64,000 nucleotides of DNA from Lytechinus pictus (Eukaryota). The notes under the pieces are model-generated. The model had not been told where the DNA came from. It did no database searches and was given only the letters and a program-made list of their open reading frames with translations. This document shows positions 1 through 64,000 of this stretch, one piece after another. The translations under genes and the position numbers were made by a program. Each line of letters opens with the position of its first letter. Position 1 is the stretch's first letter. Where the stretch lies: positions 42,472,001 through 42,536,000 of the forward strand of contig NC_087251.1 in assembly GCF_037042905.1 (NCBI RefSeq), in the 5' to 3' direction.

Positions 1-215
1 AGAAAGAGAACTGAGAAAACTGGTTGAAAATGAAAACCTTGAGAATGATTAATCACGCAAGCCGTGTTTAATTTTTACTAATTACAACGGCGCCATACTC
101 GCATTCTTTTCCACTCTACCAATGACGTCATGGTAGAGTATTTCTATAGTTACCATGGTTATTCTTGATTGTCAACCACGCCATGAATTTACATCCGACC
201 TTCAGCAGTTTCCGC

Positions 216-251
<36 letters not shown>

Positions 252-1808
252 TATATACAAACTTAAAATGGCACAACCACAGATGCATTTAAAACGGATT
301 ACCAATTTTTTTTACCAGACGGCTATTGAGAAGAAACGCATTGCATTTACTCACCGTGTATACACATGAAAATATCTTTGATTTGTAATAACACGATTAC
401 ACTTGAACAGGCACGTTATAAATGTGTATTTGCAATACCTAAATATTGTGTCATTATTTGCAATTGAACGTTGACGTTGCATCATTGATTATTTGCAATA
501 AATTCCTTAACCTACAAAATCACGTTTATCTTCCGCTAATTGAACAGATAACATCATAGAAAGTATTCGTTTAGAAATGGTTTGAGTAGAAAATGAACAA
601 TAATCAAAGTGTGAAGTAAAAAGCAACAAACAAACCTCAAGTGCGTTTAGACATGGCTTAAATAAAGAAAAGAAAATCCACGATAATCCTACAGTTTCAA
701 GCAAAACAACATCAACAAAAAAATAAACAAATGATATTGAAATAAAATAACAATTATCACGATTTCATTAATCCAGATCCTTATGCTTATGACCGCCCAC
801 AGGGAGTGGGCTTCAATATTAGTTAAACAGGTCAGCTATTCTCAAATAAATTTCGGGAACATCATGTGTCAATCTTTGAGACAGCAAATCAGACTCTCAG
901 ATTATTAATTGCAAATTCGCAAGGAACTGAATGAATGGAAATGGTCAGATTGTAGTAAATGAAATTTACAATTAATTATACGATTCATACTTACATTATC
1001 TACAACAAGATTTTACAAACCCATATTGAATACTAATTAAATTAATAAATAACAGTGATTGAATACATACAAGCAAAATCAACATCGAGTATGATTACAA
1101 AACAGTAATGGTCATTTTAATGACCGTCTAGCCATCTGGGTCAAATAAACATTATAAAAATGAATTTGATTCTATAGTTCCCACCAACGACCGTAGTCCG
1201 CTCCGATCGCGATGTTCGTTGGTTCGAACATTAGTACCTTCGTGAATGAGGAAAACATAAAAACCTGACACTACAAATCACAAGAAAATTATATAATCAG
1301 TGAATTTGTAGCAGTATAAACAACAACAACAGCAGATTTTAAATTTTCTATTTTTCGTGGATAATAAAGGGGAGAATATACACCAAGTGGTATTAAAAAA
1401 ACCCCTAAATATAAATATTTAGCCCAGGCAGTATACAGTCTTGTCACGTTTAAGTTAAATGTTTACATCAAGCATTTATTCATATTTTATATGTTTACCT
1501 TCATATATTTTTAGAAATTAGTTTAAACAACCTTCGCTTCGCTGAGAGGTACTTCTTTATACTTGTAAATCGTTTGATAATGATCTTGATATATATATGA
1601 TATATAAATCACTTTTTGAATAAAATGATTTTGTACATGAACATTAAGGTTGTTATTTTATGAAAATAAATAACAATGCCAGATACTTTAAAAACTGTAC
1701 AACATCATGAATAAAAAAATGTCATCTTTGCGTAACTACATATAACTTTTTTATCATGATTTTTGTCATCATGTGCATTTGTAACGTTACATATGGCAGC
1801 CGATTATA

Positions 1809-2084
1809 CAGTGCGTCCCCCAAAAGAAACCAAAGGTTCCCAGTTATTTTTCAGCATGGACAAATAGTTTATGATTTATTTACATTTTCATAGGCTCGTT
1901 TTTTCTTCACATTACTTTCATAAATTATATGACACTTAACAATCACACATCGAAACGTTAATGTCGAAATCATGTTGCGCAAAAAGATTGGGCAAGATTT
2001 ATTGAGGATACAACAATCTTGCATGGCTCAATATACGTATTCATCCCACCTATAAATGGGTTAGCCTTTTGCTAGGACTCCCTG
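1809..2084. mobile_element. Degenerate Tc1/mariner-like MITE
   Basis: TA|CAGTGCGTCC ... GGACTCCCTG|TA; 8/10 terminal inverted match with TA on both sides. Confidence 0.4.
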
Positions 2085-2251
2085 TATAACTCGGACGCTG
2101 ACAGAACTCGTTTTTCTCATCAACGACGTTACCTTGTCATGGTTGAATACCAGTAAATGTCAATGTTATTTGTGTCGTGATGGAGGGGCAATAAATGCCC
2201 ATCTTAGTTTTTTTTTTTCAACTGTCTTAGGACATCCAATGTGATGTTGGA

Positions 2252-2892
2252 TCAGTTGTCCGGCTTTGATGAACGCGTTGAAGTTGCGCTGTCAGTGGGT
2301 GAACGACCCGTCGTCATTGACGTCGACCTGTCTGATTTGATGCAGACATAGTGTATATTGAACCAGCCCTCGGGAACGGACTCGTCAATGACCGTGAATC
2401 CGCCTTCATTCAGCGCAGCAGTCGTCTTCTCCCGGCCCCACATATTGCCGAGCCCTTCCCCGCCATCCGCAGCCAGCGACACCGTCATGCAATGAAACAG
2501 ACTGTTGGTGTAGAACGTGGAGGCAAACGGCATCGACATGTTGTCGACGATATCAGAGCGAGCGTTGACCTCCAACACAGACATGTGACAGCCATTCTTG
2601 AGGACTTTCGTTATCTTTCGCAAAACGACGCCGACGTGTGCCATGTCGTGCAGGGAGTCGCTCGCGAGGACGTAGTCAAACTTGCTCTCCCACTCATCGG
2701 GCATCAAGTGGGCGTCCATCACCTGGAAGTCGACATTGTCGACCTCTGCATCAATGGAATAACCCTTAGCCTGTTGGATGGCGTAGTCGCATATGTCAAT
2801 TCCTATGAAGCGGGAGTTGGGATACTGCTTGGCCATTAGGATAGACGCACCGCCTTCCCCACAGCCTACGTCTAGAACTGTGATTCCAGATT
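2252..2892 (-). CDS. Rv2258c-like methyltransferase, last coding exon (class I SAM-binding domain)
   Basis: Acceptor tttttcacAG|AA. Motif I VLDVGCGEG, FIGIDI, FDYVLASDSLHDM, and C-terminal YTNSLFHCMTVSLAADGGEGLGNMWG. Stop TGA at 2254-2252. Joined CDS 389+209+123+641=1362 nt = 453 aa + stop. Confidence 0.95.
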
Positions 2893-2974
2893 CTGTGAAA
2901 AATAATCGAAATAAAACAAACATTAACAAAAATCCCCCAGAAATGAAAATGTATTTGTTATCATCACACTGCCG

Positions 2975-3144
2975 GTGGGTGTTTCATAAAGCTGTTCGTA
3001 AGTTAAAAGCGACTTTAAGAACGACTGGTGATCCTTGCTTGTGGTAAATGGTATTGAATTGGCGATTGTTTAGCGCGTATAAGGGTTCACCAGTCGTTCT
3101 TAAAGTCGCTCTTAACTTAAGAACAGCTTTATGAAACGGCCCCC
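2975..3144. mobile_element. Hairpin MITE with ~60-bp TIRs (GG-ended, possibly PIF/Harbinger-like)
   Basis: GTTTCATAAAGCTGTTCGTAAGTTAAAAGCGACTTTAAGAACGACTGGTGA is mirrored by TCACCAGTCGTTCTTAAAGTCGCTCTTAACTTAAGAACAGCTTTATGAAAC. Confidence 0.8.
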
Positions 3145-3586
3145 ATGGATAGTAATGGATGAGGAGGGCCAACAACAAATCTTCAAAAGAAAAATACTAA
3201 CATAGGTAGAAATATATCCCTCATAATTGAAGATGATTTGGTTTCATAATTATCGTAAAATGTTTTACATTCCGGTGAAAATTGCATCCAATTGCACATT
3301 TAGTGCAAGTTCCTATATATCAACGGTACTTCGGCTTTGCAATTTGAGGCAATTGAACGCCAAATTAACTACAAATTAGTAATAAGGACTTTTGCTTAAT
3401 TTTGAGACTCTGGTTAGATTTGGAAATGAATTATGAAATTCGTTCAACGTCTATTCAATTCAATTCAATTCTTTTCTCACAAATCAATGAATAACATATG
3501 GAGTCCTTCCAGTAATCAAATGAACAAATAATTATAAAATTTAAAAAGAAAATAGGCTGGTTAGAAGAATTGGAGTTAATACTCAC

Positions 3587-3709
3587 CAAGTTTTTCTGTA
3601 AGGCCAGGTACAGTTGGCAGAAAGCAGCTTACCAAGTTCTTTCCCCACCAGATATTTGAACACTGACTCATGAACCCGTGAAATTTATCAAAATAATCAT
3701 AAGGTACAC
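3587..3709 (-). CDS. Rv2258c-like methyltransferase, coding exon 3 (absent from the ORF track)
   Basis: Acceptor tttcttttcAG|GT, 123 nt, donor CTT G|GTGAGT, phase 1/1. Encodes GVPYDYFDKFHGFMSQCSNIWWEKNLVSCFLPTVPGLTEKL. Confidence 0.92.
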
Positions 3710-4570
3710 CTGAAAAGAAAAAAAATATATAAAGTTTTATACACATCACATCAACAATATAATTTTGTTAAAATAGGAGGGGGAGACTAGCGCCGGTTTC
3801 ACTCTTGTAAAAGTTAACACTCTAAGCTGATTGCTTTATCATCATATAAAAATATATGACTTCAGACATTCACGGTTGAAAATATAAAATGTTGAAAAAA
3901 GTATATGAATAAACATATATGTAAGGAATTGTTAAAGTTTATAACATTATGACAATTAAAGTATCGATGAATATGTATATATATATTGTACGGAAACAAT
4001 GAGAGAAAACACGAAGAATGCAGCGCAAATTACAAATCTATTTTGCGTTTAGATTGTGCCAAGAAATAATATTTGACAATTTTGATATAATATCCAAGGG
4101 AAAATTTGAATGCAGGTAAACAGAAACAGCCACCTAACAAAAAAATAGTTTCAAAGATAAATCTTGACAATTATATAGCTTATTAGCAAAATTTTCTTAC
4201 TATTTTATGAGGTTAAAGAAATACAAAATGCAATTCAGTACTACATATACTTTTAATTTTGCAAACATATCGAGATCGAAACGTAAAGTTAGTAAGTTAC
4301 ACAATGGAAGGTGTATACGAATTAGGAACTTGTAGGGACCGGGGCGAGAAAAAAAAGCATTTTCAATAATGAAAATGTGCATTTTTTTTAGCATTATTTC
4401 AACGGCCTGAATAAAATGCAGCATTAGACCATTATGATGACAATCTTTAAAAATGTAAAAAAGAGAGAAAAGATATTTGCCCCCCCCCCCCAAAAAAAAA
4501 GGGGGACGGGGGAAGGGGGCTGATACCTGTATTTTTAATGTGAAGCCATTGTCTCGATAAAAATAATTAC

Positions 4571-4779
4571 CTCTTGGGCCGTCTTTTCTGAAGCACTCGA
4601 CGATATTCTCAAATACTTGACTCTGTACGGGCAAGGCACAAGCGAGAATAGTGAGTTCTTCCCCGGGTCCTTCTCGGCCGAGAAAAATTGCTCGATGTGG
4701 TGGCAGAACATAGCGGTCCCTTCCCTCTATATCGACAATGCGAGAAGTTACCATAGCCCCAAGCCATTCACGGACATAT
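4571..4779 (-). CDS. Rv2258c-like methyltransferase, coding exon 2
   Basis: Acceptor cccctcttcAG|A, 209 nt, donor AGA G|GTAATT. Encodes YVREWLGAMVTSRIV...YVLPPHR...VFENIVECFRKDGPRG. Phases fit both neighbouring exons. Confidence 0.92.
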
Positions 4780-5339
4780 CTGAAGAGGGGGGGGGGGATA
4801 ATGACAAAATTATTTCAATGATTAATTGTTAATTGTTTGGGTAAAATACATGCATATCATTGAAGATGGATATGAAGATGAATACATACATGAATGTATT
4901 TTAAAACAGAATGGATATACTTAATGAGGTGGCCAAAAAATAGATAAATATTGAAAAACTTTGAAATGATATTGAAAAAACCCAGTGTTCATGTAATGTA
5001 GGCGACCAATGAAAAAAGAGAGAAAACATCCCGTATATTGGAATATGATAATTATGGTGACAATGATGATGATCCATCATCATAATAAGCAAATGGTATA
5101 TGATAATAATACGAATAATTGAATATTAATGATGATAACAACAACAACAGCAATAATAATATAATAATAATAGTACTACTAATAATAATGATAATAATAA
5201 TAGTAATAATATTAATAATAATAATAATAATAAACACAAAGATAAACAAAGATTTCCAACGAGCAGAGATGAAAACTTGGAATATCGACTTCCATTAACA
5301 ATAATAATAGTATTATCCATTAATGATAATGATAATAAT

Positions 5340-5436
5340 AGGTCCTCTCCCTCGGAGAGGACCTTGATCAGTCGGTCATCTGGTTGCTTGCTTACAAGGC
5401 AAGCATCAATGCTTTCTTAGCAATCAGGTAAAAAAT
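5340..5436 (+). mobile_element. 5'-truncated copy of the SINE at 8214
   Basis: CCCTCGGAGAGGACCTT...TGGTTGCTTGCTTACA...TGCTTTCTTAGCAATCAGGTAAAAAA matches 8328-8410. Confidence 0.75.
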
Positions 5437-6495
5437 CACCACCACCACCATCTAAAAAAAAATTAGTCCCCCCGATGGTATTAAAAAGGAAGAAGTTAAA
5501 GAAACTCATCAAACTTTGGCCGTCTTTCATTCTATTGATACAAGTTCAAGGATATAGCAATTAGATTTCATTCCATTTCAATGCATGGCTTTAATCTGCC
5601 CCTCAGGGGCAACTATATTGGATTCTGTTAAACAGAATATTGCCTTTACTTTACATGTTTTTCACAAAGCCCAACATACAATACTCGAGCGAGGGAAGTT
5701 GAAAGGGGTACACGTAAATCGATAGCAAGGAAAAAAATAATGGGTTATACACATGAGAGTACGCATAAAAGCTGGCTGCTCGTTTGGGGGGAAGATCTCT
5801 TCAAATTTTCTTTCCCGATTTTCCTCTTTTCAGGGGCGTAGTGTTAGGAAGGGAGTGCATTGAGAATGCATCTTATTCATTCAGGTGGGGTTTGTAAGCG
5901 GTGCTTTTGTAGTCTATCGTTCCACCAGCTGTCCATCAGTATTTTTCACATGCAGAAATATTATATTGGTATTATGATGTTTTCTTCTCAGATGCAGCTG
6001 CCACGGACCTTGCGAACATCGAGATGATTTTTCACACAATGAAAACAAACTTCAACCACCCAGGATAAAGGAAAGCTTCCAAATGCATTAAATTTTGTTG
6101 ATAGAATATTTCCGCTTTCGGTGCAACCTTCCATTTTGTGTGATTTTTCAACCATATCAGTTTTGTTCCATGCGTTTTCCAACTTTACAAAAAAATCAAC
6201 ACAATACAATATTTTCTTAATTACGATGAGGTTTCACACCTATTTAATCTCCATCTAAAATGTTATATAAAACGAACTATTTTTTTTTCATTCCTTCTCT
6301 TTGGTATACTTTAAAAATTGACAGGCAAATTCTTGTCATTTTTTATTCGTCCGACTAAGGGCTTGCTATAGACATTAAAGCCGAACAATATTCATGAAAT
6401 GTGTAAATCAAATATTTCATGGTAATAAAATAATCTGAACAGAGAATTCATGAATTTTATTATAAACCCCATATACCAATACTGCTGTCCAAAAC

Positions 6496-6663
6496 GATGA
6501 TGATGATGACGATGATGATGATTATGATGATGAATGTGGTGGTGGTGATGACGAAGACGACGATGATGATAACGTTGATGATGATGATAATGATAAAGAT
6601 GACGGGGATGTTGATAATGATGATGATGGCGACGACGACGACGATGGTAGTAATAATGATGAT
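6496..6663. repeat. Imperfect (GAT)n/(GAC)n microsatellite
   Basis: Visible trinucleotide run; it produces the spurious His-rich ORF 6392..6676. Confidence 0.9.
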
Positions 6664-7714
6664 TAAATAAGAGCATCAGGGGAAAAGGCGTGTTGGATGT
6701 AAGATGCGTTATCAGTTCCCATGGTTACAGTATACTATTATCAGTTCTACCAAATTCTATGTTTACCATATTCACGCGCTTTGTAGTCTATAATCTTTTG
6801 TTCTCTTACAACTCTCAGGACACCAAACTTTCACTTCACATTTTTTCGTCACTTCAGTAGGCCCAATTGACAATGTCCGTCATTTTGAGATTTTAAACTT
6901 ATAATTTTTTTATAGATTTGTCACAAACGGAGATCATGAGATCGACGATTTTACCCTTAAAACTGTCTTTATAAGACGCATGGTAGAGCGACCTCACTTA
7001 TAAGAAACGACCCCTACGGGTTTTTTTTTTATAAATGATTTTGACCACGTTCATAACTCCGAGGTAAGCGTGTTATAACGAAACTGTAAATAACTAAAAA
7101 TGAAAATCCTCCAAAGTCCATTTAAACAAAGAAATAGAATTTGTTTGCATGAAATACTTTTCAACAATCCACAAATACAAGAATTCAATTATCGATTATT
7201 ATCTAAACAACTTGATGCCTACTTATAAGACTTTTAAGAAATAAATCAGAAAGGTGGATGGGTGTAACTGGAGATAACCTATTTGCATAATCATCATTTC
7301 AACAAAATTATCTAGAAATAGCGATTTTAGATTTAAATGGCATTTGAATACCTTTTCTGTTTCAATGTCACTATGATTATTTTACTTTTTGATAATAGTG
7401 GGCAGTTTGGAGTTGCAATCACTTTAAAAACAATTCGACCGAAAAAAGGGCCTGTTTTGATAGGAATAATGAAGTCAATACTTTTCAAGTTCAAGCCCAA
7501 GTTCATTTCAGTTACGCTCATTGAAAATATAGATCACATACAAAACACAAATAAAGTACAAGTAAAGTATAGAAAAATTAGACCGTACATCATATTATCA
7601 AACACCTAAAAAAACAACCGCTAAGATATTAAGATTAAGAGTGAGGGGTTTGACTAAGAAAGAAGTGAGTCTACAATTGGCCATATAGCGCTCATCCCTC
7701 ATCAATGATAAAAA

Positions 7715-7964
7715 TTTATATAGAATTTATGTGGCGCCGATTATCTAGTTACCTATATTCAATGGCGCACTCTATTACCCCGGCTATAGCTCCAACTGCG
7801 ATAAAGGCGCTCGGTCCAACTTCTGCCGGGAACCCATTTCCTGGGTTGAGAGCAGCAGAATGTGGACCAACTTCTAGCGGAAGGAAATTACACCATGGCT
7901 GGGATTCGAACCCACGATCCTCGGTTTCAAAGTCCGGTGACAAATCCACTGAGCCACAACGCTC
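7715..7964 (-). mobile_element. tRNA-derived SINE
   Basis: Minus-strand head has box A TGGCTCAGTGG and box B GGTTCGAATCC. Body CTGCTCTCAACCCAG...GGGGTAATA is shared with the copy at 11080-11545. Confidence 0.8.
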
Positions 7965-8213
7965 AACGAAATAACATTATTAAGAAAAGGTGGGGGCGAG
8001 ATGGATGTGTTAAAAGGAGTTTGGTAAATCAATGCACAGTTTTAATGAAATATAGTTTTCTAATTTCATTTAAAACTGTAAAAACGTATACAATACGTCA
8101 TGTTCGTTGTGTGTTTCTATATGGGTATGAAGTGCAATGTATCTGGACAGTCAAAACAAGTAGTAGATTCTAGTTTTCCTCTCAAAATTTATTCTGTACT
8201 AAATCTCACACAT

Positions 8214-8413
8214 GATGCGATAGCTCAGTCGGTAGAGCGGGGGTTTCGGATTCCGGTGACCCGGGTTCGATTCCCAAGTGGTGCGCTAGTGCCCTTTGGT
8301 ATAAGGCATTTATCCTCATTACAAGGTCCCTCGGAGAGGACCTTAAGCTGTTGGTTCCCTGGTTGCTTGCTCACAGGCATTCGTGCTTTCTTAGCAGTCA
8401 GGTAAAAAAAAAA
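8214..8413 (+). mobile_element. tRNA-derived SINE with Deu/Nin-like central motif
   Basis: Box A TAGCTCAGTCGG, box B GGTTCGATTCC, central GTCCCTCGGAGAGGACCTTAAG..GGTTCCC, A-rich tail. A second partial copy lies at 5340. Confidence 0.82.
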
Positions 8414-9509
8414 CTCGGTATGTTTGTTACTTGGTCACTTTCATAAATATTGCTTAGAAACGTTAAGGCGACCGAACACCTTACGATTGGTCTGCTACCC
8501 GATTTTGGTAGAATTTGATGCTAATATTGAAACATGGAATATTTTACTGTGCAATGTTCGAAATCATCGTACAAATACCCGTGTTCAAATATGTGACTAT
8601 CATGACCATGCTACTATTCTTATTAGAATAAAAGCGAATTTAATACCTTGTCGCAATGACGCCATAACAGTCGTACGATATTGGCTACGATTTGAAACTG
8701 ATTTCGCCTTTACTACAAAAGTCTTGCAAAAACAATTCAACATTTGTATATTTGTATGCTTTCAGAAAACTTGAACCTCAAATAAAAATATACTCTTCAT
8801 TCAAATTTTCAAAAAATGAGCAAAATGTTCCAAGTCGATCGTGGACCAGTCCTAAGGTGTATACGGTGGCTTTTATACTACCATAAATACATGCAGCAAG
8901 TTAGAAAATTGTCATTTGAAGACTGCCCAAATTGCTACACGAATAAAGCCATACAGAATGTGACATTTCCGGCAATCTTTACACGATCATAGAGCAAACG
9001 AATTAACTTTTTCAAAGAGCGAAATTGGCACATGCACAATAAACTGTTTACCTACAGCTTTATTAAAGTTATTCAAATATTAAGCATTCTACGAGTTTGA
9101 TTGTTATTTAGTAGAGCAAATTTGTCGTTTTTTCTTCGAAATTTCATCTAGGTAAGGGGGAAGTGGTTTCACCAATCAGTCTTCATGCATTTCTCTTCCC
9201 CAATCATTCTGTCTCTCTTCAAAATAAGGATTTTTCTTTCAAGAAGCATAATGAAAATGGCAAATGTATATTGTTACATTTTCACCAAAACATGAGGATG
9301 TCGTCTAGTTATTTCTGCAGGTCTGTTAAGTCTTTACTCTAAATTAGATGGATTTATCCAGGTCTGCTGTCTGCAAAACTCTTGATTGATTGGATATGAA
9401 TCCTGAATATCTATTTTTGAATCTCAAAGGATTTGAATTCCAATTTTACAGGTTAAGTGAAATACAGGTTGATGAATAGTAAATCCCGTAGGAACTCGAC
9501 AGGACAGCT

Positions 9510-9662
9510 TTTTACTGGTAAGCGTCAAGCTGGTATATATAGCCTAACTAATTATTACAGGCTTAGTGGCTGACCTTGTAGGCGAGACAATGGCAGAGCA
9601 GGGATTCGAACTCACAACCTTATGATTATGTCCAATGCTCAAACCACTAGACCACACGACCC
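9510..9662 (-). mobile_element. Degenerate tRNA-derived SINE
   Basis: Minus head GTCGTGTGGTCTAGTGG (box A) and GAGTTCGAATCCC (box B), similar to the head at 11545. The 3' boundary is approximate. Confidence 0.6.
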
Positions 9663-11079
9663 GTGTCTTTTAAGCATAATTTTATTGAATATGTTTATTT
9701 TTTCTTTTTATTGTTAAGAATCATGCATACCAACAACGCATCCTATAATTAAGGAGCCACGTAACGCCCTTGAAGTGGAAGTTGGTGTATAACATCGTAG
9801 ATTGTGTTCCTCTTTTACCCAAAGAGTATTTATCTAACAAGCTCACTCCGGAACACCCCAGGGCACGCTCAAACCGCACCAAATTTCATCTCTATTCATA
9901 TCAATCTAACCCAACTATTGTCAGATCGATTAGTATTTAGACGCAGTTTGTTTGTCGCGGGTTATCAAATTCACCGCCGGCAAACTGTTTTATTCTATTT
10001 TTATATTATATTTCTCATTCATTGATCATTCCTTGTTGAACTGATGAAGAATTTGATAAACTATACGAATGAATTATGAGAACAAGACCGCTCTGAATTT
10101 CGTTATAATGTATTTTATCACTCTAATGTATAAAATGCGGGCCCATTGAAAGCGGTCATGATGATTATATGATATCGAATTGATGTGTATTTTGCATGCA
10201 AACCCTTAACGATTTTGGTTAGAGACCGCGCTTTTTCTTCTCTTTTTTTTCCATTTTGACAAACAGGAAGAATAACAACCATAAAATTGCCGAGATGATA
10301 AAGATATTTTGATCAAATTCGTGACAAGAGAATTGGTACATGCTAGAGTGACAGGCAGAAATATTATTTATTCAACTTTGAAATTACCAAGACCGTCACG
10401 GACCGCCTGATTCGAATAGAAATTACCAAGTATTGATTTTGAACGCCTAAGGCCGCACTCCAGATTAGGAAAACATCATAAATATTCATTGTTGCCAAAT
10501 GGGCGATGGAGGAGCGATTAGAAAATTTATCAATTATGTCGTTTCTAGCTTACAAAAACCCACTTTGAAAATAAAATATTGATACAAATTGCCATTTGAT
10601 GAGTTCTTTTATCCTAAGATCTCTGTAAATTTATTTGTGGATAGACATGTATTCGTTTCGCTATCACAACATTCAATCAAACTGACACCAATCAGGCACT
10701 ATTCCCGAGATAGCATGCTTTCAAACGTTCCCCACAGCTCCGCTAAACTTCACTATAAAGCAAAGGAACATAACACTGTAATAAACCTTCAAATGAAATG
10801 TCCCTCTCAATTTTTGTTGCATACTTCATTATGAGATATGATATTTGATATGAAAGGTAATGTAACCTTTTTGCTCGGTGTACATTTCGATATGTTTTAA
10901 GGGTGGCAATCCTCGTAACGCATTTTGACTTTGCCACTCTCAACCCAGGTGTGTCCTTTGATGAGGGTGTCGTCAATTTGAGTTGAATTCCATTTACCAT
11001 ATTTTAACCATTCAGTTTGAGTCACCTGACCATGTAATCCCTTGACCAGTGTATAATCATGATATGATAATATTGACCA

Positions 11080-11545
11080 TTTATATAGTGCAGCTACTAT
11101 ATTTATATACTCTACTGCACTTAACATTTTGGTATCATATTATTACCCCAGCTGTAGCCAACCGCCATTATATAGACTCTAAAAACAAATCAGTCAAAAT
11201 GACTAGTTAATAGGGTCAGCTGGGTGCAACTGTTATTCTAGTCATATATTTGACTATTTTCTAGTCGTAGTTTACTAGAACATAGTTATTTCTGAATAGA
11301 ATGTAATTCAGAAGTGTGACTAGGCACATCAGTTGCACCCAGCTGACTACTGGTCTGGTCAATTTAATTTAGTTGTTTTAAGAGTGTAGGCGCTCAAGCA
11401 TTCGAGGAATTTCTTTTTACTGGGTCGAGAGCAGCAAAATTTGAGTAAATATCTTGCTGATGGAAAATACGCCATGGCTGGGAATCGAACCCACGTCCCA
11501 CAGATTGAAAGACGAGATTCGTAACCACTAGACCACACAACGACG
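11080..11545 (-). mobile_element. tRNA-derived SINE interrupted by a MITE
   Basis: Box A TGGTCTAGTGG, box B GGTTCGATTCC. Body is collinear with 7715-7964 once 11175-11386 is removed. Confidence 0.8.
11175..11386. mobile_element. TA-flanked palindromic MITE (CACTCT-ended group)
   Basis: TA|GACTCTAAAAACAA ... TTGTTTTAAGAGTG|TA, with internal inverted pair GTCAGCTGGGTGCAACTG / CAGTTGCACCCAGCTGAC. Confidence 0.8.
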
Positions 11546-13595
11546 TATCGCATGATATATGTTGATATATAGTTGCCCCAAGTACACCACTACTTGCAAA
11601 TATTAAAAACAATCGTCTGAATACATTAACATCTCAGCAAACTGTCATGTTTGTATTATTTAAAAAAACAATCAATTTTAAAATCGTTGTATCCCGTAAT
11701 GTACTTTAAATGCCGCACAACAATCGTGTCGTAATAACCATGATAACATACACTTTTTTTTTTTTTTTTTACTTCATATTGATGGAAAAACCTTCACCAA
11801 TTTTAAGCATACAAATTAGCGTAAGCCCCTCAAAAATAACAATAATAATAAAACAATGTAACATTTATTTTCAAACAACAGCATATTTCTTATTTATACC
11901 CCTTCATTTTTCAGTTTAATTTCTGCAATCAAACAAAGATCCCTTCTTTTGCGAAGGTCATTTTCTAACAAGACGTTGTGTGTAGGCCTATATAGCTTAT
12001 ATAACATTCATCCTATTACGATACAAAATTTGTATCTAAACAGAAATGATGGGGACATAAATTAGATGAACAAAAATAAATCAAAATATGATATCGCCTT
12101 TCACCGTTCATCATTGCAAGAACCTTTTAATGCCTCAAAATAGGGCCCGAAACTTTCATCTATTTTAGACAATATAAATTTTACTTTCGTGGAACTTTCT
12201 TCGGTTAGAAAACGAGCCCATTTCATTTCACTATAATTCTTAGGGGAAAAGACGATGGTTCAAGAAGCGACTTTTAAATTACTTCTTTAATTGCTCAAAA
12301 TAAATGAGAACTAAATATACATCTACCCTAACGACATGTTATGGTGTAGGTGACAACAAAACTATAATGATGGAATTTCCGGCCTTTAAACATGTTGAAC
12401 GTTTACCATTTTATGCTTCGTAATCTTTTAAATTCTATCCAATTCTGCTTCCTGCTTTCTCCTAAAAGGCCGATTAATCTCCTTTCATAACTATATAACT
12501 AAATAATCGTTTAAGCGTTTCCACTGGTTTAAGATAAATGAAAAGCTGCTTAAATAAAGCCCTTTTAATACGAATTTAAGTTATTCAACCACTGTGGCGG
12601 CTTCCTTAACAAAAGTAAGAGGCGTATACGGACCAAGCTTGCGAAGCCAAAGAACGTGGGTCTCACTCGGTCGCGGAACCGCTCTGGTTGCTATCCGCCA
12701 GCAGATCGCTCTCAAGAAAAAAAGAAATTAATCCCCCGAACAATCTGACAAAGAAACCACCCTCAATTTGTTAATCGCCACCAAAGCCTATCTACATGAG
12801 TGTCTGTGTCATAATCGGATGATATAAACCTACTGAAGGTAACAAGTCAATATGTCAATTATTAAGTCTTCTTTTAACAAATGTTACTTCCGAATTCCAT
12901 ACTCCCAGCTCTGAAAATTACGATCTTTGATATCTTTTTATTTCTTTTTAAACATGTCTTAACCAATATCGCACAATTGATTAGTTTTGTCATAAACAAA
13001 CTTTATACGGTATAGGCTGAAGGTGGTATCGTATTAAGCATCAACCGTAAGTGATCGGAAGTGAGTGTGAATGTGATGTATCACAGACAAAAAAACCGTA
13101 ACTCATTGATATTAGTCATGTTAGTATATGGATGAGCATGTGTTCGATTGTATACTGTCTTCGATTAAGAACTGCGATGTCATTTTTATCAGTAAAGCCA
13201 CATGAATATTTATCGTCTAATCATAAATGTCTACAGAGAAGCATTAAATACAAAGCGTCATTTCTGGAATTTCAGCGTCACTTTCTGCACCCTAGATCAT
13301 CCACCCACTCACATGCACAGCATATTTTAAAATCAAGATGAATCATATTAATTCCGCTAGATTAAATCACAGATATGTGATGAAAATGACAACTGGTAAA
13401 AGCATAATCACACAAAGGTCCGAATTCCACCAATTTCTGCACGAACAAAAGGGAGAGCGATAACAATAATCTTTATTCGAGTTTAGAATTACTGAGGCAT
13501 GCATGCATGTTGAATTTTTGTGTGAAAGATCAATTATAGTTTACTTATTGAATTAAAAAAAATGTACTAGTCTTCTCCTACACCATGTAAACATG

Positions 13596-13795
13596 CACTC
13601 TAAAAACACTGAGTAAAATTCTACCCAATATTGAGTAAAAAGGGAACATGCATGTTTGCTGGGTATTTTTTCACCCCATATTGGGCTATTTCAACACAAC
13701 ATTGCGTAAAATTTACCAAATATAGGGTATCTTTTTACCCAACCAGCATGCATGTTCCCAATCAACCAAATATTGTGTAAACCTTTTTTAGAGTG
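13596..13795. mobile_element. Palindromic MITE (CACTCTAAAAA TIR)
   Basis: CACTCTAAAAA ... TTTTTAGAGTG, with internal GGGAACATGCATG / CATGCATGTTCCC. Same family as 29217-29436. Confidence 0.85.
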
Positions 13796-13987
13796 AATAA
13801 CCCTGGTACTGATTTTACCTTAAATTCCATGGACTTCCTTTTATTATATTTACAAGGACCGAATTGCTAATATAATTATGTTTTCACGCTATATCAGTGA
13901 CGTTGGAATCAGCAGATAACCATGTTTAATACACGCGTTATGAATGTTGATGTTTAATGATGACATCATAAATCATGATACTGATCC

Positions 13988-14146
13988 GGGCCATGTTGCA
14001 TAAAAGTTACTATTACGGTAACTATGACATCCAAACGTAACTACCATGGTAACGCTGATCAACAGCCAATCACATTCAAGGATTCCCTGCAAGTTACCAC
14101 TGGATGACAAAGTTACCTATATGGTAACTTTCATGCAACGGGACGC
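13988..14146. mobile_element. GGG-ended hairpin MITE
   Basis: GGGCCATGTTGCATAAAAGTTAC ... GTAACTTTCATGCAACGGGAC imperfect TIRs. Confidence 0.65.
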
Positions 14147-14397
14147 TGAACTTCAAAAGTGAATGTTTCGAAAAATCTTATATTTCGTTATTGCTGTAAG
14201 TATATGCAATGACGTTTAGGAGCTTGCCTACCATACAACTTTTGTTTTTATCGGCGAGCCCCCCCCCCCCCTCCGCCCCGTTTTACGTGTTGATACTAAT
14301 ATCAATTGATTTTATTGCATTGTGATTCTTAAATCTGCATGCAATTGTGTCATAATTATGTAATATCCTATGTCAGTTTCTTGTAAGATTATATATG

Positions 14398-14600
14398 ATA
14401 ATAATAAATAATAACAGTACCGTTCTTGAATACGCATAACGCCTACAGGTCTCTATGCGCGAGGAAAGCGAGAAATGTGGTGAGAATTGTAAATTTAAAA
14501 TTAGACATCAAATAATTATACATAAGATCAAAGAATATTAAACATGGTGACCTACATGTGACTAAGTTAAACATTCTGAAAGAGGTGGGTTTTTAATTGT
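14398..14600 (-). mobile_element. L2-group LINE 3' end fragment
   Basis: Minus strand TTAAAAACCCACCTCTTT (LKTHLF), followed by a short 3' region and a (TTA)n tail. Confidence 0.5.
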
Positions 14601-16594
14601 ACTTTGAATTATGTACTATATAACTGTGTCATGAAGTTATGCTTATAATGGCAATGTACATGTACAAAATGTGAAACGGAAATGAATAGATCAAAACAAT
14701 TCATTCAAACTAAATATTAAAGAAGATGATTTACACGAGAAATCAGAATGTATTAAAAAAATGAAATCATTACGATAAATCCACTGAAATGTCAGGGCCA
14801 GAGAGTCAAAATATAACTGAGGCAATAAGCCGCCTTTCAATGGATTGTTTGCCTCTTACATCGACTGGTGTCAATCGAAACACCATGGTTTGGAAATGTG
14901 CTAGGTGTTTATAAACACCAGCCTAAGCTTCAACACAATTAGTATACTTGAAATTACACGATCTCCTTTACACTACACCTCGTCTCTATACATTTGGGCC
15001 TTACATAAGATTATCATGAATGACTGTAAAAATAGTACATCCCCTTTTTTATTTAACAAGTTAAGAAGAAAATGATTATTCTTTAACATTACTTTTGTGT
15101 TATGTCATTCTGCATAATATTGCATTAACATCACATAATTCTGTATACCTCATTGTCAATAGCTTGTAATGATTATGACAATGTGAACGAGTAACCTGGA
15201 TTCATTTTCATTGTACCTCCCTATGCTTTCTATTCGAATAAAGATGATTTTTTTTTTTAATGACACTTTTGGTCTTATCATAAATAGGAATAAAAAAGAC
15301 AAATATTTATGCTAAAAACGGGAAACCGCCTCTGCATTTAGTTCGAGCTGATCGAGCGTCATGGCAAAGATAGAACAAAATGGATGATAAAATGATTAGG
15401 CGTTCAGTGACGTCATTTGATGGTTCTAGATATTCTTCGGAAATTCATGATATAAAATGAATTAAGTACATATCAGGGAAAATTATAAATTTCTTGTGTT
15501 CGGTTTAAAAATTATTGAGAGTTTTGGTCTGATCATTATGCCAAACTCGGGTATACCACATGCTTTATTTAGAACGAGTCGATCGAGGCTCTCAGTAAAC
15601 ATGTGACAAAATGGACGAGAGCATCTAAGCGAAATTTCGAGAATATCTAAGCGAAATTGTAAGCTTCCTATAGGAAAAGGGATGCTACCGAAATCACATT
15701 CCCAATCACCAGGCTGGATTCATGCGCGAAGTGAACTTTTACCCACAATTCCTACACCAACCATTTGTCTTTATTCATAGCAGTGAGGAGAGAAGGTAAT
15801 AACTCAAAACAAAACAAAAGAAAATATGTTGGGTCGAAGGACTTTCATGCAGAATATTCATTTGATATATTGCATATAATTATTGCTCATGCCTCAAGAT
15901 ACTTACATTTCCAGGGGGAAGGGAACGAACTATTTCTCTGAAACACCAATATGCTATCTTGGTATCAATCTAATATGGATTCTATTGGCTAACAAACAAA
16001 TCAAAAGGGGAATTGATTGAAATTGACATTGTGCCTTTATGCAGTTGATGTGATGCTGATAGAAAATGACTTTAGTCAATCAGGGCGAATCGATGCGCAT
16101 CAATGTGTGACATCGTAACGTGTTTTGAAGCATGAGTAGCCCCATTTGACAATAAACGCGCTAGCGCTACATTATTCACGAAGTCATTTTGCCAATAAGC
16201 CAATCTCATTGATTTAGTTGAGCCCCTATTGTGGGAACAGACAGGCGGATTGCAAGTCACTTCGTTTGCGTCAACGAATTAATTTTCATTTTTTTTGGCA
16301 CGAATCCGAAAAGTCGAGGACGTTTTTATTTTACAACTTCCTAACAATGAATCAAAAACATACGATTGAGACCACTTGTCTCGATACTGTCTAGTAAGCA
16401 TGCTCTACCATTTTGTAATATATAAACAAAGAGCTACGTAAGCTGTCGCCCTGGAAAGATTCACTATTATCAATGAAATCTAAAACACATGAATTTGTGA
16501 AAGATCAGGTGTTTTATTATCATAAAGGAGATTTATTTATTCGTCTTCTCACTTTATATCTTAAGGGCAGAGTAACGAACGGTTCATCGGAGGC

Positions 16595-17420
16595 TCACGC
16601 AACGCTCACATTCACCCACACTCTCACACATAACACAAACACAACATACACTTCTATGATTCCGTTCACAAACGCGTTCATCCCTCTCTCTTACACTCGC
16701 ACACCCTCAAACGAACACTCACGCCCGCGAAAATACACCCTCACCCACACCATTACAGGCAGCACAAACACAACACCTCTTTCAATGATTCCAGTCATCA
16801 ATTTATCTCTTTCTCTTTCCCTCCCTCTCACACAAATGCACACACTCGCTCACCCACAACTTTAACCTTACACCAACCCATACCCTCACGCACACAACAC
16901 AAGCACACCATCTACTCCCATGATACCATTCATAAACCATCATCCCCTATCTCTCACACCTGCACAAGCACACCACCCTCAAACGCACACTCGTGCCCGC
17001 GAAAACACACCCTCACCTCCACCCACACACACAAACGCCCCCACGCGCATACACATACACACACACACACACACACAACCCAAAATCCCATGATCTCATC
17101 ATGGAGCTATTAGTAGCTCCATGATCTCATCCACCGACTTGCACCCATCCCCTCTCTTTTTCTCCCGGACACACTCCCACACACACTCACACCCACCCAC
17201 ACCCTCATACGCAGCACATAATACACATATCCTGATGACTTCCATCCAACAACGTGCACATCCATTCACTTCTTTCTCTCCCACACACACATACACACAC
17301 AACCACACAGGCAAGCACGAACCCGAACACCCCCTCTCACATCACTCACATGCACACTTCCACACACATCCCTATCACCATACCTACGCCCACTTCACAC
17401 ACATATACACTTACCTACCT
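16595..17420. repeat. CA-rich low-complexity region with degenerate internal duplications
   Basis: (CA)n/(CT)n-rich. CACCCTCAAACG.ACACTC..GCCCGCGAAAA.ACACCCTCAC occurs at ~16702 and ~16974. Confidence 0.8.
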
Positions 17421-19447
17421 CTTTGCCATCTGTACAATCAGATACAAATCACTTTGGAATGACATGCCACTCCTTCTTCGTTTAAAAATCTTTTGTGAAG
17501 TTAAATGACATCTTTAAAACAATATATGACTATGGACTCCATGGGCAGATTAGAATTCATCACACAACAAAATTTTTATCAACAAAAGCAAATGTCATCT
17601 ATGAATTAAATATCAACATCCTTACATAAGTGGTTTTATCTTATAGGCTGCCATGCGTGTATGTCAACATATTTAAATTTGACTCCAGACCGATTCCTCA
17701 AACTATTGCAGACTGATTAACCTAACAGATTAATATGTTCATCATTAACGTAAACACCGTTACTAAAACTACTTTTTAGTAAACGACTACATATTGCTGT
17801 GCATGGCATGAAAGGTTTCAAGTAAAAGTTGTTCTTTATAGAAGTACAAAATTATGAAATTAGTTTTCATAGAATATAATCATTAAATTCAGAGAAATAG
17901 ACAGGTTAAGGACTGGACAAACACAGACAATGATAAGATATTTCAAAAGATGTTTAAAGATGTGTTTTTCAAAATGGGCGTTGTGTGGTATCCTTTTAAT
18001 AATGGGTAGGAACAAATACTCCACTTCTTCTATATAAATGTCAAATGTTATCTCTTTCAAATATTTTACTCAAAATTATGATATCAATATTAAATTTTGA
18101 TTTATGTGAATCAAGTACACATTAAAAAATGCCATTGTAATATTTACCTCTTGCCAAGGTCTACCCACTTAGTTGCCAATTTGAGATTTCAGAGTCATAC
18201 ATTGATTTTATTTTTGAAATAGCTGAAACTTTCTTATTCCTGGTTATTATGATCTTCGAACATTTTGCTTTTCTTAATTTCTCATTTCATACACTCAAAC
18301 GTTGGATTTCCCTTTTAAGTACTAGACAACTGACAAATTGATCTGCTCTCATGGTAAACAAAAGACTGATATTACTACTGCAGCTTGTGATTACATGCCA
18401 GCCGGTACTACTCGGTTCTAGAAGAGTAACCAAGCGAATAAGGTCTATTCAAACCAACCCAGCCCTTATTTCCGATAATTTACTAAAAGTAGAAAAGATA
18501 GTTGGACGTAAAAAGCACCCATTTTTTTCGCTTTGTCATCCACTGAGATGGCAATGGAAAATTCCCTCTTCAATGAATGAGAGGATATAAAATTGATGTT
18601 CATGCAGTCAGTTGAATGTCATTTTGAGTTCTAAAAGCAAGTTTGTAAAATATTTTCTCCCTCTTCTATCCGTCACGGGTATTTAAATCGTAAGAATGCA
18701 CGACTGGTAACTTCTGATAGGCCCCTACGGGGGTTCATAAAAAATCATTAATTTATAATTGCTTCAAAGCTTTGAACAAGATAGCGCAGAGTTTAGCATT
18801 CTAACTGTTTCTATTTTGCCCCCATTCGTGGTGTATGCCGCTGACAGCAAACTATGTTAAATCACCCATCAACTTCTTAAGTCTATTCTTCACTAACCGT
18901 CCTTTTAAATTTCTTCCATAATTATACGTCCAATAACAATAATGTGAACAGATAATCACGGGCATTTACCTCTGGGCATTTCAATTTGTAAACCCACTTA
19001 AAATTCGAGTAAACACAATTACAAATGAGGTTTACGAGACAGATAGCCTTTCCACAATATCAAAATGGAGACGTATTTCCTCTTTCGAATAATATGGCAT
19101 TGTCAGTACTGTAGACAGTGCCGACTTGAAATCAAATAAATCAATAAAAATACGGTTATAGTCGCTGGCAAATGACATCAGAATTAGGATTCATTTTAAA
19201 GCTGTTACAACAAATATTTGGATATGAGAGAATTTGAAAAAAAAAGACTATATGGTCAATACAATACACACGTCTGTATCCTATTTATATTATGTTTTTA
19301 CTAGAGTGCCGCATGAAAAAATACACGAAATATTCAACATGAAATTCCCTTTTCTTAATCTGCAAGTTTTGCTTAAAAATATTGACATCATCGTAATAAT
19401 ATACTTATAGAAAACAGTCTAATTGAACGACACCGTAAACTGCTTCT

Positions 19448-19536
19448 CAGTGGCGTACCGTGGGTCACGGCATGGGGGGGGGGGGCACCAGAAAAAATTT
19501 GAGTCATTTAGTGAGCCCCCCGTAGTTACGGCACTG
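19448..19536. mobile_element. 89-bp hAT-type MITE
   Basis: Perfect 8-bp TSD CTGCTTCT (19440-19447 and 19537-19544); termini CAGTGGCGTAC / TTACGGCACTG. Confidence 0.85.
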
Positions 19537-22500
19537 CTGCTTCTCCTCAGCATTCTCAAAAAGATATGAATGAAGGCCGCAATAATTTTGAGGGAGGGGG
19601 TTGAAGAATAAAGAAATAAAAGGTATAATAGAAGGAATAAAGATAACATCTAACATGTCTTCAATGAATGAAATTTCTCCTTTTTTTTCATATCAGATAA
19701 TATCAGATAGAGAACTAGAGAGGAAAACGATGAAGTATAGAATACTTATAAACTTACATAGGTCCTGAAACATGTTATGTTATCAGTAATTGACAAATGT
19801 TTCAAAACTTATATAGAATTAATTAGCGACGGAAAATTTATGATAGAAGTGACAAAACACACATACTTGACTAGCCTAACGATAAAATATGTAAATAGTA
19901 TATAAAAGTGTAAATGCATTCAAATCAAATCTAGAGAAGGCCTGGAAAACCAAGTTTAATCGTTTCGACCCCGACACAGAATTCCCATAACTCGTCCAAA
20001 CCCACACATACATTGTAAAATTGTTGACTACAACTGAGGACAAGTTCAAAGAAGATGCAGAGGGGCAAATAAGTTTTCTATGATTTATGCCTTACATCAA
20101 GGTAAATCAAGGTAAAATATTTTACAATTTTTGTTTGATATTGATTAAGAATAAATTCACTGACTTTGTAAAAAAATGTATGTTTATGTACCAAAACCTT
20201 TGTTTTGTTTCGCATAAATTTTGCATTTTGATGATAATAAAACATTATTCATAATTCATATCAATAATCGTACCTTGGTAATATTTTTAGGTATAAATTA
20301 AGGTTATATAAATATTCTGGCACAGATAAATGCCGACATTTTTTTCAAGTTACGGTATTCTAATTCTGTGACATAATTTTAAGTCTACTACATTCTTAAT
20401 TGGTTTCCTTCCATCCACCAAACGTCCAAGACTCCAGAACGAAGAAGAAAGTGGGTGGACTTTGAATATCGTTCGTTTCATTGAAGTAACTAGCAAGAAT
20501 GACACATTGGTATGGGTTCCCTGGTACACATTAATCAGTCTTTTTTACACGACATTCTACTTCTCTTTAGAACGCTTTAAATGGTTTATAAGTCGAGGAT
20601 TTTTCTGCTCGACTTGATTTAAGAAGCTTGCAGAAATCCGATCAGAGTATGTCCATCATCAAGTGAAAGTGAGACACGGATAATTCCTATGCACTCAATG
20701 AAGTGTAGTTTATGAAGGATTTCCATACTATACTAAAGACGCATCTTTTAGTTAATATTGCCCTTAGACAGACAACGGAAGATTGGTGGGTAAAGAACAA
20801 GTTTTGATTCTTTCACTCGAAGAAGAATCGGAGGGGAGGAGTTCACTGAACGGAGGACGGAGATCTTAAACCACAAACTATGTAACAAATTGCTAAAGTG
20901 TACAGACTTGCGTCCCCCTTGCGGAAAATTATGATGCAATCGCATGAAGAACATGATATATCTAAAAATCTGTTTATTTCTGGGAGCTCTAAATAATACA
21001 ACAATTTTTTTTTCACCTGGAACACAAATTGACCCACTTAAAGCAATAGCAACAAGTAGGACTACCTACATTCTTCCATGTATACAGTATATTTTACTTT
21101 GACATATTGGTTTTTCAAGTAGTGTAAAGAGAAGAAGAAAAACATTTATTAAAAACATAAAAGGAAAAAAGGAATAGAGAGAGAGAGGGGGGGGGGGAGA
21201 CAATAAAAAAGTAAAGAGAGAGAGAGAGGTCGTATAGCTCTATATTACCCCTATGATTCAATGAAATGCAATTAAAAAATATGTCGTCCTGCATCCCCCC
21301 CCCCCCCCGCCGCCCCTGCAAAACACATTTATTTTACCGACCTCCTTTCACAATCACATTCAACATGTCACACAAACTAATATGAATATGACTGTTATTA
21401 TCTCTGTAATTCACAGATGATGACCAGAAGTCAAGCAAATTTCTGATTTAAATATTCTAATCTTCAAAATATTTGGCCAATGAGGACACGCATCAATTCC
21501 AAGTCTTCCACGCGCAACGCATTCTGGACAGGCATATATCCAAAATCACTTGAGTTTGATCAAAATGATTCATTTTACGAAATATTTGTATATCAAACTA
21601 AAAACGATGAACTTTATTCTGCATTCATAATTGCCCCTTTCGGTGCAATTTTTGTACTTTATTTGAATTAACAAATATTCATTGATCATATTTATTTTTG
21701 TAAATCCGTTTCCGGTTATTCTCATCCTGAAACACGTTTAAAGTACGTTGTTGATTAAGGTGTGATTTTTTTGGAGCTGATAAAGTAAGCAATAATAAAG
21801 GTACCTATCTTTTGGCATTGTGAATGATGATTCCTCTCAGTGGATAAAAACGAAATCCATAGAGGGGTTATATGTTTTTATGATTTCTCGATGAGCAATA
21901 CCAGTGCTCTGTGTGAAAAGACCGAGTATATGATTCTTTCGAAATTGATGAATAGGACAGCATCGACAAAACTAAAGTAAAGATAATTTCAGCTGATGAC
22001 AAAAAAATAAAGAACATGTTTATTATACCAGTCATATCAGTAATTTATCATATCATTCATCATGTTCATGTCGGTGAGGGTAGTGAGTCAAAACAGTTTT
22101 GAGGGGGCACAATATGGCGTGAGCGGCAAAATTTCTAAAAATCTTATTTTGTAACAGATTCTGACATGATACAAAAATAATATCGAATGTCACCATTCTT
22201 TATGTCCTTCCCTCCTCCTTTTTTTTCTTACTCCTGGTATGGGAACTTTTGGGGGTCCAGTGTCCGCTATAGGCGCCCCCATTAATTTTGTACGCGAGTG
22301 ATGTTATACTGTCATGACTGTAGAGTCACCTTTTGCATCCTCTCTTGCATTTTGTTTGCACATAAAACTAATTCTGAAGTGACAAGTTGGGTCACATGGG
22401 GCATGACATAAATAAGAAATATACACACCTATTTCTATGATTCCACCTTGAATTCATTTATCTGCGTTTTAAATAAAAAAAAAACGAATAAAGGGCATGT

Positions 22501-23374
22501 TCAAGAAGTGGGTGTCCAACTGTGCAGCGTACACAATCATTATAATCCAACGACACAGGACAAGACGCCAATTATACGGGAGAATTTCGATAGAAATTCA
22601 ACACTCTAAATGCAAAACAAATCAGCTTGGGCCAAGGTCTTTCACGAATTTCAAGATCATTCTTCAGGTATTGTCTGCTCACAAGTGAGAGTATTGACAA
22701 ATTAGATATTATCAATGGCGCTGTGTAAGTCTGGAAAAGTAGGCCATGGCGTTTGAAGGAAAAAAAAAAAGAAAACCAACATAGCTGTGACAGTCGCACC
22801 TTAAATCAGTTACAGAATTTCATAATTATTTATCACCCCCAGGACGTAATGCCTTTTTTGACTTCACATTGCGTGGGTAGTACAGGTCAAAACTTACTTA
22901 TTGAATAATATGTTACACAACCTCCCATTCTAAAATCTTGAAATTGCACAGGTGGTATTTGCAGTGGGGTGTCAAGTCTGATCTGAAAATCGTTGCCATT
23001 TGCGAGGAATTTCATCGCGTTCACCGTTGGAAAACGGGTATACGCGCATTCTCTCTCTAAAAAAAAAAGAATCTCGCTTGACCTCATTTTGAGTGCGCGT
23101 AGCCCAGATTATAAAGAACACACAGTGACACATTATAAATTCATTTGATTTTAGTTATAGGACGGGGAAACAAATTTGAAATCTAATTCCATTCCAATTC
23201 AAAAATTAATTCTTTATAAATGAAATTTTGAGATCAAAGTTAGATTCATCCCAAACTATGAACTATCCTTCTATCATCGTAATATGCTCTTCTTTTGTCA
23301 AGCTTCTCTAAAAGTGATTAAAAGCACATCGTTTGGCCTCACATAGCTACCAGTATACTATGATTACGATGAGG

Positions 23375-23589
23375 ACTATACAACTATATCTACTACAAGT
23401 ACTTCTACTACAATTACTACTACTACTACTACTACATACTACTACTACTACTACTACTACTACTGCTACTACTGCTACTACTGCTACTACTACTAATACT
23501 GCTACTACTACTCTACTATACTACTACTACTACTATACTACTACTACTACTCTACTATACTACTACTCTACTATACTACTACTCTACTA

Positions 23590-23642
<53 letters not shown>

Positions 23643-23779
23643 TACATACTACTACTACTACTACTACTACTATACTACTACTACTACTACTCTACTATAC
23701 TACTACTACTACTACTATACTACTACTACTACTACTACTCTACTATACTACTACTCTACTATACTACTACTACTACTAT

Positions 23780-23829
<50 letters not shown>

Positions 23830-23837
23830 TTCTACTA

Positions 23838-23869
<32 letters not shown>

Positions 23870-24119
23870 ACTACTACTACTACTACTACTACTGCTACTA
23901 TACTACTACTACTACTCTACTATACGACTACTCTACTATACTACTACTACTACTGCTACTACTACTACTACTACTACTACTACTCTACTATACTACTACT
24001 ACTACTACTATACTACTACTACTACTACTACTCTACTATACTACTACTCTACTATACTACTACTCTACTATACTACTACTCTACTATACTACTACTACTA
24101 CTACTACTACTACTATACA

Positions 24120-24154
<35 letters not shown>

Positions 24155-24194
24155 TACTACTACTACTCTACTATACTACTACTACTACTACTAT

Positions 24195-24235
<41 letters not shown>

Positions 24236-24272
24236 TTCTACTACTACTACTACTACTACTTCTATACATACA

Positions 24273-24313
<41 letters not shown>

Positions 24314-24364
24314 TACTATACTACTACTCTACTATACTACTACTACTACTACTACTACTATACA

Positions 24365-24408
<44 letters not shown>

Positions 24409-24445
24409 TACTACTACTACTACTACTCTACTATACTACTACTAT

Positions 24446-24483
<38 letters not shown>

Positions 24484-24624
24484 TTCTACTACTACTACTA
24501 CTACTACTACTTCTATACATACATACTACTACTACTACTACTACTCTACTATACTACTACTCTACTATACTACTACTACTACTACTACTACTTTTCTACT
24601 ACTACTACTACTACTACTACTCTT

Positions 24625-24684
<60 letters not shown>

Positions 24685-24801
24685 TACATACATACTACTA
24701 CTACTACTACTACTACTGCTGCTGTTGCTGCTGCTGCTACTACTACTACTACTACTGCTACTATACTACTACTACTACTCTACTATACGACTACTCTACT
24801 A

Positions 24802-24839
<38 letters not shown>

Positions 24840-25010
24840 ATTCTACTACTACTACATGTACTACTACTATTATACATATTACTACTATACATACATACAT
24901 ACATACTACTACTACTACTACTACTACTACAACTGCTGCTGCTGCTGCTGCTGCTACTACTATACTACTACTACAACTACTACTACTACTACTATTGCTG
25001 TCTACTACTA
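23375..25010. repeat. ~1.6-kb compound (TAC)n microsatellite
   Basis: Continuous CTA/TAC run with recurring interruptions (CTCTACTATA, TCTATACATACATA, (CTG)n). Confidence 0.97.
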
Positions 25011-27280
25011 TTTATACTTCTCCTTCTTCTTCGATATTCCAGCTATTATAATCGTTCTCACATTAGGTGCACGTACCTTACTTCTATTACACATTATATT
25101 ACGGCTAAGTAAGGATACACCATTTCTAAATACCAAATTCATTTCTCTTTTATGAGAATAGGCAATACTGACGAAAGTCGTCTGGGTATTTTCATTTCCA
25201 ATTCAATAAGTGTCTTCTTAACTGAGATCCTGGACGTATTGGCGACAACTTTTTCTGTAGGTGACAAATTAACACTCTGCGTTCCTCGTTTTGGTATTTG
25301 GAGAAAAAAAGAGGATCCACACCGAGTCTGACTCTTTGCCACCAGGATTCTTTTTCTTTTCCATTTTCAATTGTTCAAATCGCTCACATAAAGAGCACAC
25401 CTGCGAGACACAGACCACGAATAGTTTCCACCACCTTGTCATTGAAATAAATGAAAGCATAAGGTCAAGATTTCTACGCATTATACTGTCAAAATATGGT
25501 GTTGATAAGGTATCAAAATAATATTCAAATACCCAGCTATGTAGTCTCAATTGCCCCCAATTGCCATAACTTATGAGGCCTTTGTGAGGGTAACAAGAGA
25601 CCCTAGTACATGTCAATGAATGGATTCGGGAATACTTGTATAGCATTGTTGTTGATTGTATTGGGGAATATACTCATCGTGCATGAGCGATGATAAAAAT
25701 GATCATCCAAAATGAGAAAAGAGCACATGCTGTTCATTTCATCTTCAGATTTTTTTCCTTTTATTTTTTCCCCTTCACATGCCTTTGTTGATCTATCATC
25801 CTTACATGCACAGCATTCTTGATGAATTAACGTCTTTCATTTTTAATCATCGCTTTGGAATGTTTACCTGAAATTTTAGGCGGAATGTTTGCAATTATGT
25901 TGATAATGAAAACAACAAATAAAATAAGGATAGTCAGAACTGCATCAACAATGATGACAAAGATGATAGTGACATCAATATTATAATGATAATTATTAAT
26001 GACAGTTATTACAATAACTTCAACTGATAACAAGTTCTTAAAATACCTAAATGTACACTCTTGAAAACCAATTTGTTGGTGAATAGAATTGTGTCAGACT
26101 AATAAAAAAATGTCAAAATCAATCAAAAACTCTTTTAGATTTTGAGCCGTTGGCTTTGCTGATTTTGACCAGTTTGTTTGGTCGTACACAATTATTCACT
26201 TACACAGTAGGTTTTTGAGAGAGCGTATCGTGTGGAAATTATAACCCTTTCCTATATAAGCCTATAAAAACCACACTTTAGTTATAATTTTCCATCAATT
26301 ACTTTAATTCGATATTATATTCTATTATGGAAAACTATCATCATTTTTTTTTTCAATCCCATTAGGCTTAAATTTATTGACTTTGGATATTTCTACCCTT
26401 TTATACGTATTATAAATTATCCAAGGTCAAACTAATTCTACTCAGTTCCTGGTTTTTTTTTTTTTTGAAATATCATATTCATTAGGTATGTTGATCACAG
26501 ATTGTTTTTTTATATTATCTTTTGAATAAATAATTAATCATGTCAACGAATGCTCAATTATCTAATTGATCAGCTGTATTTCGCCGTCACATGTATATTG
26601 AAACAAAAAAATTACGTCTTGAACCGAATTATAGGCCGAGTCATTTTGACTAGATCGTTCTCGTACCAGTAATGAGTTTTACCAAAATAAAAAATGAACT
26701 AGGAAATAACATTAAAGTATAGAGTGAAGAAAAGTGTATATATTGTGAAGTAGATCAGGCCACTTATATATATGGTCGAGAAACGTGGACATAGAAGTAA
26801 TCATAAGAATGCAGAATTCAAACAGAAGAATGTTTCTTTCTGGATTGGCGACAGGGTATCCCCCCCCCCAAAAAAAAAATAATGAAAGCATATTATACTC
26901 AACAGAATATGTTTTGATAGATCCCTATTACACATCAAAAAGACAGCTCCTTTATGTTTAAGCATGATTATTGTGAGAGAGTGGCACGATGAGCCACAAA
27001 TTTTGAGGGGGAAACATGCTGTATACGGGACCCCCCAAAAAAATTGAAAGTCGCGAGAAAACAAAGCACGCTAGCGTAAAATATACGACCTTTTAAAATT
27101 AATCATTAATTGTGTTATATATATTTTACCTGATATTAAAGAAAAAAAATATTATATTTCACTTTCCACCTTTTCCCCTCTTCTTCTTTCCTTTCTATAT
27201 TTTCTTGGTCGTTGAACCTTTTTTTTTTGGGGGGAGGGGTACAGTGCCCCAAGCCCCCCATCTATACGTCAGTGTTTTAA

Positions 27281-28585
27281 AGGTCAAGTCCACCCCAGGA
27301 AAATGCAGACTTGAATAAATAGAGAAAAATCAAACTAGCATAGTGCTGAAAATTTCATCAAAATCGGATGTAAAATAAGAAAGTTATGACATTTTAAAGT
27401 CTCGCTTATTTTTCACAAAACAGTGATATGCACAACTAGGTGAGTTTGTTTGTTTGTTTGTTTGTTTGTATTTATTTCCATAAAAAGATAAAATACATAC
27501 ATGCTCAATTTAACATAACATACAGATCATATGGAGGATGGCCCATTTCAGCGGTATTAATAAAATACCGCTGTTCTTCCATGGGGTCCTTTAAAACATA
27601 AATACATGCATATAAAGCAAATATACAAAAATATACACAAAACTTCAAAACTTAATTTAGTGCATGAAAAGAAAGAAACTTCACTACAAAGAAAGCAACA
27701 GGCAAAATGATTATGGAAAACCGAGATACAATTGAAGATTTGATTTAAAGGACTGAATCGTTGAACTAGACGATAAATTAATTGGTAATTTGTTATAAAG
27801 TGTAGCCCCCCTATACAAAAATGTCCGTTTACAGCTGTTTGACTTTGGTTTTGGGAGACTGAGATGATTTTCAGTACGCAGAGAGTAAGGGTATGTTTTA
27901 CGAGAAAATTGTGTTTTCATATAATCAGGTGCAAAATTATTCAAAACTTTAAACATCATTACGTACATATGTTCCTTTTGCCGGGTATTTAAAGTCTTCC
28001 ATTTCAAGATATCATGGATGTATGAGGATGAAGTATGCAAATATGGATCGATTTTTAGAATAATTCTTCCTGCACGATTTTGTAGCTTTTGCAATAAATC
28101 CAAATACTTTTTCGATGCAGATTGCCAAACAATATCAGCATAATCAAAGTGTGGAAGGATAACCGAAGCTGTCCATCACTCACTATTTCTTTTGTTTTTT
28201 ATTGTTTGAATAATACAATATTTCATTTTTTACAAATTTGACAATATGGACCAACTTGACTGAACCATATAGTATTAAACAATGCTAATTCCACATGTTC
28301 AGGGAGGAATTAATCGTTGTATCCCTTGACAATGAGGAGAAAATTGGAATATTTCATATTTCATATAATAAAATACAAAAGAAATAGTGAGTGGATGACG
28401 TCATAGTCTCCTCATTTGCATACCAGCCAGGATGTGCATATAACTGTTTTATGAAATTAAGCGAAACTTTAAAATGTCATAACTTTTTTATTTTACATCC
28501 GAATTTGATGAAATTTTCAGTGTTATGCTTGTTGGATTTTTCTCTTTTTATTCAAATAAACTTTTTGTTGGGGTGGACTTGTCCT
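27281..28585 (+). mobile_element. Non-autonomous Kolobok-type DNA transposon, copy 1 (interrupted by a LINE fragment)
   Basis: TTAA|AGGTCAAGTCCACCCCA ... TGGGGTGGACTTGTCCT|TTAA. Interior is homologous to copies 2 and 3. A TTAA TSD with RR..YY termini is the Kolobok signature. Confidence 0.88.
27446..28169 (-). mobile_element. 5'-truncated CR1/L2-group LINE (C-terminus of ORF2 + 3'UTR)
   Basis: Encodes VILPHFDYADIVW...LQKLQNRAGRII...PYSLR...LSLPKPK...KRTFLYRGATLYNKLP...FKSNL. 3'UTR has a 10-bp stem-loop at 27549-27573, AATAAA and a (CAAA)n tail. Confidence 0.92.
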
Positions 28586-29216
28586 TTAAGGAATAAGAAG
28601 GTGTACAGAAAATTGGATACTGACAGGAAAATGACGAGAAGAGAAAGAGCGATGGTAATGTATTGATAGATACAAGGATGAATTGATTGGACTGACTGGT
28701 TATCATTAAATAATTTATAAAACAATAAACATCAATAACTGCCCCCCTCCAAGAGATTAATATTAGAAGCCTATAAATCACCATGTTAGATCTTAACAAG
28801 GCACCAAGCAATCAAACAAACAAACAATCGAGGATGAGTAGTTCTCTATAATTTTGAGATTTCGATCATATTCATTTATAAAGCGAAACCCCAAACTCTA
28901 GTATGAAAGATTCTGAAAGACCGGAAGATTGCGTATCATTGTACACATCTCTAAACAGGCCTATTGTTGTTGTCGTCGTTGTTTCCGTTTAATAGTTTTC
29001 ATTAAAAAAAGGGGGGATTATTTACGCCTTTTCTAGTTTTATTTTACCTTAAAATATATTTTGGTGTTAAGGCATATTTAGTTTAAGATTATTCTTCCTT
29101 TAAGATATAAAGATTTCAGTCGTGTTTTTTTTTTTTATAAATAAGGTAGCTTGTTCAGCTATTTATAACATACGTTTACAATGTCCTCGGAAAAGAGTGA
29201 AAAAATGTTTTTGTTA

Positions 29217-29436
29217 CACTCTAAAAAAACATGAATGAAAATTTACCTAGTATTGAGTAAAAAGGGAACATGCATGTTTGTTGGGTAATTTTCCCTCATA
29301 TTGGGTAAAATTAGTGTTTTAAGGGTAAATTTCAACGCAACATTGCGCAAAATTTACAACGTATTTGGTATTATTTTATCCAGAAAACATGCATGTTCCC
29401 ATTTTACCCAATATTGGGCAAACTTTTTTTAGAGTG
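29217..29436. mobile_element. TA-flanked palindromic MITE
   Basis: TA|CACTCTAAAAAAA ... TTTTTTTAGAGTG|TA; homologous throughout to 13596-13795. Confidence 0.88.
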
Positions 29437-29667
29437 TAACGAAGGTTAGGGATATTGATTGAATCATTTCGGGTTTTTTTTTTCATTACAACATAGTCTA
29501 AATGTATATTTGTTTAAAAAATAATCGTCAGGAAATTTTTGCCGGATATGATTTAAGAAAAGGAAAAATGACAAATTAGGAATGTAAAGAGAAAATCACA
29601 CCTTTTCTTGGAAAAACAAATGCTCATGACAATGCAGAGCTAAAGTGGAAATCCGCGTCTTTCTTAA

Positions 29668-30260
29668 AGGACAAGTCCACCCCAACAAAAATTTATTTGA
29701 ATAAAAAGAGAAAAATTCAACAAGCATAACACTGAAAATTTCATCAAAATTAGATGTAAAATAGAAAAAGTTATGTCGTTTTAAAGTTTGCTTAATTTCA
29801 CAAAACAGTTATATGCACATCCTGGCTGATATATATGCTAATGAGGAGACTATGACGTCATCCACTCACTATATATTTCTTTTGTATTTTATTATATGAA
29901 ATATTCTAATTTTCTCCTCATCGTCAAGTAATACAACGATTAATTCCTCCCTGAACATGTGGAATTAGCATTGTTTAATACTATATGGTTCAGTCAAGTT
30001 GGTCCTTATTGTTAAATCTAAAAAAAATGAAATATTGTATAATTCAAACAATAAAAAACAAAAGAAATAATGAGTGATGGACATCATCGACTGACTCACC
30101 AAGTTGTGCATATCACTGTTTTGTGAAAAATAAGCGAGACTTTAAGATGTCATAGCTTTCTTGTTTTACATCCGATTTTAATGAAATTTTCAGCACTATA
30201 TGCGAGTTTGATTTTTCTCTATTTATTCATGTCAGCATTTTCCTGGGGTGGACTTGACCT
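29668..30260 (-). mobile_element. Non-autonomous Kolobok-type DNA transposon, copy 2 (593 bp, inverted)
   Basis: TTAA|AGGACAAGTCCACCCCA ... TGGGGTGGACTTGACCT|TTAA; reverse complement of copies 1 and 3. Confidence 0.9.
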
Positions 30261-31466
30261 TTAAAGCAGAAAATGTAGTGTTCGATTGTGTTTCATATTG
30301 TCCTATAAATATAGTTTTTTAAGGCTATCAGAATAGATTCTGGTCAGTCTCTAAATTCTTTAGATTGCGATGAGTGATCAATCCAAAACTAGATTAAAAA
30401 TCCCAATCTAATAGATATAGAACTCAATCTCATTATCAATCTACTCACTCAGATTTGTCCCCCATTTCAATCCTAGAATTATATTATAAACACACTCACG
30501 GAAACGCGTGTGTAATTCACGAAACATGGTCAATGTTATACATTTTTTTTCAGCATTCATCAATAGATCGGCGTTGTTCATGTTAAGTTTTCATCCGTTG
30601 CATTCTACATTCCTCGAGTCTTTTCATTTATTTAAAAATTAATAAATAAATGAATCAATGACAACATAAACAGATTAACAAATGGGCGGATGAATAGGAA
30701 TTGAAGAATCATATAGTATAAATAAATGAATAAATGAAAAAGAAAAGATTGAGAATTATCTTAGAAGACCCCCCCCCCCCCGGCCCCTCAACAAAAAAGT
30801 TGATCCAACTCGCGATCCAACTGCTCGGATTTATAGCCAAATGGATTCGAATAAATAAGTATTGATACATTAACAGTTTAAGCTATTTGATTTAATCGAA
30901 CCAGTAATCTCAAGGGAATAATGGGTAAAAACGCACTGCATTTTCACAATTTAGACTAAATGAGCATGGGCCATACTGTAGGTCCATCTCTATCCAAATC
31001 AAATGATAAATAAAGAAAACAAAAAAGGAATAAAACTCGGTAGATGTGTTGGGGAATTGCACTCTTGAAGAAAATGGAACAAGTTTACTTTAATGTAAGT
31101 TAATCGGTCTATGGATCTAATTATGTATTTTTTATTTTCTTAGTCATTTATACATTTTAAAAAGTAATTAAGTCCGACAAGTGACCCCATAATTATTTTC
31201 AAGTAGTAGGCCTATGCACGAACTAGAGGTAACGTAGATTTATCGTATAAGCCCTTTTTATTTAGTCTCACATTTAGATCTAACTGCTAAATGGAAGCTC
31301 TGTCAATTACAAGTTAAGTAGGCCTAACGTTAGGTTAAAACAAAAGTTACGGGGTGGACTAAACTAGAGAATTAGGCAAGGGTTATAACACTAAAAAGTT
31401 AGATCTCGGTTAGGTGGTTAGGCTATTACTTATTAGTTTATTACCTTTCTTTCTATTACTTATTAC

Positions 31467-31855
31467 CTTTCTTTAAGCCCTGCTCTGTCTGCTATTTCTT
31501 GTGAGGTTTTCGGTTGTCCATGGAAACTTGCCATGGCCTCGAATAATCCTGTCTGTCGTCCAACAGCAATAGACAAGGTTAGGAAACCAGAATTGATGGT
31601 CTGAGCCATCCGATGACCAAAATCCATGATCGTTTCTCCATCAGCACCCACGGGAGGACCCTCCGTCATCCCCGATGGTCCAGCCGACATGCCGGGCGGC
31701 GGAGGCATATCTCGCGACAGACACTCGGGCATGTTGCTATTGATGGACACCGGCTTACCGGGGAGTTGCGGCGGGAACGAAGGTGGTACCTGCGCTGGGG
31801 ATTTTAGCATAGTTAGAATGCGGGTTGGCTGCTCCATATTTGTCAAGTATTTCAT
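31467..31855 (-). CDS. Rv2258c-like SAM-dependent methyltransferase, coding exon 1 (Pro-rich N-terminus + start of winged-helix domain)
   Basis: ATG at 31855. Encodes ...MAQTINSGFLTLSIAVGRQTGLFEAM...KTSQEIADRAGLKER. Ends GAA AG|GTAATA (phase-2 donor) and joins exon 2 to give the family motif GLKERYVREWLGAM. The true start could be a downstream Met. Confidence 0.88.
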
Positions 31856-32034
31856 GTATTAAAAAAAGTTTAAAATATTGTTCCGTTATCGATTGATGAC
31901 GTGCAATACGGGCAAAATCGGTTACCGTTTCAAATGAAATTAAATAATTGAAGTCTGGATGAAATCGACGCTATTATAACATATCACAAACCCTTCGTGT
32001 AGATTTCTGTTTACAGAAATTTACAACGCGACGA

Positions 32035-32230
32035 GGACTCTGATTGGATAAAGAGTTAAATGCGTGAACTCGCTCCTGCGCAATATTGGACCATCGTCGA
32101 TATCATGCAGCATTTAGCGTCCGTGTATACAACGTATTACCCCCGTGTATTTTCATAACTTACAGAAGGCCTACTGATACTCCCTTGAACAACTCATTCC
32201 CTATATGATTTTTCATATGACGTGGGAACG
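32035..32230 (-). promoter_or_regulatory. Candidate promoter of the methyltransferase gene
   Basis: Locally CpG-richer stretch upstream of the ATG, with a CCAAT box (CCAATCAGA on minus, ~32039-32047) and a TGACGT CRE-like site at ~32218. Confidence 0.3.
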
Positions 32231-33797
32231 AGAGTAAGTTACGGGAACGAATTTGGAAATTAAAGACAATCAAGACACCGTTGTCATCTAAACAGTCCAG
32301 GAAAAATAAGGTTTGAACTCAAACAAATTGCAATAATATAATCAAGGAGGGTCCATAGTATAATGCACAGCAAATCATTTCCATGAAGCCCCCCCCCCCC
32401 CCAAAAAAAAAAGACATACCAAAAGCAAGGAGTTACTAATAACGCTAAAAGTCTAGAAAACCCCCGGAGAAAACCCAAGTGGTTGATAGAAGAAAGGAAT
32501 CCGTCTACATAATATATCGATCAACAACTCCAAACTTGATTTATCAATTTTTTTTCAAGACTTACTGTCGATCAATGCATATTCAAAGTCTTCATAAAAA
32601 CAAACAAAAAGAAAGAACAACAAAAAAGGACATACAAAACCGTTGTAAATCATTTTCTCCCGGTTTATTCTTTAGATGAGATGTATCAGAATCTCTCCAT
32701 CTTGTTCATGAAGCAAAGCGACTTTTGCTGTTCATCTATTCTTTCCACTCTGTTATTCAATAATATTGGTCCATTTACCGATGTCCATTTACCGATTGCC
32801 CACGCCGGGCAGAATTTCATCATCTATAAATGGAGGGGATAAACCTCTTTTTTTTGTTTTTTTTATTAGGCCCCTGTTACATGTATCTTTTTAACTGAAT
32901 TTAATGATTCATTTTCCCATTCGTTTTTTTATGGTTTTATTTCCGTAATAAAACAAGATACATTATAATATATAGGCCTACATGCAAAGAAACACAAAGA
33001 ATATAACATATACATACATAATGAAATAAATTCTATAGATATTGACAAAAACATTACATAAGAAAATTAACGCTCTAAACATGCTATATAAGTAAAAAAA
33101 CTAAAGAAGGTTGGATATAACCCATATTAATAAAATGTCCAGCTGGTCTTCCATGGGGACCAAAATATAAGAGAGAGGGAGAGCATTAGGAAGGAGAATA
33201 TGAGAACGAAGTGAAAAAGAAAAAAAAGAAAGGAAAAGGAATGAAAGAAAAAAGAACGAAGGAAGGAAAAGGGAGGGCAAGAAGAAGAATAAAAACAAGA
33301 AAGGAAGAAATTTAATGTGTAGGCCTACGTATTGATAAACAGGCAAACTAATATTTTGAAGTAAAACAATTAGCGTTGAGGGGAACATTCTTATTTTTGT
33401 CGGATTGCATTCAAGGTGTAGCGGCAGAATGCTTTGGATGCATGCAACATTCCTATTACGTTCGAATCATCAGAAAAGTAAAGACGTATCTTGCAATTAA
33501 TATATTTGACCAATCTATTTGCAATAACATAGACGCAGGGCACTTCGGTAAAGGAGGGTGGGGTGGACAAGAAGTCACGTTATTTGCTAATTTTAATGAA
33601 ATTATAAACGACCCCGAAACTCTTTTTTATGCTCTTTCTTCCCTTCTGTATGCTCTTGTTTTGTCAATAAAAATAAATCAGGAAAAAAATCTTGGCGCGT
33701 CGCCCCTGCCCGCTTCCGAAACGCCGCCCTTGACAGTAATCACGGTTTAAAACTGATATTCACAGTAGTAGATCCATGACAGAGAGAAGAACGCGTA

Positions 33798-33999
33798 CAC
33801 AGAAAACACGCTGTTTCATAATAATTATGAAGCTTACAGATAGTTGTTTAAACAGTTTAAACAAACTGTTTAAAATCTTGAACAGCAAAGTTTGATTTGA
33901 AATATTTAATTCTCATTCATCATGGTTGTTTAGCTGTTAAACAACTTCTATAAGGTTCAAACAGCTTTGCATGAAATTTTAAACAGCATTATTACTGTG
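33798..33999. mobile_element. Degenerate palindromic MITE with AAACAG/CTGTTT repeats
   Basis: CACAGAAAACACGCTGTTTCA ... TAAACAGCATTATTACTGTG imperfect inverted ends. Confidence 0.5.
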
Positions 34000-35330
34000 T
34001 CAAATAATATGCTTATTCGTATTCTTCGGCATGGCTGTGTAATACACTGTGTAATACACAAGGATTAATATTACCGATAGCTCTATACCCTTGTGGGATT
34101 AAAAGGGTGAAACACCTCCCCAATGGCTAAGCTCGTTTGACTTCCTTTCCACTCATTTATTGTGCGAAGAAGTCTACGCATAGACCATGCTAATTCAATA
34201 ATCTATTCTGAGAGTGATAGAAAAGAAAACCACAATTTCTCATTCTTATTTCGAACAGCTGACCGACCGATGAACCTCAGTCTATATATTTTCCAAACGA
34301 TGGAACTGGGGAGCATGTCATGAAACAAATAATCAGCGATTTTCATTTATTCTTTTGCTCTGAGCCAATCAGATGCAAGGGTTTCATTAGCTTGTAACAT
34401 ATGATCAGTCAAAACCTCTCCCGAGAACTGTCTTTCAGGTTATGATTTACCCATTTTTTTTTCTCTGTCTCTTTAAACGTCTTACGAGGGAATTTATTTA
34501 CATATTCAAAATATACAAGATGTTTGACCAATAATTATGACCTTGCTTTACTTTTGTTTTAAATCCTGACCTATAAGATGTGGTGGGTAATATATTTAAG
34601 ATTCAAGGTTTTTTATTTTCTTTCCGGTTAAGAAAGTCACCGTTTTTATATACAGCAATACGTTCATTTCAAAATGAATAATGATTTCTTAACTGTAATT
34701 GATTGAGATGGTCAAACATTGCAATAAGTGCGTGATGTGTTTATAACTGCTGTTGCACGCATTTCACGTTACCCCCTAAACAACGAACAAACAACATTGT
34801 ACAAAGTGCATGCATTTGAATTAATGTGCATAAAGAATAATGGAGGAGAAAGGAAGGATTATAATGATGATAGAAATAAAACTAATAATCTAAAAGACAA
34901 TAACCTGGCCATTTCGGAGGTTAATGATTTCCTGAAAAACCCCATTATGTGAAAGTTGCAGTTACCATTAACATTTCACAAGAAGAAGCCGAAAGAGAGA
35001 AAGAGAGAGAGAGAAAGAAAATAAAACAGTGAAGTTGAATGGACTCACTCTGGCAATACGGTAACATTTAATAAATAACAAAAAAAAAATCGAGTAAGCG
35101 GAGCAAGTGAGCACTGTTTGGATGTTCCTTATCAAAGTGTGTTACGAAACGAATATATGAGTGAATTAAAGCGGCGATGTTTGACATTGATAATTGTGTA
35201 AAAGGTCATACCACTTGCAGGATCAACAAAAAGGAATAGGCCCTTCTTCTTTTCGGCATTGGTATATGCTTTTACCAAAAAAATACATTCTGGGGCCCCG
35301 TTCCATATACAACTGTGGCAAGCTTGCCAT

Positions 35331-36037
35331 TATTGTAAATGTCCATGGGTATATATATATATATATACCTTGATTGTGATTGGATGCTGACCCTGACATC
35401 ATAGAAGGGGCCTGAGATCGATTTTTCTAAGAGGGGATATTGAAAATGTCCATCAAAATGACAATGAACAGCTGAGAGGCCTTTGTTGAAACTTGGTGAA
35501 CCCGAACAGCAGTTCGTCGTAACTTTCGGAGCTGATGAAAAGTTCCAAATAATGTCATTTGTCCCGACTCCAGGACGAGAAAGTTGTTTTGATTCACCAA
35601 TTCTTGGTTGCTCTTTGTCATGATGGGCATTTGACAATACAATAATTTTTTTCTGTGTTCTTGAAAGCGTTTGGCGTCGTGTTGTGAAAATTCCCTGCAT
35701 TGGACTATCATTCTACCATATCAATTATGAACATGTAAAAGTCTCGCGACTGTTATCCAATATTTCGTTCATTGATTCTTTACATCAAATTTAATCGTTT
35801 TATCCCCTCTTGCTAATTTTATTATATTTTAACTTAGTTAAAGTAATTAACCTGTTTATTACATGAATTTTGATTATGTTTTGTTAGAAAGCTATCTGCG
35901 AGGATTATTATGTTTTGTTCTATATTCAATGATTGAATAGTGCAAATGCCAATGGGTACACCTTGATTGTGATTGGATGCTGACCCTGACATCATAGAAG
36001 GGGCCTGAGATCGATTTTTCTATAAGAGTGGATATTG
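35331..36037. repeat. ~100-bp direct repeat pair (35331-35442 and 35938-36037)
   Basis: ACCTTGATTGTGATTGGATGCTGACCCTGACATCATAGAAGGGGCCTGAGATCGATTTTTCTA is identical in both copies. Confidence 0.9.
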
Positions 36038-38755
36038 GTTTGTTAAAAAAAAGAACTGACATATAAAAAAAAGGGGGTTTTACTTCTGACTGAAGGTGAT
36101 TTTGTTAAAGAAAAATCTTACGAGGAGAGAAACAAGGTTTTCACTCCAAATGAAGGTGATTTAGGTGAATTATCTACATTACTGCATGTCAAAATATTCC
36201 CCACCCAATATGAAGGGTGTTGGGTATGAGTATACCCCCAGAAATATCGTAAGGGTGCAGTAGCAACCCGGCTTCCCAGAGCCATGCACCGTGGTAGTTG
36301 TCATAATGGTAAAGTTACAATAATTGTATTTTTTTATGAAATGGGCCACAAATATGATAAGACGAATCCCTGCAAAAAAACGTTAATTAAGACTGGTAAA
36401 AAAAAAACGCACACACTGCGTAGACCTATATATTCAACGGATATGCAAACCCAATATTTAGGATGATTCAAAAATTAGAATAATATTAATCTAACGTGAT
36501 AATTATATGTTTAAATCGGATTTAAATAACAAAGATTAGTTACTATTCTTGTGAGTGCATGACTATTGACTTCAGTTAGCCGGATGTTTCCTTAAACTAG
36601 CTCCCGGTACTATTTTATTTTCTTTTTGCTGCACTTCTGTAATAATTATGAGAACGCGAATTATGTAACGATTTGTATTGCATATTCTTTTTAAATATTG
36701 AACATTGATTCTGTTTGGGAATGTACAAAAGAAGCGGCACTAGCCAATTTCATTGGATGTCTTAGGACATTATTTGCATTCAAATTATTCAAATAAGAGC
36801 CAAGGTGGTCCGTGCCACTATACTGGGGCCATAGAGGAGGGAATGCAGGGGGGGGGGGGCGATGATCGAAAAACGTGTTTAATTTTACTTCGTTTGGATT
36901 ACAGAATAGGGAGAAAAAACCCCAAGACATGTTATTCCAGCACTGTTTTCACTCTAGAACCCGTCTCTATTCTTAAAAAGACCCTCTTTTCCGACGCACC
37001 GTATACGCTTCATAAAAATGTATATTTACCGAGTTTAGGATCAGAGCATTGGGTTTCTAGCAGGAAAGATCCCTCACATAATAAGAATTAAAAATATTCA
37101 ACCTTGATCGGTCCTTAATGTACAAGAATACTAACAAAAGGGCGGTTTAACTTGTCATACTAATCAAAAAAGCAAACAAGTGCACTATTCGAGAAAGACG
37201 AAAATAAGACGAGGAAAGAAAATAAGAGAGTGAGTAAGTGGACAAGAGTTTACCAGAAATTATTTGAAAGGTGAAGCAGTCGGCATACATCAAAGTTCAA
37301 ACTGATACAAAATAAACACAATCGCCATGAAATCGGAACAGATCGAGATTCATCATCATATTTCTTCAACCGCTTGTCAAAATTTTGTTACGAAAGAAAG
37401 GAAGTTGACCTGGTTTTCTGTTCATAATGAACCAAGATAGGCAGACTTTTTAAATGCACGGATTTTATTTCAATCAAAGAAAATTTCAAGTCCACTTTTG
37501 ATAAAAGTCTGTTCTATGTATTTTGATCTGTATACAATGATCCACTGATTACACGTCTGAATTTTCACTTGTTTTTTGTTTAATAATATAACTAAAATCA
37601 TTAAAATTTATAAACACAAAGGAGAAATATTTCCATTGTTAATTTTTATACATTGCTGTCATTTTGTTTTGTGTATTCATTGTTAATTTCTAGTATCATT
37701 TTAGTGTAATTATTTTATGCCTTGTTCTACTCTCTATACATAATTATCCGTTCTTTGGTTTAATCTAATTTTATCTCTGTATGTCTGTCTTGATGTATAT
37801 TATGATGTTTGTTTATATGGACCTCTGCTTATGCAGTTGTGTCTGGAATAAAGTCTTGAATTGAATCGAGAACAGATCTAAGCCACTTATGGGTTTAAAT
37901 GATTTGGTGCAAGTTATGACGATTCCCTGTGAGGATTGTTTCTACACAATAATGTTTTTTTTTTAATGTTTCTTGTACATGTGATTTAAAAAAGGGACAA
38001 ATATCGATAATCATAGTGTAGGGTGCTCGCTCTAAGGAGGTTAATTGAATAAAAAAAAAGGATTATCCTGTATTTGACTGGATATGAGGGCATATAATGT
38101 ATATAATATATCATTCGGTTATACCTGAGTGGGATATAAACTCAGATATAACACTCCTATTAGGTCTACTTTTCCTAAACTAACCAAAATGTCTTAAAAC
38201 TTCTCTGATCAACTTTTGCGCATCTCACTCCGGCTTCTTAATAAGTACAACGACCCCTTCATGAAATGTACATAATATATACATGTAGCTTCTCATGTTA
38301 ATTTCACACATACCTGTGTTAATTACGCATACTTTGTGTGTAAATTGCACATAGGCCTAACTAGCGTATACAGTTCATGCAGTGAACTATTTTGACTGTA
38401 CCTTTTCTCATTCGTCAGTGAAAAATATTTTCATCTTTAGGTAGGCTATCATCAAACGCACTTCTTTGGCTGCATTTCCAAGCCAACCTGAAACGCTTTT
38501 ATCTACAAATAAATGCCAGTGTTTCCACAGGTAAAAAAAATCGGCCCCCATGACCAGACCTCAAGACGAAATTATATACGAGCGCGAAGCCGTTGATGTT
38601 CGACCACTTCTTCCATCATTTCACCTTTGAATAAGAGTAATATATAAAACAAGCTTAATTACCAAAGGCAATTATTGATACCAGTTTAGCCTATGTCGTA
38701 TTTGGCTATACGTGTATCCGGATGTAGATCAACTGCTACCTCGTAGTCTACCAGA

Positions 38756-38934
38756 CAGGGGTCGCGGAATGGTTTTCAAAGTGGGGGGCTGAGCCAAAAG
38801 TGGAGGGGGGGGGGGCTGATCATGCAAAAAATCACAATGGTCATTTTTACGTTTTTGTACACGGTTTTGGAGAAAAAAAGTGGGGGGCTGAAGCCCCTCC
38901 AGCTTGCCCCCCCCCCCCGCTTCCGCGGCCCCTG
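38756..38934. mobile_element. hAT-like MITE
   Basis: CAGGGGTCGCGGAA / TTCCGCGGCCCCTG TIRs. Only 5 bp (CCAGA) are duplicated at the flanks. Confidence 0.7.
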
Positions 38935-40316
38935 CCAGACCAATAAAATCCTCTTTCCCAGAGCAAGAACGGGAAGAACGGAGCAGAAACTCATACCCTG
39001 TCGTCACCCCAATAAATACAGCAATGGAAACACCTTCTAAACCATCAACAGCAGTAAGATATCCATTTCCTTTTCAAGCTCCTTTAGACGCAAGCATTTT
39101 CTTCTCATTCCTTTAGTCTGTAGTGGAAATTGAAGACTGCATATGCCCTTGAAATTCCCATTCAAATATTTTTATATAAATATTAATCCTTGTAGTAATC
39201 CATCTAGATTTCTAAACCAATAAACAATCATATGGGGAAAAAATGGGGCACACATAATAGAATCATAGAAACCACATCAGACTAAGGAATGCCTTTAAAC
39301 GTTTGGACAAAACTGACCCATCAATAGTCATTTTGTGGCTTTTATTTGTGGATGAGTAAAATAGTCACAATAAAATCAGAATAGTCAAATAACGATAACA
39401 GGTTCAAACAATATAGACGCCCAGGAATGGCGATTGATGATGCATAATTCAAGAATCATTATGAATCAATTCTGTTTGTGAATCCTTACCAGTTAATGAC
39501 ATCAGCCACATCCGGTGATTATATTGGTACTGTTTTTAGATGTCCTCCTGAGTGAAGTAGAAGGCTAAAATGAGGTTGCTCTAACTCGACGACGTTTTTG
39601 AAATCTGTTTTCATGTTTCAGTCATAATTGTCTCGAATTCAATGGATAAATGAATACGATTTACTTTTCTATTGTCGCAACGAAAAGTGTTAAAGAAATA
39701 AATGTGGAATCGAACGACCCCGCGCACAGTCAATCACACAATAATTATTATTATCAAACTCAGGTAAACACAGTAAAGATGCAAAGATAAAAAGAGGGTC
39801 AATAAATTAAGAACACAAATATCTGTCAATCTCTCTTAAAAAAAACAAACTTCTTTTCAACCAAAAGAATGAATGTTGAACAAGTCGACAATTATATAGT
39901 AAAAATAAAAAAAACACAGAATGGGAGAATTCATTTGCAAAAATATCCCATCGGAAATGACATTAAAAAATAGTAAGTGGTATAGTTTTATTTTCAGTAC
40001 TCAGTGAGTACCGAAACGATTTAACGAATCTATACTCCAAAAGACAAAAACAATAGAGGTTATGCAAGCCACAGTTATTATAAAAATAAGTAGAAAGGAA
40101 ACCCAAATAATGCTATTTCTATATCAGACTACCGGGGGGGGGGGGGGTTCTGGGTGTATATTCATAGCGCTGTGACGTAGAAACAGATTGTTTAGGCCAG
40201 CAAATAAAGGGGCGAAATAAAGTCACATTCGGTTGAAATATTGATGGAAATAGATGTACATGCATATTCTGTTTTTAAATTCATCACTATTTTGTATCGA
40301 TATCAAGCTTTTTTAA

Positions 40317-40920
40317 AGGTCAAGTCCACCACAGAAAAAAGTTGTTTTGAATCAACAGAGAAAATCAGACAAGCATAATGCTGAAAATTTCATCAAAATC
40401 AGATGTAAAATAAGAAAGTTATGATATTTTGAAATTTCGCTTATTTTTCACAAAATAGTTGTATGCACAATTTACCCACATACATATATGAGAGAATCGG
40501 TGATGTCCCTCACTCACTATTTCTTTTGTTTTTTATTGTTTGAATTGTACAATATTTCAATTTTTACAGATTTGACATTAAGGACCAACTTGACTGACCC
40601 ATATAATGTTAAGCAATGGTAACTCCACATGTTCAGTGAGAAATAAAACTTTGTTTCACAGGACAATGAGGTGAAAATAAGAATATTTCATATTTCAAAT
40701 AATAAAATACAAAAGAAAAAGTGAGTGAGTGACGTCACCAGTTCCCTCATTTGCATACCGACCAGGATGTGCATATAACTATTATGTGAAATTAAGCGAA
40801 ACTTAAAAATGTCATAACTTTCTTATTTTACATCCGATTTTGATGAAATTTTCAGTGTTATGCTCGTTGGATTTTTCTCTTTTTAATCAAATCAACTTTT
40901 TGTTGGGGTGGACTTGTCCT
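40317..40920 (+). mobile_element. Non-autonomous Kolobok-type DNA transposon, copy 3 (604 bp)
   Basis: TTAA|AGGTCAAGTCCACC ... GGTGGACTTGTCCT|TTAA; interior homologous to copies 1 and 2. Confidence 0.9.
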
Positions 40921-43265
40921 TTAATAATGATACATCACTTCTACTAATATTATTTAAGCTTGCTGCGTTCACTCATATAATATGAATTATATTTTGGGAA
41001 GGAAGCGAATTTCACAAGTGAGGTGAACAAAATGAAACACATGGGTGTTATTTTTATAGCAAATAGAGCAAAAGTATCGTTATGCTTTGCCTGTGGCTCT
41101 CGCTATATATAATCTTTATAAAATAGGCCTAAACATCACCGAAAACAAAATAGAACAAATCAATTCAACAATAACAAATGAGTGAAACAATGGACCAAGG
41201 AACATGGAACAATGTATCAACAGAAATCTGTTATATATGTGACTCGTGTAGACATCTATGTATCGGTATAAGCATGGAGGTAGTCTCCGTGGTAGAGAAC
41301 AGAGCTCCACTGTACAATACTGGACAGTTGAATAGAGTATTTTTAAAGTAATCTTTCGCCATTCACTTCTGATTTATTAGTGCACCATATGACAAATTTA
41401 TGGAATAATACCGTCAAGTACCAATGAATGGATGCTAATAAATCAAATTAATTCAATCGCAGTGATTCATCAGTACAACAATAATCTTTGCAATAAACCT
41501 AAATCGCTGAAAAAGAATTGAAAAATGTTCGTGGTTCGGCTTTTCATATCACCCACAACATAAAACGAACACATCCGTTCTGCAATTTAAATGCGAAGGA
41601 AAATTCCACAACGCAGATTACTGTTGAGTGAATAGATTACGTTATTTGGAGAGCGAAATACGATTGTTAATTATTACTGTTTTTATATCATAAATATATA
41701 CACCTTCAAGCACACCCTCACTACACGGAGACTATAGGTTCCTATGCATCTACACATACAGGTCCACTTGGAATAAACATATTACATGATAAAAGGGTAC
41801 CGGGTGGTTGTTTAAAAAATGACCAACGACATTGTACACTTTTCCACATGTCATGGATTAAACATTTATACTTACTCAACTAATTTGGCATAATCAGGGT
41901 GACAGTTTGTTCTTCACCAGTGATTCAAATAACTGTATCACTCGAGTAAATTATATCCAAACTTTCTACAAAATTATACCAAAAGTCTTATGAAGCAGTC
42001 CATCAATATAGGCCATATTATATTGCCTTAATTTCGGGTAAATATTCGCATATAAACAATCCAGTCGGTACAGTATACGTTATGAATATTTCAGAAAAAT
42101 TATGGTTGTTGTAAGAGAGATACAGAATTACTTTTTCATAGTTGCATACCTAAGTGCATTGAATAATTCGAATTGAAAACACTCAGAATTGATAACACGA
42201 TTAATATTTTTAAAAAATATACAAGTTAAACTGAAAAAAATTATTTAAGCAAGTCATTAGTCCACAAATAAAAAAAATGTGATTATTATATTTTGATTTT
42301 GGTATATTTTAGAAGTTGCTTCATTACTTTTTGGGACATATATCGTGATTACAAAATGTGGTTGTTAAAAGATAGCCGGTAGGCCCGGTTTACGTCAAAA
42401 TAGCTGTCGAAAAGGGAGATTTAATGCGACTTGCTAACATAGAATGATGCGTTCTTTTTTTCCAACGATTTTTTATGTAATCCAGAGTATATCTTACACA
42501 ATATATTGATTTTGTTAAGGGGGGGGGGGGTGTCTTGCCAAATATGACCTTACCCCTTCCCGATCAATATCGATAAAATACACATTAAAAAAAATTCTGT
42601 AAAATAATGTCCATGCATGGTAAAATTTAAGTTTGATTTTGATTAACGATTTTGTTATACCTATTTGCTATGTAAAAGGGACAAATTTTTACTTTTTAAA
42701 ATGATAATTATAAAGACAAAAAATAATGAGCAGGCTTCCGAATCACCACAGCCCGAAATGGCACCGCAGGAGGGCAGGCATAGTACAAGTAGAGAGAAAA
42801 AAAAAAGGGGGGGGGTAGAAGAAAAGTACTATAGGAAAGAAGGAAGAATAGTAAAGATACGAGGATCTGCCCGACTTCCAATTTCACCTCCTTTCAGTGG
42901 CGTACGCAGGGGGGGGGGGGGGGTTACAGGTGTTACCCCCCCCCCTTTAATTTTTTGATACCCAAACCCCCCTACAAATGTTGAAGAAGCCTCCTTTTCT
43001 ATTTATTTGATGGATTCCCAGATTCACGAGTTCTTGAACAATAGCCTATATAGTGATATATATATATTTTTTTCACGCTCACTTTTCAGCAAATACCTTT
43101 CTATTCTTTTTCCTCTTCTTCATTTCTTTTATCTCATTTCCATTCCCTTGTACTTTCCCTCTTTCCTTTGTGTTCTTCTTCATTCTTTTATGCCCTCTGT
43201 CTATCTCGTAGTTACTGGGAGGTACGAGGTGGCAGAATGGACACGGTCGTTTATAGTCTGCTATG

Positions 43266-43437
43266 CAAGCCCTTCACTCGAGCTAAGGGTCTGAATGTGC
43301 AGCCTACTAATGCCTTGTGTACTGAATTAAAGCCCTACTCGCTCCTGAATCGAAACAGATTTGCTTGTCTTTGCATGCATGGAGACACACTTGTTGATCA
43401 AAGTTTCATTCAGGGTCTGTACCTGCAGACTAACAGC
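43266..43437. repeat. Interspersed repeat, second copy at ~54416-54546
   Basis: CCCTTCACT..GAG.TAAG.G.CTGAATG and TGGAG.CACACTTGTTGATCAAAGTT.CA.TCAGGGTCTGT.CCT.CAGACTA occur in both. Class unknown. Confidence 0.75.
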
Positions 43438-43805
43438 AGTTTGGGCAATGGACTCCTTCATTAAAAAAAAATCATTCTCTCCCCGCCCCTCCCCAGTCGA
43501 GTCCCCCTGGACTCGACTTGGGGGGGGGGGCGGGGACTTTTCTCTTTCCCTCTACCTGCCTACCCCTTCTCTAACTTCGCCTTTCCGTTCCCCTTCTTGT
43601 GCTTCTCTCGTCTCTCTATCCTATTTTTTTGCTGGGGTGGAGGTGGGGGGGGGGGGGGAGACCATTCGGTTCCCTCTGGATCAACGCCTGGTGGGGTATG
43701 CGACTATGCAAATAAAATATGGTAGGCCTTTAGAAACACCTTATTTGTTGCTGCCTCAAAACGGTTGCTCCGGACGCCATCATGCGAAATCGACGGACTT
43801 GGAGT

Positions 43806-43978
43806 GGTGTGTGTGTGTATTTGAGTTTTGTCAGACATATCAATCAGATATGATTATTTACGTCTGGGACCGACCTTTAACGTCACCATCCGAAAGACGT
43901 GACCACGGCTCGAACCTCTGCATCAATTTATAACTTCCCCCACAGCTTAGATTACAGGCGCACGCCACAACGCCCAGT
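43806..43978 (-). mobile_element. SINE-like element with 7SL(Alu-domain)-like head, box-B-like motif, Deu/Nin-like core and (CA)n tail
   Basis: Minus strand reads ACTGGGCGTTGTGGCGTGCGCCTGTAATCTAAGCT...GGTTCGAGCC...GTCTTTCGGATGGTGACGTTAAAGGTCGGTCCC...(CA)n. Confidence 0.65.
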
Positions 43979-44089
43979 TGGACAAAATATGCAAAATTAC
44001 GACGTAGATGGCAGTCTTACTAAATGCGACAACTGAAATGAGAAAAAAAAAATGAGAGAATCGTGGTTGTCACGTTTTTTTCTCTCGAC

Positions 44090-44149
44090 CAGTGGCGTAC
44101 CTAGGATTTTCCACAGGGGGGGCAAAACCGTCCGCCAAAAAATTTGACA

Positions 44150-44187
<38 letters not shown>

Positions 44188-44365
44188 TAAAGCTCGTCAG
44201 GGGGGCATTAGAGGTCTTAAAGCTCGTCAGGGGGGGGGGGGGGGGCAAAAAAGGTTTTTCAAGCCCGTCAGGGGGGGGGCAAAGATACGTTTTTGCATGG
44301 GTTGTGACTCGTCAGGGGGGACAGAGTGCCCCCCTGCCCCCCCCCCCCCCGTAGGTACGCTAGTG
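44090..44365. mobile_element. hAT-type MITE (276 bp)
   Basis: Perfect 8-bp TSD CTCTCGAC (44082-44089, 44366-44373); TIR CAGTGGCGTACCTA / TAGGTACGCTAGTG; internal CTCGTCAGGGGGG repeats. Confidence 0.9.
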
Positions 44366-45739
44366 CTCTCGACCAATGAAGTCTGTCACTACTTGTATTG
44401 CTCCTTTAGCTTCTAAACATGATTGTTTACCCATGATTCCTATTTGAGAGCCCTTATTGGAAATTATGACAATTAGGATGATGAACAACAAACATAAAAA
44501 ACAAACATCCAAATTCTCATATTAATCTCATAATATTGTGATGAAGTTTACTGCAAATCGTGTGCACGACTATGACTTCACAGGGTTCTCAGTTCTCACA
44601 GTGCCTTTTGTAATCCCGTGAATTGTTTCAACATTATCGAATTATCGTCAATATGTTTAAATGATATAAAATAAAAGAAATAAAGTGTAAGTAACGGTTT
44701 AAGCATATATATGACTTGTAATATGCAAAAAATTTCATTGATAGATCTACATGTATTGATAATATACAATATCTAAAAGCATTCGTCAAAAATTAAATTT
44801 GATCAGAGAAATACAGATTAGTAAAAGCCTCATTCATTTTTTATAATTGCAGGAATGTTTTTACAGAAATTAAATCCTGAACACTGTCTTTCAAATTTAC
44901 AAGATTGTCACATAACATTTCTGGTAGTCTTCCAGGGACAGGAAGACCAAGGACTTGGGAAGCTTCTAAATTTAAAGGTCAAGTTCAGACAAGAATATTT
45001 TATTTGAATTAAAAGAGAACAAGGGGAGTGCTTCTGGCAGTCTCGCCTGCATTACGCGATTCAATATAGCAGCAGTGCTGACTTTGAAAATGGATTGAGA
45101 ATAATTTTTCACAAAAACACCATTCATATAATATACTACTACGTTCATTGACCCTAAATTACATTTTACCTTGATCACGTGACCTACGACTGAAAAAAAA
45201 GAAAGACATTTCCTGTGAAATAATTCATTTTCCTTGCCGGCGTTTTAAAACAGTTGTCCAATCCGCCCCATTCGCATCACACTCAAGGGTGAAGACATGT
45301 TGCTGAGCCTACCACTGTGCGCATCTGTACTCGCCTAGAAAGCCTCGCTGCCCACCAAGCTGCAAAGCTCCCTACTATGTAGCAGCATGTCTGCAGAGTT
45401 TCCTTTCCTCTTTATAAGCCTTTGAGCGATGCGATGAATGAAGCTACTAACAGGTGGAACGAACAAAAATATAAAATGACTTATTCTCGGAACATGTTCA
45501 AAACTATTCATACTCAGGAACATCAATACACTATTCTTGGGAGAAGAGTACTGATTTATTTGATGTTCCTCTGATGCGAATTATTACAGTTAGTTTCTCA
45601 AGCGTCATGTACTTCATGTATTTTGGTTACCGTAGTCACCAAATAATCTCCCAATAATAACTTTTGATTGGCTGAACACTGAAAATTGTTGCCATTGTAA
45701 TTATCATTTAATGGCAAGGCTACCATAAGAGTAACTTAA

Positions 45740-45824
45740 CCCATTGCATACTGAATGACTTTGCTATAACACACGTTTTCTATAGACCCCAGCCCGCATT
45801 TATGTAGATTCAGTCTCTAACAGG
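45740..45824. mobile_element. 85-bp piggyBac-like mini element
   Basis: TTAA|CCCATTGCATACTGAAT ... ATTCAGTCTCTAACAGG|TTAA (12/17 inverted match). Confidence 0.55.
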
Positions 45825-46319
45825 TTAACATTTCATGCGACAAGGTCCAAAATTGTAATCACTTGACTCACTCTTCAAAGGAAAATAATACCTCAACAAC
45901 TTCATACTTTTCCTTTCAATGACTTGTTTAATATCAACTGCATCATAATGTTACAAGCAGGGTCAGTCTCTTTTACAACTTCACACTTTTCTCAACTGAA
46001 AAAAAGTACATAAATGTGAAAATAAATATGCACAGGCTAAGTATTTATTCTCATAGATAGCAAAGCGTGGATTAAATGTAATTACCTGTTAAAATGATGT
46101 GTGTGGAGTTCTCCATTGTGCCTATTCAAACAGAATCCCCACACAAATTTACAGGATACATTGCAATTTGAATGAATTGGATATTCAATATATATTACCT
46201 ATAGATACGTATCTATGCATGTATGTCCGTATGTATGGAGCTGGTATTTTGCACCAAAGCAGTGAATGAGAAGCTGGGTGCATAGATCCAACTGCAGCAC
46301 TAGTGCCCTTTGGTAACAT

Positions 46320-46505
46320 GAATACTCCCCAGGGAGTGGAGGATGCCAACGTCACTCTAGATTGCCCAGCATTGGGAGTACTTCACACTGCAACTAACTG
46401 GAATATTCCCCACGGAATGGATGTCAAAGTCACCGTAGATTGGCCAGCACTGTGAGTACCTCACACAATAACCAACTGGAATATTCCCAAGAGAGTGGAT
46501 GATGT
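46320..46505. repeat. ~80-bp tandem repeat, about 2.3 units, following a decayed SINE-like head
   Basis: GAATA(C/T)TCCC..G(G/A)AGTGGA recurs at ~46320, 46400 and 46479. Upstream GCACTAGTGCCCTTTGGTA matches the 8214 SINE. Confidence 0.7.
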
Positions 46506-46874
46506 GCATACATTGTATGAAGGAAAAGCTTACTTTATCTGATGATGATTGGATGATACTTATCAGTGACTTAAAGACACATGATGTTTCAAGATGAAAA
46601 AGGGGCTCTTATTACTCATCTGATAAGTTTTACCCTTTAGAATGCTTACCAGCTCCTTCGATAACACCTTCCTAGTCCGACAAGCATGATAATTTGGACT
46701 ACCGATAATTCAAAATGATGTGCAAAACACTAGCCAAACTGCTTTTGTAGACTCCTTTCATGATGCAAGAGCTTTCGGACCAATTCGAAAGTTCTTTTCT
46801 TGTTTAATAATGAGCACAATATTGATGTCAGGCATGTGTATTGAAATTGAAATCACGATGTCTTACAAGATTTG

Positions 46875-47241
46875 TCATACAAATTTACTCGCGATAGCAA
46901 ATACTTTTGAAAACTCCGGTCTGCTCCTGAGATGGGATGGGATTGGTACCTTAATCCTTGTTCCTGTAGGGTTACCGTTCTCTTCTAGAAGTATTAAATT
47001 GTTCGTATCAAATCGAGGCAACATGCTGGAACCGGGTCTCCTCACTCCTACGACCAATGCCTTCTTTTTCTGCCCTCTGATGGCCACCAGGATCTTGTCC
47101 CCGACATTGCCGACTCGCTGTTTGTTGTAGACGTGGATGCAGCGTGGGGGTTTGTGCCTGATGCTCTCCGCTCCCAAGGACGAATTGTCAACACACCGAA
47201 GTCTGGTCAACAGGATGATCGCATTGTAGGGGCTGGAGGCA
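46875..47241 (-). CDS. MRPL14: Mitochondrial ribosomal protein uL14m, last coding exon
   Basis: Acceptor ccaaacAG|T. Encodes [12 protein letters not shown]...PRCIHVYNK...[19 protein letters not shown]...PRFDTNN...[13 protein letters not shown]...[11 protein letters not shown], the recognisable metazoan MRPL14 sequence. Total CDS 450 nt = 149 aa + stop. Confidence 0.97.
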
Positions 47242-48134
47242 CTGTTTGGATGTCAAGATAAAAAGATAATAGTGAGAGAACTGGAGCATGGAAGGAGTAC
47301 CGAATCTTCATAAAAACAACTAGATTGATATTTTACTGTCAAAATTTATGACTCTAACAGTGTGAGGTCTTATAAGATCCGACATACTACCAAGATCTCT
47401 CAAACTAAACAGATATTGTCACTCCACTACACATACTTCAACTAAGTTTGATGATGATCCCTCATCAGATGGTTCTTTAGTTATCGCAAGAATGAAATAA
47501 TGAAGGATGGACAAAGGAGTGAGAGGACTTGAAATTGTGATGAACCTATTGGGCAGTGGCAAAAAATATACTGCTTTGAAAAACAATTTTTTTTTAAAGA
47601 ATATAAATGTGCATAATGAAACTATGAAATATGGACATCGTGAAGTATAGGTCTTGGAATATGAATACAGTATAACTATTAGGATATTTATTCATTATAA
47701 TGGAGAATACAACTTTAACACTCAACAAGGAAGGAATATTTCCTTTGAACATACAAGATATTTCATGATTATTTGATCTTTTCAAAACATGGTTATGCTG
47801 GTATTTCCATTTCACTGGCCATGACAACAATACATGTATTCAGGAAAACATGAACAAGAAGTAAATTCATCACAAAAAAAGAAAGAAATACATGATATTA
47901 TAAAGATGGTTATCCGCAATTCAAATGATGCGTTGAGGGGTCGTTCTAACATGATCTGGAAGTCCAATCCACCCGGACTCTGGACGATCTGTAAGTTTGC
48001 CAAATTGTGGCAAGATCGTCATTGTGGAACAGATGATTTGCAAATTCATCAGAGTTTAACATTTTTGCTTCAATATACTGTACCAACACAGTGTCTATTA
48101 CTGCACTGCTGCATTCCTTATCCCGGGAACTTAC

Positions 48135-48217
48135 TTAAAAGCCCTACATGAGACATCACTAAGGTGTTGTCCAATCAGATTTGAGTTCTTCAACAAGATG
48201 TGTCCTAGTCCTGCCAT
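48135..48217 (-). CDS. MRPL14: Mitochondrial ribosomal protein uL14m, first coding exon (probable targeting peptide)
   Basis: Acceptor ttttacattgtAG (exon begins 48226), ATG at 48217, MAGLGHILLKNSNLIGQHLSDVSCRAF, donor AA|GTAAGT in phase 2 matching the next exon. Confidence 0.88.
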
Positions 48218-48981
48218 AACTTGGACCTACAATGTAAAACAAAGACCAATAAAAAAATTATTTATAATACACTATGAATATGTACATTTAGATACATGAA
48301 CAGAGTAAGAAAAAAAACAGAACAGGTACATGAAACAGGATATCAATAGGGGAAGATTGAGGGATAAGAGATCCTTCATATGGTTATCTTATTTTTATTT
48401 ATTTACTTATAAAAAACATCCATCCATTAAAGTGGCATGTCAGAATCTAATATTGCCCATCAAAATGTGTTCTCCTCTTTTTTGGCAACAGCAAATGATG
48501 TCACTGGGCTGTATGCCAGTAGCATCACTAAGCTGAGAGAGGAACGTCAAGCGCTGGCATCCTCATGCTCTCTTTCCTTCTATAGCAACAGTAAGGGCCA
48601 CTGTCTCTAAAGCTTAAAAAAAACAAGCACCCCCTTAAAAAATGGCTATCAAAATTAAGTTCTTATGTACATGTATTTGGCTGCTTTTATATTCTTGTGC
48701 ATGTTTTTTTAATTTTTTTTTTGTAAGGAGCTACATGCTGAGATGAGAGTGAGATGCTTATCTGTAATGTCACAAAATCACAACTTTACTAAAATTCAAG
48801 ACCATTGTTTGATGGATTTTTATCAAACTTTCACCAACGTTTTTCACTAATTTTTTTCTGCTAAAACCAACTTTTTTAAAATCCTCTCATTGTCAATAAT
48901 ACCGTACTCTCACTAAAGGAATGTCCAGTTTCAAGAAGGCTGCTCTCCCTGCTGTCAGAACAATGGCTCCCAGTCCCATAT

Positions 48982-51804
48982 GGGTCATTCCATAAAGGTC
49001 GGACGTACATTCGGACACATTTAAGAGCTGAATCTCCTTTGATTTAATAGCAGCGTTTTAATTTTTCCAGTATATTATAACATGTGACCTAGGCTATCAT
49101 TACACCATGACAGGACCAGGCTGCTATATAAAGAATAGAAAATATGGGCAAAAATGTGAGGGGTCGGACGTACATCAGACAAAAGCAGGTTTTATGCTTT
49201 TAAAGTTCATGTCAAAATCTCTGTGATTTGTGTGATGCAGTTACTGAAATTCTAGTATTGGCTGTTAGCTAAAGGATGAATCTTTAAAGAACTGAAGTGA
49301 AGAAATTGATAGACATTGCCTTGTTTTAGTTACAGGCTGATCTATTTGGGGTCGGACGTACACTTTGAGGGGTCGGATGTACATTGTGCAAAATATTTGC
49401 ACACTGTACATCCGACCCCCTTTGAAGATCAGTTACACAAAACGTAGAAATTCTAAACTGGAATTTTTTTGTTATACATACTGCTTGGATAGTTGTCTTT
49501 CACATAAGACAGAATTAACAAATTAATCTGATGCTGGTGAAGAGTTTTGCTTGATTATAGTTGACATGCATCCAGACAATGTACGTCCGACCCCAATACT
49601 GATTTTCTTACAATCAAGCAAAATACTCCTCATATCTGTTATAAATGAGTCAGAGGGGTTAAACTGTTTCCATTTTGATATCTACATTTTTAGACCACAT
49701 CAATAACAAAACAACACAACTATTCACACAATGCAGGATATTTTTAATATTAAACTTCAAGTAAAATGTATCTTTTTTAATGGTTTGCAAAAGACCTGAC
49801 AAAGAATTTCTTCAACATTAAAAAACTTATCCTGTTACAAACTTTGTTTAAACAAGGTGGGTTTCGAATAATGAGTCTTCCCTGATGTTGCAATCAATTG
49901 TATGCATTATGACCTTTTGACCCCTAGATGACCTTTGATCTTTCCATCCTCAACTTCCTCAAGAACATATGTGGTTTTTCCCACTGATCGTTTTGTTCCA
50001 AGTTTGAGCAAAATTAATGCAGAAATACTACATATGACATTTTTAGCCCCAGATTACCTTTGACCTCTCCATTCTCTTTACCCATGGATAATTTGATCCA
50101 AGTTTGAAAACAATTGATGCACAAAAACCTTTACCTTTAGCAACAGTGTAACCCCCTGAGTCATTTGTAATATGTGGAGCAATTTGATTGACTGTAAGAA
50201 AATCAGTATGGGGGTCGGACGTACACTGTCTGAATGCATGTCAACTATAATCAAGCACAAATCTTCACCAGCATCAGATTCATTTGTTAATTCTATCTTA
50301 TCTGAAAGACAACTAACCAAACAATCATAACCACTTATCATATCATTTGTTACAAGTTTGAACAATATTGATGCACAAAAAAAGAAATTTGATTTATACA
50401 AAAACTGTCAAAAAATGACTGAATAGCCTCTTGTCTTTTGACTCCTAGATGACCTTTGACCTCATCAACACAAACATGGTATAAGGATCATTTGTACCAA
50501 GTGTGAACATGGTTGATGCAGAAATAAAGAAATGAGAATAAGTCAGAATTAAATGAATAACCCTTCACATTTTCATAACTTACACCCCTGTTGGCAAAAG
50601 TGGAATAGTCTTGACACCCATGTATCATTATAGCAATGGGCAGATCTATTTCCCATAGAGGGGCGAGTGCTGTATCTGAGATTGAGGGGAATAGGCAATT
50701 TCTTATTTTATATGTATGGAACTTCTTTGTTTAATAAATTTCTCATGTATTTGTATGTTTTTATTTCGATTTTTTTAATTTCCTGCAGGCTATTGTTCAA
50801 TCATAATTACCACTAAATTGAATGATAATTTGAGATGAAAAAAGACAGTTTCCATTGAATGTGTACACAAAACACAAATAAATCATCATTTCTTGAAGAT
50901 GATATCATATGAAAATCTACATATTGTCAAAAATGAGTGGTATTTTTTGTGAAATTGGTCTCAAAACTTGTGCAAGACTTCAAAGAAAAAAAAATGATAA
51001 AACTACACAGCAATATCACCTATGTTAAGGTATATCATGCAAAATGTTAAAGATGGAAGGTAATTTTTGCCCCCAGTATTCGTTGGGTAAAAAAAATACA
51101 AAAGGTCATTGTTAAGCTATGTATAAAATTGAAATTTGTATATGATATTGAAAGACTTATATGAGTAAAAGATGTTATGATATTTAAACTTTGCTTCTAA
51201 GCAGTGCAAGATAACTTCATAAAAGAAGTTGCAATGGGGTCGGACGTACAGGGGGTCGGACGTACAAAAAAGTTGTACGTCCGACCCCCATTTAACTTGA
51301 AATCCCGGACTAGTGGTGAGCTGCCTTCTGGTGTATATATTAAATAAACCAAACTTGCTTTGCATCTGACTTTGGAAAAATTTCTTTGCTTTTGTTTTGC
51401 TTGTAAGAAAAAAAGTGTATGTGAAAAGGGGTCGGACGTACATTTGAAAGTGCCTGCTTCTAATATTTTTTATTTAAAAAATATAAGAAAAGTATAAAAA
51501 AACCTAACTTTTTTTTTAGAAACCTAACATAATAACAACTTGGACAACATCCAACTTTAATTATTTCAAAGCTTATATAAAGTTTAAAATATGTTGCAAA
51601 CTTGACCTTTTAAAATAAGTAAAATTGCAATTTGTTGCTATGGTAACTTCAATGCCTTGCCAAAATGAAACGATACATTATTTGAAATGATTTCTTTCAG
51701 ATTCATACATTTCAGTGTCTTAGCTTTCAAGTGATACCTAATTTGTTCTGTTTGTAGGATTTTGAAATTTTGACCAAAAGGTTTACTATTTTATGGAACA
51801 GCCC
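48982..51804. mobile_element. 2.8-kb non-autonomous TIR element with ATAT TSD (Sola1-like)
   Basis: ATAT|GGGTCATTCCATAAA ... TTTATGGAACAGCCC|ATAT; 11 copies of GGTCGGA(C/T)GTACA in both orientations; no long ORF. Confidence 0.8.
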
Positions 51805-51827
51805 ATATTCCCACGACAAATTCAATA

Positions 51828-54344
51828 GCATGCAGATCTAGATTGGTTTTTACTTGCACTTGCAGAGAATAACTTTCCTGGTATCGCATCGCAATTTGCT
51901 CCACATTTTTGAAAGACTGCTCTGATGCATGGGGGCATTTTCACGGTACCTGACATTACACGGCACAATGTTTTCACACCTTTCATTGTGTGCATATCTC
52001 TAAAGCAACAAATGATGGGAGTTTGCTTTTGATAGAGTTAATAAAGTGAACCTTGCTGCATACTCTGATACTAAGTTTTCCTATGTAACCACATTTTTTT
52101 ACGCATCAGCAAGCAAAAATGTGTCGGTAACTGACATTACGCAAAAGGACATGCAATTTCAGGGTGTTCATTAAAATTGAAATATCTCATGTCCCTGAGT
52201 AGATAGAGTAATAATTTGAATATGTAAATATACCTCCGTTACTAGGTTAAGATGTGTCAAAAGATTAAACAATTTGATTTTGTCTTTTGGGGGCTATAAT
52301 AATTTTTCCACAACCATGCTGGTAACTGACATTACACTTAATTTGCCATAGAGATAACACATGGAAGTCAAATGTGTGGAATCATTGCATTGTATCTTCT
52401 GTGCAGGGCTTCACATGAAAGTGAGCTTGATGTGGAAGTATACCCGAGTTTCTAGGAACATTTCAATTAAAAAACTTTTTCTTTTTCTTAATTCCTTTCT
52501 TTGATTTGAAAAATACACATTAACATTTACCAGTGCTATATGATTTTCAAAGGCATAATTTTCTTGGTACTTATATGTAAGGGTTTTTAAAATCATAAGT
52601 TTCATAATACTTCACATTTTTAATTATCAAAAGATAAGAAATGTATGTTTTACTTACTTGGGGGGGGGGGGGGTAGGGTCATAGCAGCTACATGTTTTCC
52701 TACAGTAATTTAATATTGCGTTGACTGTACACATTGATTTTTCTGACTATACACCCATAATATATCCATCAGTTTTATATTGACTTTTTAAACCTTTTCC
52801 TTCTCCAACCTCCCCCTCCCCTCAAAAAAGGCAAAATGAATACGGGTCTCCTCCCCTAGGCTACACGTACCCCTCCCCGAATCTCATGCAGCCATGTAGT
52901 TTTATTGATATCTATTCTGGTCAGTGCAAGCAATGCTTGTTCATATCTGTCAGATTTCAATTATCTTCATAATTGTTTAATCATTTTCTTTGCTAATTTC
53001 TCTTTTAAGCTGTCAACAAAAAATAAACTCCAGCTTCTAAACTGAAACTGAACTATTTGTAAATTAGAACAAAAAACACACAGTTTTAGCAGATCCATGC
53101 AACATTGATCAGAACTGTCAAATTTCACTTTTCATCTATACTTGTAAACCAAAAACAAAATTGTATCACACACCCACACTACTAACAGGTATAAAAACCA
53201 GGAATTTACTTTTAGCGAGGCAATGCTCAAAAGAATCCTAGAAACTAAAAAAGGGAACCTGGAAATCCCCTTCATCACAATGTTAAGCTTAAAAAATGTT
53301 GCAGATAGGTTGGGAAAAGTACCCCCTACCCCCCCCCAAAAAAAAAAAAAAAAAAAAAAATTGTCTGATACAAACAGTTAGGTACTTGGTAAGTGCATGT
53401 ACAAAACAATTTCATAGTAATTTTTTTTTGCACGATGGGAATGCAACTTCCTTCATTTTCATATAGTATTCCTTGTGAACTATACCTTTTAAAAGTCAAT
53501 AGCAAGCTCCTTCTGGTGTTTCTTTTAAAGTGAAAGACTTAAATAACAAGTATACAATATTTCTTCACCATAAAATTGACCACATATTTGCATTTCAATA
53601 TTGGTAACCAACGTTTTATCATGGTAACTGACATTACATCTCGGTAACTGACATTACATTTTCCACTTGGTAACTGACATTACATATATTTAATGGTACC
53701 CTATGGCTTCATTGTTAATTGGTAATCTTTAATTTTGGTGTAGAAGGGAGGGGTGTTACCTAGAGAGAAAATCTACCAAGTTTCATATAATATATCCTCT
53801 TTTCCAGGAAATGAGAAAAAAAAGTTCATGTTTTCGGTAACTGACATTACATACCATATCACATACTTCATCAATGTTTTTTTATCAGATGAATGAATTA
53901 CTGGTGTTTCTTTCTGTGGGATTTTAAAAAGTGTTATAATAGCAAGCTAAATCACAGGCGAAAACATCATGATCAAACCTGTTCTTTAAAAATCTCTCAA
54001 AACAAAATATGTATCAATACTATTTTCAACACTAATTTGTATCCATACTTTGGCAGCCATTTTGAAATAAAAAGTGGCTGCCAGAGTCGGAAAAAAATTT
54101 GTCTCAGAAACTTCAGGTCTTGTTTTATTAAAAAACATAAAGCATTTGACATGAATATCAACATGATTTTTTTGCCTCTGTGTCCATCTGTGGTGAAAAT
54201 GCCCATAAAGTCTTTTGTATAGCATATTTTTACATAGGACTGTACATTACTTAGTTGAGAGCCTCTCTCTTATGACCAAAAGCGCTATTCAAATTTGTAA
54301 AGCAAAATTATTCCCTGACTTGGCATAGCCAAAGATCTACATGC
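51828..54344. mobile_element. 2.5-kb non-autonomous TIR element with GGTAACTGACATTAC repeats
   Basis: Imperfect ~55-bp TIRs GCATGCAGATCT..TTGG...CAGAGAATAACTTT / AAAATTATTCCCTG...CCAAAGATCTACATGC; 7 motif copies. No TSD resolved. Confidence 0.65.
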
Positions 54345-56109
54345 ACTGCCCATAGGTCCCATAGGTACTAGCGATTAGCGTGTTTTACTGTACACCAAAA
54401 AATTAGTCTGCTGGGCAAACCCTTCACTGATGAGTTAAGAGCCTGAATGCCTTGTATACTGACGGCCCTTTTGTATGTGCTAGTCTTTACGTGGAGGCAC
54501 ACTTGTTGATCAAAGTTCCAATCAGGGTCTGTGCCTACAGACTACCAAAAAATCCCATAGACCCATACACATCGCAGTGGTAGTGGTACATGGAGACATC
54601 ATGCCATGATGATACACGAATGAGATTGGTTAGCTTGTATGTATGTGCCAGCTGCATTAGTAACATGAAGACAAACAATCGACGTACCTGACACCGGCTC
54701 ATCGGAATAAAAATTTTGTATTTTACATCACATATTTCAAGAAACTGTAGTGGTAAGCTGATTTTAGTCATAAAAAAGTTGATTTTAATTCCTGCACTTT
54801 GTTTCTCCCATTAAAAGTTGGATCCAAGGAGAAATTAGAGAGGGAGAGGTAGCGCACCATTCAGCCCCCATAGGCCTTGCATGAAACACCACCATTAAGT
54901 ACCAGTCCTATCGGAGTCTTCAAAGTCTTAAAACTAGTTTTACTGATAAATTGATGTGTGTACTCATCATCATTTTTGCACTTTGGAACAAACTCCAACC
55001 ATCTCTCTGAAACATGCACCTCTTCAAAAAAAACATCTTATTTTAGGTGATTTTTAGAACTTGTGATAATAGCTTTACAATTGATACCATTGGAAAGAGG
55101 AACTCTTCCAGATCTGAGAACACTTTGAATTTTTGAAAATTGACCCAAAGATTCATTAGTTATGCCCTATTATGTTTCCGCAATTGGACATATTTGACCA
55201 AAGGTCATTCTTTTGTTTTACTTTGTTGTGAGAATGGCACCATGAAAAACCTGACATATTTTCAAACTTGTGTTATTCCCGTGTTTTTTGCATTACAGGT
55301 ATGAAACTTAGGACGTTAGTAGATATATTATATTTTGCTTTGATGTATTTTTGCATGGTCAAGGTCATTAGTAATAAATTTATGAAATATTAAATCATAA
55401 TTTTTGCATATTTTTAAAAATATTTTTGCCTTTCTGGTCAATTAATGTGGAAATGTTTAGTTGAATATGTGTAATGCTATTCTAAAGTATGAAAAAATAT
55501 TTTTTGACCACCACCTGGAATATCAGAAGTGTTATTACCTTGAACTTGACCTTCAAATCATAATTTTTATCACATTTTCCTTCTCGTGTCAGTTCAACAG
55601 GAATTTTAATGAAGATTGAGCTTTATTATGTCATTTAGCAGTAAGCACATGTACTTTTTTTAACCATTGGACGATTGGTGGGAAATTCATGTTATAACCA
55701 CTCATTCAATGAACAAGGTTATGGTTATTAGTATAACCTTGAACTTGATAATGAAATATGAAATCATTATAATTTCATCACACTTTCCCCTAGTATCAAT
55801 TCTACAGGAATTTTAGAAATGTAGCATGACGCATATCCTCCGATATGCGTCATGTAGCTTGACGAAGAACAAAAGGAAACAAGATGGCGACATGAACATC
55901 GCGACAGGTTTTCCCCATCTTTTTATGTTTTTCTCGTTTTTAATGAATTCTTGTTTAAATAAAATGACTATATATTCACATATATATTATTGTTTAAATG
56001 AAATGACTATATATTCACATATATCATAATCTATCTTACAATAAAAAAAAAAAATCTACTGACATTATGAAGTACTAAGTAGGCATGAAACCTATCTAAT
56101 CAGCATTTC

Positions 56110-56398
56110 AACTAGATCAACTTAGGTCGGCCAGTGATCACCTTCGCCTCACATATTCATTGACTCGTACTTTAGCTGGTGACAGAACTTTTACGGTGTC
56201 GGCTTCAAAATCCTGGAATGACCTGCCACTAATAATTAGACAGTCTCCAACATTAGCAATTTTCAAAAAGTCATTAAAAACTCATCTCTTTCGTACTTTG
56301 TAGTTTTTAAAATATTACATTTAATTAATTCATTGTAAGCGCTTTGGGCCTAATGGGAAAAGCGCAGTACAAATAACAAGTAATAATAATAATAATAA
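56110..56398 (+). mobile_element. L2-group LINE 3' fragment
   Basis: Encodes LRSASDHLRL...TLAGDRTFTVSASKSWNDLPLIIRQSPTLAIFKKSLKTHLF, followed by GCGCTTT..AAAGCGC stem-loop and (AAT)n tail. Confidence 0.88.
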
Positions 56399-57434
56399 AA
56401 TGAAATCAATTCAATGTAGTATAAAATGTCGGAAATGAAGTTGTAATCCCAGGCCAGGCCCATGGCATGGCCATTTACATGATTTAGGGCTAGATCTTTT
56501 AGAAGCAAGCCAGGAAAGTAGAAATCTCGGGGGCGAAAATTCAGTTTTTTTGCGGTACACGCACATGAATGGGACGCAATCCCTGGACTACTCCATGGAG
56601 AGTAAGCACACGTTAGTATTATTTATTAGTAAATTATTTTACTTTCTAGAAGCCATACACAGTGGTAAGTATATGGGACCGAAGTAATTTACCAATCATG
56701 CCAATTATTTTGGCAACCTTTATTTTATCAATATTAGAAAATTCGAGCAAATCTTTGCCAATTGATGATCATTCAATTACAAAGCATTTACATACCTCTT
56801 AAATATGAATTCTAGGACCAGAATATCTCCACTCTGCATTAGATTTCGCCCTCACAACGACGATTTTAGACAATTTTCCTATTTTTCGAGATTCTGGCAG
56901 CTGATGGTACGATGTCTCTGATATACCAAATCTGTAAGTAAAATATTTGAAGTCGGTGCTGCTGCATCCGTGGCTGCAACGCTCGCCCCACTTTTTTTTC
57001 TTGGATCAGGATTACTATTGTGATTTAAAAACATAGTTGCGCGTAATATGCTAACTTGAAGAAATCGAAAGATGGAGAAAACGTAGATGTAAACAAGTAT
57101 ATGTGTGTCTCTACCAGCAGTGCCTTGATAGGCTTGATTTGTATAAGTTGTGTGTGTGTAAACTAATATTGCATTAAAATATTTACAATGCATCCCGGGT
57201 AATGCATGCTTTTCATGAATTTTGCCGGAATTTTGTATATAACTTGTAAATGATACAATATCATTCTTTTCTCTATAACATGTACATGCATGGGGCCTGG
57301 TCAATAGATCATTAAGATCAAGCATTATTTTGGGGGAATTTCAACTGTGTGAAGTATAAACTTTCAATTTTCAAATTCAGAAAAAAATACGATTTCATGT
57401 TTGAAGGTGCCCAAAGTTAGCAATTGCTAGTAGA

Positions 57435-59595
57435 CACGGGCGGAAATCCCAGGGGGGACGCGTCCCCCCTACCATTTTGGAAAGGGGGGGGGGGGACATA
57501 ATATCAAATGTCCCCCTACTATTTGTGGTCTTTTATTATGGAAAAATACATAATTCAAAATAGAAATTATACACATGTATCCTCAAATTTCGAAATATAT
57601 ATAAACAGATTTTTGTTCAGAACTTGGATAGGAAAAGAAAAGGCATACCGGCCCAACTATTCTCGAACTCGCATCTAGCCCTATATGCCAGCCAAAGAGT
57701 GGTGACATTGATGACATCGATGGCCATTGTCAATTTCATAACTAATAAAAATGACGAAAAAAGAAAATCGCCTCTGAATACTTATAAGTAAATTTAGTGC
57801 ATAGATGGTAAACGAGAATGTTCCATACTCCGTAAAAATACCTTTGTTAAACCAATTCATTTTCCCTTTATTCCAAATTTACTTGGAATATAAGAATATT
57901 TTCATTGTTCGCGTACTCAGTAAAAAGAATAGTTTTCATGAGTTATGATTAATCCTTCGCAGTGAATTTTAACTATGTTTAATCCCCCAAAATTTGTTTT
58001 AAATACTCTATTTACGAGACTTTTATATTCCATTTTTACACAAAATTCCTGCCGTGGGAGGGGTCATCATACTAGATCAAGGGGGCGAAGCGGCGGCCCG
58101 CCCCCTTTTGGCGGCGCATATTAAAATAGGAAAGTGAGGAGAAAAATAAGACGAGGAAGAAAATTAAATGATGGAAGGGGAGGGGAATAATTGGAAAAAA
58201 AGAAAACTTTCAGGTCATAGTATAAAAATGAAAAAATCGCCGGCGCTTTGCATTAATACACAGCCATCTCTTTATTTCAAAACTTGCTTATTTTTTTCAC
58301 TTTTTAGACCGAAATATATAAAATCAAATCATTTATTAAGGAAGATATCCATCTTTTTTCATAATTTGTACGTTTAAATCTTTAAAAAAATTAGCTCGCG
58401 CTTTGCTCTCGCATCACTTATTGGGACAAACTGCTTGTTCTTTATTTCAGAAGTGCTTGAAAGATCCAGTTTTCAGATCTGAATATAAAGAAAATCATTT
58501 CGCGCTTCGCGCTCGAATCAGTAATATGGTTGAGTCAGATACTATCCTGTTTGTTGCTATAAAGTGAAAAGGAAATGACTTTTTTGGTTGGAAAATAAAA
58601 AAGATCAGGATACGCTTCGCGCTCACATTGATTAAAATTAAGTTAGATAGCTACCCTGTCCTTGATTCTAAAATATGCTAATAATATCAATTTTTAGGCC
58701 GGAAATGTCATGTCTTCAGCACACACTTTGCGCTTGAATTTAATATTGTTTAGTAAAATTCCTATCCTGTTCATGGTTTGAAAAAGTGTTACGATTGTCC
58801 AGTTTTTAGGTTGCAAAAAATACAAACTTTCAGCTCGCGCTTCGCGCCCGCATTAATTGTTTAGATTCCTATCCTGTTCATAATTTTTTTTTAAGTACTA
58901 GGAATGTCCAGTAATTAGGTTGGAAAATAAAAAAAACTTTCACCTCTTGCTTCGCGCTCGCATTAATTGTTTAAATTCCTATCCTGTTCATATTCTTTTT
59001 AAGGTGCTATGAATGTCCAGTTCTTAGGTTGAAAAATAAAAAACTTTCAGCTCGCGCATTCATTGTTTAGATTCTTTATTTCGTTCTTTATTAAATGCCA
59101 AGAATGCCCAGTTTTTTTTCAGCTCGCGCTCGCATCTATTATTTAGTTGAATTCCTATTCTGTTCATGATTTGAAAAAGTGTTACGAATATCCAGTTTTT
59201 AGGTAATTCCTATCCTGTTCATGATTTGAAAAAGTGTTACGAATGTCTAGTTTTTTTAGGTTGGAAAATCAAAAACTTTCAGCTCGCGCTTCGCGCTCGC
59301 ATTAATGGTTTAGGTAGGTTCGAATCTAGTTCATGATCATAAAAAATGTTCAGAATGTTCAATTTCCAGGTCACAATTGATGAAATATCAACATATTTGG
59401 GCTCGCGCTTCGCGCTCGCATTATTTATTGAGGTCTTTCTTCTTTAGTTAGGAATACCTCCCCTCTTCGAAATATGTATATAATTATATATATATATATG
59501 TATGTGTGTGTGTTTGAGTTAGTAATTCTGTAGAACATAAAAACGGAAAACTCAATTGTGTCCCCCCTACCTTCAACGAGAGATTTCCGCCCATG
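57435..59595. mobile_element. 2.16-kb non-autonomous hAT-type element
   Basis: Perfect 8-bp TSD CTAGTAGA (57427-57434, 59596-59603); TIR CACGGGCGGAAATC / GATTTCCGCCCATG (13/14). Confidence 0.9.
58390..59430. repeat. Degenerate ~110-bp tandem array inside the hAT element
   Basis: About 10 units marked by GCTCGCGCTTCGCGCTCGCA, CCTATCCTGTTCATG and GTCCAGTTTTTAGG. Confidence 0.88.
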
Positions 59596-59824
59596 CTAGT
59601 AGAATGGGGTTAAAGAAAGAAAAGCATAATTGTTTATGTGTTTTTAATTTGTAAATTTTGCCTATTGTATATGTGATCTGTGTCATTTATCAATCATTGT
59701 TGTAAGGTATATATATTGCAATCAATAATTGCTACGGAAAGTTCAATCTGACAAAAAGTTTATTGTAAAAGTAGCAGTAAAAATGAATATAAGTATTAAA
59801 AAAAAAAAACACTGTTGGTGAGGG

Positions 59825-60067
59825 CACTGGCGGATTCAAGGGGGGGGGGGGAAGCCGACCCGTGCTCCCCCCTTTGAGAGGCACAATTAAAATTTGTAAT
59901 ATAAAAATTCCAATAACAGAAGTGTGCCCCCCTTCTTTTTTTTGCTTGTCGAATTTTTTCGTGGACGAAATGTCCTCATTCTTTTGTTGAAAACCTTTTT
60001 TTTTGCTTGTCAAATCTTTCCTCGGGAAAATGTGCATCTCCTTTTGAAAAATCCTGGATCCGCCCTG
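59825..60067. mobile_element. hAT-type MITE (243 bp)
   Basis: Perfect 8-bp TSD GGTGAGGG (59817-59824, 60068-60075); ends CACTGGCGGATTCA / TGGATCCGCCCTG. Confidence 0.85.
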
Positions 60068-60990
60068 GGTGAGGGTTTCAGGAAAATCCTTCAAAGATTA
60101 AAAAAGTTACCATAATTTTTCATTTTTGATCTGTGACGTCATATGCGAGCAGCTTGTGCATATCCTTTAGAAATTGAAAATGGCTATTTTATTGTACCTA
60201 CAGTATATCAACAGGCAAATCATTTCACACCGCTCCTGAAAAAAACACATTTTTATTCATCATTAACCACTGAAGAAAATTGATGGGGGTGCATTTTAAG
60301 GCCCCTCGCAATGTATATAGGCCTATACATGTACCGTCTTTATAGAAACTGATAAACATGACTCTTGCTGCTGATAGATCACCATGACCTTATAAAGTGC
60401 ATTTAAACTTCATATCTAATATGGCATAACAACGAAATTCGAAACCGCTTCATTTCTGTCCCAGGGTTCGTTTGCGGAGTATTGAGTTCAAAGTGCAATC
60501 GTGGGTTCTAGCAATCTAAGTCGTGGGGATTCCAGCTCTGGGCCCCGTTGTACAAATAGATGCAAACAAACGCAACTTGCTTTTAAACCAATCAGAACTG
60601 CGCATTGGGGACTCGCGTCTGATTGGGTGTGTTGAGATTAATCGCAACTGGCTACTGGCGATGATGGATAGGGGGTAGACAGGGTGGTAGATGTTGACGT
60701 CACTCCATGGAAACGGGAACATTCTTGGAGCACGCAGAGGCGACCCCGATTCTCACTAAACCACCTCACTCCTTGAACCAGGCTGCTGCCTTTGGACGTG
60801 GATAATGATCATCGACCTCTTTTCACCGATAGACGGGATGGGGATAAGTTATCATAAACGGTACTGCATACATACTGGTGAATCTTTATAACCACTCTCT
60901 TCAAAACCAATTCAAAGAGCATCTGATGATTATCAAGTTTAGCCAAGGGCAGTAATTATAATAATCGAGTTAGACTTCCATCATAAAAAG

Positions 60991-62145
60991 ATGACCATGA
61001 AACCAACGGAGTTAGCAACATACCGGAAAACTGTAGTTGGAGATAAAGTCCTACCTAGTGTTGGCTTACGAAAGTGGAGCAACTTTGAGCATGGATTAAA
61101 ACGCACCAAATGTATCTATTTTCGCAGCAATAACGATGATATCATATCAAGACCAATGCAGCCACCCATTAAAGAACAACCAGTGGAGCTACCGGGAATC
61201 AGGTCGAAAGGAAAGAAGGAAAAATGTGGGAGTATATGCGTGCATGACAAGAAAGCATATAATGGATCATTCATATCCAAGACACGGAGAGAATCAGAAA
61301 CCACGTCTTCAAGTTCACACGATTTCAACAGCTGCAAAGAAACGGATGTGAAGTTTGCTGAAGGCGAATGCTCTCTTGGCATACTTGGTGCGAATAGCAT
61401 TAGCAGCAGTGCAACCGGTAGTGAGTCCAGGACCAGCGGAAAAAGCACTACAACATCACCAAGACGTAGACTTCGCGTCCCAACTGCAATGGCCAATTCT
61501 CCTGGCGCAATTACCAATGAGAGCCAGTTCTCAAAGCAGATCTCAGTGCAACAGAGTCCCAGACCACCGAGTAAACCAAGAAACGTCTTTATGAAATCCC
61601 GATCGAAAAGAACCGATAAGATTTTACTAGGAAACGATGAGCATAGTCACATCCTACAAAAGGACATGCATTCTGGCGAACATGACGATCATGGTAATCA
61701 TGACCACTCTACAGCCTTTCGGTCAAAGACACCTGTCTTTGGCAAATCCAGGCATTTTAAGGCAACGACGCTTCAAAATATTATGGAGATTTGCCACCCC
61801 CAAGACTCTGGCGAATATGATACCGGGAAGAAGATACAGAAACGTGTTACGAATCCGCCATCTCGAAGGCGATCTGTAGGCAATTTGCTAAATCATCGTG
61901 CAGATGGAAGCGATGACCCCCTGTCATCGAATAACGGTCGTCGCGGATCGATGCCGGTGGACATTCGTGAACTGAAAGAGAGAGTAGATGGAATTCGTTT
62001 TATCAATGTCAGGGAATTTTCTCGGGACTATATTGAGAATATTTTGTTGCGTCGGGACAAAAAGGCAACAAAAGGAATAGGTGGAGACGAACGAAGGCAG
62101 AGTAAATGTTTATCTTGGCTTCAGTCTCTCGAGGGAGCTTTATAA
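60991..62145 (+). CDS. Uncharacterised 384-aa Ser/Lys/Arg-rich protein, coding region in one exon
   Basis: 1155-nt open frame of non-repetitive sequence, less AT-rich than its flanks. In-frame upstream TAG at 60940-60942. Candidate acceptor catttctgtcccAG at 60463-60464. No domain recognised. Confidence 0.7.
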   Translation: MTMKPTELATYRKTVVGDKVLPSVGLRKWSNFEHGLKRTKCIYFRSNNDDIISRPMQPPIKEQPVELPGIRSKGKKEKCGSICVHDKKAYNGSFISKTRRESETTSSSSHDFNSCKETDVKFAEGECSLGILGANSISSSATGSESRTSGKSTTTSPRRRLRVPTAMANSPGAITNESQFSKQISVQQSPRPPSKPRNVFMKSRSKRTDKILLGNDEHSHILQKDMHSGEHDDHGNHDHSTAFRSKTPVFGKSRHFKATTLQNIMEICHPQDSGEYDTGKKIQKRVTNPPSRRRSVGNLLNHRADGSDDPLSSNNGRRGSMPVDIRELKERVDGIRFINVREFSRDYIENILLRRDKKATKGIGGDERRQSKCLSWLQSLEGAL

Positions 62146-62150
62146 GTTAG

Positions 62151-62914
62151 CAGGGGCGGTGGAACGTTTTTTCGTTGGGGGGGGGGTGCAAAGCCAAATA
62201 AGGGCACTTAAAATGTCAAAATGGGCATTTCAAAGCAAAGAGATATTTTGACCATGAGATTATCATCTGCATTAAGTAGTTGTGTGTTTTGTAGTTATTA
62301 AGTTGAGCAAAGCCTTTTTGAAGTGATTACTGATTGATGGAAATATATATTTAGGCCTTATTTTTATTTGAAAACAATTCAAATCTGAAGTTGTGAATCT
62401 CGCTTTTTGGTCAATATCATTATCCCGCAAATTACTGTTAAAAGGGCATCGATTGCGAGATGTTGCGAGCGCGAATCGCGAGCTCAAACTTTTGGACACT
62501 TCATGATTTAATAAGATTTGAAAATTGAACATTCCTAGCAGTTTTTGTTATATAATGAAAAAGATGTGTATCTAACTAAAGAATTGAAGCGAGTGCGAAG
62601 CGCGAGCTGAAAATTTGTGATATTCCATTCTAAAAACTGGACATCCTAAGCACATTTTGCAACCAAGAACAGAATGAGTATCTTGCTAAACATTAATTGA
62701 TGCGAGCGCGAAGCGCGAGCCAAACATTTTTTTTTCTAACCTAAAATTTTTTGTTTTAATTAAAAAAAGGTATTTTATTTTGAAAAAGGACACATATCAT
62801 TAAATAAAAAAAAGGCACACTCATTTTGAAAAAAGGGATTTTTTTCCTACTGGGAATTTTTTGGGAGCAAGTGCCCCCCTGCTCCCCCCCCCCCCCCCGG
62901 TTCCGTCGCCCCTG
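62151..62914. mobile_element. 764-bp hAT-type element
   Basis: TSD TAAGTTAG / TAAGTTAT (7/8); TIR CAGGGGCGGTGGAAC / GTTCCGTCGCCCCTG; internal GCGAGCGCGAAGCGCGAGC units related to the 58390-59430 array. Confidence 0.88.
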
Positions 62915-63454
62915 TAAGTTATTATCCTGAATATGCAGTGATGGTGATTTATAGGTACAGGAAATAATCTTCTATTCGATCCTTAGACATAATGCATGAT
63001 TCCCTTATAAACCCTTCTACAACGATACTCAGCAGGATCCATAAGTCAGGATGTAGTGCTAAGGAAATATCTTGGGTGCTCATCTGCAGTGGTCATCTAT
63101 CAGATTGAATGATTAAAATTTAACTAAAAATTATATGATATTACGAAAGTGTCAACTACCCCGTCCACTACAAACCATTTAACATTCCACTAGAGTTCTT
63201 TGTTTTAATGTATATAAAGGCTTATAAATGTAAAACATGAAAGGCAGGGTAGATTTTCCCAATCAAATCTAGTCAGCTCATAAGTGTTATCAACCAGCCT
63301 TTAGAAGAGTATTGGGGGACTATGAAAAGCGCGGATTTCTTTGATCTCACATTATATCCCAAACTCTAAACACTGACGCATATTTTGAAACGACTCCTCT
63401 AAATTAGCATCGGAAACTCTTTCTGCAACGTAACTCTTTCTGCAACGGACCACA

Positions 63455-63600
63455 GGGGTCCGTTGCAGAAAGAGTTGCGTTTAAACGGAAGTCAACAAAT
63501 CAATCGCAAGTCCCAAATGCGCGCTGTTGATTGGTTGAAAATCAAGTTACGCATGATTTTTAGAGTTGCGATTGATTGCAACTCTTTCTGCAACGGGCCC
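63455..63600. mobile_element. GGG-ended hairpin MITE
   Basis: GGGTCCGTTGCAGAAAGAGTTGC ... GCAACTCTTTCTGCAACGGGCCC TIRs (22/23). Confidence 0.85.
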
Positions 63601-64000
63601 AAAAATATGATTTCCCCGTGACTGCCCAAAGATCCGACTCGTCTTCTGTCTAGATATTCTTGTCACCAACTTATGAAGAAATTAACCAGGCCATATATGC
63701 GTACGTCCTATCTAGGATGAAGAAGAGGGGGGGGGGGAGGGGGGTATATTATTAAGACCTAAATTTGCAAACAAGATATTCTCTACGGTGCTGCTTGTGC
63801 ACAAGTAAGACATTTAAAACATATTGTCAGTGAAAAGTTGTTGTTATTACTCCATTCTATTTTTTGTCAGTTGCTAGAATGAAATTCATTTCTTTATTGA
63901 AGAGCGAGTAGTAAAATGACAAAATTTAATCAACGATGTTATGAGTCGTGTTTTGTTGTTGTTGTTGTTGTTATGGAAAAACACATTTTAAAAACAAATC

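What the first reader, a model, noticed from the sequence alone, without database searches (positions are those of the whole stretch)
43806..43978. Candidate 7SL-RNA-headed (Alu-like) SINE in an invertebrate genome
Seen: the minus strand starts ACTGGGCGTTGTGGCGTGCGCCTGTAATCTAAGCT. By manual alignment this matches 26 of the first 35 nt of the human 7SL 5' end as recalled (GCCGGGCGCGGTGGCGCGTGCCTGTAGTCCCAGCT). It keeps the GGGCG/CGCCT helix and the UGU motif of the SRP9/14-binding Alu domain. It continues not into the 7SL S domain but into a box-B-like GGTTCGAGCC, a Deu/Nin-like core and a (CA)n tail. Knowledge: 7SL-derived SINEs are known mainly from Euarchontoglires (Alu, B1) and have been reported in hagfish. 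Inference: a further independent origin of an Alu-domain retroposon. Only one copy is visible here, and I cannot check whether it is already catalogued.
Basis: partly seen in the sequence, partly recalled or inferred. Interest (0 to 1): 0.78.

Follow-up and report, generated by a model that had tools for sequence, protein, structure and literature searches.

The report
Sea-urchin SINE with 7SL RNA head
This is a short mobile element in a sea-urchin genome whose first 47 bases look copied from signal-recognition-particle (7SL) RNA, the piece that powers human Alu, grafted onto an otherwise ordinary tRNA-type element; if it is a multi-copy family it would be the first such element described from an invertebrate.

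Summary
Observation confirmed. Window 43978-43932 (-) matches the 5' Alu domain of metazoan SRP RNA (Rfam E 4e-5). It has 34 of 45 consensus positions, all three helices, the SRP9/14 triad and the pseudoknot triplets. No tRNA model hits it. After it come a box B, a 38-nt Deu/Nin-5'-like core, a 3' hairpin and (CA)6. The host is a sea urchin close to Lytechinus. The body is a real shared SINE body: 3 marine-metagenome contigs carry it (70-79 of 82 identical, same box-B offset), but 0 of 3 has a 7SL head; theirs are tRNA-type. Best reading: one copy of a chimeric SINE whose tRNA 5' half was replaced by the minimal (about 46-nt) Alu domain. Not tested here: copy number, head-body co-occurrence in this species, the host 7SL gene, the partner LINE, transcription, Repbase/Dfam. 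No target-site duplication was found. The papers read list 7SL SINEs only in Euarchontoglires, hagfish and shrew mole. The scan found this kind of element before, elsewhere in the same genome (10 unchecked AI notes claiming about 1,000-1,600 copies); I could not verify them.

The parts
43932..43978 (-). 7SL (SRP RNA) 5' Alu domain, model positions 1-45: closing helix, two hairpins, U-turn; contains the putative Pol III box A (7SL positions 6-15, about 43973-43964)
   Evidence: alignment: 34 of 45 identical to the Rfam consensus; closing helix 3 of 3 pairs (2 changed on both sides), first hairpin 6 of 8, second hairpin 3 of 3; triad G4/U23/G24 and loop-loop triplets intact (features as defined in PMC12265939). 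Box A position from PMC7245038.
43917..43931 (-). 15-nt linker between the 7SL domain and box B; origin unresolved (tRNA remnant of the parent SINE, or shortened host 7SL helix 5)
   Evidence: 3 of 18 identity to the SRP consensus beyond position 45; 4-6 of 16-17 identity to the same stretch of L001-L003.
43907..43916 (-). Pol III box B, tRNA type, probably inherited from the tRNA-headed parent SINE
   Evidence: Exact match to GGTTCGANNC. It lies 19 nt before the core anchor, the same offset as in 3 of 3 tRNA-headed relatives (for L001-L003; window offset read; ungapped).
43866..43903 (-). 38-nt conserved core, similar to the 5' start of the Deu/Nin domain (Inv/alpha-like)
   Evidence: 36, 37 and 38 of 38 identical to L001, L002, L003. 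By eye 23 of the first 28 columns match the AmnSINE1 Deu-domain row printed in the supplement of PMC7245038; similar to the BivaMD-SINE1 Deu start.
43832..43865 (-). 3' stem-loop, candidate LINE-recognition signal
   Evidence: RNAalifold on 4 copies predicts a 7-bp plus 6-bp hairpin with a variable loop; covariation term 0 and no double-sided change in this hairpin, so predicted only. 27, 32 and 32 of 35 identical to L001-L003.
43807..43831 (-). A-rich end and (CA)6 microsatellite tail
   Evidence: L002 ends in (CA)n and L003 in (CCAA)n at the same place; L001 is cut by its contig end.
43758..43761 (-). First T4 run in the 3' flank, possible Pol III terminator (predicted transcript 221 nt)
   Evidence: inference only.

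Best explanation
The element is one copy of a chimeric, non-autonomous retroposon (SINE) in a camarodont sea urchin. Its ancestor was a tRNA-headed SINE with a Deu/Nin-5'-like core, a 3' hairpin and a CA-type tail. The 5' half of the tRNA head was replaced, probably by template switching during reverse transcription, with the first 45-47 nt of the host's 7SL RNA. How it would work: (1) Pol III reads a hybrid internal promoter, box A in the 7SL piece and box B from the tRNA piece (motifs shown, transcription inferred). (2) The 5' domain folds into the Alu pseudoknot and binds SRP9/14 (structural determinants shown intact; binding inferred from human SA46 data). (3) SRP9/14 docks the RNA on ribosomes translating a partner LINE (inferred). 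(4) The LINE reverse transcriptase recognises the 3' hairpin and microsatellite rather than a poly(A) tail and inserts a copy (inferred; partner unknown; probably not L1, since there is no poly(A) and no target-site duplication was found).
For: Head: top Rfam hit E 4e-5, 34 of 45 identity, 12 of 14 model pairs kept, 2 of them changed on both sides; triad and pseudoknot intact; no tRNA hit. [quoted passage not shown] Body: 3 exact hits of a 26-nt core motif in metagenome contigs (iid expectation 2e-4 per 1e12 positions), 70, 76 and 79 of 82 identical over the body, same box-B offset, three different tRNA-type heads. So this body swaps heads. Precedent for birth by chimera of 7SL with an older tRNA SINE: hagfish SINE1-1_EBu. 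Inference: a randomly met copy is more likely to belong to a family than to be a single event.
Against: 0 of 3 other body copies fetched carry a 7SL head, though their hosts are unknown. There is one copy in 64 kb. No target-site duplication: the best flank match is 9 nt with 1 mismatch and does not abut the ends. The head alone does not fold better than shuffles (z 0.55, 145 of 200 shuffles as good; the longer pieces z 1.32 and 0.44). The 3' hairpin has no covariation support in 4 sequences. The boundary at position 45 could merely be where metazoan 7SL sequences stop being conserved. The scan's own sequence look-ups found no look-alike stretch. Host 7SL gene, copy number and expression were not examined.
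Confidence: 0.78

Rival explanations
1. One-off chimeric retrocopy: a 7SL 5' fragment was fused once to a 5'-truncated tRNA-SINE during insertion and never amplified.
For: Single copy in the window; 3 of 3 other body copies have tRNA-type heads; no look-alike in the scan's sequence index. Such chimeric retrogenes are known in human (Buzdin 2003, seen only as a reference title).
Against: The fragment covers the whole functional 5' domain and stops at its edge, and the fusion leaves a complete box A-box B promoter, as expected of a selected, amplifiable unit. A single event is unlikely to be met in a given window (inference).
Confidence: 0.13
2. The head is a decayed tRNA head that mimics 7SL by chance, since both start with a G-rich box A.
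For: Relatives of the body have tRNA-type heads; the Rfam score (29.1 bits) is far below the gathering score of 70; free-energy folding is unremarkable.
Against: No tRNA family at E<=10 and no ARAGORN call; 34 of 45 identity with three helices, the triad and the pseudoknot triplets; E about 2e-7 per window for this one family.
Confidence: 0.03
3. A domesticated single-copy Pol III small-RNA gene (BC200-like) built from a 7SL domain and a SINE body.
For: Intact promoter boxes and fold, a T4 terminator about 45 nt past the tail, intergenic position.
Against: The window copy has a private 2-nt deletion in the 3' stem relative to 3 of 3 relatives. There is no evidence of orthologous conservation or expression.
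Confidence: 0.03
4. Human Alu contamination or a mis-assembly.
For: The head resembles the Alu/7SL 5' end.
Against: The closing helix differs from the metazoan consensus by two double-sided changes. The head runs without a break into a marine-invertebrate SINE body. The neighbouring gene is sea-urchin MRPL14.
Confidence: 0.01
5. It is a 7SL-headed family but already catalogued (Repbase, Dfam or a RepeatModeler library), perhaps mislabelled as a tRNA SINE. This bears on novelty, not on mechanism, and is compatible with the best explanation.
For: Sea-urchin SINE families exist in Repbase (SINE2-1, -2, -3, -4c, -6_SP named), and an Inv/alpha domain is listed for Echinodermata. I could not view those consensus sequences.
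Against: A 2024 paper by the author of the hagfish SINE1 paper says SINE1 is known only from primates, rodents and hagfishes; a 2026 paper adds only the shrew mole. No paper holds three body motifs.
Confidence: 0.15

Closest known systems
SINE1-1_EBu, hagfish 7SL-derived SINE (Kojima 2020, PMC7245038; parts 1-3 of 4 of the text and supplement passages read)
   Same: 7SL Alu-domain head with a conserved fold; born as a chimera of 7SL with an older tRNA-headed SINE; microsatellite tail; non-L1 partner (inferred here).
   Different: The hagfish element keeps 7SL 1-96 with its own box B plus the 3' Alu strand and has bipartite RTE tails. This one keeps only positions 1-45, takes box B from the tRNA parent, has a Deu/Nin-5'-like core and a CA tail, and is in an invertebrate.
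Alu, B1, FLAM/FRAM (Euarchontoglires) and Urop (shrew mole; PMC13023118, passages read)
   Same: 5' Alu domain with the SRP9/14 determinants; internal Pol III promoter.
   Different: Those are internally deleted 7SL (both Alu-domain strands, about 183-nt deletion) with poly(A) tails moved by L1. Here there is no 3' strand and no poly(A), and about three quarters of the element is not 7SL-derived.
Tree-shrew Tu SINEs
   Same: Mix of tRNA-derived and 7SL-derived parts; one passage describes a leftmost unit of tRNA or dual 7SL and tRNA origin.
   Different: Dimeric or trimeric mammalian elements of the Alu/B1 lineage; no Deu-like core.
Deu/Nin/Inv(alpha)-domain SINEs (AmnSINE1, BivaMD-SINE1, sea-urchin SINE2-3_SP)
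   Same: The core matches the first 28-38 nt of the Deu domain; head swapping is typical of this superfamily.
   Different: Only the 5' start of the domain is present; the members described in the passages read have tRNA or 5S heads, none 7SL.
Engineered minimal Alu domain SA46 (Moldovan, Yin and Moran, PMC11760393; abstract and passages read)
   Same: Same extent, about 46 nt of the 7SL 5' end.
   Different: SA46 is a laboratory construct driven by CMV, with poly(A) and L1 ORF2p; this would be a natural counterpart with its own promoter and a non-poly(A) tail.

Membership tests
SINE1 (7SL-derived SINEs) | 5' head homologous to the 7SL RNA Alu domain | tested here: met
   Rfam RF00017 top hit, E 4e-5, 34 of 45 identity over model positions 1-45; no tRNA hit.
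SINE1 (7SL-derived SINEs) | SRP9/14-binding determinants: G4-U23-G24 triad and loop-loop pseudoknot | tested here: met
   Read from the alignment against the definitions in PMC12265939; sequence level only.
SINE1 (7SL-derived SINEs) | Retains both the 5' and the 3' strand of the Alu domain around a central S-domain deletion (as Alu, B1, Urop, SINE1-1_EBu) | tested here: not met
   Identity falls to 3 of 18 after position 45. The stretch that cmscan paired as the 3' strand is the SINE body shared with tRNA-headed relatives.
SINE1 (7SL-derived SINEs) | Head derived from the host's own 7SL gene | not testable with these tools
   No genome held; no SRP gene elsewhere in the window.
SINE (SINEBase definition, PMC3531059) | At least 60% identity to a tRNA, 5S or 7SL RNA over at least 60 nt | tested here: inconclusive
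   37 of 63 (59%) against the Rfam consensus; the host gene was not available. Definition.
SINE (SINEBase definition, PMC3531059) | At least 100 interspersed copies per genome | not testable with these tools
   No genome, no read lay obtained; 1 copy in 64 kb.
SINE (general) | Internal Pol III boxes A and B, body, simple-repeat tail | tested here: met
SINE (general) | Target-site duplication | tested here: not met
   None abutting the ends in the 40-nt and 56-nt flanks searched; the two bases next to the head were not in that search.
SINE (general) | 3' end shared with a partner LINE | tested here: inconclusive
   No match in the window, including the LINE-like fragment at 27711-28175; no LINE library was available.
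Deu/Nin-domain SINE superfamily | Central Deu or Nin domain | tested here: inconclusive
   Only the first 28-38 nt match (23 of 28 columns to AmnSINE1 by eye); the rest of the domain is absent. This fits the Inv/alpha 5' subdomain as described, whose consensus I could not see.
7SL RNA gene or full-length retrocopy (P7SL type) | S domain and full-length 7SL sequence | tested here: not met
   cmscan skips 217 model positions; 29.1 bits against a gathering score of 70.

The most novel reading that the evidence does not exclude
A multi-copy, invertebrate, independently arisen 7SL-headed SINE, a fourth origin after Euarchontoglires, hagfish and shrew mole. Unlike those, it uses only the minimal 46-nt SRP9/14-binding domain, grafted onto a tRNA-SINE chassis without poly(A). 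It would show that SRP9/14-mediated ribosome docking is a portable module that boosts retroposition whatever the partner LINE, and that the shared 183-nt deletion is not the only road from 7SL to a SINE.
Probability: 0.65. Interest if true: 0.8.

Novelty: new variant of a known kind. Interest (0 to 1): 0.68.

Why it matters
7SL-derived SINEs are very rare. The papers read here list three origins, all vertebrate, and argue that a near-identical central deletion keeping both Alu-domain strands precedes success. A sea-urchin family with only the 5' domain would break both patterns. It would match, in nature, the 46-nt minimal domain found by deletion in human cells. Because the same body also exists with tRNA heads, head-swapped pairs offer a direct test of whether SRP9/14 binding raises retroposition with a non-L1, non-poly(A) partner.

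Tried and rejected
Whole-genome copy count: no genome held. Read or contig lay on the element: no data obtained, so copy number, shared boundaries and expression stay open. Run search on 43660-47300: 23 runs listed, 6 hold half or more of the words (organism A, 2 studies); no RNA holder listed. Body-motif scans with no hit: viral contigs 3 of 3 patterns, genome contigs 2 of 2. The records behind L001-L003 are not held, so their hosts are unknown. Free-energy folding of the head was uninformative. TSD search was negative. Apparent partial matches at 59520-59500 and 19850-19866 are only CA runs. The other four box-B sites in the window do not share the body. SINEBase supplements were unreadable; file 1 of the PMC4824008 and PMC4758252 supplements was not searched, and these could hold the tRNA-headed parent family. 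Paper searches that returned no invertebrate 7SL SINE in titles, abstract starts or passages read. Scan look-ups by sequence and by relatives were empty. Rejected: tRNA mimicry, human contamination, full-length 7SL pseudogene.

Full report
HOST AND SETTING. The window is A+T-rich animal DNA (GC 0.31-0.43 in 2-kb bins). The exon at 46875-47198 (-) encodes mitochondrial ribosomal protein L14 (Pfam PF00238). It is 97% identical to the Lytechinus variegatus cluster, 93% to Diadema and 73-76% to other named echinoderms and hemichordates. The host is therefore a sea urchin close to Lytechinus. The element lies about 2.9 kb past the MRPL14 stop, on the same strand and beyond three AATAAA and three ATTAAA sites. 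It is about 12 kb upstream of a split methyltransferase gene. It is most likely intergenic. No whole genome was held.

THE HEAD. cmscan of 42500-45000 against 4,227 Rfam families gave 30 matches at E<=10. The best is Metazoa_SRP at 43978-43833 (-), 29.1 bits, E 4e-5; the rest are mostly miRNA models on G/C runs, and none is a tRNA. ARAGORN finds no tRNA gene in the window. Scaled to 64 kb the E-value is about 1e-3, or 2e-7 for the single family. I counted the printed alignment by hand. Model positions 1-45 (window 43978-43932, two 1-nt insertions) are identical to the consensus at 34 of 45; positions 46-63 at 3 of 18. The closing helix keeps 3 of 3 pairs, two of them changed on both sides. The first hairpin keeps 6 of 8 model pairs (one U-U mismatch, and one G-G that the consensus also has). 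The second hairpin keeps 3 of 3. The triad G4, U23, G24 that stacks at the SRP9/14 site, and the GGC-GCU loop-loop pairing, both as defined in PMC12265939 (passages), are intact. Against this, plain energy folding is no better than shuffles (z 0.55 for 49 nt, 1.32 for 79 nt, 0.44 for 146 nt). That is not surprising for a pseudoknot stabilised by protein (my knowledge), but it gives no support. The score is far below the gathering threshold of 70 because the S domain and the 3' Alu strand are missing. No other SRP fragment lies in 1-43690 or 44000-64000 at E<=0.05.

THE BODY. A 26-nt core motif scanned against the metagenome collection gave 3 exact hits, L001-L003 (iid expectation 2e-4 per 1e12 positions). 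Five scans of the viral and prokaryote collections gave none. All three loci continue the match well beyond the motif: 36, 37 and 38 of 38 in the core; 27, 32 and 32 of 35 in the 3' part; 70, 76 and 79 of 82 overall. Two end in a CA- or CCAA-type microsatellite; L001 is cut by its contig end. In all three a box B sits 19 nt before the core anchor, as in the window. Upstream of box B the four sequences diverge. L003 has a 1-mismatch box A 70 nt before box B; L002 has a 2-mismatch box A at 44 nt, where another element interrupts the head; L001 has only weak candidates. None has an SRP hit at E<=5 and none a complete tRNA. So the body is a genuine shared SINE body that occurs with several tRNA-type heads, and 0 of 3 fetched relatives carry the 7SL head. 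Their hosts are unknown. The first part of the core matches the start of the Deu domain: by eye 23 of 28 columns to the AmnSINE1 row in the supplement of PMC7245038, and similarly to BivaMD-SINE1. The rest of the Deu domain is absent, which fits the Inv/alpha subdomain described as the 5' end of Nin and listed for echinoderms. RNAalifold predicts a 3' hairpin at 43866-43832 in all four copies; 1 of 28 predicted pairs overall changes on both sides, none in that hairpin, and the covariation term is 0. No target-site duplication was found, and no LINE-like sequence in the window shares the tail.

READING. The simplest history is that a tRNA-headed SINE of this body type lost the 5' half of its head and gained the first 45-47 nt of 7SL RNA. 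This keeps a complete hybrid promoter: box A at 7SL positions 6-15 (PMC7245038) and box B from the tRNA part. [quoted passage not shown] The proposed cycle is Pol III transcription to the first T4 in the flank (221 nt), SRP9/14 binding, ribosome docking, capture by a LINE reverse transcriptase through the 3' hairpin and microsatellite, and insertion. Only the sequence anatomy is shown; every functional step is inferred. A caveat on the boundary: the 5' domain is also the best-conserved part of metazoan 7SL (my knowledge), so the drop after position 45 could partly reflect divergence of the host gene from the Rfam consensus. The unchanged box-B offset argues that box B at least came from the tRNA parent.

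WHAT IS NOT SHOWN. One copy lies in the window. No assembly and no read lay were available. Copy number, head-body co-occurrence in this species, identity to the host 7SL gene, age, partner LINE and expression are therefore untested. I give the family reading 0.78 and a single chimeric retrocopy 0.13.

EARLIER NOTES OF THE SCAN. Look-ups by words and place listed 10 distinct AI notes from other places of the same genome, nine on 171-377-letter stretches and one on a 1,400-letter stretch. They describe 7SL-headed elements with 44-47 bases from 7SL; most call the family young and give about 1,000-1,600 copies (one search showed 8 of 134 notes fitting its words). Look-ups by sequence found no look-alike of this copy. 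I could not check these claims and do not count them as evidence. They agree with the reading I had recorded beforehand.

LITERATURE. [quoted passage not shown] Kosushkin et al. 2026 (PMC13023118, passages) add the shrew-mole Urop and stress a shared central deletion; 'invertebrate', 'urchin' and 'echinoderm' occur 0 times in that text. The sea-urchin SINEs named in PMC4824008, PMC4758252 and PMC5804259 (passages) carry Repbase SINE2 names, the tRNA-headed class. PMC5786205 and PMC3531059 were read in passages. Nine searches aimed at prior description (listings only, except the papers named) showed no invertebrate 7SL SINE. Repbase, Dfam, SINEBase and subscription journals could not be searched, and some supplements were unreadable, so prior cataloguing is not excluded (0.15).

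VERDICT. The element works like a SINE1 in its head but fails one feature shared by all described SINE1 families, retention of both Alu-domain strands. I file it as a new variant of a known kind: a 7SL-5'-domain/tRNA-box-B chimeric SINE of a sea urchin. Interest 0.68; 0.8 if the multi-copy family and its absence from the catalogues are confirmed.

Noticed in passing
window 44090-44366: Non-autonomous DNA transposon (MITE) about 110 bp upstream of the element: 17-nt imperfect inverted ends (44087-44103 and 44352-44368) and a direct repeat at both ends (44082-44094, 44366-44378) consistent with an 8-bp target duplication, hAT-like by recalled TSD length.
   Followed up: partly
window 7800-7990 (-), 8190-8380 (+), 11370-11570 (-): Three ordinary tRNA-headed SINE copies with clear box A and box B. 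7903 and 11482 share a body (77% over 96 nt); 8264 has a different, Meta-like body (label recalled). None shares the body of the 7SL-headed element.
   Followed up: partly
window 2252-2983, 4539-4814, 31463-31858 (all -): Exons of one Rv2258c-like SAM methyltransferase. The winged-helix domain is split between 31466-31858 (profile 2-39) and 4539-4814 (profile 39-75), implying an intron of about 26.6 kb.
   Followed up: partly
window 46875-47198 (-): Last coding exon of mitochondrial ribosomal protein L14, used to place the host.
   Followed up: yes
window 27273-30268 and 40308-40930: Family of about 620-bp inverted-repeat elements (29658-30265 against 40930-40312, 81%). One copy appears split, with pieces at 27273-27445 and 28164-28593 around a LINE-like reverse-transcriptase C-terminal fragment (27711-28175, -; label by eye, no Pfam hit).
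   Followed up: no
window 23300-25150: About 1.8 kb of (TAC)n-type trinucleotide microsatellite giving long spurious ORFs and a strong GC skew.
   Followed up: no
window 60943-62145 (+): 400-aa open frame, serine- and lysine-rich, no Pfam family at E<=0.001; probably a large exon of an unannotated gene.
   Followed up: no
L002 80-438: The tRNA-type head of the SINE copy in L002 is interrupted by a roughly 360-bp element with about 16-nt inverted ends, Harbinger-like by eye.
   Followed up: no
L001-L003 and window 43903-43822: The same 82-nt body occurs with four different heads at 85-96% identity to the window copy in unrelated contigs: unusually strong conservation or recent exchange of the body across hosts.
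   Followed up: partly
window 43478-43661: G/C-run element with a 22-nt near-perfect hairpin (43483-43530) and 18-nt inverted ends, downstream of the SINE; probably another MITE.
   Followed up: no
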